In this document: positions 1 through 64,000 of the stretch, piece by piece
Layout: each line of letters begins with the position of its first letter
Numbering within the stretch: the first letter of the stretch is position 1
Assembly: GCA_018823285.1 (NCBI GenBank)
Contig: JAHJIQ010000007.1
Coordinates: 4,536 to 68,535 of the forward strand
Length of the DNA: 64,000 bases
Direction: 5' to 3'
Origin: Pseudomonadota bacterium
GTDB taxonomy: Bacteria; Desulfobacterota; Desulfobulbia; Desulfobulbales; JAGXFP01
The notes under the pieces: generated by a model
Told to the model about the DNA's origin: nothing
Database searches by the model: none
Seen by the model: the letters and a program-made list of their open reading frames with translations, nothing else
Position numbers and translations under genes: made by a program

Positions 1-2
1 AG

Positions 3-1625
3 AAACTCCAGCTCAATGCGATCAGACTCCAGCTGCCCATCGGGCTCGAAGCGGATTTGAAGGGTGTGGTTGATCTGGTGACCATGAAGGCTGTTTATTT
101 CGAAGGCGATAACGGGGAGATCATCCGCGAGGCGGAGATTCCGGCAGAACTCATGGCGGATGCCGAAGCAGCTCGGGAAGAACTCCTTGATGCCGCTTCC
201 ATGCACTCCGACGAGCTGATGGAAGCGGTGCTCGAAGGAACACCAACCCCGGCAATGATTCGAGACGCAATAAGGCGCGGGACTCTCGCCTTGGACATTA
301 CACCGGTGTTTGTCGGTTCCGCCTATAAGAACAAAGGGGTTCAGGCACTCCTTGACGGGGTGAACAGTTATCTGCCGAACCCGATGGATGTTGAAAATAT
401 CGCGCTTGATCTGAGCAACGGGGAAGCCGAAGTCAAGGTAACCAACCGCCCCGAAGATCCGTTGGTAGCCCTTGCTTTCAAACTCGAAGACGGCCGTTAC
501 GGCCAGCTCACCTATGTCAGAACCTATCAGGGTGTCCTGAAAAAAGGGGATGCCATCGTCAACAGCAGGACGGGCAAGAAGGTCAAGGTCGGGCGGCTGG
601 TCAGGATGCATGCCGACGAGATGGAAGAGATCGACAAGTCCGGCTCAGGAGACATCGTGGCCCTGTTCGGTGTTGATTGTGCATCGGGAGATACCTTTAC
701 TTCAGGGGATCTGAATTACTCGATGAGTTCCATGCATATTCCGGCGCCGGTTATCTCCCTGGCAATTGTGCCGTCGGATAACAAGGCCCAGAACAACATG
801 TCGAAGGCGCTGAACCGCTTCACCAAGGAGGATCCGACCTTCAAGACCTATGTTGATGAAGAAACCAATGAAACCATAATTTCCGGGATGGGAGAACTGC
901 ATCTCGAAGTCTATATCGAAAGGATGAAGAGGGAGTATGGTGCAGTGGTCGCTGTCGGCGCTCCTCAGGTCGCTTACCGCGAAACCATTACCAAAAGAGC
1001 GGAGTTTAACTACAGCCATAAGAAACAGACGGGTGGTTCCGGGCAGTTTGGTCGGGTGGCAGGATACATGGAGCCCACCACGGATGGACAGGAATACGAA
1101 TTTGTCGACAGTATTGTGGGTGGGTCGATTCCCAGGGAATTTATTCCTTCCTGTGATAAGGGTTTCCAGAAGAGTCTGGCCAAGGGTTCCCTGGCGGAAG
1201 CTCCGGTCACCGGGGTGAGAGTGGTCATTAATGACGGTTCCTCGCACGCGGTGGATTCGTCGGATATCGCTTTTCAGCTTGCGGCCATCGGCGCGTTCAA
1301 GGAAGGATATCAGAAGGCAGGCCCGGTATTGATGGAGCCGATCATGAAAGTCTCTGTTGAAGGGCCCACCGAGTTCCAGGGCGGGATCATGGGCAGTATC
1401 AACCAGCGTCGGGGTATGATCATCGGCACAACCGAGGAAGGTAATTATACAGTTGTTGAGGCGGAAGTGCCTCTTTCCGAGATGTTCGGCTATTCGACCA
1501 TATTAAGGTCGCTGACTCAGGGCAAGGCTGAATTTACCATGGAGTTTTCAGTGTATCGCCAGGTGCCGAAGAATGTTGCTGAAGGGATTATTCAGGAACG
1601 GATGAAGCAGAAGAAGAGCAATTAA
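3..1625 (+). CDS. fusA: Elongation factor G, 5'-truncated at the window edge (C-terminal ~540 aa)
   Basis: Frame 3 is open from nt 3 ([26 protein letters not shown]...). The translation has EF-G domain II-V hallmarks ([37 protein letters not shown]). It is not followed by tuf, so it may be an EF-G paralog. Confidence 0.9.
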
Positions 1626-1840
1626 CCTGTTGCCCGGAATGATGGTTATCAGGTAGAATCCGCTTGTCTTTGCCGCAAACTGCAGCGCAAGTCGTTATGG
1701 TCTCTGCGGGAGGATGTTTTGGTTCTTTGAGCCACTGTTAAATCTATTAATTTGATAAGCACTGTCAGTCGGTCCCGCGGATTTTCAAGAAGTTTCACTT
1801 TCGCTGTTTGCGATACTGACAATTGTTTTCATAGGAGATA

Positions 1841-2557
1841 ATGAGCATGCAGAAACAGGATCTTGTCGATAAAAACCCATTGAAAATCTTAGCTCAAACT
1901 AAAGAGGGCAAGCCTGTAAGCAAACGGATGGGTCTGGTCACAGCCCGTGCCGGACTTGGCAAGACTGCTATTCTGGTCCAGATCGCCCTTGACAGTATCC
2001 TGCGTGACAATCAGGTTCTGCATGTCAGCATTGGTCAGAGACTTGAGAAAACAAAAGCCTGGTACGATGACATCATCAAAGACATTACCGAGGGTGTTAA
2101 GCTTGCCAACACTGCTGAACTGATGGCGGATGTTCTTAAGAACAGGCTGATCATGACTTTCAAGGAGTCCGAATTTACCAGGCCCAAGCTGGAAGAAAGA
2201 TTGAACGATCTGGTCTATCAGAATATTTTCCGCCCTTCGTGCCTGGTTATTGACGGCTATGATTTCGGCGATTCATCAAGGGAGGCTCTTGCTGATTTCA
2301 GGGAGCTGATGGAGGCAATGGATCTGCAGATCTGGTTTTCCGCCGTCAGTCATCGTGATGATGATCGGGTGAGTGAAGCGGGGGTTCCTGCACCATGCCA
2401 TACGCTTGATGATTTGTTTGATACGGTTGTTGTGATCAAGCCGGAAACCGCCAAGCCGAATCTCTCCCTGAATATTGTCAAGGATGAAACCGGCTGCGTG
2501 GAAAAAGGTAAGGTGCTGGATCTTGATCCCGCCACCTATCTGGTGAAAAGTACCTGA
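1841..2557 (+). CDS. P-loop NTPase of the RecA/KaiC-like superfamily, function unknown
   Basis: Walker A-like ARAGLGKTA and Walker B-like CLVIDGYDF. RBS aggaga lies upstream of the ATG. I do not recognise a closer family. Confidence 0.55.
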   Translation: MSMQKQDLVDKNPLKILAQTKEGKPVSKRMGLVTARAGLGKTAILVQIALDSILRDNQVLHVSIGQRLEKTKAWYDDIIKDITEGVKLANTAELMADVLKNRLIMTFKESEFTRPKLEERLNDLVYQNIFRPSCLVIDGYDFGDSSREALADFRELMEAMDLQIWFSAVSHRDDDRVSEAGVPAPCHTLDDLFDTVVVIKPETAKPNLSLNIVKDETGCVEKGKVLDLDPATYLVKST

Positions 2558-2634
2558 TAAGATGTTTCTTTCTGAAAATACCAACTGAGAACAGTGGTGG
2601 GAGGCTTGCGGGCTTTTCCACCATTTTTTTTGCC

Positions 2635-3396
2635 ATGAAATTTCGACCATGCATAGACATTCATGAGGGAAGGGTTAAGCAGATCATCGGCTCATCCCTG
2701 TCAGATTTTGATCACGCCGCCCTGCTGACCAATTTTGCCTCTGAGCATCCGCCTGCGTATTACGCAGAGATGTACCGCCGCGACAACCTCACCGGAGGGC
2801 ATGTAATCATGCTTGGCCCCGGGAATGACGGCGCTGCTGCCGAGGCGCTTGAGGCATGGCCTGGCGGCATGCAGCTGGGGGGGGGCGTCAATGCCGGGAA
2901 TGCCATGAAATGGCTCGACCGGGGGGCTTCTGCGGTGATCGTGACATCCTATGTTTTCCATGACGGGGCGGTCAATGAAGAGAGGTTGCGAAAGCTTGTC
3001 GGGACCGTGGGGGCGGAGCGGCTGGTGATCGATCTCAGCTGCAGGAAGAAAGACGGGCGATATTATGTGGTCACTGATCGGTGGCAGAAATTTACCGAGG
3101 TTGAGATTAACCGGGAGGCCATCGCGTATTTTTCCGGATTCTGCAGTGAGCTGCTGATCCATGCAGCCGATGTGGAGGGGAAATGCGAAGGGGTTGCCGT
3201 TGATCTGATTGCCCTGCTTGCTGACCTGGTTACTATTCCGACCACCTACGCCGGCGGGGTAAAAGACCTTGCCGATCTTAAACTTGTAAAGGAGGTTGGC
3301 AAAGGGCGGCTCGATGTGACTGTGGGCAGCGCTCTTGATATTTTTGGCGGTTCCGGGATCAGTTACCGGGAAGCCGTGGATTTCTGCAGTCGGTAG
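2635..3396 (+). CDS. hisA: ProFAR isomerase of histidine biosynthesis (HisA, eukaryotic His6-like type)
   Basis: The N-terminus MKFRPCIDIHEGRVKQIIG is characteristic of His6/HisA-type (beta/alpha)8 isomerases. 253 aa. Confidence 0.75.
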   Translation: MKFRPCIDIHEGRVKQIIGSSLSDFDHAALLTNFASEHPPAYYAEMYRRDNLTGGHVIMLGPGNDGAAAEALEAWPGGMQLGGGVNAGNAMKWLDRGASAVIVTSYVFHDGAVNEERLRKLVGTVGAERLVIDLSCRKKDGRYYVVTDRWQKFTEVEINREAIAYFSGFCSELLIHAADVEGKCEGVAVDLIALLADLVTIPTTYAGGVKDLADLKLVKEVGKGRLDVTVGSALDIFGGSGISYREAVDFCSR

Positions 3397-3540
3397 TAGG
3401 AGTCTTTCGCTCAGGGGTGATGATTCTTTACTCGGCATCATGTGAAAAACGGGTGTGTCGGTAAAGGTCCGGACGTCTTGCATTTTGAATCCCGAATCTA
3501 TAGAATTATTCTGCACCCTGGAATTTACATAAGGTTTTGC

Positions 3541-3735
3541 ATGGAAAATAGTGAAAAGAAGTTGCCACGTACAGAAAACGGAAATGAGCTGGCCGACCTG
3601 AAAATCAAGATTTCTCCTGAACTGTACCGGGCGTTTCAACGGTGCACCTGGGTCATAGTGAACGAAACCGGCAGGGGGCAACTTGAGATTATGGATGAAA
3701 TGGTCAGGGATTTTCTGGTAAAACATGGCTGTTAG
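3541..3735 (+). CDS. Small hypothetical protein (64 aa)
   Basis: Internal ATG of the tracked ORF 3442..3735 (MENSEKKLPRTENG...), directly upstream of the HDOD gene. No recognisable family. Confidence 0.35.
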   Translation: MENSEKKLPRTENGNELADLKIKISPELYRAFQRCTWVIVNETGRGQLEIMDEMVRDFLVKHGC

Positions 3736-3780
3736 GAATTCAGATAACGGATCGCTGCACCCGCCCAAGGGATTAAGATT

Positions 3781-4674
3781 ATGACAGAATCACTGCCGAC
3801 CAATGATGTGAGGTTCAGGCAGATTCAGGACTATATCGACCGGATGCCGAGTCTTTCGACAACCGTTACGAAAGTGCTGGAAGTGTGCAATCGTCCCAAT
3901 ACTTCTCCCAATGATCTTAACCGAGTGATTTCCCTCGACCCGGTTCTCACCGGTCAGGTCCTCAAGCTGATCAATTCGGCTTATTATTCATTGCCCAACC
4001 AGATCACGTCACTCACCAGGGCCATCATTATGCTCGGCCTGAATACCGTTAAAAACCTGGCTTTGAGTACCGCTGTTCTCGGGGCTTTCAAGTCGGATGC
4101 CTTTCAGGCCCTGTCCATGGACGGATTCTGGGCCCACTCCATCTGCGTTGGAGTGACCGTAAAAACCCTGGCCGCGAAACTTGAAATTCCAGTGGCCATG
4201 CGGGAGGAGTATTTTGTAGCCGGTCTGCTTCACGATCTTGGTAAAATCCCGCTGAACAACTGCTTTTCAGAGGAGTACAGCCGGATATTGAACCTGGCGG
4301 TCCTTGAGCAGGGGCCGTTGAAGCGTGCCGAGGAGATGATGCTTGGCTTTGATCATGGTCAGGTTGGCGGAATGATCGCCGGCAAATGGCAACTCAATGA
4401 AGCAATTACCGATGTGCTGAGCGACCATCACACTCCGGAAAATATCACCGGGGAGAGAAGTCAGATGGTGATGATGACCAGTCTGGCCAATGTCTATGCC
4501 AACATCAATCAGTTCGGTACCGCAGGGGATCAGTATCAGGATGAATCCCAGCTTTCCTGGCTGTTGGAATCACTGGGTCTTAAATGGAGTGACCTGCAGG
4601 CGATGGAGGGGACGGTCAGGGCTGAAATTGAAAAAGCACAGATTTTTCTCCAAATCTCAGAGGAGGCGTGGTGA
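3781..4674 (+). CDS. HDOD domain signalling protein
   Basis: LPSLSTTVTKVLEVCNRPNTSPNDLNRVISLDPVLTGQVLKLINSAYYSL and the later HDLGK motif are typical of HDOD domains. Confidence 0.8.
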   Translation: MTESLPTNDVRFRQIQDYIDRMPSLSTTVTKVLEVCNRPNTSPNDLNRVISLDPVLTGQVLKLINSAYYSLPNQITSLTRAIIMLGLNTVKNLALSTAVLGAFKSDAFQALSMDGFWAHSICVGVTVKTLAAKLEIPVAMREEYFVAGLLHDLGKIPLNNCFSEEYSRILNLAVLEQGPLKRAEEMMLGFDHGQVGGMIAGKWQLNEAITDVLSDHHTPENITGERSQMVMMTSLANVYANINQFGTAGDQYQDESQLSWLLESLGLKWSDLQAMEGTVRAEIEKAQIFLQISEEAW

Positions 4675-5588
4675 TGCAGGTTAAATTCTGGGGAGTGCGG
4701 GGGTCTATTCCCTGCCCCGGGCCCGATACCGTGAAGTATGGGGGAAACACACCATGTATAGAGCTGCGAATAAGGGAGAGCGGAAGGCTTATTATTATTG
4801 ATGCCGGATCAGGGATCCGGGAACTCGGCAATTATATGATGGCCCATGACCTGCCAAAAGGACCGATCCGGGCCGAACTTTTTCTGACTCACACCCATTG
4901 GGACCACATCATGGGATATCCGTTTTTCACCCCGATCTATATTCCGGGCACCGAGATCAGGGTCTGCGGGCCGGTGAACCATGAGGAGGACAGCCTGGAG
5001 GGAATAGTCGGCGGTCAGATGTCATACCGTTATTTCCCGGTCCGACATCTGGAGCTGGCGGCAAAGATTAAATACACCAGCCTGAAGGAAGGGAAATTCG
5101 ATCTGGGAGAAGGGATGGTTCTTACCACCAAATATCTGAACCATCCTGTGTTATGTCTGGGCTACCGTTTTCAATACAAGGGAAAGGTGTTCTGTACCGC
5201 ATACGACACCGAACCGTTTCAGAACCTTTTCACCACAGATATCAATGATCCCTCGTATGACAAAGACATGGCGCAGGAAGGAAAGGCTGTGGCCGATGAG
5301 CAGAACAAGGCCATTGAAGATTTCTTCAAGGGCGTCGATGTGCTTGTTCACGACGCGCAATACACCAAACGGGAGTATAAGGAATCCAGAGTGGGCTGGG
5401 GGCACAGCTCGATTGAGCATACGGTTGCTGCGGCAAACCGGGCCGGGGTCAAGAATCTGGTGCTTTTTCATCACGAGCCTGGCCGTTCCGACAAAGAGAT
5501 CGACAGGATCGCAGAAGAACTCCATGCCGGCAAGAAATGGTCAACGAATCTGATCTTTGCCCGGGAAGGGATGGTGATCGATGTGTAG
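4674..5588 (+). CDS. MBL-fold metallo-hydrolase
   Basis: THTHWDH metal-binding motif. AGGAGG lies 7 nt upstream of ATG 4674, which overlaps the HDOD stop codon (TGATG). The GTG at 4668 is an alternative start. Confidence 0.8.
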   Translation: MQVKFWGVRGSIPCPGPDTVKYGGNTPCIELRIRESGRLIIIDAGSGIRELGNYMMAHDLPKGPIRAELFLTHTHWDHIMGYPFFTPIYIPGTEIRVCGPVNHEEDSLEGIVGGQMSYRYFPVRHLELAAKIKYTSLKEGKFDLGEGMVLTTKYLNHPVLCLGYRFQYKGKVFCTAYDTEPFQNLFTTDINDPSYDKDMAQEGKAVADEQNKAIEDFFKGVDVLVHDAQYTKREYKESRVGWGHSSIEHTVAAANRAGVKNLVLFHHEPGRSDKEIDRIAEELHAGKKWSTNLIFAREGMVIDV

Positions 5589-5719
5589 TTTAAAGTATCC
5601 CCGCCGGCTCTGATTTATTGCGGTGATCCCTTCCCCTTGATTTTTCCCCGCCATCCTTTTCCCCGGTAACACCGGTTTTTTTCTATACTTCCTTTCCCAT
5701 AGTTTCTATACCTATTCCC

Positions 5720-7897
5720 ATGAATGCGGATAATGCAAAAGGCGATGAAGCGGCACTTGAGGGGATCCTGGAGAGAATCACCTTTCACAGTGAAGAAACC
5801 GGCTTTACCGTTGCCAGGTTGAGAGAGGATGGTGGAGCGGGTGATCTGAAGACGATCGTCGGCACTTTCTCTTCTCTTGCCGTTGGTTCGTCACTCTCAC
5901 TCATTGGAAAATGGGAGAAAGATTCACGTCATGGCGAACAGTTCAAAGTCGAAAAATGCACGATAGTACGCCCCAGTACATTGAAGGGTATTGAAAAGTA
6001 TCTCGGTTCGGGGTTGTTCAAAGGAATCGGCCCTGCTTATGCGGGGAGGATCGTCAAGCGTTTCGGCATAGCGACTCTTGAGGTTCTTGACAAAGAGCCG
6101 GGGAGACTGCGTGAGGTTCAGGGGCTGGGGCGCAAGAAAGTGGCGGGGATCAAAAAAATCTGGCAGGAACAGCGAAATGTCCATGAGATCATGGTCTTTC
6201 TCCAGAGCCATGAAATATCTGCAGCCTACGCGGTCAAGATCTATAAGGTTTATGGTGATGCTTCTTTAGCCGTCGTTCGGGAAAACCCGTATCGTTTGTC
6301 GGAAGATATCTGGGGCATCGGGTTTCTGACCGCGGATCGGATTGCCAGGTCGGTGGGAATGGCAATGGACGACCCCAGGCGTGCCAGAGCAGGCGTTCTT
6401 TACACTCTCAACGAGGCTACGGGGGAGGGACATTGTTTTTTGCCGGAACATGAGTTGCTGGAAAGAAGCAGTCTCCTTCTGGCGATGCCTGTCGAACTGA
6501 TAATCCCTCATCTGCCGCAGTTGGTCGCCGAGGAAAAGCTGGTCTTGGCGGACAAAAGGGTCTACCCGGCCAATCTTTATGCGGCCGAGACGGGCAGCGC
6601 AGCAAATCTGCTCAGAATTGGCGCCGGCACGCCGGTCTGGTGTGGTATTGATTGCGAAGCTGAAATTGTAAAAGTGCAGAAAGAGATCAGTATCGCTCTT
6701 GCCCTGGGCCAATCCGAGGCTTTGCAGGCGGTTCTGGAAAACCGTCTTACCGTCATAACCGGTGGCCCGGGGACTGGGAAAAGCACCATTTTAAAGGCAC
6801 TGGTAATCATTCTGGAAAACAAAGGGTTCAATGTCAGCCTTGCCGCCCCCACCGGCAGAGCTGCCAAGAGACTTGGTGAGGCAACGGGCAGAGAAGCCAG
6901 AACGATTCATCGCCTCCTTGAATTTGATCCTTCCATAAACGGATTTAAGAGAAACAGAGACAATTGTCTTGATGCCGACCTGGTGATTGTTGACGAAGTG
7001 TCGATGCTTGACATCATCCTGGCCAATGCCCTGTTGAGGTCGATTTCCGCAACCGGTGCGCTGGTGTTGGTCGGTGATGCCGACCAGTTGCCCTCGGTCG
7101 GGCCAGGGAATTTCCTGAAAGATATCATTGAATTCGGCCGGATCAAGGTGTCCCTGCTTACCCGGATATTCAGGCAGGATGAAGGAAGTCTGATCAGCAT
7201 TAATGGGGCCCGGGTTAACCGTGGAGAGCCTCTTGAGCTGTTGCCTGACTTCAAGGGGGAGAAAGATTTTTATTATATTTCCCGGGAAAATCCCGATGAG
7301 ATAGTAAGAGAGATAACCTCTCTCTGCGGCGGCAGACTGACCGTGAAATATGGCTTTGATCCGCTGAAGGATATTCAGGTCCTTTCGCCCATGCGGAAAG
7401 GACTTGTTGGAATTGACAACCTGAACAGCAGTCTGCAGGAGGTTTTGAATCCAGGCAAACAGGAGGTACAAAAAGGGCATGTAAAGTTCAGGGTTGGTGA
7501 TAAAGTCATGCAGTTGCGTAACAATTATGATAAGGATGTATTTAATGGTGACCTTGGTTTCATCGAAACGATTGACGAGGATGAGCAACTGCTGATCCTT
7601 GATATAGAAGGAAGGAAGGTCAGGTATGAGATGTCGGAGCTTTCCGAGCTCCAGTTGGCTTATGCCATAACCGTTCACAAGTCTCAGGGTTCTGAGTTTC
7701 CGTGCATCATCCTGCCTGTCCACACTTCCCACTATCCTCTTTTGCAGAGGAACCTGGTCTATACCGGAATAACCCGTGGCCGGCAGCTGGTGGTGATTGT
7801 GGGAAGTCGCAAGGCACTTGGCATTGCCATCCGCAATGATCAAGTGATGCAGAGAAACAGCGGGCTGAAGGAGAGACTGGCTGATGGTTGTCTATGA
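5720..7897 (+). CDS. recD2: RecD2-type SF1B ATP-dependent DNA helicase (RecD/TraA family)
   Basis: 725 aa. Walker A GGPGTGKST, DEVSMLD, VGDADQLPSVGPG and a C-terminal AITVHKSQGSEF motif, with an N-terminal HhH-like region. Confidence 0.85.
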   Translation: MNADNAKGDEAALEGILERITFHSEETGFTVARLREDGGAGDLKTIVGTFSSLAVGSSLSLIGKWEKDSRHGEQFKVEKCTIVRPSTLKGIEKYLGSGLFKGIGPAYAGRIVKRFGIATLEVLDKEPGRLREVQGLGRKKVAGIKKIWQEQRNVHEIMVFLQSHEISAAYAVKIYKVYGDASLAVVRENPYRLSEDIWGIGFLTADRIARSVGMAMDDPRRARAGVLYTLNEATGEGHCFLPEHELLERSSLLLAMPVELIIPHLPQLVAEEKLVLADKRVYPANLYAAETGSAANLLRIGAGTPVWCGIDCEAEIVKVQKEISIALALGQSEALQAVLENRLTVITGGPGTGKSTILKALVIILENKGFNVSLAAPTGRAAKRLGEATGREARTIHRLLEFDPSINGFKRNRDNCLDADLVIVDEVSMLDIILANALLRSISATGALVLVGDADQLPSVGPGNFLKDIIEFGRIKVSLLTRIFRQDEGSLISINGARVNRGEPLELLPDFKGEKDFYYISRENPDEIVREITSLCGGRLTVKYGFDPLKDIQVLSPMRKGLVGIDNLNSSLQEVLNPGKQEVQKGHVKFRVGDKVMQLRNNYDKDVFNGDLGFIETIDEDEQLLILDIEGRKVRYEMSELSELQLAYAITVHKSQGSEFPCIILPVHTSHYPLLQRNLVYTGITRGRQLVVIVGSRKALGIAIRNDQVMQRNSGLKERLADGCL

Positions 7898-8312
7898 GAT
7901 CAAAAGACCGACTCCGGTAGTGACCCCTCCCACCCCCAAAGTGGCCGGTCGTGATGTTGACCCCGTATTTGATATTGAAATGGCATCCCACGTCAAGCGC
8001 TTTGAAAGGGTCTATGAGTCTTCACGGGGGAAGCAGAAAAAGCAGGAAGATGAATATTCTCAGGGCGACAGGCCGCAGGACACGGTCCGGGAAATGGTCG
8101 ACCGGGTGAATCGCAACCTGGAAAAACACGGAATTCTCGTTCATCTGGTTCTTTCCAGAGACGAAAACGGGTTTTCCGTCGATGTCTATGACTGTACCAG
8201 CAACGAAGTGTGCGAGGTCATCCGTGACATGGTAATCGACCTGAATGACCTCCCCGCCCTGATCAGAAAGCTTCAACAGGAAACAGGTTTTATCGTCGAT
8301 ACAGTTTCCTGA
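7884..8312 (+). CDS. Hypothetical protein with a weak FlaG-like C-terminus
   Basis: Overlaps the recD2 stop by 14 nt. The C-terminal segment LVHLVLSRDENGFSVDVYDCTSNEVCEVIRDM resembles the FlaG fold pattern only loosely. Confidence 0.35.
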   Translation: MVVYEIKRPTPVVTPPTPKVAGRDVDPVFDIEMASHVKRFERVYESSRGKQKKQEDEYSQGDRPQDTVREMVDRVNRNLEKHGILVHLVLSRDENGFSVDVYDCTSNEVCEVIRDMVIDLNDLPALIRKLQQETGFIVDTVS

Positions 8313-8486
8313 ACGTCACGCCATTTATTTCATATAGGAATTCTTCCTGAATAATCTGCGATTTCTCCTGCCTTTTTCTTGTTGAAAAAAGAAAACAAAC
8401 ATGATAGGAATTCTGCTCGGCGAATGAATCGTCATTCATAATTTCTGGCCTTGTTTCTGGGTCTGTTGTTTTACCGGAATTTTTTT

Positions 8487-9023
8487 ATGCAGCTTTTGCA
8501 GTTGTTCAGGGAGAAGGAGGGGGGGATTGTAAAAAAATGGGTCGACCATATTTTTTCCGAGTTCCCTTCTGAGTCACTTAGATTTCTTAACAATAAATCT
8601 GATCGATTTGCCAACCCGCTGGGGCATAATTTTACTGCAGGGCTGGCAGAACTTTTCAGAGCCCTGGGGTCGGATGTGGATGTAGATATCACACCCGCCC
8701 TTGAGCAGTTGATGAAACTAAGGGCGGTTCAGAAAGAACACACCCCTTCCGAGTCGTTAAGCTTTATTTTTGAAGTAAAAAGAATCTTCAGGAGCGAATG
8801 CCGCAAGGAGTGGTCCGCTGAGCTTGAACAGCAATGGCCTGATTTTGAAGCCAGGGTGGACAAGCTGGCTCTTCAGGGTTTTGATCTGTACATGGCCAGT
8901 CGTGAAAGGTTGTTCAATGTCCGCATGCATGAACTGCGAAGCGGACGCGGTGAAATAGTTGATCGGGCGAGATGTCCATCCGCGATGTTGCGGGAAGAGA
9001 TGAAGTTGAAGGAAAAAAGTTAA
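8487..9023 (+). CDS. RsbRD N-terminal-like domain protein upstream of the dsr operon
   Basis: MQLLQLFREKEGGIVKKWVDHIFSEFPSES...FANPLGHNF resembles the RsbRD_N family, recalled from memory. ATG 8487 is preferred over the tracked TTG 8451. Confidence 0.5.
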   Translation: MQLLQLFREKEGGIVKKWVDHIFSEFPSESLRFLNNKSDRFANPLGHNFTAGLAELFRALGSDVDVDITPALEQLMKLRAVQKEHTPSESLSFIFEVKRIFRSECRKEWSAELEQQWPDFEARVDKLALQGFDLYMASRERLFNVRMHELRSGRGEIVDRARCPSAMLREEMKLKEKS

Positions 9024-9073
9024 TGACAGCTAAACCATTAATCACAGTTCAACTAGATGCGAGGTAACAGTAA

Positions 9074-10132
9074 ATGAAAGTCCTGAAAGCTTTAGGTATT
9101 GTCCTGGTGCTGATGGCGTTGGCCTATGTGGGCGTTATGTTGCCCGGCGGGCGAACGCTGTTCGGGGTCGTCTTCCCGTACCTGGCCCTGGCCATATTCA
9201 TCATCTTCTTCATCGCCAAGGTGGTGGGCTGGGCTAAGTCTCCTGTACCATTCAGGATCCCGACCACCAGTGGCCAGGCGAACTCTCTGCCGTGGATCAA
9301 ACAGAACAAGCTGGATTGCCCTTCAACCACTGCAGGGGTGATCGGCAGGATGGTGCTGGAGATCTTCGCTTTCCGGTCACTGTTTAAAAACACCCGGGCG
9401 GAGATTCACGAAGGACCGAAACTTGCCTACGGGAGCAGTAAGTTCCTCTGGCTGTTCGGGATCATGTTTCATTATTCGTTCCTGTTGATCGTTCTTCGCC
9501 ACCTGCGCCTCTTCACCGACCCGATTCCCGCTTTTGTTCACGCGCTGGAATTTGGCGACGGTTTTCTGCAGGTGGGGGCGCCCACCCTGTACATTACCGA
9601 TCTGGTATTCATCGGGGCGCTGACCTTTCTTTTCCTGCGTAGACTTGTTCTTCCCGCTATCCGCTACATATCCCTGCCGGCAGATTATTTTCCGCTTTTC
9701 CTGATTCTCGGCATCGGTATCACCGGGGTGTTGATGCGGTACTTTGTCCGGGTTGATGTCGTCAGCATCAAGATGCTGACTCATGGTCTGGCAACTTTTC
9801 AGCCGGTTATATCTGAAAATGTCAGCGGCCTATTCTTTGTCCATCTTTTTCTGGTCGCGTCCCTTCTTGCCTATTTCCCATTCAGCAAGTTGATGCATCT
9901 GGGCGGGGTGTTTTTAAGTCCGACCAGGAATCTTGCCAACAACAGCCGTATGGTGAGACATATCAATCCCTGGAATGATCCCTCCATCAAACCCCATTCT
10001 TATGCCAGTTATGAAGATGAGTTCCGGGAGTTTATGGTAGATGCGGGTCTGCCTGTCGATAAAGAGTTGCCGCCAGCGCCAGCTGAGGAAGTGGCTCCAG
10101 CGGAAGGTGGAGCGTCGGCGGAATCTGAATGA
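9074..10132 (+). CDS. dsrM: DsrM, NarI-like di-heme b membrane subunit of the DsrMKJOP complex
   Basis: Polytopic membrane protein of 352 aa at the first position of an M-K-J-O-P gene order. Confidence 0.85.
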   Translation: MKVLKALGIVLVLMALAYVGVMLPGGRTLFGVVFPYLALAIFIIFFIAKVVGWAKSPVPFRIPTTSGQANSLPWIKQNKLDCPSTTAGVIGRMVLEIFAFRSLFKNTRAEIHEGPKLAYGSSKFLWLFGIMFHYSFLLIVLRHLRLFTDPIPAFVHALEFGDGFLQVGAPTLYITDLVFIGALTFLFLRRLVLPAIRYISLPADYFPLFLILGIGITGVLMRYFVRVDVVSIKMLTHGLATFQPVISENVSGLFFVHLFLVASLLAYFPFSKLMHLGGVFLSPTRNLANNSRMVRHINPWNDPSIKPHSYASYEDEFREFMVDAGLPVDKELPPAPAEEVAPAEGGASAESE

Positions 10133-10164
10133 GCATGAAAATCAGCTGATAAGGAACTACGAAA

Positions 10165-11823
10165 ATGGCAGATACTAAAGTTGCACAAATGAGTGAGAGC
10201 GTTGCGAAAGACCCGTCGCTGATGACGGGCGCCGTCCCGAAGAAGGACTGGATGGATACGCCGGCAGTGTTCAAGCCGGGGAACTACTGTTACCCGGGCA
10301 AGGAAAGCATGGCAGCGTATCATGGCAAAAATCTTCCCGGGAAATTCGGTCCGGCTCGCGTCTGGGATGTTGAGAGTGATGACTGGAAGCTGGTGGATAA
10401 CTGGCAGCAGATCCTCCTCGAGGGGATGAAGGAGCGGCTGGAAAAGTTCCGTTCTTTCAAAATCTTCATGGACTGCTGTGTGCGTTGTGGTGCCTGTGCC
10501 GACAAATGTCACTTTTTTCTTGGCACCGGAGACCCCAAAAACATGCCGGTACTGCGGGCCGAACTATTGCGGTCGGTCTACCGGAATGATTTTACCACCG
10601 CCGGAAAAATCCTTGGCAGCCTCGCCGGCGGCAGGGAGATGACCTTTGAGGTTCTTAAAGAGTGGTTCATGTATTTCTACCAGTGTACTGAATGCCGGCG
10701 TTGTTCAGTATTCTGCCCCTATGGGATTGATACAGCCGAAATTACCATGATGGGACGTGAGCTTCTCCATCTGGTCGGAGTCAATACCAACTGGATCCTT
10801 GAGCCTGCGGCAAATTCCAACCGGACAGGGAACCATCTCGGTCTCCAGCCGCACACCTTTAAAGAGAATGCTGAATTCCTTCTTGATGATATCGAGGAAG
10901 TGACCGGCATAAGACTGAACAGCCTTACATTCAACCGGAAGGGAGCTGAAATCCTTTTTGTAATTCCTTCGGCCGATGTATTTGCAGATCCCGGCATCTT
11001 CACCTTCATGGGCTATCTGCTTCTTTTCGATCATATCGGTCTGGATTATACGATCAGTACCTATTCTTCCGAGGGTGGCAACTTCGGGCTCTTCACCAAC
11101 AACGAGCTGATGAAGAAACTGAACGGCAAGATGTATGCCGAGGCCAAAAGACTTGGGGTTAAATGGATCCTGGGCGGTGAATGTGGTCATATGTGGAGAG
11201 TTATCCATCAGTATATGGATACCATGAACGGCCCTGCCGATTTTCTTGAGGTCCCGAAATCACCGATCACCGGCACCGTGTTTGAAAACGCCGCTTCCAC
11301 CAAGATGGTTCATATCAGTGAATTTACTGCCGATCTTATCAAGCACGACAAGTTGAAGCTCGATAAGTCCCGGAACGATCACCGGATAGTCACTTTCCAT
11401 GATTCCTGTAATCCTGCCCGGGCCATGGGTTTGCTCGATGAACCACGTTACATACTTGAGAATGTTTGCAATAATTTCCACGATATGCCTGAAAACACAA
11501 TCCGGGAACAGACTTTCTGCTGCGGTAGCGGCACCGGTCTGAACACCGGTGAGATCATGGATCTGAGGATGCGGGCTGGTCTGCCGCGCGCCAACGCGGT
11601 AAAGTACGTTGAAGAAAAGTACGGTGTCAATATGCTTGCTTGTGTTTGTGCAATTGACCGTGCCACTCTTCTGGCCCTGATGCAATATTGGAATCCGAAC
11701 GTTGAGGTGTGCGGTGTTTCCGAATTGGTCGGAAATGCTCTCATCATGGACGGGGAAAAAGAGAGAGATTCCGGACTCCGGTTCGAGCCTCTCGCAGCAA
11801 ATGAGGGTGAAACAGATGTATGA
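10165..11823 (+). CDS. dsrK: DsrK, HdrD-like catalytic iron-sulfur subunit with a CCG domain
   Basis: Two ferredoxin-type Cys clusters (CVRCGACADKC, CTECRRCSVFCP) and a CCG motif (FCCGSGTG). Confidence 0.9.
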   Translation: MADTKVAQMSESVAKDPSLMTGAVPKKDWMDTPAVFKPGNYCYPGKESMAAYHGKNLPGKFGPARVWDVESDDWKLVDNWQQILLEGMKERLEKFRSFKIFMDCCVRCGACADKCHFFLGTGDPKNMPVLRAELLRSVYRNDFTTAGKILGSLAGGREMTFEVLKEWFMYFYQCTECRRCSVFCPYGIDTAEITMMGRELLHLVGVNTNWILEPAANSNRTGNHLGLQPHTFKENAEFLLDDIEEVTGIRLNSLTFNRKGAEILFVIPSADVFADPGIFTFMGYLLLFDHIGLDYTISTYSSEGGNFGLFTNNELMKKLNGKMYAEAKRLGVKWILGGECGHMWRVIHQYMDTMNGPADFLEVPKSPITGTVFENAASTKMVHISEFTADLIKHDKLKLDKSRNDHRIVTFHDSCNPARAMGLLDEPRYILENVCNNFHDMPENTIREQTFCCGSGTGLNTGEIMDLRMRAGLPRANAVKYVEEKYGVNMLACVCAIDRATLLALMQYWNPNVEVCGVSELVGNALIMDGEKERDSGLRFEPLAANEGETDV

Positions 11824-12196
11824 TAAAGGAAAGATCATAACCGGTCTGATCGTCTTTGTGGGCCTGATCACATTCCCGATCTGGTACGGTTTCGGCAGTG
11901 CCGGCCATCTGCCGAACCCGGAGAAGCCGAAGAACGCCAAGGAATGTGTAGAAGCAGTGGATTATATGCGTACGTCTCATATGCAGCTCTTGAATGAGTG
12001 GCGGGATGATATTGTCAGAAGTGGCGGGACCCGTGCTGGGATTACCCATGACGGGACTGAATATATTCGGAGTCTGCAGAAGGGTTGCATGAAGTGTCAC
12101 ACCAACAAAGCAAAATTCTGTGACGAGTGCCATACCTATACAGCTGTAAAACCTTACTGCTGGGACTGCCACATCCAGCCTAAGGAGGCGAACTGA
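11816..12196 (+). CDS. dsrJ: DsrJ, periplasmic triheme cytochrome c
   Basis: Three CxxCH motifs (CMKCH, CDECH, CWDCH) and an N-terminal TM/signal anchor. ATG 11816 overlaps the dsrK stop (ATGTATGA). The tracked ORF start 11702 lies inside dsrK. Confidence 0.85.
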   Translation: MYDKGKIITGLIVFVGLITFPIWYGFGSAGHLPNPEKPKNAKECVEAVDYMRTSHMQLLNEWRDDIVRSGGTRAGITHDGTEYIRSLQKGCMKCHTNKAKFCDECHTYTAVKPYCWDCHIQPKEAN

Positions 12197-13023
12197 TGGA
12201 TAACAGCAGAAGAAAATTTCTTAAACTGGCCGGAGTTTCAGCAATAGCCGGCATTGCAGCACCTGCAGCATTCAATTCCTTGTTGAAAGGCGAGGCATTT
12301 GCTTCAGGCGGCGGTAGCGGCCACGGGGAAGATAAAGCGCCAACCGGTAAGCGATATGGATTTGTAGTGGATGTTCAGAAATTCGCCGCCGATAAAGATC
12401 TTGCCCAGCGCTGTATCAATGCGTGCCATACCACCCATAATGTCCCGGACTTCGGGAAGGACAACAAGAAGGATGAGATCAAATGGATCTGGACGGAGAC
12501 CTTTGGTCATGCATTTCCCGATCACAGTCAATATAAAAAGAATACGCAGCTTGTCGATCTGCCGATTATGACTTTCTGTAACCATTGCGACAATCCTCCT
12601 TGTGTAAGGGCTTGTCCGACCAAGGCGACTTTCAAGAATGCTGACGGAATGGTGTTGATGGATTTTCATCGTTGCATCGGGTGCCGGTTCTGTATGGCGG
12701 CCTGTCCCTATGGGGCGAGGAGCTTCAACTGGCGGAATCCCGCAGTTAAGAATGAAGACGGATCATACAAGTATATTCGTCGCCCGAATCTTGATTTTCC
12801 CACCAGAATGCGGGGTGTGGTCGAGAAATGCAATATGTGCGCCGAGAGACTGGCCGAAGGCAAACAGCCTGCCTGTGTCGATGCCTGCCGGCCAACTGAC
12901 GGCATTATTTTTGGCGACTTGAATGACCCGAATTCTGAGGTGTCAAAGGTTTTGAGGGAGAAATTTACCATTCAGCGGAAACCGGCGCTTGGGACCAAGC
13001 CGTCGATTTTCTATATAATATGA
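12196..13023 (+). CDS. dsrO: DsrO, Tat-exported 4Fe-4S ferredoxin-like subunit
   Basis: Twin-arginine signal RRKFLKLAG and multiple CxxCxxC clusters. The start overlaps the dsrJ stop (TGATG). Confidence 0.9.
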   Translation: MDNSRRKFLKLAGVSAIAGIAAPAAFNSLLKGEAFASGGGSGHGEDKAPTGKRYGFVVDVQKFAADKDLAQRCINACHTTHNVPDFGKDNKKDEIKWIWTETFGHAFPDHSQYKKNTQLVDLPIMTFCNHCDNPPCVRACPTKATFKNADGMVLMDFHRCIGCRFCMAACPYGARSFNWRNPAVKNEDGSYKYIRRPNLDFPTRMRGVVEKCNMCAERLAEGKQPACVDACRPTDGIIFGDLNDPNSEVSKVLREKFTIQRKPALGTKPSIFYII

Positions 13024-13034
13024 GGTGAAAAGTC

Positions 13035-14204
13035 ATGATTGAAAAAGCACTATCTGGAAACAGATTATACTGGACATGGCTGGCTATTCTCCTCGCCATA
13101 ATGGGTGTGGGGGGCTTGTGCTACGTTCAGCAGTTCAACTACGGTCTCGGGATAACCGGTATGAGCCGGGATGTCTCATGGGGACTGTATATTTCCCAGT
13201 TCACCTTCCTGGTTGGAGTTGCCGCCGGAGGAGTTATGCTGGTGCTGCCTTACTACCTGCATAATTACAAGGTGTTCGGGAGGATTACGATCCTGGGTGA
13301 ATTCATGGCCGTGGCAGCGGTTTCCATGTGCCTGATGTTTATTCTTGCCGATCTCGGTCAGCCGATGCGGGCATTGAACGTTCTTCTGCATCCGACTCCA
13401 AACTCTATTCTTTTTTGGGACATGATCGTTCTGAACGTCTATTTGTTCCTGAATATTGTTGGTGGCTGGGTGATTCTGAATGCTGAGAAAAAAGAGGTTC
13501 CCCCGCCGAAATGGGTCAAGGCGCTCATCTATATTTCAATTCCCTGGGCGATCAGTATCCATACGGTTACGGCGTTTCTCTACTGCGGTCTTCCAGGACG
13601 TCATTACTGGTTGACTGCCATTCTGGCTCCACGCTTCCTGGCCTCAGCTTTTGCGGCCGGTCCTGCCCTGCTGGTTATCTGTGCGTTGATACTTCGACGC
13701 TATACTGCATTTGATGCTGGTAAAGAGGCAATCAACAAGTTGGTGACGATCATCACTTATGCCGCGATCCTGAACTTCTTCTTTGTCGGACTTGAACTCT
13801 TTGTCGGATATTACAGTAATATTCCGGGACATATGCATACTTTGGATTATCTCTTTTTTGGCCATGAAGATGGTGGAGTTCTTTATGATAATCTGGTTGG
13901 GCCGATGCGGTTCTCAATGTTCATCGGCATGGCAGCAACCATTGCCCTGTTGTTCCCGAAAATGCGTGACAGTTACTGCAAAATCGGCTGGCTCTGCGGC
14001 GCTATCTTCCTTTCTCTATGGATTGATAAAGGGCTTGGCCTGGTTCTTGGCGGGTTTGTGCCTTCCCCGCTTGACTATTATGTCGAGTACTACCCAACGG
14101 CTATTGAGCTAGGCATCACCGCCGCAGTGTGGGCAACAGGCGCCTTTATCCTGACCGTACTTTACAAGGTGGCCATTTCGGTTAAGCTGACCAAAGAAGC
14201 ATAA
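13035..14204 (+). CDS. dsrP: DsrP, NrfD/PsrC-like quinone-interacting membrane subunit
   Basis: 389-aa polytopic membrane protein at the last position of the dsrMKJOP order. Confidence 0.85.
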   Translation: MIEKALSGNRLYWTWLAILLAIMGVGGLCYVQQFNYGLGITGMSRDVSWGLYISQFTFLVGVAAGGVMLVLPYYLHNYKVFGRITILGEFMAVAAVSMCLMFILADLGQPMRALNVLLHPTPNSILFWDMIVLNVYLFLNIVGGWVILNAEKKEVPPPKWVKALIYISIPWAISIHTVTAFLYCGLPGRHYWLTAILAPRFLASAFAAGPALLVICALILRRYTAFDAGKEAINKLVTIITYAAILNFFFVGLELFVGYYSNIPGHMHTLDYLFFGHEDGGVLYDNLVGPMRFSMFIGMAATIALLFPKMRDSYCKIGWLCGAIFLSLWIDKGLGLVLGGFVPSPLDYYVEYYPTAIELGITAAVWATGAFILTVLYKVAISVKLTKEA

Positions 14205-14240
14205 AGTAGATTTTGACCTGAAGGTCATTTTGTCGATTAA

Positions 14241-14272
14241 AGCAAGCCTCCCATCGGGAGGCTTGCTTTTTT
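14241..14272 (+). terminator. Rho-independent terminator after dsrP
   Basis: agcaagcctccc-atcg-ggaggcttgct stem-loop followed by a T-run. Confidence 0.8.
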
Positions 14273-14329
14273 AGTTTCCAGGAATTAAGAATAGGTTCTT
14301 TTCCTTCAAGATGAGCAGATATAGGGCAG

Positions 14330-16672
14330 ATGAAAAAATACAGCAATATTCTTTCCAGGATCGGCAATACTCCATTAGTCCCTATTCAGAGGCTGAATCC
14401 ATACAAGAATGTGTTAATTCTTGCGAAGCTTGAGTCATTTAATCCGGGAGGTTCGGTTAAGGAGCGTATTGCTCTCAACATGATCGAGACCGCTGAGAAG
14501 AGCGGCGAACTGACGCCGGACAAGATTGTCCTTGAAGCAACCAGCGGCAATACAGGCATCGGTCTGGCGATGGTCTGTGCTGTCAAGGGCTATAAATGTC
14601 AGCTGGTCATGCCGGAATCAGCAAGTATTGAACGGCGCAAGATCATGACCGCCTATGGAGCGGAAATTCTTCTCACTCCAGCCAAAAGAGCAACGGATGG
14701 AGCGATTGAACAGGCTTACGCCATGGCCCGGGAACACCCTGACCGTTATTTTTTGACTGACCAGTTCAATAACGATGCCAACTGGCAGACCCATTACCAG
14801 CATACCGGCCCGGAAATCTGGGAGCAGACCGATGGCAAGGTTACGGATGTTGTTGCAACTCTTGGAACCACAGGCACCGTGATGGGGATCTGCCGTTATA
14901 TGGCGGAACATCACCCTGAGGTGAAAGTGACCGCCATGGAACCGTTTCTGGGTCATAAGCTTCAGGGTCTGAAGAATATGAAGGAGTCATATAAGCCCGG
15001 GATATTCAAGCGAAATGAACCCTTTCAGGTGATCAATATCCCTGATGAAGAGGCTTTTAGTAAGGCCAGACAGTTGGCGGCCAGGGAGGGTTTGTTTGTC
15101 GGGATGAGTTCCGGAGCGGCCATGTGTGCCGCTCTGACCAGAGCTGCCCAGATTGAGAAGGGCCTCATAGTTGTTATTTTCCCGGATGGCGGCGAGAAAT
15201 ATCTTTCCACCCCGCTGTTTAGTGCAGAACAGGTCAAGGAGGAGGTGGAGGTTGTATCCCGGCTCAAGTTTTACAATACCCTGTCGAAGCGCAAAGAGCT
15301 CTTCAGACCTGTAAATCCCAAAACGGTAACTTTCTACACCTGTGGGCCGACCGCGCATGAGCCGGCCAATCTGGGCCATTGTCGACGCTTTATTCATTCC
15401 GATCTTGTGAGTCGCACATTGAAGTACCGTGGCTATGAGGTGAAGTTCTTCATGAATTTCACAGACCTCGACGACAACACCATCAGAGGTGCCGAGGAGA
15501 ACGGTCAGTCTGTTGCCGATTTCACTGCTGGATATATCAGCCAATTCAAGCAGGATATTGCAGCTTTAGGGGTACTCCCTGCTACCGAATATCCCAAGGC
15601 TTCGGAACATGTCAACCGGATGATCGATATGTCCCGTGACCTCGTGAAAAAAGGTTTTGCTTACGAAAAACATGGCTCCATCTATTTTGATATTTCCAAA
15701 TTTTCCGGGTACGGGAGGCTTTCCGGTATCGATCTCAGCAAGATCCAGCATGGGAAAACCGTTGATCTGGATGATTATGAGAAGGACAGCCCGGTTGATT
15801 TTACCCTGCTTAAAAGATCAGCCCTTACTGAGCTGAAGAGCGGAATATATTTTGAAACCGAATGGGGAAAGATGAGACCTGGCTGGCATATTGAGTGTGC
15901 GGCGATGTCTTGTCATTTCCTTGGTGATACTATTGATATTCATTCCAGCAGTCGGGATCTGATGTTTCCGCATCATGAGAACGAGATCGCCATTGCCGAG
16001 GCACTCAGCGGCAAACCGCTGGCCAATTTCTGGCTGCACAGTGAGCTTGTGCTGGTAGAAGGAAAGAAGTTGAGCCGGGGGGCAGGGAATCTCATTACCC
16101 TGAAAGATCTTGTTGCTAAAGGATATTCAGCCCGCCAGGTCCGGTATTATCTGTTACGAACGCATTATCGTAAACCCATCAATTTTTCTTACCGGAAATT
16201 TGATGCAGCCTTGGCAAGTTTGAAGAGGCTCGACGAATTCTGCATCAAGATTCTGTGCCTTCCACCTGACTTGCCCCATCCTGAAGTGGCCGCTTATCTG
16301 ACAGAGCTTGAGGAAAGGTTTTTTGCAGGACTCGATGATGATCTGAACGTCTCAAAGGCTTTTGGAGCCTTGTTTGACTTCGCCAAGAGGGTCAACCCTA
16401 TTCTGGAAGCAGGGCGGCTTGATCGGGACCAGAAGGCGTATATCCTTGATGCGTTAAGGCGGATCAATTCGGTGCTCAATATTCTGAAACTTGAGGAATG
16501 TCCTTTGGCCCCGGAAATTGACAAGCTCATAAAAGAAAGGGAAGATGCCCGCCGGAACGGTGACTGGGTCAAAGCTGACGGGGTTCGCGATCAGCTTGCC
16601 AGTCAGGGTATTGAGGTGATTGATACTGCGAAAGGGACGACGGTCTGGAAAGAGAAGAAAGGTGGCAAATAG
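14330..16672 (+). CDS. Fusion protein: N-terminal PLP-dependent cysteine synthase (CysK/CysM-like) plus C-terminal full-length cysteinyl-tRNA synthetase-like module
   Basis: Residues 1-~300: NTPLVPI...SFNPGGSVKERIA...SGNTGIGLA (cysteine synthase). Residues ~310-780 align to CysRS (YTCGPT..., GWHIECAAMS, FPHHENEIA, C-terminal DGVRDQLASQGIEVIDT). One uninterrupted 780-codon ORF. Confidence 0.85.
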   Translation: MKKYSNILSRIGNTPLVPIQRLNPYKNVLILAKLESFNPGGSVKERIALNMIETAEKSGELTPDKIVLEATSGNTGIGLAMVCAVKGYKCQLVMPESASIERRKIMTAYGAEILLTPAKRATDGAIEQAYAMAREHPDRYFLTDQFNNDANWQTHYQHTGPEIWEQTDGKVTDVVATLGTTGTVMGICRYMAEHHPEVKVTAMEPFLGHKLQGLKNMKESYKPGIFKRNEPFQVINIPDEEAFSKARQLAAREGLFVGMSSGAAMCAALTRAAQIEKGLIVVIFPDGGEKYLSTPLFSAEQVKEEVEVVSRLKFYNTLSKRKELFRPVNPKTVTFYTCGPTAHEPANLGHCRRFIHSDLVSRTLKYRGYEVKFFMNFTDLDDNTIRGAEENGQSVADFTAGYISQFKQDIAALGVLPATEYPKASEHVNRMIDMSRDLVKKGFAYEKHGSIYFDISKFSGYGRLSGIDLSKIQHGKTVDLDDYEKDSPVDFTLLKRSALTELKSGIYFETEWGKMRPGWHIECAAMSCHFLGDTIDIHSSSRDLMFPHHENEIAIAEALSGKPLANFWLHSELVLVEGKKLSRGAGNLITLKDLVAKGYSARQVRYYLLRTHYRKPINFSYRKFDAALASLKRLDEFCIKILCLPPDLPHPEVAAYLTELEERFFAGLDDDLNVSKAFGALFDFAKRVNPILEAGRLDRDQKAYILDALRRINSVLNILKLEECPLAPEIDKLIKEREDARRNGDWVKADGVRDQLASQGIEVIDTAKGTTVWKEKKGGK

Positions 16673-16872
16673 GACAGGCGGCAGACATTTTTTGGATTGG
16701 GATGGCAACTGATTTGTTTACGGTGTTAGTTAGCAGGCTGCTTTTCGTCTTAACCGTTTTCAGGACTCTGAGTTGAATGAAGCATAATGGCGTAAGTTCA
16801 AACAATAAGAGTTGCAAAGTCGGGAGTGAAGTGCTAAAAAAAGCAACTTCTGAATGAAGGTTTATCCAGGAC

Positions 16873-16949
16873 GCGCCCGTAGCTCAGCCGGATAGAGCAC
16901 CGGCCTTCTAAGCCGTAGGTCACAGGTTCGAATCCTGTCGGGCGTACCA
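16873..16949 (+). tRNA. tRNA-Arg (anticodon TCT), CCA encoded
   Basis: Cloverleaf readable by eye: acceptor GCGCCCG/CGGGCGT, D-arm TAGCTCAGCCGGATAGAGCA, anticodon loop CTTCTAA, T-arm GGTTCGAATCC, 3' ACCA. Confidence 0.9.
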
Positions 16950-17271
16950 ATTGAATTTTCTCTTCCCATCTAATATGGAAGGACCGAGAAGAATACACAC
17001 TGTCCTTCGGCCTCCTTGTCTACTGACAACCCTGTCGTGCTTACCAAATATGATTTTACCCGGTGACTGAATTTATCCAGGACAAAGGTAGGGTCTTTCT
17101 TTGTCCCTCAGCACGCCGTGTTTGTTGGCGAGGGCTTATTACTCTTTATAGAAGAGCGCTCTGCCCGTGCAATGCTATTGAGGAATGTTGCGAATTCCAT
17201 AAAAGGGAGTGCTAAAGCTGTTCACATGACATCCAGTAGAAAAAGATACGGATGTAAGTGGAATAGTAACG

Positions 17272-17298
17272 AAAAACGCCCCGGGGATTCCGGGGCGT
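17272..17298 (-). terminator. Rho-independent terminator after the cytochrome-bd-like operon
   Basis: On the minus strand: acgccccgg...ccggggcgt stem followed by UUUUU (plus-strand aaaaacgccccggggattccggggcgt). Confidence 0.7.
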
Positions 17299-17304
17299 CT
17301 TGTT

Positions 17305-18588
17305 TCATCTCTCCAGATCACTGAAGATAAAATGGGTGAGGGCTTCTGCTTCCTTCGCGGTAGCGATAAAGGGGGGCATGTATGCTCTTTTATTTCCCAT
17401 ACTCTCATAAATAAAGGTCATGCCTTTGGGTTTCATGCCTTGGGTCAATGAGGTGATGTTGTTGAACGGACCACCGACGGAATGGCAAGAGAGACAGAGA
17501 AGATCAAAGACCTGTCTGCCTGTTTTGCTCATGTTTTCGTCTTTAATCTCCCGGGTATCGACCCATTTTGCTGTATGCAGAATTCCAGCATCTTTTACTG
17601 CATCGATCTCAGTTTTCAGAATCGTGTTTGAGTACATGAAGTTATGAATAATATACGGTCTGCGCCCGCTTTCGCGGATGAATTCAAATGAGCCAAGATA
17701 AAAGAGGCCGAGTACCAGCATGACTGCTGCCAGACCCCGGTTGATGTTGGCAGGCATCTTAATTGCCATACCGAGGCCGCCAAGAATAATCAGAGGTGAA
17801 CAGACAATGAAAATCTTGATTACAGGTTGGATGTCGGGCATGTTTTTAAAAATCAATTCGTGCATGTCCGGGGGCAGGGCGCTTTTGTACCACCATGCGG
17901 AAGTGAGAAAGAGAACAAAGGGGGCCAGAAGCCACTTGGCGCAATAACGGACAAGGGTTGTTCTCAGAGCATCATCTTTTGACCATGAAGCGGTAAGGAA
18001 GCCGAACAGGCCTGCCAACATGATGGCGAGAAAGAATCTGAAAAAGAGGGACGGCCAAAACGTGGGATGAAAAAAACCGTGCCAGAAATTACCAGTGATT
18101 AGCCATTCGCCCGGGGTAAGCATGAAACCTACAATGCCGTTGATCACAAACAGCGATAAGAACGCTGCGGCAAAATATATCCAGCCGATGGTCAGATGGG
18201 TCCTGTTGCTGATTCGGTTGAATGTTTTGTAATAGATAAACAAGGAAATGATCTCGACCAGGAAAAAGACCCACTCGGTGGCCCACGCAAAAACAAAGAG
18301 ATGGATCAGTTTAGAAGTTGCGGCCGGATTTAGAACCGAGATTGTGAACCAGATACCTACTCCGGTCAAAGCCCCGAGCACCATGGTGAGTAGAACAAAA
18401 AGTCGGGTGTGTTTATAAACATACCCTAGGATACTTGGACTGTTTTCACGCAAGCCCTTATGTTCCGTAAGCACCAGAAAAAGTCCGCCGCCGATCGCGA
18501 AATGGGAAATATAGACATGAAGAGTCGCAATCAGGGCAATAAGAAGACCGCCACCGGCAAAGTCTAGTTGCCATACTGGATAGTTCAT
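17305..18588 (-). CDS. Cytochrome bd (CydA)-superfamily-like membrane protein with a fused C-terminal monoheme cytochrome c domain
   Basis: N-terminal TM helices align by eye to CydA (LHVYISHFAIGGGLFLVLTE vs CydA MYHFLFVPLTLG...; ATEWVFFLVE vs AIEGLMAFFLES). The C-terminal ~90 aa carry CLSCH plus a distal Met (YMPPF). Confidence 0.55.
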   Translation of the reverse strand: MNYPVWQLDFAGGGLLIALIATLHVYISHFAIGGGLFLVLTEHKGLRENSPSILGYVYKHTRLFVLLTMVLGALTGVGIWFTISVLNPAATSKLIHLFVFAWATEWVFFLVEIISLFIYYKTFNRISNRTHLTIGWIYFAAAFLSLFVINGIVGFMLTPGEWLITGNFWHGFFHPTFWPSLFFRFFLAIMLAGLFGFLTASWSKDDALRTTLVRYCAKWLLAPFVLFLTSAWWYKSALPPDMHELIFKNMPDIQPVIKIFIVCSPLIILGGLGMAIKMPANINRGLAAVMLVLGLFYLGSFEFIRESGRRPYIIHNFMYSNTILKTEIDAVKDAGILHTAKWVDTREIKDENMSKTGRQVFDLLCLSCHSVGGPFNNITSLTQGMKPKGMTFIYESMGNKRAYMPPFIATAKEAEALTHFIFSDLER

Positions 18589-19655
18589 GACTTACCCTCC
18601 ATTTCACTGCAGACTTTTTTCATCATCCACCATATCAGCCAAATTGCAAAGAGTAGGGCGGTAGAAAAGATGATGAACGGACCGTACACCGGATTGACTG
18701 GTAGCTCGGAGATGTTAATGTAATCCTGCAGATAGCTGTTGCGAGCGATTTCACGGGCAACAGTCATCATCATGATGGTTGCGAGTGTCCACAGTGTAGC
18801 TTTATAAATTCGATAAGATTGAGCATAAATCACTGACAGGGCACAGAATGCAACGGAAGCGATTATCATTATGAAAAAAGCTTTGCCGGCCGGATCAGGC
18901 GTAATAATAATATTGTTTTGCAGGGCGCTCAGGAACCAGAAGCCCACGCCAAAATTGATGATGGTGCTGTAGGTGAACCAGTTGCAGCCGTATGTAATTC
19001 GCTTTTTGCGAGTTTCTTGGGTCAACCCCTGATCACGGTCTGAAAAAACTGCCAGGGATAAACCTCCAACGGCGATCGCAGACAAGATAAAATGAAGATA
19101 TCTGGGAAGCAGGGCTGAGTCGGAAAGATTCAACATCCAACCGCCACGGCAGGAAAAATATCCGAGCCAGCTTGCAGGATCCTGCATGATGCTGATGTTG
19201 TTTGTGAAGAAAAAAGAGATCAGCAGAAACATGGCGATCGGCAGGCCGAGCAACAAGGTCTGGTGACCGCATCTCTCAAACTGGAAATTGTATAAGTATA
19301 CCAGATAGTAACTGATGATAAGAAGGACCACGATAGTCAACCAGAAAGCGGCCATGAGGACTGTGCTGGTATAAAAAAATTGGCCGTATAATGTCTGGAG
19401 GAATAAGAGGGGGGCAACACCGAAATTTATCGTAAATGCCAGCGAGTAGGGGAGGGTCCGGACCAGATCTCTGCTGAGAGAATTTTGTTCTGTGTCAACG
19501 CCGGCCGGTGGCCCGGCAAGTGCAATGAAACCGGAGCCCAGCATAATGTTCATTGCCAGAAAATGAAGAAAAGTGGTTGCTATGAGAAAGATCTGCAGCC
19601 AGACCCAGGAAACCGGAATTGCTTCCGGAGGCGGCATCAGGGAAATAGGATCCAT
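18585..19655 (-). CDS. Polytopic membrane protein, partner of the bd-like cytochrome (related TM1 His motif)
   Basis: 356 aa, about 10 TM helices. FLHFLAMNIMLGSGFIAL resembles TM1 of the downstream gene. 4-nt ATGA overlap with that gene. Confidence 0.5.
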   Translation of the reverse strand: MDPISLMPPPEAIPVSWVWLQIFLIATTFLHFLAMNIMLGSGFIALAGPPAGVDTEQNSLSRDLVRTLPYSLAFTINFGVAPLLFLQTLYGQFFYTSTVLMAAFWLTIVVLLIISYYLVYLYNFQFERCGHQTLLLGLPIAMFLLISFFFTNNISIMQDPASWLGYFSCRGGWMLNLSDSALLPRYLHFILSAIAVGGLSLAVFSDRDQGLTQETRKKRITYGCNWFTYSTIINFGVGFWFLSALQNNIIITPDPAGKAFFIMIIASVAFCALSVIYAQSYRIYKATLWTLATIMMMTVAREIARNSYLQDYINISELPVNPVYGPFIIFSTALLFAIWLIWWMMKKVCSEMEGKS

Positions 19656-19878
19656 TGCTCGCTCCTCAAATTATGATTTGAAATTCATGAAATATACTAC
19701 TGTGATATTAATTCTATTGGAAGGGTAAAGCAAAATCAAATTGCGGTTGTATCTGAGTAGAAACCAAGCCTGTTACTCCCTGTGACTGGCGGGGAGGGTA
19801 GAAAATGTCACGACCCTAGCTGTGTTCATTTTCATTATGAAAAAATTGTGCTGAGCGTGTTGTGAAAGGAGACAACTT

Positions 19879-20367
19879 TTAATCTGCCTGATTCATAGGG
19901 CGAGGTGGAACAACCAGGCCATGAGAGCTGCCCAGCCTTCTGACCATGTCGAGGAATGAGTTGGGCATTGGCAGACTGCGATCTGTCAGGAGAAGGCCAC
20001 GGTCTTCAGCCGTGCGGAGAACTGAGTCGTCCGCATCTTCTCCCCGTTCGATACGGTTACAGATGGTTTGCATGCGCAGAGCATCTGTTAGAGGGATCAG
20101 GACTCTTTCGCCAGTTTCAGTCAGAGCCGCAATTTCCTGATCAATCAATGCTTTGTTTTCGCGGGTGAACGAGGCAAAAGGTTCCTCGGTGTTTGCCTGG
20201 GCAAACAGTGCATTCAAAACGGCTCCGGCCAGCATATTTCCGAAACGACTGTCGCTCTCTTTATGATGTTCCTGAATCTGTCCCTGGATCGTTCTAAAAA
20301 GAATCATTCGAATAATTTCGATGCCCTCTCGAAGTATCGGGATCAGCTTGCTGTCAAACTCCTTCAT
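19879..20367 (-). CDS. Hypothetical cytoplasmic protein
   Basis: ORF with an internal ATG (MKEFDSKLIP...) and no signal peptide. Last gene downstream of the repeat-protein locus. Confidence 0.4.
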   Translation of the reverse strand: MKEFDSKLIPILREGIEIIRMILFRTIQGQIQEHHKESDSRFGNMLAGAVLNALFAQANTEEPFASFTRENKALIDQEIAALTETGERVLIPLTDALRMQTICNRIERGEDADDSVLRTAEDRGLLLTDRSLPMPNSFLDMVRRLGSSHGLVVPPRPMNQAD

Positions 20368-20491
20368 TGTTGATCCTTGCTGTGATTCTGATAAGAGAAG
20401 AGCCGTCATTCTTTCCAGTATTGAAGAAAGAATGACGGCTCATGTTGTTTTCAGGGATGGAGAAACTCCAACCCTGGATTGCGATCAGAGT

Positions 20492-20854
20492 CTATTTGCC
20501 GCTGGTCTGGATCTTGTCACCCTTAGACTCATCAATAATAATGACATCCCCATGGATGGTGCTTCCCGCACCCATGACAACACTATTCATGTTGTTGTCT
20601 CCGCTCCCGGAAGAGGAACTGGAACTGGAGGAAGAAGCACCCCTCTGGGCGCTATGCTGGGCAACTGCAGCCTGTGATTTGGAATTCATGATGATGAATT
20701 TGATGTTCTTGTCGCCCTTTCCCATGTCATCATAACTGGCGATACCGTCGTCAGTGGATTTTGATATGCCGTCATCTAGATCATCGGCCATGGCAACACC
20801 AAAGCATGAAAAGAGGAGCAGTGATAATAGTAAAAACAATTTGATATTTTTCAT
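20492..20854 (-). CDS. Small secreted protein with a poly-Ser tract and one degenerate copy of the locus repeat
   Basis: Signal peptide MKNIKLFLLLSLLLFSCFGVAMA/DD, an S9 run, then NNMNSVVMGAGSTIHGDVIII, which resembles the NxA(V/I)GxGxxAxxGSV core of the neighbouring repeat proteins. Confidence 0.6.
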   Translation of the reverse strand: MKNIKLFLLLSLLLFSCFGVAMADDLDDGISKSTDDGIASYDDMGKGDKNIKFIIMNSKSQAAVAQHSAQRGASSSSSSSSSGSGDNNMNSVVMGAGSTIHGDVIIIDESKGDKIQTSGK

Positions 20855-20945
20855 CTTACATCCCTCAAATCAATTGACCTTTAACATCAAAACCAAATCA
20901 ACAGGCTGTTATTAGCTGATCAAAATAATAACAGAGGTTTATCCA

Positions 20946-21881
20946 TTATTCAACAGTAACTGATCCCATGCTGGCTTCGGAACCAGCACCAATGGCAACG
21001 TTAGCAGACTTGTCAACATTGGCTTTGTTGGAAATTGTGCCTTTGATGTCCGCATTCTTGATGGTGACAGAACCCATATTTGCGGTAGCGCCCTTACCAA
21101 TGGCAACGTTTGCTGACTTGCTGACGTTAGACTGGTTGGAAACAGTGCCTTTCACATTAGCTCTGTCCAAAGTCACGGAACCCATATTGGCAGTAGCGCC
21201 TTGACCGATGGCAACGTTAGCAGACTTGTCAACATTAGCCTTGTTGGAAACAGTCCCTTTAATGTTGCTGTTTTTCATGGTAACAGAACCCATATTTGCG
21301 GTAGCGCCCTTGCCGATGGCAACGTTTGCGGACTTGCTGACGTTAGAGCGGTTGGAAACGGTGCCCTGCACACTGCCCCTTTCCATGGTAACTGAGCCCA
21401 TGTTGGCGGTAGCGCCCTGGCCGATAGCAACGTTGGCGGATTTGTCGACGTTGGCCCGGTTTGAAATGGTGCCCTTTACATTACCACCCTTCACAGTTAC
21501 AGAACCCATATTGGCGGTAGCGCCCTTGCCAATGGCAACGTTTGCGGACTTGCTGACATTGGACTGGTTGGAAACAGTGCCTTTGATATTAGCCCTGTCA
21601 AGAGACACGGAACCCATGTTGGCGGTAGCGCCCTGACCGATGGCAACGTTTGCAGACTTGTCAACATTGGACTTGTTGGAAACGGTGCCTTGAATGTTGG
21701 AGCCTTTAACGCCTACCGAACCCATCCTGGCGGTGGCACCCTTACCGATGGCAACGTTTGCGGACTTGCTGACATTGGACTGGTTGGAAACAGTACCTTT
21801 AATGTCGGATTTTGCCATTGAGGCAGTTGAAAAACCCATGACCAGACTTAATGCTGTTACTGCGATGACTGCTTTCTTCAT
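20946..21881 (-). CDS. Secreted tandem-repeat protein, 8 x 36-aa repeats (curlin-like core NVAIGxGATANMGSV)
   Basis: Signal peptide ...STASMA/KSD, then eight head-to-tail 36-aa units (GTVSNxSNVxKSANVAIGxGATANMGSVxxxxxxxK) that alternate between two subtypes. Strong RBS aaggagggg. Confidence 0.8.
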   Translation of the reverse strand: MKKAVIAVTALSLVMGFSTASMAKSDIKGTVSNQSNVSKSANVAIGKGATARMGSVGVKGSNIQGTVSNKSNVDKSANVAIGQGATANMGSVSLDRANIKGTVSNQSNVSKSANVAIGKGATANMGSVTVKGGNVKGTISNRANVDKSANVAIGQGATANMGSVTMERGSVQGTVSNRSNVSKSANVAIGKGATANMGSVTMKNSNIKGTVSNKANVDKSANVAIGQGATANMGSVTLDRANVKGTVSNQSNVSKSANVAIGKGATANMGSVTIKNADIKGTISNKANVDKSANVAIGAGSEASMGSVTVE

Positions 21882-21929
21882 TTTAACCCCTCCTTAAGTG
21901 GTTGTTTAGAAGTGTGGACACCCGCGCTT

Positions 21930-24900
21930 CTACTTCATGATAACTGAGTTTTTGTTGGACTTGCTGCCACCGGTGGCGACATTGATATTCTGTCCGAAAC
22001 TGAAGGGAGAATCAGTGTCGTTCACCGTAATACCTCTACCTGATGAAACCGATACATTGCCATTCACAGTGCCACTTTTTATAATTACGGCGCCGGAATT
22101 GGCTTCAGAACCGGATCCGACAGCGGCATTTACTGCCACCATACCGCCGTGGACATTGGTTGAAACATTGCCCCGGACGGTGCTGTTTTCGATTTTGGTG
22201 GTGCCCATGTTGGCCTCGGAATTGCTGCCGACTGCGACATTAATGGCCCCTCCACGAACCTTATTGGTGATATTGCCGCCGACATTGCTGTTTCTGATGA
22301 TTGTCGCGGCCTGGTTGGCTTCAGCTCTGCTGCCGACGGCGACGTTCAGTGCTCCACCCCCAACTGTATTCTTGATGTTCCCGCGGACCGTGCTGTTTTC
22401 GATGTTGGTGGCCGCCTGATTGGCTATCGCACGATTCCCGACGGCAACGTTCAGTGCTGCACCACCCACAGTGTTGGTGATGTTGCCCTTAACATCGCTG
22501 TTTTCGATGTTGGTAGCTGCCTGATTGGCAACTGTACGGTTTCCCACTGCTACGTTCAAAGCCGCGCCGGCAACCTGATTGTTTACATTTCCGGAAACAT
22601 TGCTGTTTTTTATCTTCAAGGCTGCCTGATTGGCCTCTGATCTGTTGCCCACCGCAACATTCAGGGCGGCTCCGCCGACTGTGTTCTTAGCAGTGCCTTT
22701 GAAGCTGCTGTTTTCCATCTTGACCGCAGCCTGGTTGGCCTCTACCCTGTTGCCCACTGCGACGTTTAGAGCAGCACCGGCAACTGTGTTTACTGCATTT
22801 CCGCTGAAACTGCTGTTTTCCATTTTGACGGCGGCCTGGTTGGCTTCGGCCCTGTTGCCCACAGCAACGTTCAGAGCAGCTCCGGCAACGGTGTTTACCG
22901 CATTGCCTTTGAAGCTGCTGTTCTCCATTTTGACCGCAGCCTGATTAGCCTCAGCCCTGTTGCCTACTGCAACGTTCAGGCCAGCCCCAGCCACGGTGTT
23001 CACTGCGTTGCCGCTGAAATTGCTGTTCTCCATTTTAACGGCGGCCTGGTTGGCCTCTACCCTGTTCCCCACAGCAACGTTCAAGGCGGCGCCGCCAACG
23101 GTATTCACGGCATTGCCCTTGAAGCTGCTGTTTTCCATCTTGACTGCAGCCTGGTTGGCCTCAGCCCTGTTGCCGACAGCGACGTTCAATCCTGCCCCGG
23201 CCACGGTGTTCACCGCATTGCCTTTGAAATCACTGTTTTTCATGTTCACAGCGGCTTGGTTTGCTTCGGCCCGGTTACCAACAGCAACGTTCAGGGCAGC
23301 ACCGCCGACGGTGTTGACGGCATTGCCTTTGAAACTGCTGTTCTCCATCTTGACGGCAGCCTGATTGGCCTCTACCCTGTTCCCCACCGCAACATTCAGG
23401 CCAGCCCCAGCCACGGTGTTCACCGCGTTACCATTGAAGCTGCTGTTTTCCATTTTGACCGCGGCCTGGTTTGCTTCGGCTCTATTGCCGACTGCAACGT
23501 TTAAAGCCGCTCCGCCAACGGTATTGACTGCAGCGCCTTTGAACTCGCTGTTTTTCATGTTCACAGCGGCCTGGTTGGCTTCTGCCCGATTGCCGACAGC
23601 AACGTTAAGAGCGCCGCCGACGACCGTATTAACGGCTGCGCCTTTCATTGTACTGTTTTCCATCTTCAGTGCGGCCTGATTTGCTTCAGCCCGATTCCCT
23701 ACGGCAACGTTAACTGCCCCAAGGGCTCCGATAGAGTTCACAGCGGCACCTTCAAGGCTGCTGTTCTCCATTTTCACTGAGGCCTGGTTGGCTTCAACCC
23801 GGTTGCCGACTGCAACGTTGACCAGGTTCTGACCGATAGCGGTATTGACAATTGCGCCTTTGACCTTGGAGTTCTCCAAGCTGGTTGCGACCTGTCTTGC
23901 TTCAGCCCTGTTGCCGACGCCTACATTGACGAGATTCTGGCCGACGGCACTGTTGACAATCGCGCCGGTAACCGATGAATTATTAAGGTTGGTTGCGGCC
24001 TGGCTTGCGGTGACTCTGTTACCGACGCCTACATTAACCAGATTTTGCCCGACTGCGGTGTTGATGGCTGCACCGGTCATCTGGCTGCCGCTCATTTTAA
24101 TGGAGGCCTGATTGGCTTCGACCCTGTTGCCGACCCCGACGTTAACCATGTTTTGCCCAACAGCGGTATTAATGGCGGCACCGGTGAGCTTTGATTTTTC
24201 CAGGGTTGTTGCTGCCTGGGTGGCATCGACCCTGTTGCCGACTCCGACATTGACCATATTCTGACCGACGGCAGTATTCAAAACGGCGCCGGTCACCTGA
24301 CTGCCGTTCATTTTGATTGACGCCTGGTTGGCTTCGACCCTGTTTCCAACTCCGACATTGATCATGTTTTTACCGACAGCCGTATTTATGGCGGCGCCAG
24401 TCAATTTGCTGTTATCCATTACCACTGAAGACTGGCTCGCTTTGACTCTGTTGCCGACCGCGACGTTAATTGACTGGTCAACCACGGAAGTATTCAGGAT
24501 TGCGCCGGTCGACGTGCTGTTCTCCATGCGGATCGAAGACTGGTTCGCATCAACCTGATTTCCTACAGCGACATTGATGGCATTTTTGCCCATGGCCGTA
24601 TTGATTGCAGCCCCGGTAATATTGCTGTTCTTGGTATTTATTGATGCCTGATTGGCAGAAACTTTGTTGCCAACGGCGACGTTAATGTTCTTGTCAACCA
24701 TGTTGGTGTTGATCGCTGCGCCGGTGAGTTTGCCACCAAGTTTTATTGATCCCTGGGTTGCCTCAGCTTTGTTGCCAACAGCAACGTTGACGTTCTGCTT
24801 TCCTTTATTGGCGTTAATAACCGCGCCGGACATATCAAGATTCTTAAGTGCAACTGAACTCTGATGGGCTGTACTGTCTTTGCCCACCGCTACGTTTACA

Positions 24901-25025
24901 TCTTTGGAAATCTGGTCCGGGATGTTCAGCACCGCGCCCTTTACATTGGACTCGGCTGCAACCGGAGAGACGGCGGTGATGAAAAAACAGGGAGCAAGAA
25001 TCGTCAGCAATAGTACTTTTTTCAT
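21930..25025 (-). CDS. Giant secreted tandem-repeat protein, ~27-28 x 35-36-aa repeats (core NVAVGNRAEANQ)
   Basis: Start at MKKVLLLTILAPCFFITAVSPVAA/ESN (RBS gggagg). The rest of the protein is repeats such as GNAVNTVAGAGLNVAVGNRAEANQAAVKMENSSFK. No Cys or Trp in the mature part and aromatics are scarce. Confidence 0.8.
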   Translation of the reverse strand: MKKVLLLTILAPCFFITAVSPVAAESNVKGAVLNIPDQISKDVNVAVGKDSTAHQSSVALKNLDMSGAVINANKGKQNVNVAVGNKAEATQGSIKLGGKLTGAAINTNMVDKNINVAVGNKVSANQASINTKNSNITGAAINTAMGKNAINVAVGNQVDANQSSIRMENSTSTGAILNTSVVDQSINVAVGNRVKASQSSVVMDNSKLTGAAINTAVGKNMINVGVGNRVEANQASIKMNGSQVTGAVLNTAVGQNMVNVGVGNRVDATQAATTLEKSKLTGAAINTAVGQNMVNVGVGNRVEANQASIKMSGSQMTGAAINTAVGQNLVNVGVGNRVTASQAATNLNNSSVTGAIVNSAVGQNLVNVGVGNRAEARQVATSLENSKVKGAIVNTAIGQNLVNVAVGNRVEANQASVKMENSSLEGAAVNSIGALGAVNVAVGNRAEANQAALKMENSTMKGAAVNTVVGGALNVAVGNRAEANQAAVNMKNSEFKGAAVNTVGGAALNVAVGNRAEANQAAVKMENSSFNGNAVNTVAGAGLNVAVGNRVEANQAAVKMENSSFKGNAVNTVGGAALNVAVGNRAEANQAAVNMKNSDFKGNAVNTVAGAGLNVAVGNRAEANQAAVKMENSSFKGNAVNTVGGAALNVAVGNRVEANQAAVKMENSNFSGNAVNTVAGAGLNVAVGNRAEANQAAVKMENSSFKGNAVNTVAGAALNVAVGNRAEANQAAVKMENSSFSGNAVNTVAGAALNVAVGNRVEANQAAVKMENSSFKGTAKNTVGGAALNVAVGNRSEANQAALKIKNSNVSGNVNNQVAGAALNVAVGNRTVANQAATNIENSDVKGNITNTVGGAALNVAVGNRAIANQAATNIENSTVRGNIKNTVGGGALNVAVGSRAEANQAATIIRNSNVGGNITNKVRGGAINVAVGSNSEANMGTTKIENSTVRGNVSTNVHGGMVAVNAAVGSGSEANSGAVIIKSGTVNGNVSVSSGRGITVNDTDSPFSFGQNINVATGGSKSNKNSVIMK

Positions 25026-25323
25026 AGCGGCCCTCCCGGAACGCCTGAAGGCTGTTCCAGAATTGAGATTGTTCATTTATTACTGGTCAGCAAGTGATCG
25101 TATATAATTTCCAAGAGTCAGTGTTACATGCAAAGGTGAATATAATATTCAAAAGAAAGGCTCGTTCTGTTTCTGCCTTGGATACTTGAATAGACATTTG
25201 GAAGCCTTAATAACATAATATGCATTATACAAATGCTCCGCTCAACTGACAGTGAACTTTTGCCAATTTTTCTGTGAACAAATCACTCTTTGTAAATATG
25301 GGTTTTCTGTAAACCATTTGCGG

Positions 25324-25722
25324 TTAATCCCAGGTGAAATCGGCGCTGATTTTTGCAGCGCCGGAGACGTTGGAAACATTCAGAACAGTGTCAAACGACA
25401 CGGACTCTCCGTTCATAATCGGCTGATGCCCCTTTATGGGCATTTCTGTTGAGTGGAGCACGGCACCGGATATTGACAGAATGTGCAGAACAAGGTGCCC
25501 CCGCAGAACAATTCGGGAGATGTTTTTAATGCTTCCTTTCACAATTACTACTTTATTGGCAGGGTGATACTCTGCTTCCATGGAATCAAGAGTGACATAG
25601 GCATATTCCTGATCGGTCGAAGTAAGTGTTTTTCCGATGGCCGAGTTGTCGCTAACAGAGAACAACGTAAGTGCTGTAAGTAGCACAAATACCAGTATGG
25701 TGTTAGAAAGTCTTTTGGTCAT
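25324..25722 (-). CDS. Small secreted/anchored accessory protein (predicted beta-rich)
   Basis: N-terminal hydrophobic signal (MTKRLSNTILVFVLLTALTLFSV). The remainder has alternating beta-strand-like patterns. Lies between the secretion genes and the repeat genes. Confidence 0.5.
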   Translation of the reverse strand: MTKRLSNTILVFVLLTALTLFSVSDNSAIGKTLTSTDQEYAYVTLDSMEAEYHPANKVVIVKGSIKNISRIVLRGHLVLHILSISGAVLHSTEMPIKGHQPIMNGESVSFDTVLNVSNVSGAAKISADFTWD

Positions 25723-25836
25723 AGCCAACGCCTTTTTCAAACACATCATTTTCAGCCCCGGTCTCTTCTCCCTGCCAAAATTATGAGGCCCGGGGTTGAT
25801 TTGGATAAAGCCGCACCATTGTGCGTAATGATATAA

Positions 25837-26133
25837 TCACTTCACTGAACTGAACGGTTTTTTTAATTCGTTTTTAACTATTTTGCTCTCAAGTACAGAC
25901 CCATATTCACGGCTGTATACGGTCCGTGTTTCGCCGGTAACTGTGTCGATAACAAAGGCACCTATAACCCCACCTTTGTCGCCTATGGAAGTTGCCCATG
26001 ACGAAAGCTGATAACGCCCGTTATCGAGAGCAAGAGTTGGGGTTCCTTCAACTTCAATTACCTGGTATGCCCCGGTTAGCAGAAGAAACATCAGGGTGAC
26101 ACCAACGCCGAACAAAAAATATTTGATTTTCAT
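25837..26133 (-). CDS. Small membrane-anchored accessory protein
   Basis: MKIKYFLFGVGVTLMFLLLTGAY... single N-terminal TM, 98 aa, same operon. Confidence 0.5.
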   Translation of the reverse strand: MKIKYFLFGVGVTLMFLLLTGAYQVIEVEGTPTLALDNGRYQLSSWATSIGDKGGVIGAFVIDTVTGETRTVYSREYGSVLESKIVKNELKKPFSSVK

Positions 26134-26170
26134 GATCATCTCCAATTGTCGCAACAGGCTTTTATCGTGA

Positions 26171-26905
26171 TCATTTGGTCTGGGCTCTAGAGAAATCGTC
26201 AGATTGAGCGCCCTGGCCTTCTACCTCTATAAATTCATCCGGATCCAGGATCTTCTGGCCGATAATTTCAGAGACCTCTTTGGTGTCGATTGTGAGTTTC
26301 ACAAAGGCATCGCCAGCGGCGTCCCAGCCGTAGTCTTTCAGCCTGGCAAGGTAGATGGTTGCGAGTACTTTTGATTTAACCACATCTGATTTGAGCATGT
26401 AATTTTCAACGGTCGTCTCACTTTCCAGGGTGAAGCCGACTATCCGTTTTGCAAGTTGTTTGTAAGCATCAATTTCTGCGGCACGCAATGCGCCAAGAGG
26501 GGCAACCATTGCAGGGGTGGAGGTTGCAAAACCGACCCGGGTAAAAGACTTGCCGTTAAAATTCATCGGCATGCCGTCGATGTTCTCAAACTCGTTAAGA
26601 GTGATCGTGGCGGTGGCTTTGGCAATGTCTTTTTCGGCGTCGTAGACCACTTCATCGATTTTGACGCCCCGGATCTCAGCTTTGGTCTTTGATTCGGTCC
26701 GGCCTTCAAAGCTCGTTGCCATCATGTTTTCCACCGACTCGGTGGATCTGATTTTGAGTCCGTAAATTGCCTCTACGATTGCTCGCTCAGCTATAATCTT
26801 AGCGGCTCTGGTGGTCATGATTTTTTTGTTGCCGGCCAGTGCCGTTAATGGTGAGCATAATAGGGCTATTGCGATCAGGATTGTTGAAATTCTAAGGATG
26901 CGCAT
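26171..26905 (-). CDS. LPP20-like periplasmic/lipoprotein-family protein (two LPP20-type repeats)
   Basis: Signal peptide, then two copies of A-R-A-A-x-I-x-A...L-x-x-x-I-x-G-x-x-I/L-x-S-x-T-x-V-E-N (TTRAAKIIAERAIVEAIYGLKIRSTESVENMM; GALRAAEIDAYKQLAKRIVGFTLESETTVENYM). RBS gggagga. Confidence 0.5.
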   Translation of the reverse strand: MRILRISTILIAIALLCSPLTALAGNKKIMTTRAAKIIAERAIVEAIYGLKIRSTESVENMMATSFEGRTESKTKAEIRGVKIDEVVYDAEKDIAKATATITLNEFENIDGMPMNFNGKSFTRVGFATSTPAMVAPLGALRAAEIDAYKQLAKRIVGFTLESETTVENYMLKSDVVKSKVLATIYLARLKDYGWDAAGDAFVKLTIDTKEVSEIIGQKILDPDEFIEVEGQGAQSDDFSRAQTK

Positions 26906-26989
26906 GTTTGTTCCTCCCTGCATGTATATCATTCAGTTTCTGAAAATTGTTAATTGTTATTATGATAACACCCGTTAAACAGGCAGATT

Positions 26990-28345
26990 TTACCATTCAT
27001 CGTCTTTCAGTTTACGACCAAAACCGAACCCGGCTCTCTTTGGTGCAGCCGCCGGAGCGGGAGCGGCTTCGGGTTGAGCGGCTGGAGCGGCCTGGGCCTG
27101 GGCAATTTCCTGGTCGGCATATACCGCAGTTTCAACGTTCTGGGCAACCGGAGCAGCAGCAACCTGTGGGGTGGAGGCAGCATTCGCTTCTGCGGCCATC
27201 GCCGCCTCGTACAGGATATTGTTCAACGCTTTGCGGCGTGCACGGGCTTCATCACGGAAAGGCATGGTGGTATAAATTGCAATAAACTGGTCCTTGGATA
27301 TTTTCTTGCTGCCGATCTGGTAGGCGGGATCAAATTTTGCCAATGCGGCTTCGGTCTGAGAGTCAAGCTGACCGGTCATTTGAAGATCGTAGCCGTGAAT
27401 GTAAAGCCATTGCTGCACTGCTGCGGTTTTGGCGGCATCATCCATCGAGTAGTATATTTCTTCCAATGATTCCAGCACGATCGGGTCTGGATTTGCATCG
27501 TCTCCAAGCAATCTCCAGTATGGAAGATTGAGATATTTACCGATCATTTGTACCATACTGACCTGAACGAGCAGACGAACCGCTTCATGGCGCCCCTGTA
27601 CTTTTTTGACGGAACCCTTCAGTCCGAAAGTCGGGCCGAAAAGAGTAAGGCCGATCTCTTTTTCCTTCATGGCTTTGTGGACTTCCATACTGTTGGTGGT
27701 GGTCATTTTCGGGATGCCGGTCAACGTGTTGGGATCTATCATATTAAAATCAATGGTGATACGCGCCTTGCCGGTTTTTCCGGTGTTGCCGAAGTTTGCC
27801 CCAACTTGTTCTGATGGCAGGGAGGTTTTGATTCCCTTGATATTGGCAGTTGCAGCGGCATCCATTCCTTCTCCTCTGGTTTCAAGTCCCCTGTCGAATT
27901 CGGTGATGCCACCGGTTAATACCACATCGGGTTTGATTTTGTTCTCAAAGGAAGAGTATCCGGTGACCATCTGGTTCTGAATAAAGGCCGGGTCGTAGGG
28001 GACATAGCCAACACCGCCACCTATCGAGTTCAGGGTGCTTTTCATGATCTCGGTAATATTCCTCTGGATTTCGCCACCGGTTGTAGCGGCGGTGCCTGTA
28101 TTGTCGGCAATGTCGGTGGACATTATATTGACAAGGCCGGTATCATAGACACCGGTCATGATTCCCAGTTCCGAGAGGGCTTTATTGTATGAAGTAATTT
28201 TGACTTCCGGAGCTGATTCTTCAAGCTCAACATCCACGTCGCGCGGGTCCATCCCTCCGCATGAAACGACCAACGGCAGAAATGCAGCCAGCAATGTACT
28301 CCACAGGATCTTTCTGAATAATGCGCCTGAAGTATTAACGCTCAT
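26990..28345 (-). CDS. CsgG/HfaB-family-like outer-membrane lipoprotein with a C-terminal peptidoglycan-binding-like domain and an Ala/Pro/Gln-rich tail
   Basis: Lipobox LVVSC. Segments alignable by eye to E. coli CsgG (DVVLTGGITEFD vs NIMVEGSIIGYE; ARITIDFNMIDPNTLTGI vs IAVNLRVVNVSTGEIL). QQWLYIHGYDLQMTGQLDSQTEAALAKF resembles PG_binding_1. Confidence 0.6.
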   Translation of the reverse strand: MSVNTSGALFRKILWSTLLAAFLPLVVSCGGMDPRDVDVELEESAPEVKITSYNKALSELGIMTGVYDTGLVNIMSTDIADNTGTAATTGGEIQRNITEIMKSTLNSIGGGVGYVPYDPAFIQNQMVTGYSSFENKIKPDVVLTGGITEFDRGLETRGEGMDAAATANIKGIKTSLPSEQVGANFGNTGKTGKARITIDFNMIDPNTLTGIPKMTTTNSMEVHKAMKEKEIGLTLFGPTFGLKGSVKKVQGRHEAVRLLVQVSMVQMIGKYLNLPYWRLLGDDANPDPIVLESLEEIYYSMDDAAKTAAVQQWLYIHGYDLQMTGQLDSQTEAALAKFDPAYQIGSKKISKDQFIAIYTTMPFRDEARARRKALNNILYEAAMAAEANAASTPQVAAAPVAQNVETAVYADQEIAQAQAAPAAQPEAAPAPAAAPKRAGFGFGRKLKDDEW

Positions 28346-28901
28346 GATCTTCCTCTCCATTTCTAACTTAATTAGGATATTAATATATTAAATAAGTGGA
28401 ACCCATATCAAAGAAGGTCGGGTTTGGAACCTCGACATGTAGAGTTTTCCACTCCTAGATTACATAGAGCTGAGTATTAAAGTCAACAAATAAAGTTCCA
28501 GCAAAAACCGGCTTTCGGGACGTGGTGTACAATCATGGAAAAGATCGTGTTGTCAGGGTCTTGGCTCGATTTGTGCTGTCGGCTCGATGTCATGAATCCA
28601 TTATATATCTCAGTGTTACAAATAAACCGTGAAGTTTGTTGCCTGATTTTTGTGATTTAATAACACCTAAAGATTTTTTACAGGTAACAACAGTTTGGCA
28701 AAAGGTGCAATAGGTTGTCAGAAATATATTCCGCCTGTTTTCGCTAATTTTCAAGTTGAACGAGCAGTTGGCCGGGGGATGATATGTGCTGTGCAGAGGT
28801 GTAATTTGCTAGGAGAGAGTTATAATTCGATTGAAAAAGTGGCATCTTGCTGTAATCTGTTAAATGCTGCCAAATGAACAATAAAATGGAAGGTGGATGC
28901 A

Positions 28902-29558
28902 ATGGATGAAATTTTTGCTGAAAATGAGCTATTCTCCGGTCTTGAGAAAAAAGATCGGGACATCATCATGGCGGTGGCTGCTAAAAAGAGTTTCCCGAAG
29001 AATACGGTGATACTCAGTCAGGGAGATGACACGCACTCGTTGTATATAGTCACGAGTGGCAAGGTTAAAGTTAATATTGTCGATGAGAACGGCAAAGAGA
29101 TAATTTTGTCAATTCTTGGCCCGGGCGATTATTTCGGTGAGATGACCGCTATAGAGGAAGGCGCTTCAAGGAGCGCTTCGGTCGTTACCCGGGAAAAGTG
29201 TGAGGTGCTGGTTCTTGCCAAAAAGGATTTCCGGAGGATTATTTCGGACAATCCGGACATTGTGTTCGGGCTGTTAAGAGGAGCCAATGAAAGGATCCGG
29301 AAAGCCAACCGGAAAATTGAAAGCCTTGCCCTTATGGATGTATATGGCCGGGTGGCAAGGCTTTTCATGCAGCTTGCGGTTCCTGATGGTGACAAGCTGG
29401 TTATTCAGGAGAAGCTTACGCATCAGGATATTGCCAACATGGTCGGATCATCAAGGGAAATGGTCAGCAGGGTCATGAAAGAACTGACCATTGGAAATTA
29501 TATTGGCGTCACACAAAAAATCATTGAGATCAATGGCAAGCTGCCATATTCGTGGTAG
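28902..29558 (+). CDS. Crp/Fnr-family transcription regulator (cNMP-binding domain plus HTH)
   Basis: GDYFGEMTAIE...RSASVV cNMP-binding signature and a C-terminal HTH (THQDIANMVGSSREMVSRVMKEL). Divergent from the CsgG-like operon across a ~540-bp AT-rich spacer. Confidence 0.85.
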   Translation: MDEIFAENELFSGLEKKDRDIIMAVAAKKSFPKNTVILSQGDDTHSLYIVTSGKVKVNIVDENGKEIILSILGPGDYFGEMTAIEEGASRSASVVTREKCEVLVLAKKDFRRIISDNPDIVFGLLRGANERIRKANRKIESLALMDVYGRVARLFMQLAVPDGDKLVIQEKLTHQDIANMVGSSREMVSRVMKELTIGNYIGVTQKIIEINGKLPYSW

Positions 29559-30243
29559 GTGCGAGTCTGTTTTCTCCTGCGGTTGAAATATTGACGAGAA
29601 TAACGAATCCGGCTTTCTCAGAGAACCCTTTTCTCGGTTTTTCGGGATATGGTTTATTCTCTGGATTCTGGTAAAGGGTTGAGACGGATTCAATGGCTTG
29701 AAACCCGCATTCGGCGAGCATGGTCTTGAGCTTTTCGACGGTGCTGAACCGCGCGGATCTGTAAAAAGGATTGCCCGTCGCCTCCTTTTCTGCAAGATTT
29801 TTCCCCCATTCGCTTTCTGCCGGAACCATGCCCACAATCAGGACCCCGCTCTTTCCCAGAACCCGGGAACACTCCCTGAATACCAATACCGGATCCTCCA
29901 GAAAGCATTCGGTGAACAGAATGTATACTGCCGAGAAGGCGTTGTCGATAAATGGCAACGATTCTCCGACAGCCCGGCAGGTAGAAAGTCCCCTTTCTTT
30001 TGCTAAGACAAGTGGGGAAAATGCCGGGTCGATGCCAAACTGGATCCCCAGGGATTGAGCAAAACGGCCGGGGCCGATGCCGATTTCCAGGGCGGGGGAG
30101 GCAATATTGCGCCTGATGTTTTGCAATGCGACCAATTCACTTGCGAAAAGAGGGTTGTTTTCAAACCAGGCATCATATTCTTTCGCCCGCTGGTCATACA
30201 CTTCTGCTGAGGCATATCGGTTGTCGGTCTGATTACTCATCAT
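29530..30243 (-). CDS. Class I SAM-dependent methyltransferase
   Basis: Motif I LEIGIGPGRF. 237 aa. The 3' end overlaps the crp-like gene convergently by 29 bp. Confidence 0.7.
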   Translation of the reverse strand: MMSNQTDNRYASAEVYDQRAKEYDAWFENNPLFASELVALQNIRRNIASPALEIGIGPGRFAQSLGIQFGIDPAFSPLVLAKERGLSTCRAVGESLPFIDNAFSAVYILFTECFLEDPVLVFRECSRVLGKSGVLIVGMVPAESEWGKNLAEKEATGNPFYRSARFSTVEKLKTMLAECGFQAIESVSTLYQNPENKPYPEKPRKGFSEKAGFVILVNISTAGENRLAPTTNMAACH

Positions 30244-30388
30244 CTCCTCTGCTGATCGGAAAATCTATTCTATATTGATACCCGGGGGAAGAGCTTCCGC
30301 CAAAGGAAATTATCAGGTATCTTCATTTGAATAGAGTGGCAGGTGATCAGAAGAGCAAAATGGATTTGTTGTTTACAGGAGGGAAGCT

Positions 30389-31936
30389 TTGGCCGATTCA
30401 GTTCATTCAAGATTCAGACAGTCTCTTCGAGATCCTGAAGAATTCACGATTACCATGGAGCTTGTCCCGAGCAGGGGTGTCCGCAGTGCAGCCCAGGAGA
30501 AAGCCATCAGGTTTGCCCGAGATGCCTTTGCTGACGGCAGGATGCAGGCGGTCAGCATTACCGAGAATGCCGGGGGGCATCCCGCCTTGTCTCCGGAAGT
30601 TCTGGGTGTTGAGATCATGGAAACCGGTCTTGATGTGATCATCCACTTCTCCTGTAAAGACAAAAACCGCAATCAGATGGAAAGTCTCCTCCTTGCCTGG
30701 GATCGCGAAGGGTTGCAAAATCTTCTGGTCATTGCCGGGGATTATCCGCAAAAGGGATATCGTGGCCACCCCAAACCTGTTTTTGATCTCGATACAATCC
30801 ACGCTCTTGATCTCATTGGCCATTTGAACTCGGATCATAACGAGGCTGGGCCCTGGTGTCCTGATCTGAGTGGTGTTGAAAGCACTTCTTTTTTCAAAGG
30901 GGTGGCGGTTTCTCCTTTCAAGTATTCAGAAGCCGAGCAGATCGGGCAGTATTTCAAGCTGCACAGGAAGGTTTCAGCCGGGGCGGACTTTGCCATTACC
31001 CAGCTTGGCTTTGATGCTCGCAAATTCCACGAACTTATCCAATACCGGCAGGAAGAGTCCTTGGACCTGCCCATGCTCGGTAATGTCTTTATCCCGACCC
31101 CTTTTGTGGCAAAGTTGATGAATCGGGGAAAGGTGCCCGGGGTTGTTCTCACCGATGAATTTTATGAAATGCTGCGGCAGGAATTCTCAAGTTTCGACAA
31201 AGGGAGAAAGGCATCCTTGGAAAGGGGTGCGCGGCTTTTGTGTGTTCTGAAGGGTCTGGGTTATGATGGGGTGCATATCGGTGGCCCCGGGCTGGAATTC
31301 AGCGAGGTTGACCAGCTGCTGACCGATGCCGAACAGTGGGCTGATGACTGGCCCGGGTTTTTGCCGGAATTTTCCGCCTGCCCAAATTATGGAGTCAGAA
31401 AACCTTTTTATTATTTTGAGAAAAATCAGGCCAGCGGCCTGAACAGCCCTGAGCATTCATCAAGACGGAAGTATCAATGGTCATTGCCCTATACATTTGC
31501 CGATCTTGTCCATGATGCGGTTTTTTCGGAGAGTGGGATTTTATATGATGTAGCTAAAAAAACCTGTGAAACACTGGTCGCGGAAGATGGCTCCGGATCA
31601 TTTCACCGTCTTGAATATCTTGCGAAGCTCATTCTGGTCGGCTGTAAGGATTGTGGTGATTGTACGCTGGACGATCTTGCCTATGTGTGTCCACAATCCG
31701 GATGTGCAAAATATCTGCTGAATGGTCCTTGTGGGGGAAGCAGCAACGGCTGGTGTGAGGTCTTCCCTGGCAGGAAAAGATGTTTCTATGTGCAGGTGTA
31801 TGAGCGGCTGGCAAATAATCGGAAAAGTGAATGTCTGAAAAAAGGTTTTATTCCTCCCCGGGACTGGTCATTGTGCAACACTTCCGCATGGGCAAATTTC
31901 TTTGCCGGCAGAGACCACCACAAACAGCGTAAGTAG
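30389..31936 (+). CDS. Methylenetetrahydrofolate reductase (MetF-like) fused to a C-terminal MetV-like Cys-rich domain
   Basis: N-terminal MTHFR-like TIM barrel (ELVPSRG...VSITENAGG...HFSCKDKNRN...VIAGDYP). The C-terminus has CKDCGDC...CPQSGCAKYLLNGPCGGS, typical of the MTHFR C-terminal/MetV domain. TTG start with RBS aggaggg. Confidence 0.7.
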   Translation: MADSVHSRFRQSLRDPEEFTITMELVPSRGVRSAAQEKAIRFARDAFADGRMQAVSITENAGGHPALSPEVLGVEIMETGLDVIIHFSCKDKNRNQMESLLLAWDREGLQNLLVIAGDYPQKGYRGHPKPVFDLDTIHALDLIGHLNSDHNEAGPWCPDLSGVESTSFFKGVAVSPFKYSEAEQIGQYFKLHRKVSAGADFAITQLGFDARKFHELIQYRQEESLDLPMLGNVFIPTPFVAKLMNRGKVPGVVLTDEFYEMLRQEFSSFDKGRKASLERGARLLCVLKGLGYDGVHIGGPGLEFSEVDQLLTDAEQWADDWPGFLPEFSACPNYGVRKPFYYFEKNQASGLNSPEHSSRRKYQWSLPYTFADLVHDAVFSESGILYDVAKKTCETLVAEDGSGSFHRLEYLAKLILVGCKDCGDCTLDDLAYVCPQSGCAKYLLNGPCGGSSNGWCEVFPGRKRCFYVQVYERLANNRKSECLKKGFIPPRDWSLCNTSAWANFFAGRDHHKQRK

Positions 31937-32112
31937 CTATCTTTCCTGTAAAAAAAAAGTGTTCCCGAAGCATAAAAAAAAGGGTATCATGTCCACTTTT
32001 TTCAATCCGGCCGTTGCTGGCGGCAGGAACACTATTGTGCGGTTAAGTTTTTGAAAATATTAGGTATTTTCGATGCTTCTTGACAGCCTTAAGATTCCCA
32101 GAGGTGAATAGC

Positions 32113-33534
32113 ATGGTAATGCAACCTGTTCCGGACAGACCTCGTGATGAATGTGGGGTGTGCGGGATATTCGGCCATCCGGATTCAGCAAAACTCACTT
32201 ATTTCGGGCTTTATGCCCTGCAGCACCGTGGGCAGGAGAGCGCAGGCATTGTTACCTCCGATGGTGCGATGATCCATCAGCATCGGGGGATGGGGCTGGT
32301 GCCGGAAGTATTCAGTGAAGAGATCCTGCAATCCCTTGTCGGACATATCTCCATCGGCCATGTGCGATATTCGACCACCGGCGAATCAACAATTGTCAAC
32401 GCCCAGCCTTTTACGGCAACCCATCTTGGTTGCACCCTTTCAGTGGCCCATAACGGGAATCTGGTCAACATAAGAAGTTTAAGGGAAGAGCTCGAAAAAG
32501 ACGGGTCAATTTTTCAGTCGACCATGGACAGTGAGGTCGTTATTCATCTTCTGGCCAAGTCTTCACATCTCGGTTTTGAAAATGCGATTGGCGAGACCGT
32601 AAAAATAATCAAAGGCGCCTACTCAATGGTTCTCATGACCGAGAATAAACTGGTGGCGGTGAGAGACCCGAACGGGTTTCGCCCCCTGTGTCTCGGCAAG
32701 TTGAACAATGGTTCGTATATTGTAGCATCGGAAACATGCGCCCTTGACCTGGTCGAAGCGACATATGTTCGGGATATTGAACCCGGCGAGATACTGATCA
32801 TCGACGATACGGGTCTGAATTCCTTGCATATGGAGAAGGCGGAGAGGGAAAGTTGCTGTATTTTCGAGCATGTCTATTTTGCCCGCCCGGACAGCGATAT
32901 CTTTGGCGCCAATGTTTATCAATGCAGAAAAAAAATGGGTGAGTTGCTCGCCGTTGAATCTCCCGTTGACGCCGACTTTGTCATGCCATTTCCTGATTCC
33001 GGCAACTATGCAGCGATAGGTTATTCCCAGGCTTCAGGGATACCGCTTGAGATGGGAGTGATCAGAAATCACTATGTCGGCAGAACATTTATCCAGCCAA
33101 CCCAGTCGATGCGAGATTTCTCGGTGCGGGTAAAATTAAATCCCATCCGTTCATTCCTGGAGGGGAAAAGGGTCATCATTATCGAGGATTCAATTATTCG
33201 CGGGACTACCGGGCGAAGCAGGGTCAAATCGCTGCGTGCAGTTGGGGTGAAAGAGGTTCATATGAGAATCAGTTGCCCGCCCACCCGCAACCCCTGCTAT
33301 TACGGGATAGACTTCCCTTCCGGCGGAGAATTGATCGCTAACGAAAAAACCGTGGATGAGATCAGAGACTATCTTGATCTTGATTCTCTGGCCTATTTGA
33401 GTGTTGAGGGGCTTGTCAAAGCCACCGGCGACAGGGCGGACAAATTCTGTCTGGCCTGTTTCACCGGCGATTATCCGGTTGAACCGGACAAGGATTTCCA
33501 CAAACTCGCTTTAGGCTGTAGCTGTTGCAAATAA
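32113..33534 (+). CDS. purF: Amidophosphoribosyltransferase
   Basis: Ntn-amidotransferase start (DECGVCGIFG), a PRPP-binding loop (VIIIEDSIIRGTT) and a C-terminal Fe-S Cys set. ATG 32113 is preferred over the tracked TTG 32080. Confidence 0.9.
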   Translation: MVMQPVPDRPRDECGVCGIFGHPDSAKLTYFGLYALQHRGQESAGIVTSDGAMIHQHRGMGLVPEVFSEEILQSLVGHISIGHVRYSTTGESTIVNAQPFTATHLGCTLSVAHNGNLVNIRSLREELEKDGSIFQSTMDSEVVIHLLAKSSHLGFENAIGETVKIIKGAYSMVLMTENKLVAVRDPNGFRPLCLGKLNNGSYIVASETCALDLVEATYVRDIEPGEILIIDDTGLNSLHMEKAERESCCIFEHVYFARPDSDIFGANVYQCRKKMGELLAVESPVDADFVMPFPDSGNYAAIGYSQASGIPLEMGVIRNHYVGRTFIQPTQSMRDFSVRVKLNPIRSFLEGKRVIIIEDSIIRGTTGRSRVKSLRAVGVKEVHMRISCPPTRNPCYYGIDFPSGGELIANEKTVDEIRDYLDLDSLAYLSVEGLVKATGDRADKFCLACFTGDYPVEPDKDFHKLALGCSCCK

Positions 33535-33554
33535 ATGAGAGCAGGGTTGCCGGG

Positions 33555-34523
33555 ATGTATATTGATCAGGCCAGAGAAGTAATCAGGATAGAAGCAGAGG
33601 GGGTCACCTCTCTACTGGATCAGTTGGGACCCGGATTCAACAAGGCGGTCGATATGATCATGGCTTGCACCGGCCGGGTCATTATAACCGGGATCGGCAA
33701 ATCCGGGCTTATCGGGCAGAAGATCGCCGCCACCCTGAACAGTACCGGGACTGCTTCCGGATTTCTCCATCCGGTTGAAGCAATGCACGGGGATCTTGGT
33801 CTTGTTGATGAGCGAGATGTTGTCCTGGCTATTTCCTATAGCGGTGAAACAAGCGAATTGAATATCCTGCTGCCCAGTCTGAAAAAAAGAGGGGTCGGCA
33901 TTATCGCCATGACCGGGAATCCGGAGTCAAGTCTGGCCGGGTTTGGAGATGCGGTCTTGAGGGTCGCGGTTCCGCGCGAGGCCTGTCCTCTGGGGTTGGC
34001 TCCTACGGCGAGCACAACAGCTGCCCTGGTGATGGGAGATGCGCTTTCCGTTGTTCTGCTGAATTGCAAAAAGTTTAAAGCCAGTGATTTCAGGCGGAAT
34101 CATCCAGGCGGAAGCCTTGGCGAACGTCTGAAGATTAAAGTTGCCGAGGTTATGATGACCGGGGACCGGATTCCCCAGATATCTGTTGCTTCACCGCTTG
34201 TTGAAGCGATCAGGGTCCTGAATGACCGGAATCTCGGTGCGGTGCTGATCATGAGCGGCGAAGATATGGTTGGGATTATTACCGATGGCGATATCCGAAG
34301 AATAGTTTCCCAGGGGAAAAACCTCGCTGGCATGGAGATAGCGGAGGCGATGAGTCCAAACCCCAAAACAATTGAGGAGAGTCTTCTTGCCGCTGATGCC
34401 CTGAGTATCATGCAGCGCCACGAAATCACAATTCTGCCGGTCAAAAGGCGCGATGGTCGTTTGGTAGGCGTTCTTCACCTGCAGGACCTTCTGGGGAAGG
34501 GGGAGTTTCGTTTTCTAGTTTGA
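33555..34523 (+). CDS. kdsD: KpsF/GutQ-family sugar-phosphate isomerase (arabinose-5-phosphate isomerase type; SIS domain plus 2 CBS domains)
   Basis: SIS motif GIGKSGLIGQKIAATL and a tandem CBS region at the C-terminus. Confidence 0.8.
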   Translation: MYIDQAREVIRIEAEGVTSLLDQLGPGFNKAVDMIMACTGRVIITGIGKSGLIGQKIAATLNSTGTASGFLHPVEAMHGDLGLVDERDVVLAISYSGETSELNILLPSLKKRGVGIIAMTGNPESSLAGFGDAVLRVAVPREACPLGLAPTASTTAALVMGDALSVVLLNCKKFKASDFRRNHPGGSLGERLKIKVAEVMMTGDRIPQISVASPLVEAIRVLNDRNLGAVLIMSGEDMVGIITDGDIRRIVSQGKNLAGMEIAEAMSPNPKTIEESLLAADALSIMQRHEITILPVKRRDGRLVGVLHLQDLLGKGEFRFLV

Positions 34524-34535
34524 CCGGAGGGTTGC

Positions 34536-34556
34536 CCCGCAAACGGTGCGGGTTTT
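34536..34556 (+). terminator. Rho-independent terminator after the kdsD-like gene
   Basis: cccgca-aacgg-tgcggg stem-loop followed by TTTT. Confidence 0.6.
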
Positions 34557-34564
34557 CAGAGCTG

Positions 34565-34593
34565 TTGACAAAAAAAAGGCTATTGGGTAGCAT
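34565..34593 (+). promoter_or_regulatory. Sigma-70-type promoter candidate for the hdrC-like/mvhD/metV genes
   Basis: TTGACA (34565-34570), a 17-nt spacer, then TAGCAT (34588-34593). A perfect 9-bp inverted repeat GAACCGCGC-N8-GCGCGGTTC (34597-34622) follows immediately. Confidence 0.45.
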
Positions 34594-34695
34594 ACTGAAC
34601 CGCGCTTCATTTTGCGCGGTTCCCCTGAAGAGAATCGGTTTTTTAGTATAGAAATTACTGCAATATCATATATTTATCAGAACCAGAGGTTTTTT

Positions 34696-35262
34696 ATGGG
34701 CATAAGCAGCAAAGAAATCAACGCATCGTTCAGTGCGGAAGTTATCGGGTTGCCGGGAGGGGAACACCTTAACAGCTGTTTTTCATGCGGTGCCTGCAGT
34801 GGTATCTGTCCTGTAAGTCAGGCTATCCCGGAGTTTGATCCACGGAAAATCATTCACATGATTCGGATGGGGTTGAAAGACAGGTTGATGAAGTCCGACC
34901 TGATCTGGCACTGTTCAAAATGCCGTAGTTGTGTCTTTGTCTGCCCCCAGGATGTCAGATTTTCCGATATCATGTCAGCGATCAGGGAAATGGCTTTGGA
35001 CAAGGGGTTTGTCACCGAGCAGGATTTGCGTGATAAAGGAAAAGTTGCCTGGGTTGAGAGGGATGGTTGCGTCGCTTGCCTGACCTGTGTTCGGGTCTGC
35101 CCCTGGCAGGTTCCGGTGATTGATGATAACGGGGTTGCCGCAATTGATCCGAGGAAGTGCCGGGGTTGTGGGATCTGTCCGGCCGAGTGTCCGGCCCAGA
35201 CGATTAAAATGAATGAATCCGAGGACGAGCGACTGATCGTTGCCTGCGGAACCGGAAAATAA
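34696..35262 (+). CDS. HdrC-like iron-sulfur protein with an additional 2x[4Fe-4S] ferredoxin domain
   Basis: CFSCGACSGICP...CSKCRSCVFVCP (HdrC-like), then CVACLTCVRVCP and CRGCGICPAECP. ATG 34696 is internal to the tracked ORF. Confidence 0.7.
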   Translation: MGISSKEINASFSAEVIGLPGGEHLNSCFSCGACSGICPVSQAIPEFDPRKIIHMIRMGLKDRLMKSDLIWHCSKCRSCVFVCPQDVRFSDIMSAIREMALDKGFVTEQDLRDKGKVAWVERDGCVACLTCVRVCPWQVPVIDDNGVAAIDPRKCRGCGICPAECPAQTIKMNESEDERLIVACGTGK

Positions 35263-35274
35263 CGGAGAGCGCGC

Positions 35275-35868
35275 ATGAGTTTTACTCCAAATATACAGGT
35301 GTTTTGTTGTCACTATACCTCGCAGCAGGCCATTGCCGAGGGTGATGATGGATTGCGGAAAAGTGGCTTTCCGGAAGGCGCTGTTATCAATCGGCTTTCA
35401 TGCTCCGGCAAATTACAGGTCAGCACCATCCTCAAGGCCTTTGAAAAAGGTGCCGATGGGGTCTGTGTCGTCGGTTGCCCGGTCGATAAATGCCATAACC
35501 TGATGGGCAGCCAGAGAGCCGCTCACCGTGTTTCTGCCGTTAAAAAGGCCCTGGAGGAATTAGGAGCTGGAGGAGACAGAATCGAAATGTCTCATCTTGA
35601 AAGAGGCTTTCATCCGGAGTTCATCGAGACGGCAAAAATAATGATGGAACGGGTTCTCGAAATGGGCCCCAGTCCTTTCAGAGACGCGATGAAACCTGTG
35701 GCTGACAAGGCGGAAAAGAAAGCGGGTAAAGAGACGGCAAAAAAGGTGGTCGAAAAACCAGCTGCCGCTAAAAAATCGGTCAGTGCAAAATCAGCTGCGG
35801 CAAAACCTGCCGGAAAAGCGGCCAAGGCACCGGTTAAAAAGGCTGCCAGGAAGGGAGGTAAGAAGTAA
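35275..35868 (+). CDS. mvhD: MvhD-like (methyl-viologen-reducing hydrogenase delta subunit family) protein with a Lys/Ala-rich C-terminal tail
   Basis: FCCHYTS...SCSGKL...GADGVCVVGCPVDKCH is the MvhD/FlpD signature. The last ~60 aa are a KxxAAK-type low-complexity basic tail. Confidence 0.75.
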   Translation: MSFTPNIQVFCCHYTSQQAIAEGDDGLRKSGFPEGAVINRLSCSGKLQVSTILKAFEKGADGVCVVGCPVDKCHNLMGSQRAAHRVSAVKKALEELGAGGDRIEMSHLERGFHPEFIETAKIMMERVLEMGPSPFRDAMKPVADKAEKKAGKETAKKVVEKPAAAKKSVSAKSAAAKPAGKAAKAPVKKAARKGGKK

Positions 35869-36536
35869 TGATTATAGCCGAGCGTAAGCCCGTTAATGAA
35901 ATAGTTGAAATGATCGGTGATGCCAGGCGTGTTCTGGTCCTTGGTTGTCGCGGATGCGTGTCCGTCTGTTCAGCCGGCGGGGAGCGGGAAGTAGAGATCC
36001 TGGCTTCACTGTTGCGACTGGGACGCCAGAAAGAAGGAGGAACCCTGGAAACTGTTGAGGCCACAATGGTTCGGCAATGCGACAAGGAATATGTCGATGC
36101 CATTGATCAGTGGGACGGCAAGTACGATGCGATCGTATCCATGGCCTGCGGGGTCGGGGTGAACTTCATCGCCAACTTAAGACCGATGGCTATCGTGTAT
36201 CCGGCAGTTAATACCAGTTGTTTCGGCGGTTCGGCGGAGCAGGGAGTGTGGACTGAGCAGTGCGCAGGCTGCGGTAACTGTATCCTCCACCTGACCGGCG
36301 GACTTTGCCCGGTTGCTCGATGTGCCAAGAGTCTGATGAATGGTCCATGTGGCGGTTCCCAGGACGGCAAGTGTGAAATCAATAAGGATGTCCCCTGTAT
36401 CTGGCAGTCAATCCACGATCGCCTTGAGAGAACGGGAAAGAAAAAAGATATGGACCGTATTGCCCCGATCAGGGACTGGGCTTCAGCAGGTCATGGCGGG
36501 CCACGGAGAATTGTCAGAGACGACCTGACGGTTTGA
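35868..36536 (+). CDS. metV: MetV-like protein (stand-alone methylene-THF reductase C-terminal-domain protein)
   Basis: 222 aa. CAGCGNC...CPVARCAKSLMNGPCGGS motif. Start overlaps the mvhD stop (TAATG). Confidence 0.7.
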   Translation: MIIAERKPVNEIVEMIGDARRVLVLGCRGCVSVCSAGGEREVEILASLLRLGRQKEGGTLETVEATMVRQCDKEYVDAIDQWDGKYDAIVSMACGVGVNFIANLRPMAIVYPAVNTSCFGGSAEQGVWTEQCAGCGNCILHLTGGLCPVARCAKSLMNGPCGGSQDGKCEINKDVPCIWQSIHDRLERTGKKKDMDRIAPIRDWASAGHGGPRRIVRDDLTV

Positions 36537-36560
36537 ACTCAGGAGTCAATGAGCGGTTGA

Positions 36561-36598
36561 AAGGGGTGATGGTCGGAGAAACCATCACCCCTTTTTTT
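36561..36598 (+). terminator. Rho-independent terminator after metV
   Basis: 13-bp stem aaggggtgatggt / accatcacccctt with a 7-nt loop, followed by a T7 run. Confidence 0.85.
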
Positions 36599-36631
36599 AT
36601 GATCAAACCATTTGGCTGATGGCGACATATC

Positions 36632-37030
36632 ATGTTCAGTGAGATGATACACCTTCTGGGTCAGAACAGGGTGCCGGACCAGGAGGATCTCAAACGCAGG
36701 CTTGCTGTGGCGCTGGTTAAAAAAGCAGGAGTGCTCCAGCAGCCGAAAGCATGCTGGTCCGCGGACCCGAAAATAAATCCGAGTGCTGTACATATGCTCT
36801 GGGCTTCGGTTATCATTGAAGACATTGATGCACTGGCAACAGTGGTCGGGATGATCGGGGTTGAATTGTCGTCCGGGTCTAAGAAAATAAATCTGAACGA
36901 ATTTTTGACGGAGAAACTTTCCATTCTTGGTGCCCTTCCTCCCAATCCTGAAAAATCAGGATGGCTGAAAGTAAAAATCATCTCGGCATCAGAAATATTG
37001 AAATTACCAATTGAGCCGCATGTCCCTTAG
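36632..37030 (+). CDS. Hypothetical protein (weakly supported ORF)
   Basis: 132-aa ORF in an otherwise empty ~500-bp gap. No recognisable motif, and an equally long antisense ORF exists. Confidence 0.25.
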   Translation: MFSEMIHLLGQNRVPDQEDLKRRLAVALVKKAGVLQQPKACWSADPKINPSAVHMLWASVIIEDIDALATVVGMIGVELSSGSKKINLNEFLTEKLSILGALPPNPEKSGWLKVKIISASEILKLPIEPHVP

Positions 37031-37094
37031 CTCGAAAATGGAGTTTATACCCTGAGGGTTGTTGCTGCGACAAACTGTTGCAACTGGGAGTTTG

Positions 37095-39554
37095 ATGAAG
37101 AAACATATCCTGAGTGTTGTGTTGTTTGTCGTGGCAGTGACAATCTTGTCCGGCTGTGCTGTTTTCGAGAAAGGGCCGGTGGTTCCTCCTCCCTCTCCAG
37201 CAGAGTTGGCAGAGTTGCAGGAGTTTGGTGAGACGCTGGACTATCAGCGAGATATCCAGACCATCTTTGACCGCCGCTGTGTCGGCTGCCATTCCTGCTA
37301 CAACTCCCCGTGCCAGCTCAAGATGACCTCCTATGAGGGGGTCTGCCGGGGAGCGACCAAGACCAGGGTCTATAATGGAACACGTCTTGAAGCCGTCGCC
37401 CCGACCAGGCTCTTTATTGACGAGACTACCACTGAAGGATGGCGAAAGCGTGATTTCGTCGATGTGACCGGTCACGAAAAGGGGCTTGGCCCTGATTCAT
37501 TCATGTATCAGCTGCTTGATCTTAAGCAGGGAAATCCTGAGGTCAAAGGAGAGTACGATTCCGAGGCCAAGGATCTGGTCTGCTCACAGTCTGATCGCGA
37601 ACTGAAAAAATTCATGCGGAAAAATCCCCACGCCGGGATGCCGTTTGGTTTCCCCGAGATCAGCAAGGATGAGCGGCGAACCCTGAAAGCCTGGCTGGCT
37701 GCAGGCGCCAAAGGGCCGAGTCCGGAAGCGGACAGGATTCTGAAGATCCCTGCCAATGGCGAGATGGGTGAAGCGGTCATCAACAGATGGGAGGATTTTC
37801 TTAATGACGATTCTCCCAAAACGGTGGTGACTGCCCGCTATATCTATGAGCATCTTTTTCTTGCCCATATCGGATTTGAAGAGATTCCAGGTGATTTTTT
37901 CCGTCTGGTGCGCTCGCGCACTCCCGCCCCGCAGCCGGTGGATGAGATCGATACCGAGAAACCGTATGACGATCCCGGCGGGACGTTCTTTTATCGCTTT
38001 CTCAAAGAGCATAGCACCATCGTCTTCAAGACCCACATCATCTATCGATTAAGCGACGCGCGAATGGCCCGTTATCGGGAGCTTTTTCTGGAACCGGACT
38101 GGCCGGGAGAAACCATTATCGATCCGGGCTACGATCCTGATGGGTCGGCCAATCCCTTCTGGACCTTCAGGCAGATTCCACCCCGCTCCCGTTACCGGTT
38201 TCTCCTTGATGACAGCCGGTATTTCATCATGACCTTCATTCGCGGCCCGGTCTGTAAAGGGCAGATTGCCCTGAATGTTATCAATGACCATTTCTGGGTG
38301 ATGTTCCTCGATCCGGAGGTTGATCTTGCGGTCAATGATTCTGAGTATCTGGAGCGGAACATTGCCAATCTGCGGATGCCCATTGAAGACCGTGGCAGAT
38401 CGATCCTGGGAGCATATCTTCCCTATGCGGAGGCACAGAAAAGATACGTGATCAACAGGGCGATTGCCTATCAGGAAGCTTATCCGGAGGGGCAGGTGCT
38501 TGGAAATATCTGGGACGGAGATCGTGCAGAGTCAGACCCGTTTCTGACCATTTACCGGCATTTTGACAGCGCCACGGTGATTGCAGGGCCGGTGGGTGGG
38601 TACCCCAGAAGCGGCTGGGTGATAGACTTCCCTTTGTTTGAGAGGCTCTATTATAATCTGGTGGCCGGGTTTAATGTCTTCGGCAATGTCAAAGAGCAGG
38701 CTGGGATCAGAATGTATATGGATCTGCAGCGACGGGAGGGAGAAATGCTGTTTCTTGATTTCCTGCCGGCTGAAGCTCGCGATCCGGTATTGCGGCTCTG
38801 GTATCCGACCATGCTTTCCTACTGGTTTGCCTCCGACGAGGTTGAGATGTTGGAGAATGGGATCGAGACCGGAGTCTATTACCCGGAAATCCGGGGAAAT
38901 CCGGTGGATTACAAGGATGATTTTTTTGACCAGGTCATAAGCAATCGACTGCACCCGGATATTGGCTATGGTTATGACGGGATCAATTTCCATGACGATG
39001 ATCTTGACCGAACACCGGCAGAAAAAATCTCCTCCGAGAAAGATCTTGATCTGGAGTTTCGAAAACTGTCCCACCGAAGCGGCGGTTTTGCCAAAGGAAT
39101 TCCGGCAAAAGGGGATGTCGTCTTTATTCGTTTTACACGGGAAGGGCAGGAGGACCTGGTGTATACCATGATCCTCAACCGCTATCATGAGGATGTCGAG
39201 TTCATCAAGGGAGAAAATTGGCGCCTGAACAAAGACAAGGATACGGTCCATTTCCGTAAAGGGTTTCTTGGTGCCTATCCCAATACTTTTCTGCAGGTGG
39301 AATTAACTGAAGCTCCGCAATTTTTCAGAATGCTCGACAGCATCGCCGAGAAGCCCGATTCATACTATAGATTCTTTCAAAAGTTCGGGGTGAACCGTTC
39401 TGACCTGAAGTTCTGGGAGATATCCGACTTTTTCAATGAACGGTTCAAAAAGGACGAGCCGGAAACAGCCGGAATTTTCGATCTGAACAGATACACCAAC
39501 GAAGTGAAGCCGCCAGGATTCTGGGGCCGCCTGTTGTTTCATCTCAGAGACTGA
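37095..39554 (+). CDS. cti: Fatty-acid cis/trans isomerase (Cti)-like periplasmic heme-c lipoprotein
   Basis: Lipobox ILSGC. A single N-terminal heme motif in the context IFDRRCVGCHSCYNSPCQLKMTSYEG, as I recall it for the Cti family. Size ~820 aa. Confidence 0.65.
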   Translation: MKKHILSVVLFVVAVTILSGCAVFEKGPVVPPPSPAELAELQEFGETLDYQRDIQTIFDRRCVGCHSCYNSPCQLKMTSYEGVCRGATKTRVYNGTRLEAVAPTRLFIDETTTEGWRKRDFVDVTGHEKGLGPDSFMYQLLDLKQGNPEVKGEYDSEAKDLVCSQSDRELKKFMRKNPHAGMPFGFPEISKDERRTLKAWLAAGAKGPSPEADRILKIPANGEMGEAVINRWEDFLNDDSPKTVVTARYIYEHLFLAHIGFEEIPGDFFRLVRSRTPAPQPVDEIDTEKPYDDPGGTFFYRFLKEHSTIVFKTHIIYRLSDARMARYRELFLEPDWPGETIIDPGYDPDGSANPFWTFRQIPPRSRYRFLLDDSRYFIMTFIRGPVCKGQIALNVINDHFWVMFLDPEVDLAVNDSEYLERNIANLRMPIEDRGRSILGAYLPYAEAQKRYVINRAIAYQEAYPEGQVLGNIWDGDRAESDPFLTIYRHFDSATVIAGPVGGYPRSGWVIDFPLFERLYYNLVAGFNVFGNVKEQAGIRMYMDLQRREGEMLFLDFLPAEARDPVLRLWYPTMLSYWFASDEVEMLENGIETGVYYPEIRGNPVDYKDDFFDQVISNRLHPDIGYGYDGINFHDDDLDRTPAEKISSEKDLDLEFRKLSHRSGGFAKGIPAKGDVVFIRFTREGQEDLVYTMILNRYHEDVEFIKGENWRLNKDKDTVHFRKGFLGAYPNTFLQVELTEAPQFFRMLDSIAEKPDSYYRFFQKFGVNRSDLKFWEISDFFNERFKKDEPETAGIFDLNRYTNEVKPPGFWGRLLFHLRD

Positions 39555-39871
39555 GATTCCGACGTATTCCTGTATTGTCTGCCGGGTCCCTGATAAGCCC
39601 CCTGGTTTTACGTTTTCCAGTGATATTGGAGGTTATAGGCCGCTGCGGTTGTCTGAAATGAAGTCATCTTGACTTTACTTCAATGTTTGTGGGAACATGG
39701 GTTTCAATGATGTGGTCCATAAATGGGATAACGGACAGTGGGTTGCTGAAAAAGTGAAACCGGGTTCCAGCTGCAGTGCCGCTTCCGTTGCCTGTCCCGA
39801 TAAGCTTAAGTTGAGCAGCTTGTCTGCTCATACGAAACTTATACCCGCAGGGTGTGAAAGGAGGGTTGGAT

Positions 39872-40081
39872 ATGAAACGTTATTTTATCGATTGCCGTGA
39901 TAATCCTGGCGAGGAGATTTGTACCGGGGCATTTTTTGCCAACAGCAAAGAAGAGCTTCTGGAGCTCGTGGTTCATCACCGGGTCAGAGTTCACAAGAAA
40001 AGAGATTCGCAGGACCTGCGGGCAAGCATCGTCAGGGATATCAAACAGGCTCCACCATTATTGAGGATGCACAGGTTGTAA
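39872..40081 (+). CDS. DUF1059-like small protein
   Basis: MKRYFIDCRD...EELLELVVHHRVRVHK matches the DUF1059 pattern. RBS gaaaggaggg. Confidence 0.55.
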   Translation: MKRYFIDCRDNPGEEICTGAFFANSKEELLELVVHHRVRVHKKRDSQDLRASIVRDIKQAPPLLRMHRL

Positions 40082-40125
40082 CCGTTTCCAGGCGCTGCCG
40101 TTTGAATGTCGAAGATTTCTCGCAC

Positions 40126-40848
40126 CTACCGGAAGACGTTGGGGCCAGGTGAAGGTGACCTTGTAGCGGGTTGCAGTCCAGCGGGATTCAGATGTCTGGC
40201 GGCTTTCGGGATAAAAAAAGATGCTGCAAAAAGAAATACTGCCAACAGATTCTGCCAGGAGAGCAATGTTTCCCATCGGCCGCTGAGCCACACCTCGGTT
40301 AATGCCACGAAAAAGAAAGTCAGGATGATGCCGCTCCCGATCTTGCCGAAGAACGTCCCCCAGAAAAATTGACTGAAGGTCACTCCGGTCAGTCCCATAC
40401 TGAAGTTGAGCGGGGTGAAAGGAAAGAAAATGAGGCGGAGATAGAGGGTGGTTGTAAAGCCGTTCTCGGTAATTTTGCCGTCGTACATTTTTAATCGATC
40501 ATCTGCCACTGAGGCTGCAAAATCTCTCCCCAGATAACGACCAATCCAGAAACTCATTGAGGCGCCGAGCATTGCGCCGGCAAAGTTGCAGATGATTCCT
40601 CCTGACAAGCCGAACAGCATCGCGCCCATGGCGGTAAAAAAACTCGCGGGCAGGAACATGGAGATGCCGAAGCCATAGATAAGAATAAAAATTATTGGCG
40701 AGGCAAAGCTGTTGGCGGCAACAAAATTCCGCAGCGCCTGCGGCTCGATATACTGCCCGACAGGGGTAAGCCGAAAAATGAGTAGGGAAGAGAGCAGAAA
40801 GAGAATCAGAAGTATTGCCTTGATCAGCGGGTAATTTTTATTTCGCAT
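40126..40848 (-). CDS. TVP38/TMEM64 (DedA-related, VTT domain) membrane protein
   Basis: 240 aa, polytopic, with the GRYLGRDF motif typical of the family. Starts 12 nt after the methyltransferase stop. Confidence 0.75.
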   Translation of the reverse strand: MRNKNYPLIKAILLILFLLSSLLIFRLTPVGQYIEPQALRNFVAANSFASPIIFILIYGFGISMFLPASFFTAMGAMLFGLSGGIICNFAGAMLGASMSFWIGRYLGRDFAASVADDRLKMYDGKITENGFTTTLYLRLIFFPFTPLNFSMGLTGVTFSQFFWGTFFGKIGSGIILTFFFVALTEVWLSGRWETLLSWQNLLAVFLFAASFFIPKAARHLNPAGLQPATRSPSPGPNVFR

Positions 40849-40860
40849 GATTTTGCCGAT

Positions 40861-41757
40861 CTATTGTTCCCTGTAACCTTTGAACAGAGCCCCGCCGGTA
40901 TACTCGGAAGTGGAAAAACCTGTTTCACCAAGAAACTCTGCATTCTGGAAACCTGCCTCCTGCATCATCTTGAGCTGGTCCCCGACCGGGACCGTGCCGC
41001 CGATTCATTGTGACCAGGCTTCAGGGCTTGCCGCCAGCGAGTCAGGCAACTCTTTTTTGAGAATAATATCGGCGAACTGCAGCCTTCCCCCCGGTTTAAG
41101 AACCCGCCGGATTTCCGTAAAGAGTTGTTTTTTCCGGGGAGAAAGATTGATGACCCCATTGGAGATGGCAACGTCAAAGGTCTGGTCAGGATATGGGATA
41201 TTATCTGTATCGACATGATGGAGTTCAAAGTTTCTGATGTTCGCGAGTTCCATATTTTTTCGGGCCCGATTGACCATCTCTTCAGTGAGATCAATACCAC
41301 AGACCCTGCCTTTTTCGCCAACCAGCCTGCCGGCAACAATCATATCAAACCCGCCGCCACAGCCGATATCGAGAACCTGACTGCCGGGTGGAATCGCATC
41401 AATTGAAAACGGGTTTCCCACGCTGCAGAAAGACGCAAGTAATTCCGCGGGGGAATTCTCCACAATGATTTGGTCATAGTTCAGTGCCAGCGCCCCATTT
41501 TTACCGGTGGGGTATTGGAATTTTCCTTCAGCAGAGACAGCCACGGCCGCATACTTGCTTCGGATGGCATCTCTGATGGTGTTGAAATTATCCGAGGCTG
41601 ATATTTCACACGAGCTCGGGAAGTGTTGTTTCTTCAAACGACTGAAGAAACTCAGAAGGGTTGTGAGGAAGCCCGGGCTTTCTTGCCGACGACCGCCGGC
41701 ATTTCCCTTCGAGGGTCAACAACGGGGATTTGAAATTGTATTCTCATTATCAGTCAT
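40861..41757 (-). CDS. ArsM-like SAM-dependent methyltransferase SELENOPROTEIN (in-frame UGA at 41005-41007, plus a probable second UGA at 41716-41718)
   Basis: The tracked ORF (41005..41637) stops at a TGA, but the frame continues for 47 more codons (IGGTVPVGDQLKMMQEAGFQNAEFLGETGF...) to TAG 40861. The UGA falls at WSQ-U-IGG, where ArsM-type enzymes have W..C(I/V)(A/G)G. Upstream, the only strong RBS (AAGGAGG, 7 nt) serves ATG 41757. That ATG is in frame through ...NPRC-UGA-PSKG... into the tracked ORF. Motif I is VLDIGCGGGFD. Confidence 0.75.
40977..40993 (-). promoter_or_regulatory. SECIS-like hairpin for the C-terminal UGA of the methyltransferase
   Basis: GGUCCC-GGUCG-GGGACC begins 12 nt 3' of the UGA. 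The GGUC-type apical loop matches classical bacterial SECIS elements. Confidence 0.6.
41684..41701 (-). promoter_or_regulatory. SECIS-like hairpin for the N-terminal UGA of the methyltransferase
   Basis: UGCCGGC-GGUC-GUCGGCA (7-bp stem including one G.U pair, GGUC tetraloop) begins 15 nt 3' of the UGA. Confidence 0.5.
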
Positions 41758-41774
41758 ATCTATCCTCCTTCAGC

Positions 41775-42065
41775 TCATTTTACAAACAGAGAGTATGCGA
41801 TCATGCCCAGACTGAAGACCGTTACGCCATGTAGAAGCGGCATGCTCCAGGGGCTGGCGTGTTCCCGAGCTTTGTAGGCCCGGTAATAGGCAAAACCAAG
41901 CAAGACAACAGTGGCAACGAGAAAGAGCCAGCGGTATCTGGCAAACCACATGGACAGGGTAAAACTTCCCAGGCCGAAACTGGCCAGGAGCAGAGGGAGT
42001 TGTCAGCAGAAGGCGTAGGCGAGTGCAGAGGTGACTGCGCCTCCGCCGACGAGTTTATTGTCCAT
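41775..42065 (-). CDS. MerT-like small membrane transporter SELENOPROTEIN (Cys-Sec pair in TM1; UGA at 42003-42005)
   Basis: Absent from the ORF track. ATG 42065 with RBS aggaga gives MDNKLVGGGAVTSALAYAFC-U-QLPLLLASFGLGSF...(96 codons) ending at TGA 41775. This resembles MerT TM1 (...ILASACCLGPLVLIALG...), with the second Cys of the CC pair replaced by UGA. Confidence 0.65.
41969..41988 (-). promoter_or_regulatory. SECIS-like hairpin for the MerT-like gene
   Basis: CCUGGCC-AGUUUC-GGCCUGG begins 15 nt 3' of the UGA (one U.U mismatch). Confidence 0.45.
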
Positions 42066-42085
42066 TTTTATCTCCTTTCCAGTGC

Positions 42086-42550
42086 TTATTTCAGAATTTC
42101 TTCAATACCGGTTACAAGTTCGGAATAATGAATGCTATGTGAGATTTTCTTTTCGATCCGTCCATCCCTTGAAATAAAATAAGTCTCCGGAATCCCTTTG
42201 GCGCCGAGGGTTTCGGCGATTCCATCTTCCGGGCCGACCGGATAGGTCAAGTGAAACTCTTTCGCGAATTTCCGGATATCCTTGTCTTTGCTCAGTGTAA
42301 AAGCGCCGAGAAAAAGAACGCCCCTGTCCTTGTAAACCTGGTATGCCCGCTGTAACTCAGGGGCTTCGGCTTTACATTTTTTTCACCAGTGCGAGCCGAT
42401 GTTTATCACCAGGGGCGTTCCTTTGAGGTCGCTCAGGATGTACGTGGTTCCTTCCAGATCGGTGAATGAAAAGTTCAATGCAGTGCTTGCATATAAAGGG
42501 CTGCCGACCAGAAGGGTCACAAGTAAATAAAATGGGACAATGTGTTTCAC
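42086..42550 (-). CDS. TlpA/ResA-like periplasmic thiol:disulfide oxidoreductase SELENOPROTEIN (W-U-K-K-C active site; UGA at 42383-42385)
   Basis: Absent from the ORF track. GTG 42550 overlaps the stop of the upstream kinase (GTGA). The protein has a signal peptide (KHIVPFYLLVTLLVGSPLYA), then FSFTDLEGTTYILSDLKGTPLVINIGSHW-U-KKCKAEAPELQRAY...GIPETYFISRDGRI. This is a full redoxin fold with Sec at the first position of the CxxC motif. 154 codons to TAA 42086. Confidence 0.8.
42345..42364 (-). promoter_or_regulatory. SECIS-like hairpin for the TlpA-like gene
   Basis: GCCCCUG-AGUUA-CAG(C)GGGC begins 19 nt 3' of the UGA (7 bp with one bulged C). Confidence 0.5.
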
Positions 42551-43602
42551 GATGAAGTGCCTCCTGCGGGTTGATTATGTATTGCCGGACCAATGGGAAG
42601 AGAGATCGTGAAAGTCGAACCTTGTCCGGGTTGACTGTCAACACTGACCGATCCATTATGCTCCCTGGCGGTACGTTCCACGATAGGCAGGCCAAGACCG
42701 GGGCCGTTTGTTTTTGTTGTGTAAAAAGGTTTGAAGATGTTTTTCTGTTCTTCCTGGGAGATACCGGGGCCATGATCCGTAACTGAAATTCTTACCGTTT
42801 TCCCGTCGGTGGACGTGCCCACAAGAATTTCTGTATTTGCCGCAGAGGATTCCACGCTGTTCTCAAGGAGCTTGGTCAGCGCTTCACGCATTCTTGCGGT
42901 GTCGCAAGGGGTCAGTGGCAGGTGTTCCGCCAGCCTGAGCAGCACCGGTTTTTTCAGGTTGTCCACGGAATTTGAAAATTCATCAACCGCTGTACGGGTC
43001 ACGCTGTTGATGTCGCATGGTTCGAGTGCCAGCGGGGCCGGATTGGAAAAACTTAAGAATATCGAGGTCAGGGTGTTCAGCTTCTTGACCTCTTCTTCAA
43101 TAACGTTCAGGAATTCGGTGACGAGCTCCCCGTGGAAATTTTTTTTCAGATACGAGGCGGCGATGCCGATTGAATGCAGGGGGTTCCTTGTTTCATGGGC
43201 CACGGCGGCGATCATGTTGCCGAGTTCAGCGGTGCGAGCGTCTTTTGCCTGCTGCCGATCGTTTTTTTCCTGTTCCGAGAGATTGAATTTCAGGTCCTTG
43301 ACCATCTGGTTGAAGACCTCGACAAATTCACTGATTTCGTCCCCGCACGACTCCTTGTAGACCACACATTTGCGGCAATCTCCCAGCTTCTGGGCGAATT
43401 CCCCCTGAACAGCTCCGTGGCAGCTGGTTCCGGCGATGGACCAGCATCGGAGTCTGCCGTAAGCCGGGCAATCTTTTTTTTCACAGCCGAGTCGTTCCCA
43501 GCATTTGACGATCTGCGGATTTTCCTCTTCCACATCATAATTGCCGGACTGCAGGGCGATCATCTTTTCCTTCAAGGACTGGAGTTTTTTGATCTTGCTC
43601 AT
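42547..43602 (-). CDS. Soluble sensor histidine kinase with an N-terminal Cys-rich two-CW-type domain
   Basis: N-terminus KCWERLGCEKKDCPAYGRLRCWSIAGTSCHG...CRKCVVYKESC (two CW dipeptides, 9 Cys), a coiled coil, then HisKA (AAVAHETRNPL) and HATPase_c (GPGLGLPIV). No TM segment. Confidence 0.8.
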   Translation of the reverse strand: MSKIKKLQSLKEKMIALQSGNYDVEEENPQIVKCWERLGCEKKDCPAYGRLRCWSIAGTSCHGAVQGEFAQKLGDCRKCVVYKESCGDEISEFVEVFNQMVKDLKFNLSEQEKNDRQQAKDARTAELGNMIAAVAHETRNPLHSIGIAASYLKKNFHGELVTEFLNVIEEEVKKLNTLTSIFLSFSNPAPLALEPCDINSVTRTAVDEFSNSVDNLKKPVLLRLAEHLPLTPCDTARMREALTKLLENSVESSAANTEILVGTSTDGKTVRISVTDHGPGISQEEQKNIFKPFYTTKTNGPGLGLPIVERTAREHNGSVSVDSQPGQGSTFTISLPIGPAIHNQPAGGTSS

Positions 43603-43633
43603 AATGACAAATCCATGCTGAAGTGCATCTGAT

Positions 43634-44968
43634 TCAGGGTTGAAGCAGGCCGAGATTTTTCATCTTGGTGCGTAGCTGCTTTCTGGAAATGCCCAGGATG
43701 ACGGCCGCGCTGGACTGGTTCCATGCCGCCTTGTCGAGGGCTTTTCTGATGATCTTTTTTTCCATTTCCGGCAGGTTCAGCTCGTTTAGTTCAAGGCACT
43801 CTTCCTCGCCGGTGGCCCTGATCTTACAGGGCAGGCACTCGATATTGATTGAATCGTGAGGGCAGAGGATGACTGCCCGCTCCATAACGTTTTCCAGTTC
43901 CCGGACGTTGCCTTGCCAGTCATATTGTTTAAGGATATCAAATACTTCCCGGTCTATCCCGTGTATTTTTTTCTTGTTCTTGCGGCAGAAGTGGTCGAGG
44001 TAATAATTGGCCAGCAGCGAGATGTCGTCCTTTCTTTCCCGCAGGGGGGGCACATTGATGGTGATTACATTCAAACGGTAATAAAGATCGGTGCGGAAAT
44101 CGCCGGAGTCGACATCTTTTTCAATGTCCCGGTTGGTGGCGGAGATGACCCTGACATCGACCATGATACTTTCTTTGCCACCCACCCGGCGGATCTCTCT
44201 TTCCTGGAGAAAGCGGAGCAGTTTTTTTTCAAGCGCGTAATCAAGATCGCCGATTTCGTCCAGGAAAACTGTGCCGCCATGGGCCATTTCGATCAGGCCG
44301 ATCTTGCGTTCTCCGGCCCCGGAAAAAGCCCCTTTCTCGTAGCCGAACAACTCGCTTTCCATCAGCTCGGAGGGGATGGTCGTGCAATCGATGGGGATAA
44401 ACGGCTTGTCGGCGCGAAGAGATGAATAGTGGACAGCCCTGGCCACCAGTTCCTTGCCGGTTCCCGATTCTCCGAGAATCAGAATGTTGGCATCGGTCTT
44501 GGCAACCCTCCGGACCAGGGAGAAGACCTCCTGCATCGGTTTGGTTTTGCCGATGATATTCAGGAACTGATGCCTGCCGGGTGTTTCGTCATCCTCGTCG
44601 CGTTCACGCGGGAAAAGCACATCATTGACCACGCTTTCCATGACGTTCAGCTTTACCGGCTTGGTAAGATAGGTGTATGCACCCTTGCGCATGGCGTTCA
44701 CGGCAAGTTCAATGGTGCCGAACGCGGTGAGCAGAATGAAGGGCGTCTCCGGGGTCATGGTCTTGACCTTTTCCAGGAGCTCTTCGCCGTTCATTCCCGC
44801 CATCTTGTAGTCGGAGATAACAAGGTCGTAGTGAGTGCTTTTGCACAGCTCAAGTGCCTCTTCACCGGAGCGGGCGGTTTCCACAACCTTGTCTTTGCCC
44901 GAGAGCGCGGCGGACAGAACCTTCAGGGAATTGATCTCGTCGTCCACCAGCAGAATTTTATATGACAT
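43634..44968 (-). CDS. NtrC-family sigma-54-dependent response regulator (REC, AAA+, Fis-type HTH)
   Basis: REC domain (LLVDDE...D in DLVISDYKMAGMNG), AAA+ Walker A GESGTGKE, sigma-54 contact loop GAFSGA, and a C-terminal HTH (AAVILGISRKQLRTKMK). Confidence 0.9.
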   Translation of the reverse strand: MSYKILLVDDEINSLKVLSAALSGKDKVVETARSGEEALELCKSTHYDLVISDYKMAGMNGEELLEKVKTMTPETPFILLTAFGTIELAVNAMRKGAYTYLTKPVKLNVMESVVNDVLFPRERDEDDETPGRHQFLNIIGKTKPMQEVFSLVRRVAKTDANILILGESGTGKELVARAVHYSSLRADKPFIPIDCTTIPSELMESELFGYEKGAFSGAGERKIGLIEMAHGGTVFLDEIGDLDYALEKKLLRFLQEREIRRVGGKESIMVDVRVISATNRDIEKDVDSGDFRTDLYYRLNVITINVPPLRERKDDISLLANYYLDHFCRKNKKKIHGIDREVFDILKQYDWQGNVRELENVMERAVILCPHDSINIECLPCKIRATGEEECLELNELNLPEMEKKIIRKALDKAAWNQSSAAVILGISRKQLRTKMKNLGLLQP

Positions 44969-44974
44969 CAGCGG

Positions 44975-46720
44975 TTATCCTCCTTGCAGGATGAGCGTGA
45001 ATTTGCTGCCTTGCCCTTCGGTGCTTTCCAGGACAAGATCGCCCCGGTGCTCCCTGGCGATCTTTTTGGAAATGGCCAGGCCCAGGCCGGTGCCCCTGGT
45101 CTTGGTGGTATAAAAAGGATTGAAGACATGTCTGATTTTGTCCGGGGCGATGCCCGATCCGTCATCTTCTACAACAAGATGGACTTTTCCCTGGACGGCA
45201 AGTGTCGAAATAGAGACCTTGCCATCCCGGTCGATGGCGTCAAAGGCATTGATCAGCAGATTGATCAGCACCTGCTTGATCTGGTTCTGGTCACAATGAA
45301 CGGGTGGAAGCGAGGAGTCGATATCGGAAACGAGAGTGATGCCATGGCTTCTGGCCTCTTCACCCAGCAGGGAAAGGGTGGTGCGGACAATCTCGCCCAG
45401 GTCGTTCGGGGCCAGCTCCTGGACCATGGGTTTGGCAAAACCGAGCAATGTCCCGGTCAGCTTGTTGATGCGTGAAACCTCATCGCTAATGACCCCGGTG
45501 AACTCTTCGATAAGGCTGCCGCTGTAGTTTTTCCGGATATAACCTGCCGCCCCGCCGATGGCGTTTAGCGGGTTTTTGATCTCATGGGCGAGGGTTGCCG
45601 CGAGCTCCCCGGTTGCGGCGAGCCGGCACAATCTTTCCTGCTCGTCGACGGCGTGGCCGAGTTTCATGACCATTTCATTGAAGGCGTTCGACAACTCGCC
45701 AATTTCATCGGTCCCGGAAACCGGGATGTTTCTGTTGAAACCTTCGTCGACCAGCCGGTCGACGGAATTTTTGAGAAGGAGGATCGGTCGGACAAGTCTG
45801 ATGATCAGCCCCAGGCCGAAAACAAGGGTGGCCGCAAAAGAGATCAGCATCAGGATGAAAACCAGCAGCCTCCGGCCTTCAAGGTCGAGGGGGCTTATGT
45901 TCTCGTAAAAAATTACCGTGCCGAAGAGAATCAGGGGGACGGCGGTCAGGAGACTGAAGGCGGTCAGGGCCCGGAAGAGAATGCTTGAGCCGAGAGTGGT
46001 GAAGGTCGTCCGGTTGATGCTGAAGAGGAGAATCATAAAGCCTACCGGCCGGAACAGATGCCCGTGCAGCCAGACGGCAGAGCCTATGGGGGCCGGGAAG
46101 AAAAGGAAGGTTGCAGAAATGCAGAGCAGGAGAAAACCGATTGCCGACCAGAGAATTTCTATTTTGCGGGTCCGGTAAAATGCGGCAAAGAGCAGCATGC
46201 AGACCAGCCCGCTTAAATAGGCGACACTGATCCAGACCAGCGGTCGGAACTGGCCGAAGATCGGGAATTTCTCGTAAATATCGGGAACCAGAAAGCCAAG
46301 CAGGGGCAGATAACAGAGCAGAAGGATCTTTTTCCGACCGGGATTTTCAGAAGAGATGGCCACGATAAAGGTCAGGAGGCCGAAACAATATCCCAGCAGG
46401 GTCTGGTACAGGAGGTTCAGGTTCAGGTGGTTCAGGTGGATAACCGCATGGAAGAAGCTGCTGATCCCTAAAATCAGGAAGGAGGCGGAGAAAAGCATCG
46501 CCCGGCTCTTGTGAACATGATCAAGGCCGGGGGTTCGGTGATGCATCAGGATAAATCTGGTGGCGATGATCAGACAGATTGAAGCGATAAGAAATTCCTC
46601 GCCCGTGTGATAATCGAGCAGGAATCCTTTATCGGTATAGTAGGAGGGCCAGTTCATCAAGAATTTGCTTTTCTCCTGATATTTTTTGCATGGACGGGAA
46701 ACCAAAAATGCACAATCCAT
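44975..46720 (-). CDS. Membrane sensor histidine kinase (multi-TM sensor, HAMP, HisKA, HATPase_c)
   Basis: About 8 TM helices, then HAMP-like, ATLAHEIKNPL (H-box) and GTGLGLAISKKIA (G2 box). An alternative start at 46657 (MNWPSYY) is possible. Confidence 0.85.
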   Translation of the reverse strand: MDCAFLVSRPCKKYQEKSKFLMNWPSYYTDKGFLLDYHTGEEFLIASICLIIATRFILMHHRTPGLDHVHKSRAMLFSASFLILGISSFFHAVIHLNHLNLNLLYQTLLGYCFGLLTFIVAISSENPGRKKILLLCYLPLLGFLVPDIYEKFPIFGQFRPLVWISVAYLSGLVCMLLFAAFYRTRKIEILWSAIGFLLLCISATFLFFPAPIGSAVWLHGHLFRPVGFMILLFSINRTTFTTLGSSILFRALTAFSLLTAVPLILFGTVIFYENISPLDLEGRRLLVFILMLISFAATLVFGLGLIIRLVRPILLLKNSVDRLVDEGFNRNIPVSGTDEIGELSNAFNEMVMKLGHAVDEQERLCRLAATGELAATLAHEIKNPLNAIGGAAGYIRKNYSGSLIEEFTGVISDEVSRINKLTGTLLGFAKPMVQELAPNDLGEIVRTTLSLLGEEARSHGITLVSDIDSSLPPVHCDQNQIKQVLINLLINAFDAIDRDGKVSISTLAVQGKVHLVVEDDGSGIAPDKIRHVFNPFYTTKTRGTGLGLAISKKIAREHRGDLVLESTEGQGSKFTLILQGG

Positions 46721-46981
46721 ACCACAATGTATGGAACAGTATTACAGCCCGGTTGTCAATTTTCAGATCGGTTGATGCTTCTTCTCCGAGCCATGACGTG
46801 TGGCATGTTGATGCCAGCATTCAGCGCTCAGGACACTGTTTCTGCCGACCTCGTCTGGGCCTTTTCGCACATCCAGGATTGTCTTGCTGTGCCGAATGGC
46901 ACAATACCGCCCTGGCAGAGATGTGGTGAGAGGCATGTTCTCTCCGCATGTGGAGCCGGTTGCGGGTCAGAAGATTCCTCT

Positions 46982-46997
46982 TGGCATTATCTTTGCA
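46982..46997 (+). promoter_or_regulatory. Sigma-54 (-24/-12) promoter upstream of the tusA-like/dsrE-like genes
   Basis: TGGCAT-TATCT-TTGCA has the exact GG-N10-GC spacing of the TGGCAC-N5-TTGCW consensus. It lies 84 nt upstream of ATG 47081. Confidence 0.7.
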
Positions 46998-47080
46998 AAA
47001 TTCACAGATCGGCAGGGGGGTTGATTTTAAACGAGCCTGTGAATAGATGCCGGGCGTTCGGCTTTCTGGAGAAACAGCGG

Positions 47081-47317
47081 ATGGGTGAGGCGAAAAAAAT
47101 TGACAGGGTGCTCGATCTCTCCGGAATGCTTGGTCCCAATCCGAGCCTGATCACCAGAAAGAGGCTTGGTGACCTGGTCCGGGGTGAAACTCTGGAGGTG
47201 ATATGCAGTGAGCGTTCCGTCCGGAAGGCGATTCTGGCTCTCTGCCGAAACAGTCTTTATGAAGTTATTGAGACCAGGGAGGAAAACGGGCTCTCAAGTT
47301 TTATAATCAGGAAATAA
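47081..47317 (+). CDS. TusA/SirA-fold protein lacking the conserved CP cysteine
   Basis: 78 aa. RVLDLSGMLGPNPSLITRKRL...GETLEVI...SSFIIRK matches the TusA pattern LDxxGLxCPxP, but Cys is replaced by Gly (codon GGT, not TGA). Confidence 0.65.
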   Translation: MGEAKKIDRVLDLSGMLGPNPSLITRKRLGDLVRGETLEVICSERSVRKAILALCRNSLYEVIETREENGLSSFIIRK

Positions 47318-47376
47318 TATGTGCCATCCTCCTTCATCAGGCCGGCCTGGTTTGGCGGCAGCAGGAAGGCCCTCGA

Positions 47377-47415
47377 CATGCCCGGCGGAAAGTCTTGGCC
47401 GCCGGGCATGTTTTC
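47377..47415 (+). terminator. Strong hairpin with a T-tract between the tusA-like and dsrE-like genes (terminator/attenuator candidate)
   Basis: Perfect 12-bp stem CATGCCCGGCGG / CCGCCGGGCATG, 10-nt loop, followed by TTTTCCC. Confidence 0.55.
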
Positions 47416-47466
47416 CCGGTTGGTGAAAACGGCTGCATGTATGGCGGATGGATTATGGAGGCGGTG

Positions 47467-47739
47467 ATGACCAAAAAAATTGCGGTGCTGGTCAGAGACA
47501 GGCAGGGTGAAGCCCTGAGAATGGCGGTCGGGATCATCCTGATGGATGACGAGATTGATGTCTATGTGCTTGACCGGAAGATTGATGAATCGGGAAACAA
47601 TGGGCTCTATCTGGAGACCATCAAAGACATGGAGATGAATGCGTATTCCAATGTGAAGGACAACGTGGGGCTTGCGTATCTTACCGATGAGGAGATCGGG
47701 ATCAGGCTCCCGGAGTATGACCACGTACTTGCCTATTGA
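47467..47739 (+). CDS. DsrE/DsrF/DsrH-fold-like small protein (no Cys)
   Basis: MTKKIAVLVRDRQGEALRMAVGIILMDDEIDVYVLD is a Rossmann-like beta-alpha start typical of the DsrE/F/H family. RBS ggagg. Confidence 0.45.
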   Translation: MTKKIAVLVRDRQGEALRMAVGIILMDDEIDVYVLDRKIDESGNNGLYLETIKDMEMNAYSNVKDNVGLAYLTDEEIGIRLPEYDHVLAY

Positions 47740-47796
47740 TTACAAACGGGGTGCCGGTTACGCGACTGGCCGATCATGAAAAAAGGAGACAGGGGT

Positions 47797-47964
47797 ATGA
47801 CCATTTTGTACCTGCTGAAGGGAAAACCGGATCCTACCTTGCAGAAAATTCTGACTGCACAGAAAAAACTCCACAAGATCGAAACCATAGATCTTGAGCA
47901 AAACAGGGAGTATGGCAGGATCGTCGCGGCAATTGCCGCCGCCGATCGGGTCGTTTCTTGGTAG
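47797..47964 (+). CDS. Small protein (55 aa), possibly DsrH/TusB-like
   Basis: MTILYLLKGKPD... with RBS aaggaga, between two DsrE-family-like genes. Confidence 0.35.
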   Translation: MTILYLLKGKPDPTLQKILTAQKKLHKIETIDLEQNREYGRIVAAIAAADRVVSW

Positions 47965-47999
47965 CCTGCAGCTGAGAATAATTATTTAGGGAGCAGGGT

Positions 48000-48302
48000 A
48001 TGAAACTCGGTATACTGGTGAATACGGACAAGTGCTTTCAGGCTCTTTCGGGAATCACCCGGGCCGCGAGCGACAAGGGGCACGAAGTGACCATCTTTGC
48101 CATGGACGAAGGGACAAGGCTTCTGGAAGATCCGGAATGCCTCTCTCTCTCGGGACTGGCCAGGGTGTCGATGAGCTACTGCGATCACAGCGCCATCGAG
48201 CTGGGTGTCAATAAAGAGGGGGTTCCCGAAGCGATTGAACGCAGCAGTCAGTACAATAACGCCGCAATGAACCATAATGCGGACAAGGTGATTGTTCTGT
48301 GA
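48000..48302 (+). CDS. DsrE/TusD-family-like sulfur-relay protein
   Basis: MKLGILVNTDK...VTIFAMDEGTRLL...VSMSYCDHSAIELG...NADKVIVL matches the family pattern, including the conserved Cys region. Confidence 0.55.
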   Translation: MKLGILVNTDKCFQALSGITRAASDKGHEVTIFAMDEGTRLLEDPECLSLSGLARVSMSYCDHSAIELGVNKEGVPEAIERSSQYNNAAMNHNADKVIVL

Positions 48303-48326
48303 TCCTGATGGGGGGATTTTCCTGGC

Positions 48327-49988
48327 GTGGGCAAGCTCAAGGTACTTGAAAGCGTCCTGCTTCTCTCAGTTGTCACGCTGCTCGTTTTTCCGATTCTTTA
48401 TATCTGTCGTTTTCTGGATACCAACACCCTGGTCAGCTGGCGCTGGGTCTTTGCCACGGTCCCGGCGTCCTGGGTCATGGTGTGGCTCCTGGCAGCCGTT
48501 GTGTGTTCCGTTCTTGTTTCATGGTGGGTTCCTCTGGAGAGGTACCCCGGTCCATTTCTGTTTTTCCTCGCCATTCCGGTGATCCTGCCCTTGTGGTCCG
48601 AACCCGAACTGTTGCTCGATTCCGGGCGCTATTTTCTCCAGGCCAGGCACCTGGCCGAGTATGGATTCTTATATTTTGTCCGGGAATGGGGCAGGGAGAT
48701 TCCCACCTGGACAGATCTTCCTTTGATCCCGATGCTGTACGGCTTGATTTTTAAAATGAGTGGTGAGTCAAGAATTGCCATCCAGTGCTTCACCACCCTT
48801 CTTTTCGCTCTGACCACGGTGCTTACGGCAAAAATCGGTGAAGAGCTTTGGGACCGGGAGACCGGTTTTTATGCGGGGATGATGCTTTTCGGCATGCCTT
48901 ATCTCATGACCCAGGTGGTGTTGATGCTGGTGGATGTTCCGGCAATGTTTTTCCTGGTCCTGGCCCTGCACCTCTTTCTGCTGGCGATTTCCAGGGGTGG
49001 CGGCTGGATGGCGATGTCGGTTTCGGCGATTGTTTTTGCGATGCTCGCCAAATATTCGCTGTGGCCGATGCTCTTGGTGCTGCCCCTTTCGGCCCTGTTC
49101 TGCAAGGGTCCGGATCGGCGAACAAGTATCTGCCGGGCCGGGGTGGTCCTGTTTGCCGCTGCGAGCGTAGCGGCCTTAATGATTGTCTTGAAATTCTCTC
49201 TTTTCTCCGGGCAGCTGGAGATTTTGCTGCAATATCAGAAGCCGGCCCTGAAGCTCTGGCGGGAGGGGTATTTCTCCACGTTCTTTTTCCAGATCAGTCC
49301 ATTGGTATCCATTCTTGCCCTCTGGGCGCTGTACCGGGCCTGGCGGACCGGCAACCGGCAGGTGCTGATCGCAACATTTTTTGCGGTCATGGTTTTCGGC
49401 CTGCAGATGAAGCGGATCCGCTACATTATCCCCCTGTTGCCTCTGCTGGCCCTCCTGGCTTCCTTTGGTTTGCAGGCGATCAGGGAGAAAATGGTCCGCC
49501 GCTTTGCCGCCCTTGTCATTGTCTCCTATTCGCTGGTGATTGCCTATACCGGTTACCTGCCGTTTTTTAAAACCACAAGCATGATGAACATTATGGAGGC
49601 AGGCCGTTTTCTCGATACACTGCCGGGAGATACCGTTGAGCTGCTGGCATTGCCCCAGAGGACCTCGGGTGGCAATACTGTTCTTGCCATTCCTCAGCTC
49701 GATCTCTTCACCGCTAAAAAGATCGTCAGTCGACAGGACTGGATGGGTGGAGAGGAAGGGTTGTGGTCTTCTTTTGCGCCGCTGCTCTTCTCGTGGCAGA
49801 TTGCCAGGCCTCCTTTCTACCGGCCCGAAGTCGGGGGCGCACCTCTTCCGCTGGTGGTCATCGCAGACACCACTCTGCCTGAAAACGTCGCGGCCGCTGC
49901 CGGTATCGGAGCAAAGATTTTGAAAAAAAAATTCGTAAGCGCGCCCGGTGTTTTCAGATTTCAGACCAATGTTTTTGTCTATGATTGA
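48327..49988 (+). CDS. GT39/ArnT-like (PMT_2) membrane glycosyltransferase
   Basis: 553 aa, at least 10 TM helices. The N-terminal loop with DSGRYF...EYGF is typical of the dolichyl/undecaprenyl-phosphate-sugar glycosyltransferase C fold. GTG start. Confidence 0.6.
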   Translation: MGKLKVLESVLLLSVVTLLVFPILYICRFLDTNTLVSWRWVFATVPASWVMVWLLAAVVCSVLVSWWVPLERYPGPFLFFLAIPVILPLWSEPELLLDSGRYFLQARHLAEYGFLYFVREWGREIPTWTDLPLIPMLYGLIFKMSGESRIAIQCFTTLLFALTTVLTAKIGEELWDRETGFYAGMMLFGMPYLMTQVVLMLVDVPAMFFLVLALHLFLLAISRGGGWMAMSVSAIVFAMLAKYSLWPMLLVLPLSALFCKGPDRRTSICRAGVVLFAAASVAALMIVLKFSLFSGQLEILLQYQKPALKLWREGYFSTFFFQISPLVSILALWALYRAWRTGNRQVLIATFFAVMVFGLQMKRIRYIIPLLPLLALLASFGLQAIREKMVRRFAALVIVSYSLVIAYTGYLPFFKTTSMMNIMEAGRFLDTLPGDTVELLALPQRTSGGNTVLAIPQLDLFTAKKIVSRQDWMGGEEGLWSSFAPLLFSWQIARPPFYRPEVGGAPLPLVVIADTTLPENVAAAAGIGAKILKKKFVSAPGVFRFQTNVFVYD

Positions 49989-50192
49989 TTTCGGGAATGA
50001 TCCCTTCTTTCAGCTGTTCTAATGCGGCCATTCAGCCGGATCGGCTGGCCCATTCGGGACAGCCGTCTGTTTCTGAAATACTCCCTGCAAAAAGCAGCCG
50101 GGGTTCTTCTGCCGGCACCGTTCCCTCTATCTTCCGATAAAAAGGGCTGATTCGTCGCCTGGGCGGGTGATCTCTCCGGAGAAAAAGTCCCG

Positions 50193-50208
50193 TGGCATGA
50201 ACATTGCT
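50193..50208 (+). promoter_or_regulatory. Sigma-54 (-24/-12) promoter upstream of the yeeE/yedE-like gene
   Basis: TGGCAT-GAACA-TTGCT with exact consensus spacing, 90 nt upstream of ATG 50298. Confidence 0.7.
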
Positions 50209-50297
50209 CAAGATCCATGATGCGAGGGCGGATGCCCGCTATTGGAATCAGCAAAATGAAAACCGGTGTTGATCCGCACATATCTTAGGAGGAAGGA

Positions 50298-51731
50298 ATG
50301 GAAATTATTATCCCAAGAAGGAACGTTGTCTGGGCCTACGTTATTGTCGGCTTCTTCAGCCTGATAAGCGTGGTGACCTTCGCAATCCACGAATATTACA
50401 TCTACCTCTCGGCCTACCTCTGGTTCGGATTTATCTACGGCATGTGCCTGCAGTACGGCAGGTTCTGCTTTGCCTCGGCCTTCAGGGACCTTTTTGCGGT
50501 GGGCGTTCCGCGAATGGTCGTCGGAATCATGATCGCGACCCTTCTCTTTGCCATCACCTCGGCCTTTGTTTCGGCCACCGGCTGGAGCACCTTCCATGCG
50601 GCCCCGGTCAGTTTTCACGCCACCATTGCCGGCCTGATTTTCGGGGTCGGGATGGTCTTCGCCGGCGGTTGCGCTTCCGGGTCGCTGTACAAGACCGGGG
50701 AGGGCAACGGGGTCTCGCTGCTGGTGATCCTCTCGATCAGTGTTACCCAGTCTCTCTTTGTCGACTGGGGCGGGATCCTCAACAGACTGGTCCCCCAGGC
50801 CTGGCATGAATCGGCCCTTAAAAAGGGGCTCCCCGATTCGATCAATGTCGGTGATGGGTTTATCGACCAGTATCTCGCCGGGTATGTCTGGGACCAGCCG
50901 GTCATGACCTATGCCCAGAGCCTCGGCATGAAAGACGACACCCTTTCCGGAGCGCTGCTGGGCAATGCCCTGGCCGGAGTTTTCGTTCCCGCCCTGATCA
51001 TCCTCTTGATCGTCTATTTTTTCTGGGTCAAGAAAAACTATGTCCGGAAGCTGCAGAAGGAGAAAGGCGGGAATATTACTCTCAAAGATCATCTGCACGG
51101 CTTCTGGGGCATGATCATGGCCTCCAAAAGGACCTCGATTGCAGGGCTGCTGCTGGGGATCGCCTGCGGTCTGCAGATGTTTGTCATCGAAGGCATGCGG
51201 ATGAAATTCGGGGTCAAAAATGCCGGCACCCTGCTGGTGAGGCTTGGCCATGACTACGGGATTTCGGCCAAAGGGACCGTGTTTGACCCCGGCTACTGGT
51301 ATGTGACCACCCAGGAAGCACAGTGGGTCGGGTGGATGCTGCAGAAGCTCGGGATGGAGAATATGGACAATATCTATTTTGGCTGGGTGAACGGCATTCC
51401 GAGCCCGGCCATCAACCCCGCCGACTGGATGTCGGTTGCCCTGATCGGCGGTGCTGCGGTCATGGCGCTCCTGCACGGAGAATTCAAGTTCAAGGCTCCG
51501 ACTTTAGAGCTTGCGGTCTGGGCCATTATCGGCGGCGCCCTGATGGGGATCGGTTCCAGGCTGGCCCTGGGGTGTAATGTCGGGGCGTTTTTTGTCCGGA
51601 CCGCCATGGGCGATATGTCCGGCTGGCTGTTCGGCCTCGGCATGATCGGCGGGGCCTATATCGGGGTCAAGTTTTTTAACTGGTACACGGAGCGGAAGAT
51701 GGCCGGCGAGATGGCCGGTTTCGATTTATAG
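50298..51731 (+). CDS. YeeE/YedE-family membrane transporter (thiosulfate/sulfur- or selenium-compound uptake family)
   Basis: Two halves with conserved Cys loops (FAGGCASGSLYK, LALGCNVGAFF). 477 aa. RBS aggagg. Confidence 0.8.
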   Translation: MEIIIPRRNVVWAYVIVGFFSLISVVTFAIHEYYIYLSAYLWFGFIYGMCLQYGRFCFASAFRDLFAVGVPRMVVGIMIATLLFAITSAFVSATGWSTFHAAPVSFHATIAGLIFGVGMVFAGGCASGSLYKTGEGNGVSLLVILSISVTQSLFVDWGGILNRLVPQAWHESALKKGLPDSINVGDGFIDQYLAGYVWDQPVMTYAQSLGMKDDTLSGALLGNALAGVFVPALIILLIVYFFWVKKNYVRKLQKEKGGNITLKDHLHGFWGMIMASKRTSIAGLLLGIACGLQMFVIEGMRMKFGVKNAGTLLVRLGHDYGISAKGTVFDPGYWYVTTQEAQWVGWMLQKLGMENMDNIYFGWVNGIPSPAINPADWMSVALIGGAAVMALLHGEFKFKAPTLELAVWAIIGGALMGIGSRLALGCNVGAFFVRTAMGDMSGWLFGLGMIGGAYIGVKFFNWYTERKMAGEMAGFDL

Positions 51732-51854
51732 CTTAAGTTGAACTGCTCGTTTGCTCATACCGATACGTGAGCTTGCGAGACATCGAGACTTCTATCCGAA
51801 GGGTGAATAACAATTTAGCATTTTGAAGAATAAGCTGAAAACGGAGGTACAACC

Positions 51855-52106
51855 ATGGCTATGACATTTGCAAAAAAAGAAGAAGGCGTCTACACCCTCG
51901 ATGTGACCGGGTATGTCTGCCCGCATCCCCAGATCTATACCAAGAAGGCCCTTGAAAAGATCCGGAGCGGCGAAATGCTGGAAGTGATTTTCGATAACCC
52001 CTCTTCATCAGAATCGGTTTCCGCCATGTGTGATAACAACGGCAACGATATCGTCGAGAAAAATTCGGATGGCGGCCGGTATGTATTCAAAATTGTCAAA
52101 GGCTGA
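51855..52106 (+). CDS. TusA/YeeD/YedF-type sulfurtransferase with an intact Cys-Pro motif
   Basis: LDVTGYVCPHPQIYTKKALEKIRSGEMLEVIFDN... is a canonical TusA-fold signature, directly downstream of the YeeE-like gene. Confidence 0.8.
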   Translation: MAMTFAKKEEGVYTLDVTGYVCPHPQIYTKKALEKIRSGEMLEVIFDNPSSSESVSAMCDNNGNDIVEKNSDGGRYVFKIVKG

Positions 52107-52155
52107 GAGCGCTGTTTTGTAGCTGCAGTAGAGAAAAAAAAGAGGAGGAGCACAC

Positions 52156-52341
52156 ATGAAACAGCATCTTATGATCATCATCGCCATAGTGGTCGGTTTC
52201 AGCACTTTTATGCTGGGCTACAGCCTGCCGCCGTTTCTGGAGGTTGGCTTTGGAGATGGTGCCGGTATCGAGGGCGGGGTTGCTCCCGATTCGGAACTGC
52301 TGAAGCAGTATGAAAATCTTTACAAGAGCGAAGAGGAATAA
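52156..52341 (+). CDS. Small single-TM protein, paralog A
   Basis: RBS aggagg. N-terminal TM (IIIAIVVGFSTFMLGY), Gly-rich linker, C-terminus LLKQYENLYKSEEE. Confidence 0.5.
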   Translation: MKQHLMIIIAIVVGFSTFMLGYSLPPFLEVGFGDGAGIEGGVAPDSELLKQYENLYKSEEE

Positions 52342-52352
52342 GGAGGAGCGGG

Positions 52353-52556
52353 ATGAAATCGGGCCAGTTTTTTTTGATCGTGACGATTATCGCCGGAGCC
52401 TGCTTTTTCGGAGGCTACAAGCTTTCTGCCAACACCGGAACCGAACCGGGCTATTTTGGCGCGGTTGAGGCTGCCGGATACGGTGGCGGTGGTGACAAGA
52501 TCGAAGGCGTTACTGATGAGATGAGCAAATATTACAAGTCACTGCAGGAAGAATAG
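52353..52556 (+). CDS. Small single-TM protein, paralog B
   Basis: RBS aaggagg. N-terminal TM (FFLIVTIIAGACFFGGY), Gly-rich linker, C-terminus MSKYYKSLQEE. Same architecture as the preceding gene. Confidence 0.5.
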   Translation: MKSGQFFLIVTIIAGACFFGGYKLSANTGTEPGYFGAVEAAGYGGGGDKIEGVTDEMSKYYKSLQEE

Positions 52557-52584
52557 ACCTTCCCCAATCAAATGGAGATACCCC

Positions 52585-53049
52585 GTGAAAAACATTTTAC
52601 TTGCGGTGGATGACACCAGGAGTTCCATCAGAACATGTGAAATATTGATCGATGTTCTGGGTGGTTGCCTGCCGGAGCATGTTGTCCTGCTATATGTAGA
52701 GAAAATTGAAGGCGGCTCAATAATGGATGATCTCCTGCTCAGCGATTCAGAGGTCAACACCTTGAGGAAATCTCTGCAGGGCACCGAGCACCAGGAAATG
52801 ATGGACAAAAAAGCCCGTAAAATTCTCGAGTATTACGCAAAGATGCTGGCCGGAAAAGGTATTTCGGCTGTGAAGAAAATTGTCCGGGCAGGACATCCGG
52901 CTGAGGAGATCATGGCGGCAGCCGAGGAGGAAAAGGTCGGCATGATTGTCATGGGCTCCCGCAGTCAGCGGCTGCACACGCTGTTCATGGGCAGCGTCAG
53001 CCGGGAAGTGGCAAACAATGCGAAAATCCCGGTTCTGTTGTTGCGATGA
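52585..53049 (+). CDS. Universal stress protein (UspA family)
   Basis: MKNILLAVDD...GMIVMGSRSQ...GSVSREVANNAKIPVLLL, with the typical USP ATP-binding G-x2-G-x9-GS motif. Confidence 0.85.
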   Translation: MKNILLAVDDTRSSIRTCEILIDVLGGCLPEHVVLLYVEKIEGGSIMDDLLLSDSEVNTLRKSLQGTEHQEMMDKKARKILEYYAKMLAGKGISAVKKIVRAGHPAEEIMAAAEEEKVGMIVMGSRSQRLHTLFMGSVSREVANNAKIPVLLLR

Positions 53050-54578
53050 GCATGCAGAGCGCGGCTTCCCGACAGCTCAGAGGGCCGCTGGGATCCTTGT
53101 CGGCAGGGATGGGCGTGGGCGGGGTTGAGGAAAACAAACTGCCATACGAACACTGCCGGCACCATGGTGCTGATAGCGGCAGTGTTATTCTGGGCGGTGG
53201 TCTGGCTGGACTTGCAGCAGGTCATAGATTAACGGATGCAGGGCACCCGGTTACGGTTATTGAAAAAGGTGGTGCGGTCGGCGGTCTGGCCAGGACCATC
53301 CGGCATGGCGGGTTCAGGTTTGATTTGGGTGGGCACCGTTTTCTCGCCGATAACAAACAGACCATGACCCTTGTTTCGGGGTTGCTTGGTAAAGAGCTGT
53401 TAACGGTGCCGCGGAGCAGCCGGATTTTTATGAACGGCAAATATGTCGATTATCCCTTGAATCCGGTCAATGCTCTTCTCGGTCTGGGGATTTCCACGAC
53501 CACCTCGATTATCTTTGATTACGCCGGAGAAAAAATTCGCCGGCTTATCTCGGCAGGGCCACCCTTGATTTCTCTGGAGGATTGGGTGGTGGCACATTTC
53601 GGCCGGATAATGTTTGAACTCTATTTCAAAGATTACAGTGAAAAGGTCTGGGGGCTTAACTGCAGCCGGATCAGTATGGAATGGGTTGCCAGGCGCATCG
53701 ACGGTCTGTCGCTGTGGAAGGCTGTCAGGCATGCGCTCTTCAGGCTGAAGAGCAACGGATACAAGACACTGACCGATCATTTTGTTTACCCACGGCTCGG
53801 CATCGGGGTGCTTTCGGACCGGTTGCAGGAGCGTATCGTTTGCAGCAATCAGGTAAGGGTCGGCTCCGAAGTCCGTGAAGTATATCGTACAGACCGGGAG
53901 ATCACCGGAATAGAGGTGCAGGATAGCGGGGGCATGTCACTGGTTCGCGGCAGCAATTATCTTTCCAGTATCCCGTTAACCGTGCTCGTCCGGAAGATGC
54001 GCCCCAAACCGCCGCCTGAAGTGCTGGCGGCGGTGGACCGGATCAGTTTCCGCTCCCTGGTTGTTGTCGCAGTCATGCTGCGCAGGAAGAGGGTGACGGA
54101 TCTGACCTGGCTCTATTTTCCCGGCAAGGAGATCCCGTTCGGCAGAATCCACGAACCGACCAACTGGAGTGCGGCAATGGCCCCGGCGGGGCAGACCCAT
54201 CTGGTGATTGAGTATTTCTGTGATCAGGGCGATCATGTCTGGAATGCATCGGATGAAAAGCTGGTTACTGAAACATCAGAGCAGTTGCAGCGACTGGGGT
54301 TCATCAACTCCCGGGAAGTGATTGACAGTCGTGTCCTGAAGGTTCCCCACGCCTACCCGGTGTTCAGCGTTGATTATCAGAAGCACCTGCGGGTGGTGAC
54401 CGACTGGCTGGAACGCTTTGAAAACCTGCACCTCATCGGCCGGAGCGGCCGGTACAGCTACCTGAACATGGACCATGCGATGGAAAGCGGCATCAAAGCG
54501 GCCGGGAAAGTCCTGCAACGCTCCGGAGCGCATTTGAGTATGCCGGAACGAATAGCCGCCTGTCCGTGTCGCGTATAA
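53046..54578 (+). CDS. FAD-dependent oxidoreductase (amine-oxidase/phytoene-desaturase-like fold)
   Basis: Dinucleotide-binding VILGGGLAGLAAG...VTVIEKGGAVGG. The true start may lie downstream of 53046. Confidence 0.7.
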   Translation: MSMQSAASRQLRGPLGSLSAGMGVGGVEENKLPYEHCRHHGADSGSVILGGGLAGLAAGHRLTDAGHPVTVIEKGGAVGGLARTIRHGGFRFDLGGHRFLADNKQTMTLVSGLLGKELLTVPRSSRIFMNGKYVDYPLNPVNALLGLGISTTTSIIFDYAGEKIRRLISAGPPLISLEDWVVAHFGRIMFELYFKDYSEKVWGLNCSRISMEWVARRIDGLSLWKAVRHALFRLKSNGYKTLTDHFVYPRLGIGVLSDRLQERIVCSNQVRVGSEVREVYRTDREITGIEVQDSGGMSLVRGSNYLSSIPLTVLVRKMRPKPPPEVLAAVDRISFRSLVVVAVMLRRKRVTDLTWLYFPGKEIPFGRIHEPTNWSAAMAPAGQTHLVIEYFCDQGDHVWNASDEKLVTETSEQLQRLGFINSREVIDSRVLKVPHAYPVFSVDYQKHLRVVTDWLERFENLHLIGRSGRYSYLNMDHAMESGIKAAGKVLQRSGAHLSMPERIAACPCRV

Positions 54579-54590
54579 TCGGGTGAGTCA

Positions 54591-56105
54591 ATGAAATGCT
54601 TGCTGATCATTCCTGCCTGGCAACCGGAAGAAATTTTTCCGACCAGAACCGCCGCATCCCAGATCAATTACTGGCAGCCTCTGGGGACGCTCTATGTTGC
54701 TTCTGCTTTGCAGCAGGCAGGCCATGAGGTGGCGTTTCTGAACGGGGCCTTTCTGACCCGTGCGGAAATCCTCAATGCGGTTGGTCTGGCTAGGCCGGAG
54801 TTTGTCGGACTCTACTCTACCGCTTTCGGCTGGCCGAAAGCGATGCTGGCAGCGCAGGAGATCAGGGAGATTCTGCCCGAGGTGTTTATCGCAGTGGGCG
54901 GACCGTATCCGGTTGCGGTCCGGGAAAAATGTCTGGAGGATTGCCCGGATGTCGATGCGGTGGTCACCGGTGAAGGTGAAGTGACGGTGGTCGAAATGGT
55001 CAACCGTTTTGCGGCGGGCAGGGATCTGGCCGAGGTCGCCGGTCTCGTCTGGCGGCTGAATGATTCAATAATCTGCAACGCTCCCCGGCCGCTCTGCACC
55101 AATCTTGACACTCTGGCTTTTCCCGCCCGGGAACTGCTTGGTGAAGCGGGCAGATATATTCCGCCACCCGCAACTTACAAGCGTAAACCGGTGGCGGTGG
55201 TCATGACTTCCAGGGGCTGTGATCACCATTGTATCTACTGCTTCCAGATGGACAGAAGGCGGAAGAGCGGGATCAGATATCGCAGTATCGACAACGTGAT
55301 GGCGGAGATCGAGCTGTGTCTCTCCCAGGGCTATCGGGAGATCAAGTTCATCGATGAAACCCTGGCCGGCGATTACGACCGGGCGATGCAACTGACCACC
55401 GAGATTCATAAACGGGGGCTTGATTTCAGCTGGTTTGCCTCGGCAAGGGTCGATCAGGTTGATAAACCCCTGCTCCGGGCCTTTAAAAAGGCGGGCTGCT
55501 GGGCGATCCTGCTGGGGGCGGAGAGCGGGGTCCAGAAGAACCTTGATACGATCAGAAAGGGGATCACCCTGGAGCAGATCCGCGGGGCGGTTGCGGCGGC
55601 CAGGGAGGCCGGGCTCAAGGTCTTTACCCCGTTTCTGTTCGGTCTGCCCGGCGAGACATTCGCCGAAGGGCTCAGGACCATCAAGTTCGCCTGTGATCTC
55701 AATCCCGATGTGGCGAATTTCCATTGCCTGACACCATTTCCGGGCACCGAACTCCACGACCGTCTTGAGAAATACGGAACGGTTTCCGGGAACCTCGGCG
55801 ATTATACCTATCAGGGCGCTGCGTTTACCCCGTTTACTATGGGCAGAGGCGATATCACCAGATTGCGGCGGATCGCCTTCAAATCTTTCTATTCCCGGCC
55901 GCGCTTTCTCCTCCGCCGTTTTATCGGGATCAGAAGCGTGAACGACCTGCGGGCCGCTTTCACCGGAATCCGGAGTCTGTTCTGGATCTGGCTCTCTGAG
56001 GGAGTGTTTCAGCGAAGAGGGGTTGCCGGGGAAAAGAAACCGTCATCGGCAACTATCACAACCGGAGATATTCCTTCAGCAGGGCGGGGTATTGTCCAGG
56101 GTTGA
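54591..56105 (+). CDS. B12-binding-domain radical SAM enzyme
   Basis: N-terminal cobalamin-binding-like domain, then a radical SAM CxxxCxxC motif (SRGCDHHCIYCF). Confidence 0.8.
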   Translation: MKCLLIIPAWQPEEIFPTRTAASQINYWQPLGTLYVASALQQAGHEVAFLNGAFLTRAEILNAVGLARPEFVGLYSTAFGWPKAMLAAQEIREILPEVFIAVGGPYPVAVREKCLEDCPDVDAVVTGEGEVTVVEMVNRFAAGRDLAEVAGLVWRLNDSIICNAPRPLCTNLDTLAFPARELLGEAGRYIPPPATYKRKPVAVVMTSRGCDHHCIYCFQMDRRRKSGIRYRSIDNVMAEIELCLSQGYREIKFIDETLAGDYDRAMQLTTEIHKRGLDFSWFASARVDQVDKPLLRAFKKAGCWAILLGAESGVQKNLDTIRKGITLEQIRGAVAAAREAGLKVFTPFLFGLPGETFAEGLRTIKFACDLNPDVANFHCLTPFPGTELHDRLEKYGTVSGNLGDYTYQGAAFTPFTMGRGDITRLRRIAFKSFYSRPRFLLRRFIGIRSVNDLRAAFTGIRSLFWIWLSEGVFQRRGVAGEKKPSSATITTGDIPSAGRGIVQG

Positions 56106-57132
56106 AGAGGATGTTCATCATCATGTTGCATTCGTGGGTGCAGCAGCAACCCCGTTGCCGGATGGCGGCAAGGGTGTCAGTGCTTCTCCGGTCTTCGAGA
56201 ATCCTCATGAGATCATAGCCGTCGTCTCTGACATTGCCGAGTTTATCGGCAAATGATTCACACGGGTACACGTCGCCTGTTTCCGTTACAACCAGACTTA
56301 ATTTTCCGGCAAGGCAGGGGAGCTGCGCTTTATTCTCGGTCGCGGTTTTATGGATCAGCCTGCGCTGGATAATGTCCTGGGCCGCCTTCAAGCGACCGCC
56401 CCTGAAGCGGTATCCACCATCCTGCGAATTTTTCATGTTGGTTGCGAGAAGTTCCACGGCGTTTTTGTACTTGTCCGGATCGACTGTTTTCAGAGAGCTT
56501 TCCGCCACCTCGCCTCTGATCAGGGAAATAGTGTGGACCCTGATCTGCTTAAGGTTCTGAACCAGCCGGATCGTTTCCTCTATCCGGTCCTGGTTTGTCG
56601 CGCAGAACACCGTGTTGATCCCCAGCTCGAAATGGGCATATTGACTTAAAAGCGGTGCGAGAGACTCATAACAGGACAGCACCTTTTTATAGGCCCCCGC
56701 GACACCACGTAACGCATCATGGATTTCTTCCGGCCCGTCCAGCGAGAGTTTGACCGTGACCACACTGTCCGGGCATCTCTTGAGGATAGCTTCCGTGTCG
56801 TGGTAGATCTTTTCCGGCAACAGACCGTTGGTCGGCAGCAGGATAATCGCGGGTTTGTTCCGGCGGTAGAAAAGTTCCGTTATTGCAACAAGCTCGTCGC
56901 GCAGAAATATTTCACCGCCTGAAAATGCGAGCCAGAGCAGAGTGCCGAGGGACGAAGAGATCTGCTCGATTTCCGGCAGGGAAAGCTCTCTGCCGGAGCT
57001 GATGTGGTCCCGTGAGAGATAAAAGCAGAAAGGGCAACGGGCGTTGCAGCGGCGGGTCAGAAAAAGAGTGAGATGGACTGGTTTTCTCTTCAGGAAAATA
57101 GAATCGATATGTCTGAAAGGGGAATAGGGCAT
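56056..57132 (-). CDS. Radical SAM protein with a SPASM/twitch-like Cys-rich C-terminus
   Basis: TRRCNARCPFCF (CxxxCxxC) and a C-terminal CLAGK...CESF...GCCCTHEC. The 3' end overlaps the convergent B12-rSAM gene by 50 bp. Confidence 0.75.
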   Translation of the reverse strand: MPYSPFRHIDSIFLKRKPVHLTLFLTRRCNARCPFCFYLSRDHISSGRELSLPEIEQISSSLGTLLWLAFSGGEIFLRDELVAITELFYRRNKPAIILLPTNGLLPEKIYHDTEAILKRCPDSVVTVKLSLDGPEEIHDALRGVAGAYKKVLSCYESLAPLLSQYAHFELGINTVFCATNQDRIEETIRLVQNLKQIRVHTISLIRGEVAESSLKTVDPDKYKNAVELLATNMKNSQDGGYRFRGGRLKAAQDIIQRRLIHKTATENKAQLPCLAGKLSLVVTETGDVYPCESFADKLGNVRDDGYDLMRILEDRRSTDTLAAIRQRGCCCTHECNMMMNILFNPGQYPALLKEYLRL

Positions 57133-57138
57133 GTTCGT

Positions 57139-58161
57139 TCACGAAGAGGTCTGCCCGCGGAAGGCGATGCCGGTGAGGGCGCCCGCCCCCACGGCCAGCG
57201 GATAGAGGAGGGTGAAATAAGATGCGGCACCAAGGGCCAGCTTCATTCCGCCGGTGGCATGAAAAAGTTCAAGCATTCCCTGGCAGACCAGCAGGTTGAT
57301 AAAGAGCGGGACCAGAAGGGCTGCCGGGGGAATTGCGTCGGGCATGAGCAACCAGCCGACGGCGAGAAGGGCGAAGACGTGGAAGAGAATGACGGAGATC
57401 TTCAGTTCGAATGAAGCGGTGCCGGAATCGGTCAGCAGATCTTTGTGCAGGAGTGAATATCTGGTCCAGAACTTGGCCTTCCGGTAACCGTTGGCCATGG
57501 AGCTCGCCAGGGAAAACCCGAAGAAATGGCGGACCAGAATTTCCGGACGCATCCGTAATCGGCAGCCCTGTTGTTTGAGTCGGTGGCTGAATTCCACATC
57601 TTCGAGAATGGGCAGGAAATCCTCTCGAAACCCGCCTGAGTTCCGGAACGTCGAGGCGTCAAGGGCCATGGCGTGGGTTGCGATATAATCCGGATTTTCT
57701 GGATTCTTCAGTTCGGAATAATGGATGAACACCGACTGGAACAGGCTGAAGAAACCGGGGTCATGCGGTCTGCAGGTATAAGTGCCGCCGATGATGGTGT
57801 GAGGTTCCGCAAGGAGAACCGCCTGCTCCGCCAGGGTCAGGGTTTCGGGCAGGACCAGGCAGTCGCTATCGGTGAAGAAGAGGGTCCGACCGCGGCTGTT
57901 CCGGGCGCCCAGGTTTCTGGCCGCCGCGGCACCGCCATGCGCGTCCATTCTGATCAGACGGCAGGGGTATTCCTTGATTATGGCGACGGAGTTGTCGGAG
58001 GAGCAGTCATCGACCACGATGATCTCATAAGAGTCATGGTGTGAAGCGAGGAGGGCCTCCAGGCAGAGAGCGATGGTCTCGGCGCCATTGTGGTTGGGAA
58101 CAATCACTGAGACCCGGCATTCCCCGGCGATTTCTTTTTTTATGTGAACTGGATCCGTCAT
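57139..58161 (-). CDS. GT2-family glycosyltransferase with C-terminal TM helices
   Basis: VSVIVPNHNGAETI...IIVVDDCSSDNS...FTDSDC (DxD region). Hydrophobic C-terminal third. Confidence 0.8.
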   Translation of the reverse strand: MTDPVHIKKEIAGECRVSVIVPNHNGAETIALCLEALLASHHDSYEIIVVDDCSSDNSVAIIKEYPCRLIRMDAHGGAAAARNLGARNSRGRTLFFTDSDCLVLPETLTLAEQAVLLAEPHTIIGGTYTCRPHDPGFFSLFQSVFIHYSELKNPENPDYIATHAMALDASTFRNSGGFREDFLPILEDVEFSHRLKQQGCRLRMRPEILVRHFFGFSLASSMANGYRKAKFWTRYSLLHKDLLTDSGTASFELKISVILFHVFALLAVGWLLMPDAIPPAALLVPLFINLLVCQGMLELFHATGGMKLALGAASYFTLLYPLAVGAGALTGIAFRGQTSS

Positions 58162-58295
58162 TTTTCTAGCGGTGCCCTGCTCTCCGTTCTATCGTTCTGG
58201 CCGGTTCCGGCCATCTCTTTTTCTCATGTTGTCCGATTTGGGACAATCCTTCTCACTAAAATGCCTGTAAGGCTGTAATTCCACGAAATCAAGAG

Positions 58296-58311
58296 TGGTA
58301 TGCATATTGCT
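58296..58311 (+). promoter_or_regulatory. Sigma-54 (-24/-12) promoter upstream of the rhodanese gene
   Basis: TGGTAT-GCATA-TTGCT with exact GG-N10-GC spacing, 95 nt upstream of ATG 58406. Confidence 0.6.
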
Positions 58312-58405
58312 ACATTCAAGTTGCGTACCTGAAATCCCGGAAGATCTGGAAATGATGAAAAACAGATCCATATCATCTTTAGGGCAACCCAATGGAGGAA
58401 AGTTT

Positions 58406-59443
58406 ATGAAATTGAAATTGAAAGTGTTGTTAACAGTCACGGCGTTTGTGATTACTTGTGCTGGAACCGCTATGGCAGCCCAGTGGGCCAACCCGGAACT
58501 TCTGGTTGATGCTGCGACTGTAAAGGAAAATATCGACAAGCCGGACTGGGTGGTGGTCGATACCCGCGAGCTTAAAGATTATGTACAGGGCCACATCCCC
58601 GGGGCGATCAGTCTCGGCAAGCCCGGCAAAAGCGCTTTTCGTGATCCGACGGCCAGGGTGTTTCAGGATGTCGGCAAGTATGAAAGCATGCTGGGTAAAG
58701 CGGGTATCGGCAACGATACCCATGTGGTTTTCTATCATGGTGATCTGAAGACCCTGAATGACGCCACGGTTGGTTTCTGGGTCATGGAATATCTCGGCCA
58801 TGATAAAGTCCATGTGCTTGATGGCGGTCTCGAGGCATGGCGGAAGGCGGGGAACAGGCTTGACAAGGAGCCGACCATCAAAGCGGCCACAACCTTCAAG
58901 GCCAATGTCGTTCCAAGCCGCTACGCATCAACCGCTGAAATAGTCGCAATTGCCAATGGCCAGACCAAGGGGGTCCAGCTGATCGATTCACGGACGGAAA
59001 AGGAGTATGACGGCAGTGATATGCGCGCGTTGAACGGCGGCCATATCCCGGGTGCGGTGAGTATTTCCCATCTGACCACCCTGGTCAAGGTGAAAGACAC
59101 AAAGACCGGCAAGATGAAAGAGACCGATGTCTACACCGCTGACTCAACGGGAAAACTCTTTGACTCTTTCGACAAAAACAAGCGAACCATCGCCTATTGT
59201 CAGACCGGAACCCGTTCCACCCTCACCTATCTGCAGCTCCGGCTGATGGGATTCAAAGAACCCGCCAATTGGGACGACTCGTGGCGGGTGTACGGTTCCG
59301 ACTTGCATGCTGCGAACCTTATCGAGGCACCTAATGGCGTCCAGTGGTACAATTTCGACAAGGTCAACAAATCCATAAAGGATCTGGAGAAAAAGGTAGA
59401 GGCATTGGAGGCACAGGTAAAGAAATTGTCGGGAGGAAAATAA
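58406..59443 (+). CDS. Exported tandem-rhodanese sulfurtransferase with a C-terminal coiled-coil
   Basis: Signal peptide MKLKLKVLLTVTAFVITCAGTAMA/AQ, two rhodanese domains, an active-site loop CQTGTRST, and a C-terminus KSIKDLEKKVEALEAQVKKL. RBS ggagga. The tracked start 58295 is upstream of the RBS. Confidence 0.8.
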   Translation: MKLKLKVLLTVTAFVITCAGTAMAAQWANPELLVDAATVKENIDKPDWVVVDTRELKDYVQGHIPGAISLGKPGKSAFRDPTARVFQDVGKYESMLGKAGIGNDTHVVFYHGDLKTLNDATVGFWVMEYLGHDKVHVLDGGLEAWRKAGNRLDKEPTIKAATTFKANVVPSRYASTAEIVAIANGQTKGVQLIDSRTEKEYDGSDMRALNGGHIPGAVSISHLTTLVKVKDTKTGKMKETDVYTADSTGKLFDSFDKNKRTIAYCQTGTRSTLTYLQLRLMGFKEPANWDDSWRVYGSDLHAANLIEAPNGVQWYNFDKVNKSIKDLEKKVEALEAQVKKLSGGK

Positions 59444-59787
59444 GGCAGTAAATCAATAAGGGTGAATTTGATTATGGTATCCCTGCTTTTTTTGCTTTTC
59501 CCTAACAGTTATTTTGCAAAAATTAAATTGTTTACTAGCCACACTCTGTGGTAGACGTATTCTGGTAATCATTGATTCTTGAGCATCAATGACTGCATGG
59601 GAACGTGTTAGCGGCACACTGGTATTCTTGCCTGGGCTATTTGAGCCGGAAAGAATTTGAAAGAATTTGAAAGAATATGGCTATGAAAAAGCAGCTGAGG
59701 AGGAGAAGGTTAATTTTTACCGGATTGCGTTGAATGAGTGGGCAATTGTATGCAGTTAACAACTAACATAAAAAGTGGAGAAATACC

Positions 59788-61539
59788 ATGGCGCAAAAAG
59801 ATGCAAATGTTGTTGTTGACAGCGGCCAAAGCCGCTGGTCGGACCTCTGGACCAAAGAAGATTATCTGGCTATCTGGCTCGGCTTTATAGTTGTTGCGGT
59901 GTGTCTGGTTGCGTATCTGGGATATTATCCGAAAGCAGATTACACCCAGAAGATCGATGCCGCAAAACAGATAAAAACCACTGAAGCGAGCCGGGCCCCA
60001 TTCAAAACCATTGCCTGGCACAAAGCTGCCGGCGATGCAAAAAAACTTAAAGCCTCCAAAGACATGGCCTTTGGCAAATTCATATCCCACTGGACGAAAC
60101 ACCCCGGTTCATGGAAAACGAATCCGCTTGATGCCTTTATCATGACGGAAGCGCAAGCCAATGCCAAGAATGAAAAGGCGATGCCCGCCTATGAAGAGGC
60201 AAAGGCAAAAGCTGCAGCAAAATTGAGCGAGGCCAAGTCGGCCGAAGACGCTGCCGCCGGCGCCTCCTTTAAGGATCCGGCCCTCAATGATGCCGCCAAG
60301 GCCAAAATTGCCGACTGGCAGGCGGCAGAGAAAAAATCCTCATCTGCAAAAGCAAAGACAGCCAATAAACCTTACAACTACATCCCAACCCTGATCGGTC
60401 TGTGCGTTTTCATGATCATTTTCTTTGGTATCGGAGTGGCGATGATGGGTGAGAGTGTTCCCGGTTTTGGTACAGGATTCGTTGTCGTTTTCCTGGTTGC
60501 GGTATTGGCCTACATGCTTGGGGGGCAGTCCATTTCCAAGCAATATGGTTTTGGGGCGGAAGCATGGGCTGTTTTGCTTGGTATGGTGATTGCCAACACG
60601 ATGGGCACACCCAAGTGGGCGCTGCCTGCCTGTAAAGTGGAGTTTTTTATTAAAACCGGACTCGTGCTGCTTGGTGCGGAAGTCCTCTTCAGCAAGATCA
60701 TGTCCATAGGCATTCCCGGAATTTTTGTTGCCTGGGTGGTTACCCCGATTGTTTTGATAGGTACTTTTATTTTCGGGCAGACGGTTGTCAAGATGCCTTC
60801 AAAAACGCTCAACATTGTTATTTCCGCCGACATGTCGGTCTGTGGTACATCGGCTGCGATTGCGGCAGCCGCAGCCTGCAGGGCGAAAAAAGAGGAGCTG
60901 ACCCTGTCCATCGGCCTGTCCCTGGTCTTCACCGCAATCATGATGATTGCCATGCCGGCATTCATCAAGGCAGTCGGGATGCCGGAAATTCTGGGCGGGG
61001 CCTGGATGGGCGGGACGATTGACGCCACCGGGGCGGTTGCCGCCGCCGGGGCCTTCCTTGGTGAAAAAGCCCTGTATGTGGCAGCAACCATCAAAATGAT
61101 CCAGAACGTCATGATTGGCGTCAGCGCCTTCTTTATCGCTCTCTACTGGTGCATGAAGGTGGAAGCGGACGAATGTAATCGGCCGACTGTAGGCGTTGGT
61201 GAGATCTGGCACCGTTTCCCTAAGTTCGTGATTGGCTTTCTTGCCGCATCTATCCTGTTTTCGCTTCTTGACAGTAATCTGGGGAAAGATATGAGCGGCG
61301 CTCTCATCGACCAGGGAGTTGTCCGCGGTGGAACCCGTCTTCTGCGCAGTTGGTTCTTCGCCCTGTCCTTCGCTGCTATCGGCCTTTCCACCAACTTTCG
61401 GGAACTTTCAAAATATTTTAAGGGAGGCAAGCCGCTGATCCTTTACGTTTGTGGTCAGAGTTTCAATCTGGTCCTTACTCTTACGATGGCCTATATCATG
61501 TTTTATCTGGTATTTCCCGAAATCACCGCCAACATTTAA
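59788..61539 (+). CDS. YeiH/UPF0324-family membrane transporter (putative sulfate-exporter family) with a ~190-aa N-terminal extension
   Basis: Core region with ISADMSVCGTSAAIAAAAA, typical of the family. The N-terminal extension has one TM and an Ala/Lys/Glu-rich segment. Confidence 0.65.
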   Translation: MAQKDANVVVDSGQSRWSDLWTKEDYLAIWLGFIVVAVCLVAYLGYYPKADYTQKIDAAKQIKTTEASRAPFKTIAWHKAAGDAKKLKASKDMAFGKFISHWTKHPGSWKTNPLDAFIMTEAQANAKNEKAMPAYEEAKAKAAAKLSEAKSAEDAAAGASFKDPALNDAAKAKIADWQAAEKKSSSAKAKTANKPYNYIPTLIGLCVFMIIFFGIGVAMMGESVPGFGTGFVVVFLVAVLAYMLGGQSISKQYGFGAEAWAVLLGMVIANTMGTPKWALPACKVEFFIKTGLVLLGAEVLFSKIMSIGIPGIFVAWVVTPIVLIGTFIFGQTVVKMPSKTLNIVISADMSVCGTSAAIAAAAACRAKKEELTLSIGLSLVFTAIMMIAMPAFIKAVGMPEILGGAWMGGTIDATGAVAAAGAFLGEKALYVAATIKMIQNVMIGVSAFFIALYWCMKVEADECNRPTVGVGEIWHRFPKFVIGFLAASILFSLLDSNLGKDMSGALIDQGVVRGGTRLLRSWFFALSFAAIGLSTNFRELSKYFKGGKPLILYVCGQSFNLVLTLTMAYIMFYLVFPEITANI

Positions 61540-61558
61540 CGGTACCCGTTAAACTACT

Positions 61559-61584
61559 GAACCGGGGGGTATTCCTCCCGGTTC
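61559..61584 (+). terminator. Hairpin after the yeiH-like gene (no U-tract)
   Basis: 10-bp stem GAACCGGGGG / CCTCCCGGTTC-type with a 6-nt loop, 20 nt after the stop. The lack of a T-run lowers confidence. Confidence 0.3.
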
Positions 61585-61595
61585 AGTTCCGGAAT

Positions 61596-61934
61596 ATGAA
61601 GCCCACAGACCACAAAAGCATGCTGCAAAGATTGCGTCTATTCTGCCTTGTTCTTGGCGCTGCACTGGTGTTTGTATATGTGTTTTTACCGTATCTGACC
61701 AACTCAGTCGGCATCCTTAAGCGGATGTCCGTTTATCTCGATGAGAATGGAATCGATCCCACCCGTTACTATTACACCGATGTTGAACAGGTTGAAGAGG
61801 CCGAACAGTACCTGCAGTCTGTCCTTGAGGTGACCAGCCGGGAGGCGGGTCTCCTCCGGCTGAGGCTGACAGGTTTTCCCGGCTCACCACTCAACCGCCT
61901 GAGGGGCAAAAGTGATTCGGGCGGCAGCAAATGA
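61596..61934 (+). CDS. Hypothetical small membrane protein
   Basis: MKPTDHKSMLQRLRLFCLVLGAALVFVYVFLPYL... with one TM. Internal ATG of the tracked ORF 61449..61934. Confidence 0.4.
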   Translation: MKPTDHKSMLQRLRLFCLVLGAALVFVYVFLPYLTNSVGILKRMSVYLDENGIDPTRYYYTDVEQVEEAEQYLQSVLEVTSREAGLLRLRLTGFPGSPLNRLRGKSDSGGSK

Positions 61935-61978
61935 AAGCCTCCGCTCTTTCTTGATGACCCAGTTCCGCTCACTTCGGC

Positions 61979-62614
61979 ATGATAGAGACAGAGCAGCCAT
62001 CTCCGGTGGTGACGTTTATTCGAAACTCCATGGAAAATAAAAAGAATCTACTTTTCAACTACGAGCAATCCCTGGCTCGCCAGCTCGCTGGTCGGATAAT
62101 CGACAAACCCGCTCCTGATATCTGGATGATATTCATCCCGATTCTTTTCGTTTTCCACATATGGAAGGTCAGACAATATTCTCATGCGGTCAATGCTTTT
62201 GTAGAGAACCATCTCACCTCAAGGCGTCGCGCCCTTGAAATCGCGTTTGAAGCCCTGCAAAACGGCAATCCGCCGACGATTGATCTCCTGGTGGAAAAAG
62301 CAGGCGATATCCCATCCAGTGCCAAACCCCTGTACCGTAAGTGGTTGTCGCTTCTTGTCGATCACTACACCGGCCTTCTGGTTGCGTCCGGAGAGAGTCA
62401 TCAAGAGTTGAAGAGAGACTGTTATCGCGATAAGGACAGTTATCTGCAGTTCTGCCATGCACTCAATGAGAGTGAAAAAGCTTTTAATGCTGCGTTATTG
62501 CCCGTCATCGAGGGCGATCAACAGGATATTCACTGCATTCTCGACAGGATTAATGAGAACATTGCCGCCCTTCGGTTCCGGGAAGTTGAGGAGATTTTCG
62601 GTTCAGCCGATTGA
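61979..62614 (+). CDS. Hypothetical protein with one central TM segment
   Basis: 211-aa ORF (PDIWMIFIPILFVFHIW). No recognised family. Confidence 0.4.
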   Translation: MIETEQPSPVVTFIRNSMENKKNLLFNYEQSLARQLAGRIIDKPAPDIWMIFIPILFVFHIWKVRQYSHAVNAFVENHLTSRRRALEIAFEALQNGNPPTIDLLVEKAGDIPSSAKPLYRKWLSLLVDHYTGLLVASGESHQELKRDCYRDKDSYLQFCHALNESEKAFNAALLPVIEGDQQDIHCILDRINENIAALRFREVEEIFGSAD

Positions 62615-62735
62615 ACAGGGGGCGTGGTGGCGGAGAAAGCCGGCGCCAGCGAAAAACATTCAGGAGCCATACATTGTGCCGTTGCCCGAGATTTTTTTAT
62701 TTTCATAAACTCCGGCAGGGGCAGGTGGCGGCGGG

Positions 62736-64000
62736 TCAGACCTCGGCAATTTCGTGGAGCTGTGAATTCACGAGGATGGTGGTCGGCATTTTATGGAGCA
62801 GTTTCTGGTAGAAGCCGTGCCATTTTTTTTCGTCTTCCTCTTCAGGGAGTTCAAAGCCGAGGAAGATGCAATCGGCGTCGGCGGAGTATTCCCGGAAAGG
62901 AATTTCAAAAGGATTATCGCAGACGATAACCTGAGGGTAAGCCTTGACCCTGGAAAGGTTGATGATCTCGGCCAGCGCTTCAGAGGCGGGGATTCTGCCT
63001 TCTTCCTTTTCAACTACCCGGAGTATTCGGATTTCGGTGTCTTCCCATTCCCAGCTTTCGGTAATCAGGTGGGCGGCAAGAAGCATCATCCCGCCGTTTT
63101 TCTTTCCCCGCCACCAGACATCTATTCTTTTTCTTCGTTGTGGAAGCGGCAACCCTTTGACTGAAAAAAGAAAGATGTTCATTTCCAGGGCGGCAGCCAT
63201 CCTGAGCTGGCGGAGATATCCTAATAAATTGCCATATTCCGAAGACCAGCCGAATATCGCCACATTGGGATGGATAGGTCCGGTTTCCGTGGCCTGAAGG
63301 AGCATGGAGACGCCTTCTTCCACAGTGTTTGCCGTCACCACCGACGGAAAGGCCTCGATATCTTTCTCCTGGCAGAATTTTTCCAGCTGCTTCAGGACAC
63401 CCGGTCTTCTGGGAGCAAGTTTGGTAAAATCCCCCTCAAGGATGTCCGCCAGATAGACGAGCCCGCGTTTCGCTGCGATCCAGGTCGCATATTTCACCAA
63501 GGGCTCGCGCACGGTTGGATTCCCCGAAAAAACCAGCATGGTCGGCCGCCAGTTTTTGCTGTCTTCCGGCATCCGGCTTAATCGCAGGAGGTTCTTGCGA
63601 ATAGCATTATAGACAAAACCTCTTCTGGCATCGCCAAAGGCGGCAATGAGTTTTCTGGTCCTGATGTACCAGAAAAAAATTACGATAATGAGGATCGCAC
63701 CCACGGCTGCAACCCAGTTAATGAGAAGGGAAACGGCAACACAGGCAAGGGAGCCGAGCAAGGCGGTTACCCAGTGATAGAATTGAAATCGCGGCCGGAA
63801 TGAAGGGTTGTCGCCGAAATCCTCAATAAAGGCCGACAGGTTGATCATTCCGTAGGTGTATAAAAAAAACATGGTGATGATTGCGGCAATTGCATTTAAG
63901 GCGGCGCCTCCGGAGTCATTCCCGGCCCAGAAAAGAACCAGTAAGGTGATGACGTAGGTTAAGAGAAGCGCGCGTCTTGGTTCATCACCCTTCTTTGTTC
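62736..64000 (-). CDS. APC-superfamily cation:chloride cotransporter (SLC12)-like permease, 5'-truncated by the window edge
   Basis: The frame stays open upstream of the tracked Met to nt 64000 (TKKGDEPRRALLLTYVITLLVLFWAGNDSGGAALNAIAAIIT-MFFLYTYGM...). TM region followed by a large cytoplasmic C-terminal domain. Confidence 0.6.
   Translation of the reverse strand, partial: TKKGDEPRRALLLTYVITLLVLFWAGNDSGGAALNAIAAIITMFFLYTYGMINLSAFIEDFGDNPSFRPRFQFYHWVTALLGSLACVAVSLLINWVAAVGAILIIVIFFWYIRTRKLIAAFGDARRGFVYNAIRKNLLRLSRMPEDSKNWRPTMLVFSGNPTVREPLVKYATWIAAKRGLVYLADILEGDFTKLAPRRPGVLKQLEKFCQEKDIEAFPSVVTANTVEEGVSMLLQATETGPIHPNVAIFGWSSEYGNLLGYLRQLRMAAALEMNIFLFSVKGLPLPQRRKRIDVWWRGKKNGGMMLLAAHLITESWEWEDTEIRILRVVEKEEGRIPASEALAEIINLSRVKAYPQVIVCDNPFEIPFREYSADADCIFLGFELPEEEDEKKWHGFYQKLLHKMPTTILVNSQLHEIAEV

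Follow-up and report, generated by a model that had tools for sequence, protein, structure and literature searches.

One of the closest described systems is the mer system, in which MerT hands Hg(II) on to NmerA and MerA, and in which MerA has a vicinal cysteine pair at its C-terminus. MbdU and the Tso selenoproteins, with their operons and neighbourhoods, reportedly come from work by Haft and Tolstoy that appeared in mSystems in 2025. MerT-family selenoproteins with a Cys-Sec (CU) dipeptide have already been mentioned by Haft and Gwadz (2022 preprint, bioRxiv 10.1101/2022.07.06.499078; 2023 J Bacteriol), with WP_250634603.1 as an example, and the CU dipeptide is reported in the preprint to be rare and tied to heavy-metal proteins such as HgcA, SaoB/C and those of the MerT type. 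Another Pfam MerT (PF02411) protein, the "putative mercuric transport protein" ABB16073.1 of Zhang and Gladyshev, is also a predicted selenoprotein (PMC2398784, PMC9312934, PMC13188914).

The MerT-family CU selenoprotein is therefore a kind that is already known. What appears to be new here, judging from the sequences sampled, is a short Desulfobulbales form that lacks CopZ and the loop cysteines and has Sec in every one of 22 sequences, together with its context, a conserved triad of a W-U-xx-C redoxin, the C-U MerT-like protein and a CU-tailed partner. The gene lies in a window of 64,000 nucleotides, by which we mean the whole stretch of DNA that was analysed, within a tightly packed cluster whose genes are all on the minus strand (Table 1). 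Our preferred explanation for the locus as a whole, to which we give a probability of roughly 60%, is that a MerT-family Cys-Sec selenoprotein acts as a ligand-exchange importer of soft ions and relays them to the CU-tailed partner.

Table 1. Positions within the window of the genes and sequence elements of the cluster
Feature	Position	Strand	Remarks
Sensor kinase	46720..44975	minus	upstream regulatory gene
Sigma-54-dependent response regulator	44968..43634	minus	upstream regulatory gene
Second kinase (histidine kinase)	43602..42547	minus	upstream regulatory gene; Cys-rich N-terminus
Predicted exported TlpA/ResA-like redoxin selenoprotein	42550..42086	minus	W-U-KK-C; TGA 42385..42383
AGGAGA, Shine-Dalgarno-like	42076..42071	minus	5-nt spacer to ATG 42065..42063; read from sequence
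Predicted MerT-like selenoprotein, CDS	41775..42065	minus	96 aa; Cys20-Sec21 in TM1; stop TGA 41777..41775
Predicted Cys20-Sec21 pair, TGC-TGA	42008..42003	minus	TGC 42008..42006; TGA 42005..42003
Candidate bacterial SECIS hairpin	41964..41991	minus	from conservation and position; core 41969-41988
ArsM-type SAM methyltransferase	41757..40861	minus	17 nt past the MerT-like stop; two in-frame TGAs
In-frame TGA of the ArsM-like gene, N-terminal tail	41718..41716	minus	...NPRC-U-PSKGNAGGRRQ...
In-frame TGA of the ArsM-like gene, second	41007..41005	minus	AWSQ-U-IGG
DedA/VTT-domain membrane protein	40848..40126	minus	last gene of the cluster

The MerT-like frame and its family

The MerT-like open reading frame reads MDNKLVGGGAVTSALAYAFC-TGA-QLPLLLASFGLGSFTLSMWFARYRWLFLVATVVLLGFAYYRAYKAREHASPWSMPLLHGVTVFSLGMIAYSLFVK, so that codon 21 is an in-frame TGA. 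The original prediction had placed an AGGAGA ribosome binding site ahead of the ATG, a TGC-TGA at codons 20-21 inside a hydrophobic helix, and 75 further codons encoding two more transmembrane helices, and each of these features can be read in the sequence. Codons 20-21 are embedded in ALAYAFC-U-QLPLLLASFGLG, and beyond codon 21 the frame stays open for 75 codons up to the terminal TGA. A Kyte-Doolittle profile over 15 residues gives three hydrophobic segments, at approximately residues 10-36, which includes the C-U pair, 46-60 and 77-95, of which the second and third are separated by the basic loop YRAYKAREH. The AlphaFold model of one ortholog, which is of low confidence (pLDDT 62.8, pTM 0.31), has helices at 5-43, 45-65 and 72-95, in agreement with the predicted topology. 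The protein thus has the three transmembrane helices of MerT, a family whose members are typically about 100-116 amino acids in length.

To compare the protein with profile HMMs we replaced U by C in the query. The original prediction, which called the protein MerT-like, finds support in significant matches to Pfam MerT (PF02411; E = 1.1e-5, 25.9 bits, cut-off 32.9) and NCBIfam merT_RC607 (NF033560; E = 3.2e-11, 43.5 bits, cut-off 130), the latter over the full length. Further NCBIfam matches are to MerTP (E = 1e-6, 28.5 bits, cut-off 180), MerT (PRK13751, NF010314; E = 1.4e-5, 25.2 bits, cut-off 150) and the "MerT/CopZ fusion-like heavy metal transport selenoprotein" NF045683 (E = 2.6e-5, 23.8 bits, cut-off 375), where the match spans profile positions 14-77, and MerC is matched more weakly. 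Every one of the scores falls below the curated Pfam or NCBIfam cut-off. Pfam MerT is also matched by 10 of 10 orthologs tested, with a best E-value of 3.6e-7. A phmmer search with the 75 residues that follow the TGA, run against 1.84 billion representatives, returned only 30 proteins at E <= 1e-3, the distant ones being Cys-type MerT-like proteins and MerT-HMA fusions, while a search of PDB sequences with the ortholog profile returned only a chance match to caveolin (E = 0.83).

In a joint alignment the CC-x-x-P-L of the distant Cys homologs coincides with the C-U-Q-L-P-L of the Sec clade, which bears out the proposal that a Cys-Sec pair stands in place of the vicinal CC of MerT TM1, in the same alignment column. 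In MerT proteins that CC pair is essential and accepts Hg(II). The loop between TM2 and TM3, YKAREHASPWSMP, has no cysteine, whereas the Cys homologs carry C-x(4-7)-C there. The cluster contains no merA, merP or merR, and at none of the related loci does merA or merP lie beside the MerT-like gene. On these sequence comparisons the protein is best described as an inner-membrane MerT-family relative and not as a canonical MerT, because it falls short of the curated scores, has no Cys pair in the loop and lies outside a mer operon. The part of the MerT-like assignment that stands is thus the homology and the CC-aligned C-U pair; it does not extend to the family cut-offs, the loop cysteines or a mer operon.

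Decoding of codon 21 and the candidate SECIS hairpin

Orthologous DNA was sampled from 11 loci in species-representative genomes, nearly all of them Desulfobulbales or Desulfobacterota MAGs, from 9 metagenome loci and from the contigs of three "full-length" database entries that read C-W-Q, giving a total of 22 distinct sequences from Desulfobulbales-type MAGs and metagenomes. Every one of them has TGA as codon 21. Synonymous variation is found on either side of it, at codon 20 (TGT in 12, TGC in 10) and at codon 22 (CAG in 13, CAA in 9), and the terminal stops are TAA in 14, TGA in 4 and TAG in 1, with 3 sequences being partial. The 20 codons upstream of the TGA are conserved in frame as M-K-E-K-x-A-S-G-G-A-V-T-x-A-L-A-Y-x-x-C, and the GGxA(V/I)TSALAY...C motif that they encode completes TM1. 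Nei-Gojobori estimates from 10 sequences give a dN/dS of 0.14 before the TGA and 0.10-0.16 after it; the frame beyond the TGA, on which the original prediction depended, is therefore both conserved among the 22 orthologs and under purifying selection. The C-U pair is invariant among the orthologs and matches the CC column of distant Cys-type MerT-like proteins (P0020, P0031-P0039).

Two flanking genes contain three more in-frame TGAs, each at a Cys-equivalent position and each followed by a similar hairpin. These candidate Sec codons in adjacent genes argue indirectly for a Sec trait in the genome. The 64-kb window itself contains no genes for tRNA-Sec or the Sec machinery; Rfam and tRNA scans of it found no SECIS-type family and no tRNA-Sec, the only tRNA being a tRNA-Arg, and a crude scan of the window for other genes with in-frame TGAs gave nothing convincing outside the cluster. 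A code in which TGA is read as Trp or Gly was considered and rejected, since many neighbouring genes end in TGA and the MerT-like gene itself terminates at TGA, which speaks against any general reading of TGA as sense in this organism. The C-W-Q database entries were likewise considered as possible Trp variants and rejected, as the DNA of all three has TGA.

The original prediction also proposed a SECIS candidate, and this forms the core of a hairpin, 5'-GCUCCUGGCC-AGUUUC-GGCC(U)GGG(A)AGU-3', whose distance from the UGA is canonical and whose synonymous sites are conserved. The upper stem is CCUGGCC/GGCC(U)GG and the apical loop, AGUUUC, contains GU. The stem begins 14 nt past the U of the UGA and the gap from the UGA to the apical loop is 21 nt; both this loop distance and a GU in the apical loop fit known bacterial SECIS elements. 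By the Nei-Gojobori method dS is 0.26 in the hairpin codons 25-34, compared with 2.76 in the remaining codons after the TGA and 0.99 in those before it. The stem changes seen in the orthologs all keep the pairing, being either G-C to G-U (L003, L020) or U-A to U-G, and no fully compensatory base-pair change was seen among the orthologs because the stem is almost invariant. In folding energy the hairpin does not surpass shuffled sequence (z = -0.5 to -0.8), so the support for this candidate comes from conservation and position and not from folding energy. The hairpins that follow the other three TGAs begin 14-21 nt on and have loops of AGUUA, GGUC and GGUCG; the AGUUA hairpin, in the redoxin gene, has a z of -2.7.

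Close homologs in the databases all begin just past the TGA, at differing and often non-ATG starts, a pattern typical of gene calls that are cut off by a recoded codon. The copy that is 100% identical to the window, KKG47_05440, is a 58-aa "hypothetical protein" from a "Proteobacteria bacterium" MAG. For the three C-W-Q entries, translation with table 11 does not yield the database protein, and because their DNA carries TGA the W is a code-4 gene-calling artefact. Among the sources searched no member of the clade is named as a selenoprotein. The public copies that were found are thus either truncated "hypothetical proteins" or have W at the Sec site, and their annotation misses the putative metal-binding helix.

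These same gene calls, all of which start past the TGA or render it as W, could be taken at face value. The TGA would then terminate translation, leaving a 20-codon leader frame and a separate membrane protein of 58-75 residues, or a pseudogene, and a hairpin no more stable than its shuffles would be consistent with this. We consider such a reading extremely improbable. The 20 upstream codons are themselves under purifying selection in frame and include the motif that completes TM1, the TGA is invariant although the true stops vary, and the Cys homologs run continuously through the TGA site; moreover gene callers do not agree on a start (ATG, TTG, GTG, CTN), and the starts that they pick fall within TM1. 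UGA codon 21 is therefore very likely decoded as selenocysteine, and we are correspondingly confident in these two parts of the explanation by themselves, that the frame encodes a selenoprotein and that the selenoprotein is a member of the MerT family.

Gene neighbourhood and a possible metal or metalloid relay

The order of the upstream regulatory genes is the same in the closest related locus, L001. A scan of the window for sigma-54 promoters gave 37 matches where 36 are expected, and no minus-strand match lay close to the cluster. The redoxin gene shares 4 nt with the end of the histidine kinase gene, and the redoxin has a signal-peptide-like N-terminus. In 14 related loci a W-U-xx-C redoxin is likewise conserved upstream of the MerT-like gene; in L001 the kinase and MerT-like genes have no redoxin gene between them. 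In the ArsM-like protein the second candidate Sec aligns with Cys224 of the crystallised CmArsM, a Gly occupies the position of Cys174 and there is no Cys aligned with Cys44. Both TGAs and the Gly are kept in L001, L003 and L024, and none of the three NCBIfam ArsM-selenoprotein models is matched by the protein above its cut-off. L001 and L003 likewise have the DedA/VTT gene after the ArsM-like one.

The gene that follows the MerT-like gene opens with a C-U-[APT]P...GGR[QR]... tail in 16 of the 18 loci with enough sequence, the exceptions being L010 and L023. It starts 8-18 nt past the MerT-like gene, other than in L018 (154 nt) and L005 (4-nt overlap). The body to which the tail is joined is ArsM-like in four loci (the window, L001, L003 and L024) and DUF5714 in the other twelve, where it matches NCBIfam MbdU, the "metal-binding double selenoprotein" (NF045648; E = 1e-119). 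The MbdU-type loci also carry, upstream, a TsoR-like ArsR/SmtB metalloregulator and a TsoA-related selenoprotein with EH-U-IKEC; tblastn found no Tso or MbdU homologs in the window. The SECIS hairpin of the tail (GCCGGC-GGUC-GUCGGC) itself encodes the GGR(R/Q)Q motif, and part of the similarity between partner tails may for this reason reflect a constraint on RNA rather than on protein.

From sequence and gene context we infer that this arrangement could serve as a relay for metal or metalloid ions, a mechanism for which, taken alone, the odds seem a little better than even. The C-U pair in TM1 would be the ligand-exchange site of a small importer whose cargo is a thiophilic ion of a metal or metalloid, for example Hg(II) or As(III). 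On the periplasmic side the importer would pick up the ion, perhaps with the exported W-U-xx-C redoxin as donor or helper. The thiolate/selenolate pair would hold the ion within the membrane, and from there it would go straight to the cytosolic protein encoded downstream, whose flexible N-terminal tail bears the Cys-Sec pair that accepts it. The low pKa of selenocysteine and its soft selenolate would favour binding that is tight yet kinetically labile. Because the cytoplasmic-loop Cys pair is absent from the MerT-like protein, the partner tail is proposed to take the cargo directly and so to replace the step of the second Cys pair of MerT, much as NmerA does for MerA. In the window variant the partner would be the ArsM-type methyltransferase, with Sec at the CysD metal-binding position, and the cargo would undergo SAM-dependent methylation, while in most related loci the partner would be an MbdU-like Cys-rich metal-binding protein. 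The close-packed and conserved order of redoxin, MerT-like protein and CU-tailed partner is consistent with such a relay, as are the ArsR/SmtB metalloregulators in the MbdU-type loci and the reported tie of the CU dipeptide to heavy-metal proteins.

The main rival to the metal relay is a transmembrane redox relay of the TrxR-like selenenylsulfide type, in which the Cys-Sec pair would switch between a selenenylsulfide and its thiol/selenol form and carry electrons from the CU tail of the partner to the exported redoxin, as a minimal counterpart of CcdA or DsbD. TlpA and ResA proteins normally rely on a membrane electron conduit. Vicinal C-U pairs are known to act as redox centres, and mammalian thioredoxin reductase has one in its GCUG tail that cycles in the same way. 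A conduit of this kind would suit a protein that has an exported TlpA/ResA-like U-xx-C redoxin conserved beside it in 14 loci and in which the cytoplasmic Cys pair usual for MerT is missing. Against it, the protein resembles metal transporters of the MerT, MerC and MerF type and not CcdA or DsbD, its partners are a homolog of a metal(loid) methyltransferase and a Cys-rich "metal-binding" protein, with ArsR/SmtB regulators nearby, and the locus closest to the window lacks the redoxin gene at this position. We judge the redox relay to be unlikely. A canonical mercury-resistance MerT, importing Hg(II) for reduction by MerA and with Sec simply replacing one Cys, would explain why the best HMM matches are to MerT models, including the full-length match to merT_RC607, and why CC and CU occupy an identical position, but is very improbable given scores far under the equivalog cut-offs, the missing loop Cys pair and the absence of merA, merP and merR from the cluster and of merA and merP from beside the gene in related loci. 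The sole pyridine-nucleotide disulfide oxidoreductase nearby, in L023, has neither a C-terminal Cys pair nor an NmerA domain.

The metal relay could also be taken further, with the redoxin, the C-U MerT-like protein and the C-U-tailed enzyme forming a dedicated all-selenium ligand-exchange relay that, in the window variant, would import and methylate its cargo. The ArsM-type enzyme would have lost its CysC ligand and would use Sec at CysD plus the C-U tail. We regard this extension as quite unlikely. If true, it would represent an undescribed pathway for the import and methylation of a soft metal or metalloid in sulfate-reducing Desulfobulbales, and might yield methylated Hg or As without recourse to HgcAB or to the chemistry of canonical ArsM.

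Comparison with described systems

The original prediction noted that a membrane-embedded selenocysteine is unusual, which is true, but it is not new, given the proteins of Haft and Gwadz (bioRxiv 10.1101/2022.07.06.499078) and NCBIfam NF045683. As the CU MerT-family kind has already been noted, the gain is incremental unless the methyltransferase relay holds. The locus does provide what appears to be a clean natural case of selenocysteine in a membrane helix at a putative metal-exchange site, and its neighbourhood points to selenium-based trafficking of metals or metalloids in anaerobes that are important for Hg and As cycling.

With its MerT homology and Cys-Sec dipeptide the protein belongs with the MerT-family CU selenoproteins in the loose sense of Haft and Gwadz. 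It shares with these and with NF045683 a MerT-like membrane domain, an in-frame UGA that gives Cys-Sec, and an occurrence in selenoprotein-rich anaerobes. Proteins of the NF045683 type are, however, approximately 235 aa long with a CopZ/HMA fusion, whereas this clade has 96 aa and no CopZ/HMA domain, and scores only 23.8 bits against NF045683 but a better 43.5 bits against the Cys-type merT_RC607. ABB16073.1 is set apart by its description, its Sec motif being C/SxxU according to a 2026 review and not a vicinal CU.

Canonical MerT (Tn21/Tn501, PF02411, NF010314) and the Bacillus RC607-type (NF033560) resemble this protein in having three transmembrane helices, in the x-x-P-L that comes after the vicinal pair of TM1, and in the conserved (Y/W)R(P/W) that precedes TM2. 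The RC607 type is also close in length, and the match to it covers positions 3-96 of its 97. The differences from both are the Sec that takes the place of the second Cys, the lack of a TM2-TM3 Cys pair and of a mer operon, and scores that fall below the cut-offs. The MbdU (NF045648) and Tso neighbourhoods are similar in that MbdU with a C-U tail follows the MerT-like gene in 12 related loci, but in the window it is an ArsM-type methyltransferase that carries this tail. With the hand-off of the mer system the proposed relay would share the transfer from a vicinal pair in the membrane to a flexible Cys-pair appendage on an adjacently encoded cytosolic enzyme. It would differ in that both donor and acceptor are Cys-Sec, in that the acceptor is a short N-terminal tail and not an HMA domain, and in that the partner is a methyltransferase or a Cys-rich binding protein and not a reductase.

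Probable selenoproteins flanking the MerT-like gene

The gene upstream of the MerT-like gene, which public ORF lists cut into two pieces, encodes a TlpA/ResA-like redoxin selenoprotein; its N-terminus resembles a signal peptide and its active site is GSHW-U-KK-C. In 14 related loci, too, W-U-xx-C is conserved ahead of the MerT-like gene, and the hairpin that follows the redoxin TGA folds better than shuffled sequence (z = -2.7).

The product of the downstream gene, an ArsM-type methyltransferase, appears to be a double selenoprotein, with an N-terminal PRC-U-P tail and a Sec at the position of CmArsM Cys224, while the Cys174 position is occupied by Gly and the Cys44 position lacks Cys. It scored under the cut-off for all three NCBIfam ArsM-selenoprotein models (NF041537, NF041536 and NF047649), and may therefore represent a further ArsM-selenoprotein architecture. 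The double-TGA gene is conserved in three related loci (L001, L003 and L024). A single type of N-terminal tail, C-U-[APT]P...GGR[QR], is found on two unrelated bodies, ArsM-like and DUF5714/MbdU-like, and the genes that it heads always lie immediately 3' of the MerT-like gene. The SECIS hairpin of the tail (loop GGUC) is itself the coding sequence for the GGR(R/Q)Q motif, so that RNA and protein constraints on the tail are entangled.

Features of the cluster and of related loci (L handles)
Feature	Position	Strand	Detail
TlpA/ResA-like redoxin selenoprotein	42550..42086	-	in-frame TGA 42385..42383
ArsM-type methyltransferase	41757..40861	-	in-frame TGAs 41718..41716, 41007..41005
C-U tail segment of ArsM-like gene	41702..41687	-	C-U-[APT]P...GGR[QR] type
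Same tail, downstream genes	L002, L004, L005, L007-L009, L014, L016, L018-L020		N-termini
Cytosolic histidine kinase, directly upstream	43602..42547	-	Cys-rich N-terminal segment, residues about 33-90
Sigma-54 promoter-like site TGGCATTATCTTTGCA	46982..46997	+	one mismatch to consensus
Fatty acid cis/trans isomerase	37059..39554	+	Pfam CTI, E = 2.7e-219
TsoA-related gene just upstream of MerT-like gene	L002:3400-4004, L004:3370-4004, L008:3360-3992		NF045695, E = 4e-15
Neighbours of more divergent MerT-like ortholog	L023:63-2911		DsrE-like, flavoprotein, SHOCT-domain genes
Orthologs with Trp in gene calls	L023:4001-4290, L024:1183-1473, L025:1163-1453		P0010, P0040, P0041 entries

Tryptophan at the selenocysteine site

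Three database entries (P0010, P0040 and P0041, from JGI, ENA and Logan gene calls) are full-length proteins in which the Sec site is shown as Trp. The underlying DNA was looked up for P0010 and P0041 and has TGA at this site, which rules out Trp in both; their contigs were evidently gene-called under genetic code 4.

Regulation and gene neighbourhoods

The Cys-rich segment of the kinase reads CWERLGCEKKDCPAYGRLRCWSIAGTSCHG...C..C...C and lies outside all Pfam and NCBIfam models; it may serve the cluster as a sensor of metals or of redox state. The kinase gene order recurs in L001. The sigma-54 activator encoded at 44968..43634 might act on the promoter-like site, which is oriented away from the kinase-regulator-kinase genes; at one-mismatch stringency the count of such sites is at chance level window-wide. 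Just past the DedA gene, on the strand opposite the cluster, the fatty acid cis/trans isomerase carries a CxxCH haem motif.

The CU-tailed partner is absent at L010 and L023. At L023 the ortholog adjoins three DsrE-like genes and SHOCT-domain proteins, together with a dihydrolipoamide-dehydrogenase-like flavoprotein that has CxxxxC without the MerA-type C-terminal Cys pair. In the MbdU-type loci, the TsoA-related protein has an in-frame TGA within ...DMVEH-U-IKEC...; TsoA is named for its LULAxC motif, whereas this protein has EH-U-IKEC instead.

Follow-up and report, generated by a model that had tools for sequence, protein, structure and literature searches.

A ResA/TlpA-fold redoxin gene whose conserved in-frame UGA almost certainly encodes selenocysteine, beside two further predicted selenoprotein genes

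Within the 64,000-nucleotide stretch of contig that we analyzed (hereafter the window), the minus-strand frame running from 42550 to 42086 is interrupted by a single in-frame TGA, at codon 56 (42385-42383), which falls between the residues GSHW and KKC. At this locus, GenBank holds a 55-aa hypothetical protein, KKG47_05450, and nothing longer. Does this TGA terminate a short peptide, or does it encode selenocysteine (Sec) in a longer protein, as proposed in a first-pass annotation that read here a TlpA/ResA-like redoxin with a UxxC active site? We conclude that the in-frame "stop" almost certainly encodes Sec. We estimate at about 0.9 the probability that the gene at 42086-42550 is intact and encodes an exported oxidoreductase of the ResA/TlpA fold, with Sec inserted at UGA 42385-42383 via a hairpin.

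The coding sequence (42086..42550, minus strand) starts with GTG, holds 154 sense codons including the Sec codon at position 56, and ends with TAA. A GGAGG motif, which we read as the ribosome-binding site, lies 9 nt 5' of the start (42560..42564, minus strand). The upstream histidine-kinase ORF (42547..43602, minus strand) ends in a TGA (42549-42547) that overlaps the GTG (42550-42548) as GTGA, an arrangement suggestive of translational coupling. Both this overlap and the single TGA at the first redox position (GSHW-U-KKC) had been described in the first-pass annotation, and both were reproduced when we translated the sequence. Hydropathy, homolog N-termini, and model pLDDT pointed to a signal peptide (42488..42550, minus strand; MKHIVPFYLLVTLLVGSPLYA, followed by S). 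The N-terminus is the most hydrophobic 11-aa window of the protein, and it is low in pLDDT in the AlphaFold model of a homolog. Its hydrophobic character is kept in 12 homologs, with an invariant Pro18 and an end of the PLYA type. The redoxin is thus probably exported to the periplasm via this predicted signal peptide.

The 98 codons 3' of the TGA, a stretch that includes GIPETYFISRDGRI, had been said to retain redoxin family features, and profile searches bore this out. With U replaced by C, the whole protein matched Pfam AhpC-TSA (PF00578; 1.7e-16, 60.7 bits, gathering cut-off 26), Redoxin (PF08534; 3.5e-12, 46.8 bits, cut-off 26.6), and PF13905 (28 bits, cut-off 27). The 98 post-TGA residues alone reached 30.1 bits (5.1e-7) against AhpC-TSA, that is, above the gathering cut-off. 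The closest solved relatives were ResA proteins, in which the first Cys of WCxPC aligns with U56, as does the first Cys in CcmG/TlpA-type homologs. Likewise, the IPET segment of the redoxin aligns with LPTS/LPTT of ResA, a cis-Pro-type loop. For the structure, we used the AlphaFold (AF2) model of homolog P0002, 54% identical to the redoxin, as a stand-in for the window protein. It shows one continuous ResA-like domain, with pLDDT >92 across residues 31-161 and a helix (64-83) that begins at the redox motif, and Foldseek superposed it on ResA with target-normalised TM of 0.86-0.91 and rmsd of 1.4-1.5 A. This model supports a thioredoxin-like, ResA/TlpA-like fold for the redoxin.

The label "TlpA/ResA-like" therefore stood at the level of fold and superfamily, but not as a family assignment. 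The redoxin scored far under the NCBIfam cut-offs for ResA, TlpA, DsbE, and StoA (NF002854, 78.8 versus 170; NF047696, 27.2 versus 230; TIGR00385, 33.1 versus 123; NF011941, 20.8 versus 359; NF041202, 39 versus 210). By these scores, it shares a superfamily with ResA, TlpA, DsbE(CcmG), and StoA and is an ortholog of none. In an exhaustive profile search, the redoxin subfamily stood apart, its own cluster scoring 308 bits versus 131 for the next, and it bears the signature [GA][SA]HW-U-x[KQ]-C. No curated NCBIfam model captures this subfamily, and none of the sources in the databases and literature that we searched, a search that did not extend to Haft & Tolstoy 2025, names any of its members as a selenoprotein.

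We then turn to the TGA itself. We examined 13 independent related loci on DNA, and all 13 have it at the homologous codon, in an intact frame (the 13 include the window, L003, L004, L005, L006/7, L008, L010, L011, L012, L013, L014/15, and L016). These loci showed 53-69% identity and a HW-U-xxC motif, wherein xx is KK, NK, HQ, HK, GK, or QK. Relatives were mostly obtained from protein searches and contig look-ups, with family-alignment scans of genome and metagenome contigs yielding two loci and one locus, respectively; L009, a locus of a Bacteroidales MAG with 26% identity, was left out. Among the relatives examined, we found no frameshift, no extra stop, and no decay, and the close relatives all keep the TGA. 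A search for Cys-containing orthologs, as the first-pass annotation had advised, retrieved Cys forms at 44-49% identity (GSHW-C-PPC, WCVPC, WCAPC, and WCSAC), in which, as in ResA, a Cys aligns with the UGA codon (42383..42385, minus strand) at the first position of the U-K-K-C redox motif. Sequencing error as the source of the TGA was ruled out, because the identical feature recurs across many independent assemblies. For the codons after the TGA, dN/dS was 0.10-0.26 where estimable, and distant pairs gave pS of 0.6-0.95 and pN of 0.05-0.25 overall. The 98 post-TGA codons are under strong purifying selection. A lack of redoxin homology 3' of the TGA, or decayed orthologs, had been named beforehand as observations that would speak against the gene; the profile matches and the intact relatives show the opposite.

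A core bSECIS-like hairpin, GCCCCUG-AGUUA-CAG-C-GGGC, was found by comparative folding at 42345..42364 (minus strand), 18 nt after the UGA to its start and 25 nt to its apical loop, and it coincides with the segment that the first-pass annotation had singled out for folding. It has a bulged 7-bp stem and an AGUUA loop, and the extended stem reaches -12.7 kcal/mol. The hairpin is paired in 8 of 8 aligned sequences, with one compensatory exchange between C-G and U-A, and RNAalifold predicts it independently. Synonymous sites are frozen within it (4/8 versus 2/40 single-codon positions, Fisher p=0.0046). The single covarying pair may represent one evolutionary event, and a shuffle control reached one covarying pair in 19 of 500 trials. 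Folding energies of single sequences compared with shuffles were non-significant, with z = -0.75 for the redoxin and -0.75 to +0.13 for the four post-UGA regions, and we therefore relied on the comparative evidence. The bSECIS criteria (PMC13188914) hold at all four TGAs of the operon; as a control, 86 of 400 arbitrary TGA triplets (21.5%) also passed the model, and we rejected this rule set alone as proof. The -7.5 kcal/mol cut-off was missed by 3 of 11 homologs, and the hairpins of the two most diverged ones, L011 and L012, differ. In an Rfam scan of the whole window at gathering thresholds, the one hit was a tRNA-Arg; the redoxin site matched no curated RNA family.

Could the TGA nevertheless be a true stop? 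The locus would then be a pseudogene, or it would encode a peptide of 55 aa and, after it, a C-terminal fragment that is dead or translated on its own. The public annotation, limited to the 55-aa stub, agrees with this, and TGA serves as a genuine stop more often than either other stop codon in the window, ending 23 of its 40 long ORFs. Also, Sec machinery is not visible, as the 64 kb contain no tRNA-Sec, selA, selB, or selD (ARAGORN found only the tRNA-Arg). When we scanned the whole window for further genes interrupted by TGA, 90 candidates emerged, and none of the 16 most plausible ones, which we inspected, was convincing; therefore, no independent known selenoprotein (FdhA, HdrA, SelD, etc.) in the window backs Sec use. 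A same-frame TusA-61aa-67aa run (51834-52556) was rejected as a selenoprotein, since its stops look ordinary and what follows them resembles low-complexity read-through. Yet, a true stop is at odds with the persistence of the same TGA in all 13 lineages, without frameshifts or added stops, with the purifying selection acting downstream, and with a conserved hairpin whose synonymous sites are frozen. Moreover, it would split the fold exactly at the catalytic residue. We consider it extremely improbable.

Very improbable too is that the UGA is read through as another residue, namely, Trp or Gly under an alternative code, or Cys or a near-cognate amino acid. Public gene calls, including P0001-P0003, do translate TGA as Trp, giving GSHWWKKC, and Sec at the UGA is itself deduced. 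However, the genetic code is standard: an alternative one is excluded because TGA is the commonest true stop and occurs at none of 16,822 long-ORF codons in the window. A Trp as the CxxC nucleophile would inactivate the protein. Besides, the TGAs are confined to positions that correspond to the catalytic Cys in homologs, each one being followed by a bSECIS-type hairpin, and we therefore take this to be the signature of Sec. The profile match, the hairpin, and the Cys orthologs thus uphold the earlier reading of the TGA as Sec in a UxxC redoxin. Sec would be inserted during translation, with the hairpin (42364-42345) acting through the bSECIS/SelB mechanism, and would be the attacking residue of the active site. 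Sec56 and Cys59, the pair of the U-K-K-C motif where helix alpha1 begins, would alternate between selenol/thiol and selenenylsulfide states; alternatively, they might jointly bind a soft metal(loid).

The redoxin gene is part of a row of genes on the same strand. Upstream lies a regulatory block (42547..46720, minus strand). The histidine kinase next to the redoxin gene (42547-43602) is Cys-rich at its N-terminus, and beyond it come a sigma-54-dependent response regulator (43634-44968) and then a second histidine kinase, this one of the HAMP type (44975-46720). The last gene of the row encodes a VTT/DedA-family membrane protein (40126..40848, minus strand; PF09335, 1.2e-19). A VTT gene is found near the redoxin in L012 too. 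The two genes that lie between appear, from their sequences, to encode further selenoproteins missed by public annotation, which would make four Sec codons in three adjacent genes.

The first of them (41775..42065, minus strand) would encode a 96-aa MerT-like membrane selenoprotein, with a predicted Sec-UGA at 42005-42003 (AYAFC-U-QLPLLL) and a hairpin, UCCUGGCC-AGUUUC-GGCCUGGGA, at 41989-41967 (minus strand) that conforms to the bSECIS model. This TGA is conserved in L003, L004, L008, L011, L014/15, L016, and L017, and the database homologs of the protein are all truncated. Its scores lie under the cut-offs of PF02411 (25.9 versus 32.9), NF033560 (43.5 versus 130), and NF045683, the MerT/CopZ selenoprotein model (23.8 versus 375), so that the product is MerT-like and no true MerT. 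Its C-U pair sits in the first hydrophobic segment, and the sequence is otherwise Cys-free; MerT has a second, cytoplasmic Cys pair.

The second gene (40861..41757, minus strand) would encode a 298-aa ArsM-like SAM methyltransferase, a double selenoprotein according to its profile matches and two predicted Sec-UGAs. On the minus strand, the first UGA (PRC-U-PSK, 41718-41716) is followed by the hairpin UGCCGGC-GGUC-GUCGGCA at 41701-41684, and the second (WSQ-U-IGG, 41007-41005) by GGUCCC-GGUCG-GGGACC at 40993-40977; both TGAs are conserved in L003 and L008. In alignments with solved chains of arsenic methyltransferase, the second U falls on the Cys of GECLGGA. Where the solved enzyme has ISNCVCNLS, the window protein reads ISNGVINLS, and those Cys are absent; the As(III)-binding cysteines of CmArsM are Cys174/Cys224. 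Here again, scores fell under the cut-offs (NF008823, 196.9 versus 263; ArsM selenoprotein models, 273-291 versus 460-575), and the product may be called ArsM-like, its substrate being uncertain.

Relatives of the redoxin were found in recurrent company. The pairing of a U-containing redoxin with a C-U MerT-like protein occurs in seven independent locus groups (the window, L003, L004, L008, L011, L014/15, and L016), and in L010, L014/15, and L016, a regulator of the ArsR type is located upstream. The cassette is found in Desulfobulbaceae/Desulfobacterales relatives, its cytoplasmic partners have a common N-terminal C-U-xP...GGR tag, and in related loci, TsoA-like (MVEH-U-IKEC) and MbdU-like (N-terminal C-U) genes adjoin the redoxin. 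The redoxin of L012 has DsrE-like neighbors and no MerT-like gene. Cys-form relatives adjoin either a di-haem peroxidase and YtkA or redox genes, and the module neighborhood was looked for around two of them, L018 and L019, and not found.

Four Sec codons in adjacent genes, conserved and often located by ArsR, suggest a metal(loid)-handling module. Tentatively, and with less than even confidence, we propose that the redoxin works with its two co-operonic selenoproteins in such a module, which would comprise the redoxin, the MerT-like protein with its C-U pair in TM1, and the ArsM-like methyltransferase with its N-terminal C-U tag and active-site U. Under sigma-54 or ArsR control, the module would capture, import, and methylate or sequester a thiophilic metal(loid), e.g., As or Hg, by analogy with the hand-off from MerP to MerT to NmerA to MerA. 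Several points count against this proposal, namely, the MerT and ArsM matches under curated cut-offs, the ArsM-like protein devoid of the ISNCVCNLS Cys, and the unrelated neighbors in L012 and around Cys-form relatives. A more specific version, which we find rather doubtful, places the redoxin at the periplasmic entry of an all-selenol relay with Sec at every hand-off. The exported U-x-x-C redoxin would capture the thiophilic metal(loid) and pass it to the C-U pair in the MerT-like TM1, then to the N-terminal C-U-xP...GGR tag of a cytoplasmic partner, and eventually to an active-site Sec for methylation or sequestration. The partner would be the ArsM-like methyltransferase in one cassette (A) and a DUF5714/MbdU-like protein in another (B), and expression would be under ArsR or under a two-component system that acts via sigma-54 and has a Cys-rich kinase.

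Another possibility, which we deem on the unlikely side, is that the redoxin is a selenoprotein with a housekeeping role, a periplasmic ResA/CcmG/TlpA-type reductase whose adjacency to MerT-/ArsM-like genes arises only from shared selenium-dependent regulation. It would then act in cytochrome c or copper-center maturation, or in the repair of oxidized envelope proteins, and receive electrons from a CcdA/DsbD-type protein; in a variant of this idea, the small C-U membrane protein would itself be the transmembrane electron donor and no metal transporter. Consistent with such a role, ResA, DsbE/CcmG, and StoA are the nearest characterized relatives in both sequence and fold, and the neighbors of the Cys forms and of L012 point the same way. 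Yet, in none of the Sec-form loci that we inspected does the redoxin gene have ccm/res or ccdA/dsbD genes next to it, and it is repeatedly linked to ArsR, to C-U proteins of the MerT-like kind, and to selenoproteins that bind metals or are methyltransferases. In addition, the dipeptide of the Sec forms is basic or polar (KK, HK, NK, QK, GK, HQ), as compared with the xP of WCxPC in Cys-form relatives.

The redoxin adds to the long-known UxxC redoxin/thiol:disulfide selenoproteins and is no new class; it leaves the understanding of Sec decoding and of thioredoxin-fold selenoproteins unchanged. Its added value is its context, two adjacent unannotated genes predicted to encode selenoproteins. Three adjacent MAG genes and several dozen related database entries now stand as "hypothetical" stubs, truncated fragments, or TGA=Trp mistranslations, and recognizing the [GA][SA]HW-U-xxC subfamily would let those entries be called correctly. 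A conserved operon with four predicted Sec codons would also add to recent evidence that anaerobes use Sec as a metal(loid)-handling ligand beside redox catalysis, and with an exported protein, a 96-aa membrane protein, and an enzyme, it is a small testable system.

How does this system compare with known ones? Among solved structures, ResA (Bacillus subtilis / B. anthracis; PDB 1st9, 1su9, 4nmu) is the best match of the redoxin in sequence (E 1.7e-17) and also, through the homolog model, in structure. Both have an active site at the N-terminus of helix alpha1, a cis-Pro-type loop, and, by prediction in the redoxin, an N-terminus for export or anchoring. They differ in that the redoxin has Sec for the first Cys and KK as dipeptide versus EP/KP in ResA, with 26-29% identity and 78.8 bits versus the 170-bit NCBIfam cut-off; ResA serves cytochrome c maturation as an extracytoplasmic CxxC reductase, whereas the redoxin locus has no cytochrome c maturation genes. 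UxxC selenoproteins of the AhpC-TSA, Redoxin, and TlpA types are established families (PMC9312934, PMC13188914). The published AhpC-TSA/Redoxin ones share with the redoxin the Pfam domains, the Sec-first UxxC motif, and the type of host (anaerobic Deltaproteobacteria/Thermodesulfobacteriota-like lineages), and they are likewise bioinformatic predictions. The exemplars WP_010940744.1, HEU0032618.1, and MGB1650493.1 were compared with it at the level of domain, motif, and type of host. The ResA-like WAxxUGC selenoprotein (NF041054) also combines a TlpA/ResA fold with Sec in the active-site region, but its motif is UGC versus U-x-x-C (SHW-U-KKC) in the redoxin, which scored 18.1 bits against this 354-position profile (cut-off 300).

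Haft & Tolstoy 2025 reportedly describes multi-selenoprotein neighborhoods, namely, the Tso "three selenoprotein operon," MbdU, ArsM/AhpD, ArsM/DUF2284, and MTase/UXPK-star, for which NCBIfam models exist (NF045695, NF045648, NF041537, NF041536, and NF047649). The present loci are similar in having several adjacent genes predicted to encode Sec, with TsoA-like and MbdU-like genes in related loci, and against the ArsM selenoprotein models, the methyltransferase of the window gives E values of about 1e-81 to 1e-87 over the methyltransferase domain. All matches to these models are under the cut-offs (97 versus 170; 131 versus 600; 291 versus 510; 273 versus 460 and 575), which makes them relatives and not members.

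In the mer mercury relay, the metal passes from MerP (periplasmic CxxC) to MerT (CC in TM1), then to NmerA (CxxC tail) and MerA. The operon of the window follows a parallel logic. The probably exported redoxin, with its U-x-x-C, stands for the dithiol-type protein; the small membrane protein has three helices and carries its vicinal pair in TM1 as C-U; and the cytoplasmic enzyme has C-U as the vicinal pair of its N-terminal tag and U as the active-site chalcogen. A small group of MerT-family C-U selenoproteins has been noted by Haft & Gwadz (bioRxiv 10.1101/2022.07.06.499078). In contrast with mer, the periplasmic partner here has a thioredoxin fold and not the HMA fold of MerP, the membrane protein falls under MerT thresholds and is Cys-free beyond its C-U pair, and the enzyme is a predicted methyltransferase and not a reductase. 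Should the all-selenol relay exist, it would do with selenium what the MerP-MerT-MerA relay does with thiols.

The redoxin gene occupies 42086-42550 on the minus strand. Its GTG start (42550-42548) shares bases with the TGA stop of a histidine-kinase gene (ORF 42547..43602), the GTGA overlap described in the first-pass annotation, and a GGAGG lies 9 nt 5' of the GTG. Translation down to the TAA at 42088-42086 gave 154 sense codons and a single in-frame TGA, codon 56 (42385-42383), which stands before KKC at the first redox position, as had been claimed (...VINIGSHW-*-KKCKAEAPELQ...GIPETYFISRDGRI...). In GenBank, the locus is represented only by a 55-aa stub, hypothetical protein KKG47_05450 (MBU0480527.1). 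When the TGA was read as Cys, a comparison already proposed, the product matched the Pfam families AhpC-TSA (1.7e-16, 60.7 bits), Redoxin (3.5e-12), and Thioredoxin_8. The 98 residues downstream of the TGA, said to retain family features, passed the AhpC-TSA gathering cut-off by themselves (30.1 bits vs 26), and the 55-residue N-terminal stub alone was below that cut-off. This confirmed, as worded, the earlier observation of a TGA-interrupted redoxin gene, and its interpretation as a selenocysteine (Sec, U)-containing redoxin was supported.

On DNA, TGA was found at the redoxin active-site codon in 13/13 independent loci (the window, L003, L004, L005, L006/7, L008, L010, L011, L012, L013, L014/15, and L016), with the frame open on either side. 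L008 is a Desulfobulbaceae MAG and L014/15 a Desulfobacterales MAG. The TGA-bearing homologs share 53-69% sequence identity with the window protein, and the xx of U-xx-C varies among loci (KK, NK, HQ, HK, GK, QK). Synonymous sites 3' of the TGA were at or near saturation in the more distant pairs (pS 0.6-0.95), non-synonymous differences were low overall (pN 0.05-0.25), and dN/dS was 0.10-0.26 in pairs where it could be estimated. This indicated that the region 3' of the TGA is translated and under selection. More distant relatives, in line with the suggestion that Cys orthologs be sought, have Cys in place of the U: GSHW-C-PPC (49% identity), WCVPC, WCAPC, WCSAC, WCPEC, and others, as well as the WCxPC of ResA. 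Since TGA is the stop of 23 of the 40 longest ORFs in the window, the genetic code of the organism is standard.

'GSHWWKKC' stands in the protein records of the three full-length database homologs closest to the redoxin, the second W being TGA on DNA; the gene caller had used a TGA=Trp code. Such public calls were seen on short metagenome contigs (loci L003-L005) for the homolog proteins P0001-P0003, P0179, P0180, and P0182, yielding seemingly full-length proteins with a spurious Trp ('HWWKKC') in place of Sec. This mistranslation is a systematic artefact that can be used for selenoprotein discovery.

In bacterial Sec decoding, SelB-GTP-Sec-tRNA(Sec) binds a hairpin 3' of the UGA and brings Sec to this codon. 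The hairpin GCCCCUG-AGUUA-CAG-C-GGGC begins 18 nt 3' of the redoxin UGA, at 42364-42345 on the minus strand, precisely the stretch that the first-pass annotation had proposed to fold. It was 100% paired in an 8-sequence alignment, and RNAalifold independently arrived at the same structure. One pair is C-G in the window and L010 and U-A in the remaining six sequences, a switch made by synonymous changes in one Ala codon and one Arg codon; this covariation may reflect one evolutionary event, and a shuffle control matched it in 19/500 trials. Single-codon use at invariant amino acids was 4/8 inside the hairpin vs 2/40 elsewhere (Fisher p=0.0046; seven lineages). [quoted passage not shown] Three homologs fell short of the energy cut-off, the two most diverged ones have different hairpins, and single-sequence folding z-scores were not significant. 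Collectively, these data show an ORF that is intact, conserved, and under selection, and that extends across a UGA where a ResA-type active site has its nucleophile; the hairpin 3' of this UGA is conserved as well. We estimate at about 90% the probability that the redoxin is a genuine Sec-containing protein.

The best solved relatives of the redoxin are Bacillus ResA proteins (E 1.7e-17). The complete thioredoxin-like fold that had been claimed was supported by the confident AlphaFold2 model of P0002, a homolog 54% identical to the window protein (pLDDT >92 for residues 31-161): the model forms a single domain of thioredoxin-like fold in which W-[U]-KKC opens helix alpha1, and it superimposes on ResA with a target-normalised TM of 0.86-0.91 and an rmsd of about 1.5 A. 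Hydrophobicity is highest in the N-terminal 21 residues, which end in ...SPLYA|S. This pattern is kept in 12 homologs and suggests that the segment is cleaved off as a signal peptide and that the protein is periplasmic. NCBIfam scores were far under cut-offs for ResA, TlpA, DsbE, and StoA, and likewise for the known ResA-like WAxxUGC selenoprotein. By these scores, the redoxin is a superfamily member and an ortholog of none of them. When 1.84 billion representatives were searched exhaustively with a profile, the redoxin's own cluster scored 308 bits and the next hit 131 bits; thus, it belongs to a compact subfamily that stands apart. A search with an alignment added about 17 clusters, truncated (84-97 aa) and beginning just 3' of the motif. 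These are probably more Sec forms, and none of them is named as a selenoprotein in any source.

Both same-strand genes 3' of the redoxin have TGA interruptions at Cys-equivalent positions. The nearer one (42065-41775, minus strand) encodes a MerT-like membrane selenoprotein of 96 aa with three hydrophobic segments, under the family thresholds (PF02411, 25.9 bits; NF033560, 43.5 bits). Its in-frame TGA (42005-42003) gives AYAFC-U-QLPLLL at the place of MerT's TM1 Cys pair, and its true stop is likewise TGA (41777-41775). This TGA and its hairpin (CCUGGCC-AGUUU[C/U]-GGCC/GGUU...) are kept in L003, L004, and L008, and the C-U motif appears again in L011, L014/15, L016, and L017. GenBank holds a 58-aa fragment only (KKG47_05440), and its database homologs are all recorded as truncated 'hypothetical proteins'.

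The farther gene (41757-40861, minus strand), with a strong GGAGG RBS, encodes an ArsM-like SAM methyltransferase of 298 aa, a double selenoprotein of which GenBank has a 179-aa fragment. Its first TGA (codon 14, PRC-U-PSK, 41718-41716) is followed by the hairpin UGCCGGC-GGUC-GUCGGCA and its second (WSQ-U-IGG, 41007-41005) by GGUCCC-GGUCG-GGGACC; both TGAs are kept in L003 and L008, where the changes in the stems are compensatory. The protein matched the methyltransferase portion of NCBIfam ArsM selenoprotein models (E around 1e-81 to 1e-87), under their cut-offs. In solved arsenic methyltransferase chains, the residue aligned with the second U is the Cys of 'GECLGGA', equivalent to Cys224, an As(III) ligand in CmArsM. 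The window's methyltransferase reads 'ISNGVINLS' where the solved arsenic enzyme has 'ISNCVCNLS', and because these Cys are missing its substrate may be other than arsenite.

A VTT/DedA gene lies 3' of the methyltransferase. Genes for a sigma-54 response regulator and a pair of histidine kinases are located 5' of the redoxin, and the N-terminal region of one kinase is Cys-rich. This region (CWERLGCEKKDCPAYGRLRCWSIAGTSCHG...CRKCVVYKESCGDE) belongs to the kinase at 42547-43602 (minus strand), whose stop overlaps the redoxin start; paired with the regulator (43634-44968), this kinase is a candidate metal or redox sensor of the operon. The plus-strand stretch 50298-52106, some 8 kb away from the Sec cassette, carries a gene for a transporter of the YeeE/YedE family (Sulf_transp, in its Cys form, 'GGCASGS') and then a TusA-like gene; the predicted selenoproteins listed in a 2026 review include a GUxSG form of this family (PMC13188914). 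Recoding was also considered at 51834-52556 (plus strand), where TusA and two small annotated ORFs share one frame with nothing but TGAs between them as breaks, and rejected: the inter-TGA segments look low-complexity and non-coding, and these TGAs were judged ordinary stops.

Among the related loci, two cassette types recur. Cassette A (window, L003, L008; partial in L004) consists of redoxin(U), MerT-like(CU), and methyltransferase(CU, U). Cassette B (L011, L014/15, L016; partial in L006/7, L013) runs ArsR-type regulator (seen in L014/15 and L016), small ORF, redoxin(U), TsoA-like, MerT-like(CU), and DUF5714/MbdU-like; in L010, too, ArsR is upstream of the redoxin. The TsoA-like protein (~170 aa; L006 794-1303, L007 936-1136, L011 ~800-1300, L013 988-1500, L014 ~5400-5930, L016 ~5350-5900), between the redoxin and the MerT-like gene, has a conserved 'MV[DE]H-U-I[KN]EC' motif and is distantly related to TsoA, a LULAxC selenoprotein (NF045695, 97 bits, cut-off 170). 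The Cys-rich DUF5714/MbdU-like protein (L011 ~1590-1997, L014 6324-6877, L015 2668-3456, L016 ~6200-6463, L017 458-1276) scored 131 bits against the MbdU model NF045648 (cut-off 600) and carries the N-terminal tag 'C-U-[PTA]P..GGR[RQ]'. The C-U-xP...GGR tag is common to this protein and the window methyltransferase, which suggests a common docking or hand-off module. L012 has a different neighbourhood (Fer4, VTT, DsrE-like). Since the neighbours of Cys-form relatives are unrelated, only the Sec subfamily shows the association with MerT-like and ArsR genes. Beside one Cys-form relative, a rhodanese-like ORF (L019 602-1020, plus strand) has two in-frame TGAs in its active-site loop (VFY-U-D-U-LNEAISAR) and is possibly a UxU rhodanese selenoprotein.

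As for function, Sec56 and Cys59 would act in the periplasm as a selenol/thiol pair, either forming a selenenylsulfide or chelating a soft metal(loid). We tentatively favor, at less than even odds, a joint role of the three operon products in handling metal(loid)s, analogous to the relay MerP -> MerT -> NmerA -> MerA. This reading draws on the repeated occurrence of the redoxin together with a MerT-like gene, on the ArsR regulators, the N-terminal C-U tag shared by the cytoplasmic partners, and the implication of such transporter-type selenoproteins in Hg/As resistance (PMC13188914). The main rival reading, only slightly less probable, is that the redoxin is an ordinary envelope reductase; in one variant, the C-U membrane protein would serve as its electron conduit.

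Catalogues have included UxxC selenoproteins with domains of the AhpC-TSA, Redoxin, or TlpA type for years, and MerT-family C-U selenoproteins, a Sec-containing arsenite methyltransferase (UxxG), and multi-selenoprotein operons such as SAO and Tso are already listed (PMC9312934, PMC13188914, bioRxiv 10.1101/2022.07.06.499078). Thus, the redoxin is an unannotated member, from a distinct subfamily, of a kind of selenoprotein already known. The finding is solid and useful for annotation. The gene is set in an attractive multi-selenoprotein operon, although a selenoprotein specialist would not find it surprising. With three genes and four Sec codons, the cassette may add a new variant to the selenoprotein neighbourhoods already described.

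Follow-up and report, generated by a model that had tools for sequence, protein, structure and literature searches.

The locus analysed here raises the question of whether a set of sulfur-trafficking genes is controlled as one sigma-54 regulon by the activator encoded next to it. A sequence-only reading of the window (the whole 64-kb stretch of DNA) had pointed to three sigma-54 promoters with GG-N10-GC spacing, located 84–95 nt upstream of start codons. Indeed, all three -24/-12 elements are present on the plus strand with that spacing: P1 (TGGCATTATCTTTGCA, 46982–46997), P2 (TGGCATGAACATTGCT, 50193–50208) and P3 (TGGTATGCATATTGCT, 58296–58311). From the end of the motif it is 84, 90 and 95 nt, respectively, to the ATG codons at 47081, 50298 and 58406, and all three elements are intergenic and correctly oriented to the genes. 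P1 is predicted to drive tusA1, three dsrEFH(II)-like genes and a GT39 gene, P2 to drive yeeE, tusA2, smp1, smp2, usp and the genes for a FAD oxidoreductase and a B12 radical-SAM protein (B12-rSAM), and P3 to drive an exported rhodanese gene and probably a yeiH-like gene.

The pattern TGGYAY-N5-TTGCW has exactly three matches on the two strands of the 64 kb, namely P1, P2 and P3, where 0.27 are expected from shuffled sequence and none of 100 shuffles reached three, in a test that is post hoc because the pattern was taken from P1–P3 themselves. We also scanned the window with an approximate sigma-54 weight matrix, based on the published consensus, which was a check proposed with the sequence-only reading. 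The outcome was mixed: P1 (18.0 bits) and P2 (16.9 bits) rank first and second in the whole window, the top score of simulated sequences having a mean of 15.4 and a maximum of 17.95 bits, but P3 (13.6 bits) ranks sixth, with a score that is not by itself above chance. Relative to TGGCAC-N5-TTGCW, P1 and P2 carry one mismatch each and P3 carries two. Upstream of P1, P2 and P3 the sequence gave no sigma-70-type promoter.

For comparison we used 80 related loci (1.23 Mb), almost all from metagenome-assembled genomes. P3 is kept as a promoter despite its chance-level score because the site is conserved in nine of these loci; a near-identical element (TGGTAYRYATNTTGCT) precedes the rhodanese gene in eight of them and a TGGCAC version does so in a ninth. 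Conservation includes the spacer in L002, L007, L008, L013, L029, L035 and L075, the TGGCAC version is that of L022, and a palindrome pair of the kind described below lies upstream of all nine P3-type sites. P1 is conserved before tusA1/orfB in L001, L002, L010, L014, L027, L003, L004, L009, L022, L033 and L034. Sigma-54 sites scoring 12 bits or more occur before yeeE in 51 of the 80 loci, and the genes serving as negative controls have none upstream (usp 0/48, oxidoreductase 0/46, B12-rSAM 0/48, GT2 0/35). The prediction that P1–P3 are real sigma-54 promoters is thus strongly supported. Neither the window nor any of the related loci gave a gene or domain match for RpoN, and we therefore assume that rpoN lies elsewhere in the genome.

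A search for a common motif upstream of the promoters, likewise proposed as a check, was successful. Upstream of each of P1, P2 and P3 lie two 16-bp palindromes in tandem (TGKNC-N6-GNMCA), their starts 31–32 bp apart, and we read these pairs as putative activator binding sites (UAS). UAS1 consists of a distal palindrome, TGGGCCTTTTCGCACA, at 46856–46871 (14.9 bits) and a proximal one, TGTGCCGAATGGCACA, at 46888–46903 (21.1 bits), the latter identical in L001 and L002. UAS2 consists of TGTTCTAATGCGGCCA at 50015–50030 (14.2 bits) and TGGCCCATTCGGGACA at 50046–50061 (24.3 bits, the best in the window), and UAS3 of TGGCCGGTTCCGGCCA at 58198–58213 (16.1 bits) and TGTCCGATTTGGGACA at 58230–58245 (22.3 bits). 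The distance from the end of the proximal palindrome to the promoter GG is 79 nt for UAS1, 132 nt for UAS2 and 51 nt for UAS3. Six of the eight matches to the palindrome in the window belong to the three pairs; with a matrix trained on sites outside the window these six score 14–24 bits, and the next-best site scores 10.7. The related loci contain 53 more tandem pairs (56 including the three of the window), where about 0.05 would be expected by chance according to an estimate from the background rate of matches. All 56 adjoin yeeE, tusA1/orfB, rhd, GT39, HK1 or yeiH, and nearly all are upstream of a sigma-54 motif. In an alignment of 12 intergenic sequences, only the ribosome-binding site, the -24/-12 element and both palindromes are conserved, the distal palindrome of UAS2 forming one of these blocks.

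The candidate regulator, here called bEBP (43634–44968, minus strand), is an NtrC-family response regulator by its Pfam domains, with a receiver domain (REC; E = 9e-25), a sigma-54 AAA+ domain (Sigma54_activat; E = 2.5e-69) and HTH_8 (E = 5.7e-13). As the sequence-only reading had it, the window encodes no other sigma-54 AAA+ protein. The bEBP gene sits between two histidine kinase genes. The Walker A motif is GESGTGKE, and the sigma-54-contacting loop (ELFGYEKGAFSGA) reads GAFSGA, a Thr-to-Ser variant of GAFTGA that we assume to be functional. NCBIfam scores are all below the cut-offs, for AtoC (431.7 against 714) as well as for NtrC (415.5 against 558.6) and ZraR (409.8 against 760). Orthologues of 54–90% identity share the HTH sequence SWNQSxAAxxLGI(S/T)RKQLRTKMKN almost without change but paralogues of 39–42% identity differ in it, and a near-invariant recognition helix fits the invariant palindrome. 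Among the best 120 homologues of the regulator (at least 70% identity) no cultured host was recognised, those with a named source carrying MAG or generic names.

Of the two kinases, HK1 (44975–46657, minus strand) is a membrane protein with a 9-helix transmembrane sensor, HAMP, HisKA and HATPase_c domains (Pfam); its conserved start is at 46657, and the longest open reading frame reaches 46720. An AlphaFold2 model (pLDDT 83.7) predicts a 9-helix membrane bundle without a periplasmic domain, and a fold search with the sensor domain gave no significant match. HK2 (42547–43602, minus strand) is predicted to be soluble, with an N-terminal Cys-rich two-CW domain that matches NF045718 at 35.5 bits (cut-off 35); the related loci gave 15 HK2 orthologues, of which 14 retain the two-CW motif. 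HK1 with bEBP occurs in 13 loci, bEBP with HK2 in 10, and all three in 5 loci plus the window, and the same palindromes accompany all three architectures. In other lineages, then, each kinase occurs beside the activator without the other. A candidate weak fourth sigma-54 promoter, P0 (GTGGTATGGATTGTGCA, 46709–46725, minus strand; 10.7 bits by the weight matrix), lies before this kinase-activator-kinase(-selenoprotein) operon, about 50 nt from the conserved HK1 start (ATGAACTGG). Its GG-N10-GC is conserved in L001, L002 and L010, and strong sigma-54 promoters are found before HK1 in L009, L017, L018, L023, L026 and L028.

The sigma-54 motif before yeeE is present in 48 of 51 loci from Desulfobacterota, Nitrospirota and Rokubacteria (18/19, 29/31 and 1/1, respectively) as opposed to 1 of 26 from Proteobacteria or other groups. 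One or more palindromes are present in 18/19, 30/31 and 1/1 loci of the same three phyla versus 0/26, and an activator gene in 10, 17 and 1 versus none. Promoter, palindromes and activator gene thus go together in about 50 loci of three phyla, whereas the cluster as found in Proteobacteria lacks them (promoter 1/26). Co-occurrence of promoter and activator gave p = 3e-8 in Fisher's exact test without phylogenetic correction. YeeE is 69–91% identical across phyla, and because the entire cluster has been passed on horizontally, the loci amount to fewer independent cases than a plain count implies. That Proteobacteria carry the structural cluster without this control shows that a module shared by many lineages, probably through horizontal transfer, has been rewired in its regulation.

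The genes downstream of the promoters are those named in the sequence-only reading: TusA-like, DsrE-like and PMT_2 (GT39) proteins, YeeE (Sulf_transp) with TusA, and a rhodanese, which has two rhodanese domains and a signal peptide. Based on Pfam, synteny and literature, operon 1 (47081–49988, plus strand) comprises tusA1 (47081–47317), three small dsrEFH type II-like genes (47467–47739, 47776–47964 and 48000–48302) and the PMT_2/GT39 glycosyltransferase gene (48327–49988). Operon 2 (50298–56105, plus strand), delimited by Pfam, NCBIfam and short intergene gaps, runs from yeeE (50298–51731) through tusA2 (51855–52106), smp1 and smp2 (52156–52341 and 52353–52556; conserved in at least 60 loci), usp (52585–53049) and the FAD oxidoreductase gene (53046–54578) to the B12 radical SAM gene (54591–56105). 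A divergent unit on the minus strand (56056–58161) holds a GT2 glycosyltransferase gene (58161–57139), whose start is 37 nt from UAS3, and a radical SAM/SPASM gene (57132–56056). Operon 3 (58406–61539, plus strand) consists of the exported double rhodanese gene (58406–59443; active site CQTGTR) and a gene for a YeiH-family putative sulfate exporter (59788–61539); in L002 and L013, too, yeiH comes after rhd. A dsrMKJOP-like operon is also located in the window.

Judged by domains and gene order, the P1–P3 targets match the YTD (yeeE-tusA-dsrEFH type II) sulfur cluster of the literature, which is known in Desulfobulbales and Nitrospirota (PMC13293266, PMC13047784, PMC9751629). As in the published cluster, a YeeE/YedE-like transporter (Sulf_transp, E = 2.7e-38), TusA (E = 2.5e-21 and 4.6e-11), one DsrE-like protein (21.5 bits, slightly below the cut-off of 22.7) and two small conserved proteins are encoded together, the two small reading frames being syntenic in at least 40 loci. 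The DsrE-like and orfB proteins gave no sequence match to solved structures including DsrEFH, as is also the case for type II DsrEFH in the YTD papers (PMC13293266, PMC13047784, PMC9751629). Unlike the published cluster, the one described here is split into two operons, and genes for GT39, usp, FAD oxidoreductase, B12-rSAM, rSAM-SPASM, GT2, rhodanese and yeiH are added to it.

We considered whether the three sites, or P3 at least, could be chance matches without promoter function. P3 is only sixth in the window, simulations give about 1.75 matches of at least 13.84 bits (the third-best score in the window), and the consensus with two mismatches is found 37 times against 36 expected. Chance does not explain, however, why P1–P3 are intergenic, oriented and preceded by a palindrome pair, why they are conserved orthologously while their flanks are not, or why the negative-control genes have zero matches in 35–48 loci each, and we regard this explanation as highly improbable. 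Another view would accept the promoters but have the palindromes bound by another factor, for instance of the Crp/Fnr type, or the promoters fired by an activator encoded elsewhere, the adjacent two-component system controlling something else. Crp/Fnr-type sites are also 5-N6-5 palindromes of TGT...ACA form, and the TGT-N10-ACA outline with 5-N6-5 symmetry seen here resembles them; the window contains a Crp-family gene (28893–29558), in four loci that extend 7 kb or more upstream, the promoter is there but the available sequence contains no activator gene, and some loci hold a second activator paralogue of 39–42% identity. What makes this view quite unlikely is that the adjacent activator, the palindromes and the promoter co-occur across loci, that one palindrome pair lies in an intergenic region common to the regulator operon, and that the recognition helix of bEBP is nearly invariant among orthologues only. 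Furthermore, the palindromes are arranged as tandem pairs between -80 and -200 relative to the start site, a layout also known from NtrC and NifA, and no Crp-family gene is syntenic with the cluster.

The sequence-only reading had also coupled chalcogen trafficking to the neighbouring selenoproteins, and a corresponding alternative is that the regulon responds to selenium, with YeeE/YedE and TusA/YedF delivering it to these proteins. In NCBIfam, YeeE matches the selenium protein YedE/FdhT best and TusA1 has a further match to YedF, both scoring well under the curated cut-offs. Directly after HK2 come genes for three proteins with in-frame TGA codons, translationally coupled to it by a GTGA overlap, and a hairpin follows each in-frame TGA; however, the energies of these hairpins are like those of shuffled controls in a SECIS check. 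Only the window and, to some extent, its closest relative L002 have selenoprotein genes behind the second kinase, as opposed to about 50 loci with the regulon. In addition, the targets match the YTD/dsrEFH type II sulfur cluster, for which persulfide transfer from TusA via DsrEFH-II to DsrC was demonstrated in vitro (PMC13293266), and the window also holds the dsrMKJOP-like operon. We therefore consider a selenium response unlikely. The proposed coupling to the selenoprotein genes is the weaker part of the reading and rests on local co-transcription (GTGA overlap, 42550–42547) and on the weak candidate promoter P0; none of the evidence favours selenium over sulfur.

The core of the sequence-only reading, one regulon of three promoters with an adjacent NtrC-type activator, is strongly supported by the palindromes and the co-occurrence. 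It is very probable, judging from these sequence features, that the extended YTD sulfur-trafficking cluster has a dedicated sigma-54 regulon under the adjacent two-kinase NtrC-family regulator. HK1 and HK2 would both feed, by phosphorylation, into this one response regulator, which would then bind as dimers to the tandem palindromes (ideally TGTCC-N6-GGACA) 50–130 nt upstream of each -24/-12 promoter and form an active ring. Via DNA looping and ATP hydrolysis, the ring would open sigma-54 RNA polymerase complexes at P1 (for tusA1, dsrEFH(II) and GT39), P2 (for yeeE through B12-rSAM) and P3 (for the periplasmic rhodanese and perhaps yeiH), and P0 may allow the operon to regulate itself, with the selenoprotein genes that are attached to it locally being transcribed along with it. 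The cue would presumably be a reduced or intermediate sulfur species, e.g., thiosulfate, polysulfide or S0. In Desulfolithobacter dissulfuricans, proteomics found higher levels of YTD proteins under thiosulfate disproportionation and detected a periplasmic rhodanese under this condition only (PMC9751629, PMC13047784), which would fit co-induction. More tentatively, the shared sigma-54/palindrome control might mark a functional unit of about 17 genes, far beyond the published five-gene cluster, in which YeeE-TusA import, the DsrEFH type II relay and a periplasmic rhodanese act with membrane-linked GT39 and GT2, B12 radical-SAM, radical-SAM/SPASM, the FAD oxidoreductase and two tiny membrane proteins; we consider this doubtful. 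If true, zero-valent sulfur would be handled with a glycan- or lipid-linked step that has so far gone unrecognised, and the unit would be switched on by two previously uncharacterised sensor types, the 9-helix membrane domain and the two-CW cysteine domain.

NtrB/NtrC with glnAp2, and NifA with its UAS TGT-N10-ACA, are the textbook enhancer-dependent sigma-54 systems. The system described here resembles NtrB/NtrC in its REC, AAA+ and HTH_8 regulator and in tandem palindromic sites about 80–200 bp upstream of GG-N10-GC, and NifA in the TGT-N10-ACA outline of the palindrome. It differs from both in that the targets are dissimilatory sulfur-relay genes rather than nitrogen genes, in having two unrelated kinases (a 9-helix membrane sensor and a two-CW sensor), in the motif TGTCC-N6-GGACA, and in the loop GAFSGA instead of GAFTGA. 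TspS/TspR is likewise a sigma-54 two-component system adjoining the inorganic-sulfur energy-metabolism genes it controls, but TspS has a periplasmic sCache domain where HK1 has no periplasmic domain, and its targets (sox or tetH) and its phylum differ; no sox genes are found in the window. In Cupriavidus and Acinetobacter, sulfide oxidation genes are activated by FisR, a one-component sigma-54 activator that has its own N-terminal sensory domain and drives pdo-sqr-tauE; in A. baumannii it is the BigR repressor and not FisR that controls the yeeE-yedE-pdo2 operon (PMC7315123). The divergently encoded activator and the sigma-54-dependent activation of sulfur-handling genes are shared with FisR, whereas the N-terminus of bEBP is a receiver domain, two kinases are encoded beside it, and its targets differ from pdo-sqr.

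While the promoter and regulator architecture is textbook, the regulon itself is not described in the literature that we found. No reports were found linking sigma-54 with tusA, yeeE and dsrE in these phyla, or YTD genes with radical-SAM or glycosyltransferase genes, and the words sigma, two-component and promoter are absent from the YTD papers where searched (PMC13293266, PMC13047784, PMC9751629). In the same papers the role of YTD/dsrEFH type II is disputed, between a marker of sulfur disproportionation and a means for organisms with reductive-type Dsr to oxidise sulfur. The window bacterium is of the sulfate-reducer type, and the signal of its regulator could show the function of this debated cluster: a dedicated sensor-regulator with a defined DNA motif offers an experimental route, in that the cue of the kinases would reveal the sulfur species handled. 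Any genome of Desulfobacterota or Nitrospirota can be searched for the regulon by a scan with the 16-bp motif and the -24/-12 element, and in the window such a scan already adds periplasmic rhodanese, YeiH-type exporter, glycosyltransferase and radical-SAM genes to the five known ones.

Lastly, a few other candidates were inspected in the window. Sigma-54-like matches at 14358 and 53968 were rejected, being inside genes or facing no gene, and a perfect palindrome at 46801–46816 was dropped as part of the system since it is not conserved. The palindrome at 58198 looked like a terminator in a simple scan, a reading that was ruled out because it is half of a conserved pair. Between the palindromes and the promoters there is no IHF-like site within one mismatch of WATCAANNNNTTR. 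Rfam found no riboswitch or leader in the 5' UTRs and, in the whole window, one tRNA only. The three intergenic regions contain a single, weak sigma-70-like match, at 58347–58376, downstream of P3.

Three near-consensus sigma-54 promoters had been read from the sequence alone, and all three are present on the + strand with the sequences, positions and spacing claimed: P1 at 46982-46997 (TGGCATTATCTTTGCA), P2 at 50193-50208 (TGGCATGAACATTGCT) and P3 at 58296-58311 (TGGTATGCATATTGCT), each with a GG-N10-GC core. The measured distances to the start codons (84 nt to the ATG at 47081, 90 nt to that at 50298 and 95 nt to that at 58406) likewise agree with the 84-95 nt proposed. The pattern TGGYAY-N5-TTGCW matches the 64-kb window three times, at P1, P2 and P3, where 0.27 matches would be expected, and none of 100 shuffles of the window gave three. 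This pattern was taken from the sites themselves, so we also scored the window with a sigma-54 weight matrix, an approximate one based on the consensus in the literature. The top two matches were P1 (18.0 bits) and P2 (16.9 bits), both above the mean best match in simulated sequence (15.4 bits). P3 ranked sixth with 13.6 bits, a score no better than chance, but the site is conserved in related loci. The bare consensus with two mismatches allowed matched the window at the random rate.

Domain searches uphold the genes assigned to each promoter. P1 precedes tusA1, then three small genes, one of them with weak DsrE similarity, and the gene for a PMT_2/GT39 glycosyltransferase, all on the + strand. 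P2 precedes yeeE, tusA2, two small ORFs, usp, and the FAD oxidoreductase and B12 radical-SAM genes (50298-56105, +), and P3 an exported double rhodanese gene (rhd) followed by one for a YeiH-family membrane protein (+). The radical-SAM/SPASM and GT2 genes are convergent with the P2 genes and divergent from P3. A transcript from P2 that runs from yeeE through the B12 radical-SAM gene is suggested by the narrow gaps between these genes and by the lack of sigma-54 sites within the series. The apparent 479-nt gap between tusA2 and usp is filled by the two small ORFs, 52156-52341 and 52353-52556 (+), which are uncalled as genes here and encode 61 and 67 aa with one N-terminal membrane helix each; they are real genes, since 60 or more loci keep them with an identity of 40-78%. 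TusA1 (47081-47317, +) lacks the catalytic CPxP cysteine (GMLGPNP), as it does in the related locus L014; the TusA1 proteins of L001, L002 and L010 retain LLCPxP, and TusA2 carries VCPHP.

Related loci for comparison were collected by a YeeE search with one genome per species, which gave 80 loci (L001-L080) at 69-91% identity from Desulfobulbales, Desulfobacterales, Nitrospirota, Thermodesulfovibrionia, one Rokubacteria MAG, and Gamma-, Alpha- and Betaproteobacteria. Synteny in these loci extends to nearly all of the genes. When the 350 nt upstream of each orthologue were scored with a threshold of 12 bits, a sigma-54 site, usually of 15-20 bits, was found before yeeE in 51 of the 80 loci, upstream of tusA1 in six of seven, of orfB in 9 of 40 and of the rhodanese gene in 10 of 48. 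In those ten the rhodanese gene is always a separate unit adjoining the divergent GT2 gene, never directly after usp. None was found before the internal control genes (usp, 0/48 loci; oxidoreductase, 0/46; B12 radical-SAM, 0/48; GT2, 0/35). The unusual TGGTAT of P3 recurs together with its spacer in Desulfobulbales and Nitrospirota loci (TGGTATGCATATTGCT, ...GCATCTTGCT), so P3 is a real site even though its score is at chance level. The spacer (GCATA or GCATC) and the -24/-12 elements are kept across L002, L008, L029, L035 and L075, a conservation across distant lineages that exceeds what sigma-54 recognition alone needs.

An alignment of the GT39-yeeE intergenic region from the window and eleven loci showed only four conserved blocks, namely two 16-bp palindromes, the -24/-12 element and the ribosome-binding site. 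The palindrome is TGKNC-N6-GNMCA, ideally cTGTCC-N6-GGACAg, and six of its eight matches in the window are arranged as three tandem pairs, the two members of each starting 31-32 bp apart, so that the shared upstream motif whose search the sequence-only reading had proposed is found before each promoter. The pairs start at 46856/46888 for P1, 50015/50046 for P2 and 58198/58230 for P3, and end 79, 132 and 51 nt upstream of the respective GG. A further 53 tandem pairs occur in the 80 loci (1.23 Mb), where about 0.05 would be expected by chance, as estimated from the background rate. All 56 pairs, the window's three included, adjoin yeeE, tusA1/orfB, rhd, GT39, HK1 or yeiH, and a sigma-54 motif lies downstream of nearly every one. 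With a matrix trained on palindromes from outside the window, the six window sites scored 14.2-24.3 bits and the next best 10.7, the promoter-proximal member of each pair scoring as the stronger. A search between the palindromes and the promoters found no IHF-like sites.

Two other sites in the window were considered. A perfect 16-bp palindrome, TGGCATGTTGATGCCA, lies at 46801-46816, between the P1 pair and the kinase gene HK1; its sequence is kept in neither L001 nor L002, and it was rejected as part of the system. A sigma-54-like site, TTGGCTCGATTTGTGCT, is intergenic at 28561-28577 (+, 13.8 bits), 316 nt from a Crp-family gene at 28893, and is probably a chance match because neither a palindrome pair nor an activator gene is nearby.

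The activator gene (44968-43634, -) is, as had been noted, the only one for a sigma-54 activator in the window. Its product has a receiver domain, the Walker A motif GESGTGKE, a sigma-54 contact loop in the variant form GAFSGA, and an HTH_8 domain, and it scores under the cut-offs for AtoC, NtrC and ZraR. The recognition-helix region, SWNQSxAAxxLGI(S/T)RKQLRTKMKN, is near-invariant in orthologues (54-90% identity) and differs in co-resident paralogues (39-42% identity), a near-invariance that fits the invariant palindrome. Desulfobacterota have the sigma-54 motif before yeeE in 18 of 19 loci, at least one palindrome in 18 of 19 and an activator orthologue in the locus in 10; the corresponding figures are 29/31, 30/31 and 17 for Nitrospirota, and 1/1, 1/1 and 1 for Rokubacteria. 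Proteobacteria and others have the motif in 1 of 26 loci, the palindrome in 0 of 26 and no activator. Promoter and activator co-occur with p = 3e-8 by Fisher's exact test, without phylogenetic correction and over loci that are nearly all MAGs and not independent of one another, given the horizontal transfer suggested by the high YeeE identity across phyla. The proteobacterial loci among L036-L080 keep the same structural cluster without sigma-54 promoters, palindromes or activator. This, with YeeE 69-91% identical across phyla, suggests that the cluster spread horizontally and that its regulation was rewired. Of the 120 best homologues of the regulator, none could be traced to a cultured organism.

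Two histidine kinase genes flank that of the activator. HK1 (46657/46720-44975, -) encodes a membrane protein for which nine helices are predicted and which lacks a periplasmic domain (AlphaFold2 pLDDT 83.7). It belongs to a small family without annotation, and a fold search with its sensor returned nothing significant. HK2 (43602-42547, -) is soluble and carries at residues 33-84 a Cys-rich two-CW domain (NCBIfam NF045718), on which we found no literature; its CWERLxCxxxxCPxYGxLRCWxxAGTxC is near-invariant in 14 of 15 orthologues from the loci. HK1 accompanies the activator in 13 loci, HK2 does so in 10, and all three occur in five and the window. Because all these architectures share the same palindromes, we take both kinases to be genuine inputs. 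P0, a candidate weak sigma-54 promoter (GTGGTATGGATTGTGCA, 46725-46709, -; GG-N10-GC, 10.7 bits), lies about 50 nt upstream of the conserved HK1 start ATGAACTGG at 46657 and is conserved in L001, L002 and L010. The longest-ORF start at 46720 falls inside the P0 motif and is probably wrong. A conserved TTGACA-N17-TTCCAT stands upstream of P0 in the window, L001, L002 and L014. Strong sigma-54 promoters precede HK1 in other lineages, which makes its autoregulation through the same palindrome pair plausible but weak here.

A sulfur-related cue would activate HK1 at the membrane or the Cys-rich HK2 in the cytoplasm, either kinase would phosphorylate the activator, and the activator would bind the paired palindromes and, through looping and ATP hydrolysis, open the sigma-54 holoenzyme at P1, P2 and P3; we infer that an rpoN product serves these promoters and that transcripts start from them. 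The architecture is that of NtrC/glnAp2. NifA sites have the outline TGT-N10-ACA, which the palindrome shares. Among systems of similar function, TspS/TspR of Acidithiobacillus and FisR come nearest, and the system described here belongs to neither: TspS has an sCache domain, which HK1 lacks, and FisR has its own sensor domain where the activator has a receiver domain instead.

The genes yeeE, tusA and the dsrE-like gene with two small genes are the published YTD cluster, lately reinterpreted as yeeE-tusA-dsrEFH type II (PMC9751629, PMC13293266, PMC13047784). In these papers the words sigma, two-component and promoter were absent where searched for, and neither tusA nor yeeE nor rhodanese is mentioned in the paper on the D. 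vulgaris sigma-54 regulome or in a 2025 survey of sigma-54. Published proteomics on Desulfolithobacter dissulfuricans would be consistent with co-induction, provided that this organism has the regulator: under thiosulfate disproportionation the YTD proteins reached higher abundance, and a periplasmic rhodanese appeared in that condition only (PMC9751629). The YTD genes lie within a far larger syntenic block (47081-61539) kept in more than 60 loci, Gamma-, Alpha- and Betaproteobacteria included: tusA1-dsrEFH(II)-GT39; yeeE-tusA2-two small membrane-protein genes-usp-FAD oxidoreductase-B12-rSAM; rSAM-SPASM and GT2 on the opposite strand; and rhodanese-yeiH. We found no literature linking the genes of this larger block.

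Lastly, a single regulon coupling chalcogen relay with selenoproteins had been proposed; its core, promoters served by the neighbouring activator, is strongly supported, but the selenoprotein link is local only. Three ORFs with in-frame TGA (40861-42550, -) come after HK2, the first joined to it by a stop/start overlap of GTGA, and a gene for a DedA protein comes after them. The ORFs encode a thioredoxin-like protein (WUKKC), a small membrane protein (FCU) and an ArsM-like methyltransferase (CU and SQU), all with TGA at cysteine-type positions. A SECIS-type check found a hairpin 14-21 nt after each TGA, with energies no better than shuffled controls. Since these genes are confined to the window and, partly, L002 among the 80 loci, their coupling to the regulon is a local addition and not a system feature. 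Elsewhere in the window, a dsrMKJOP-like operon (9074-14204, +; Nitrate_red_gam, Fer4 and NrfD matches) adjoins a gene at 14330-16672 (+) for a 780-aa fusion of a PALP (CysK-like) domain and cysteinyl-tRNA synthetase.
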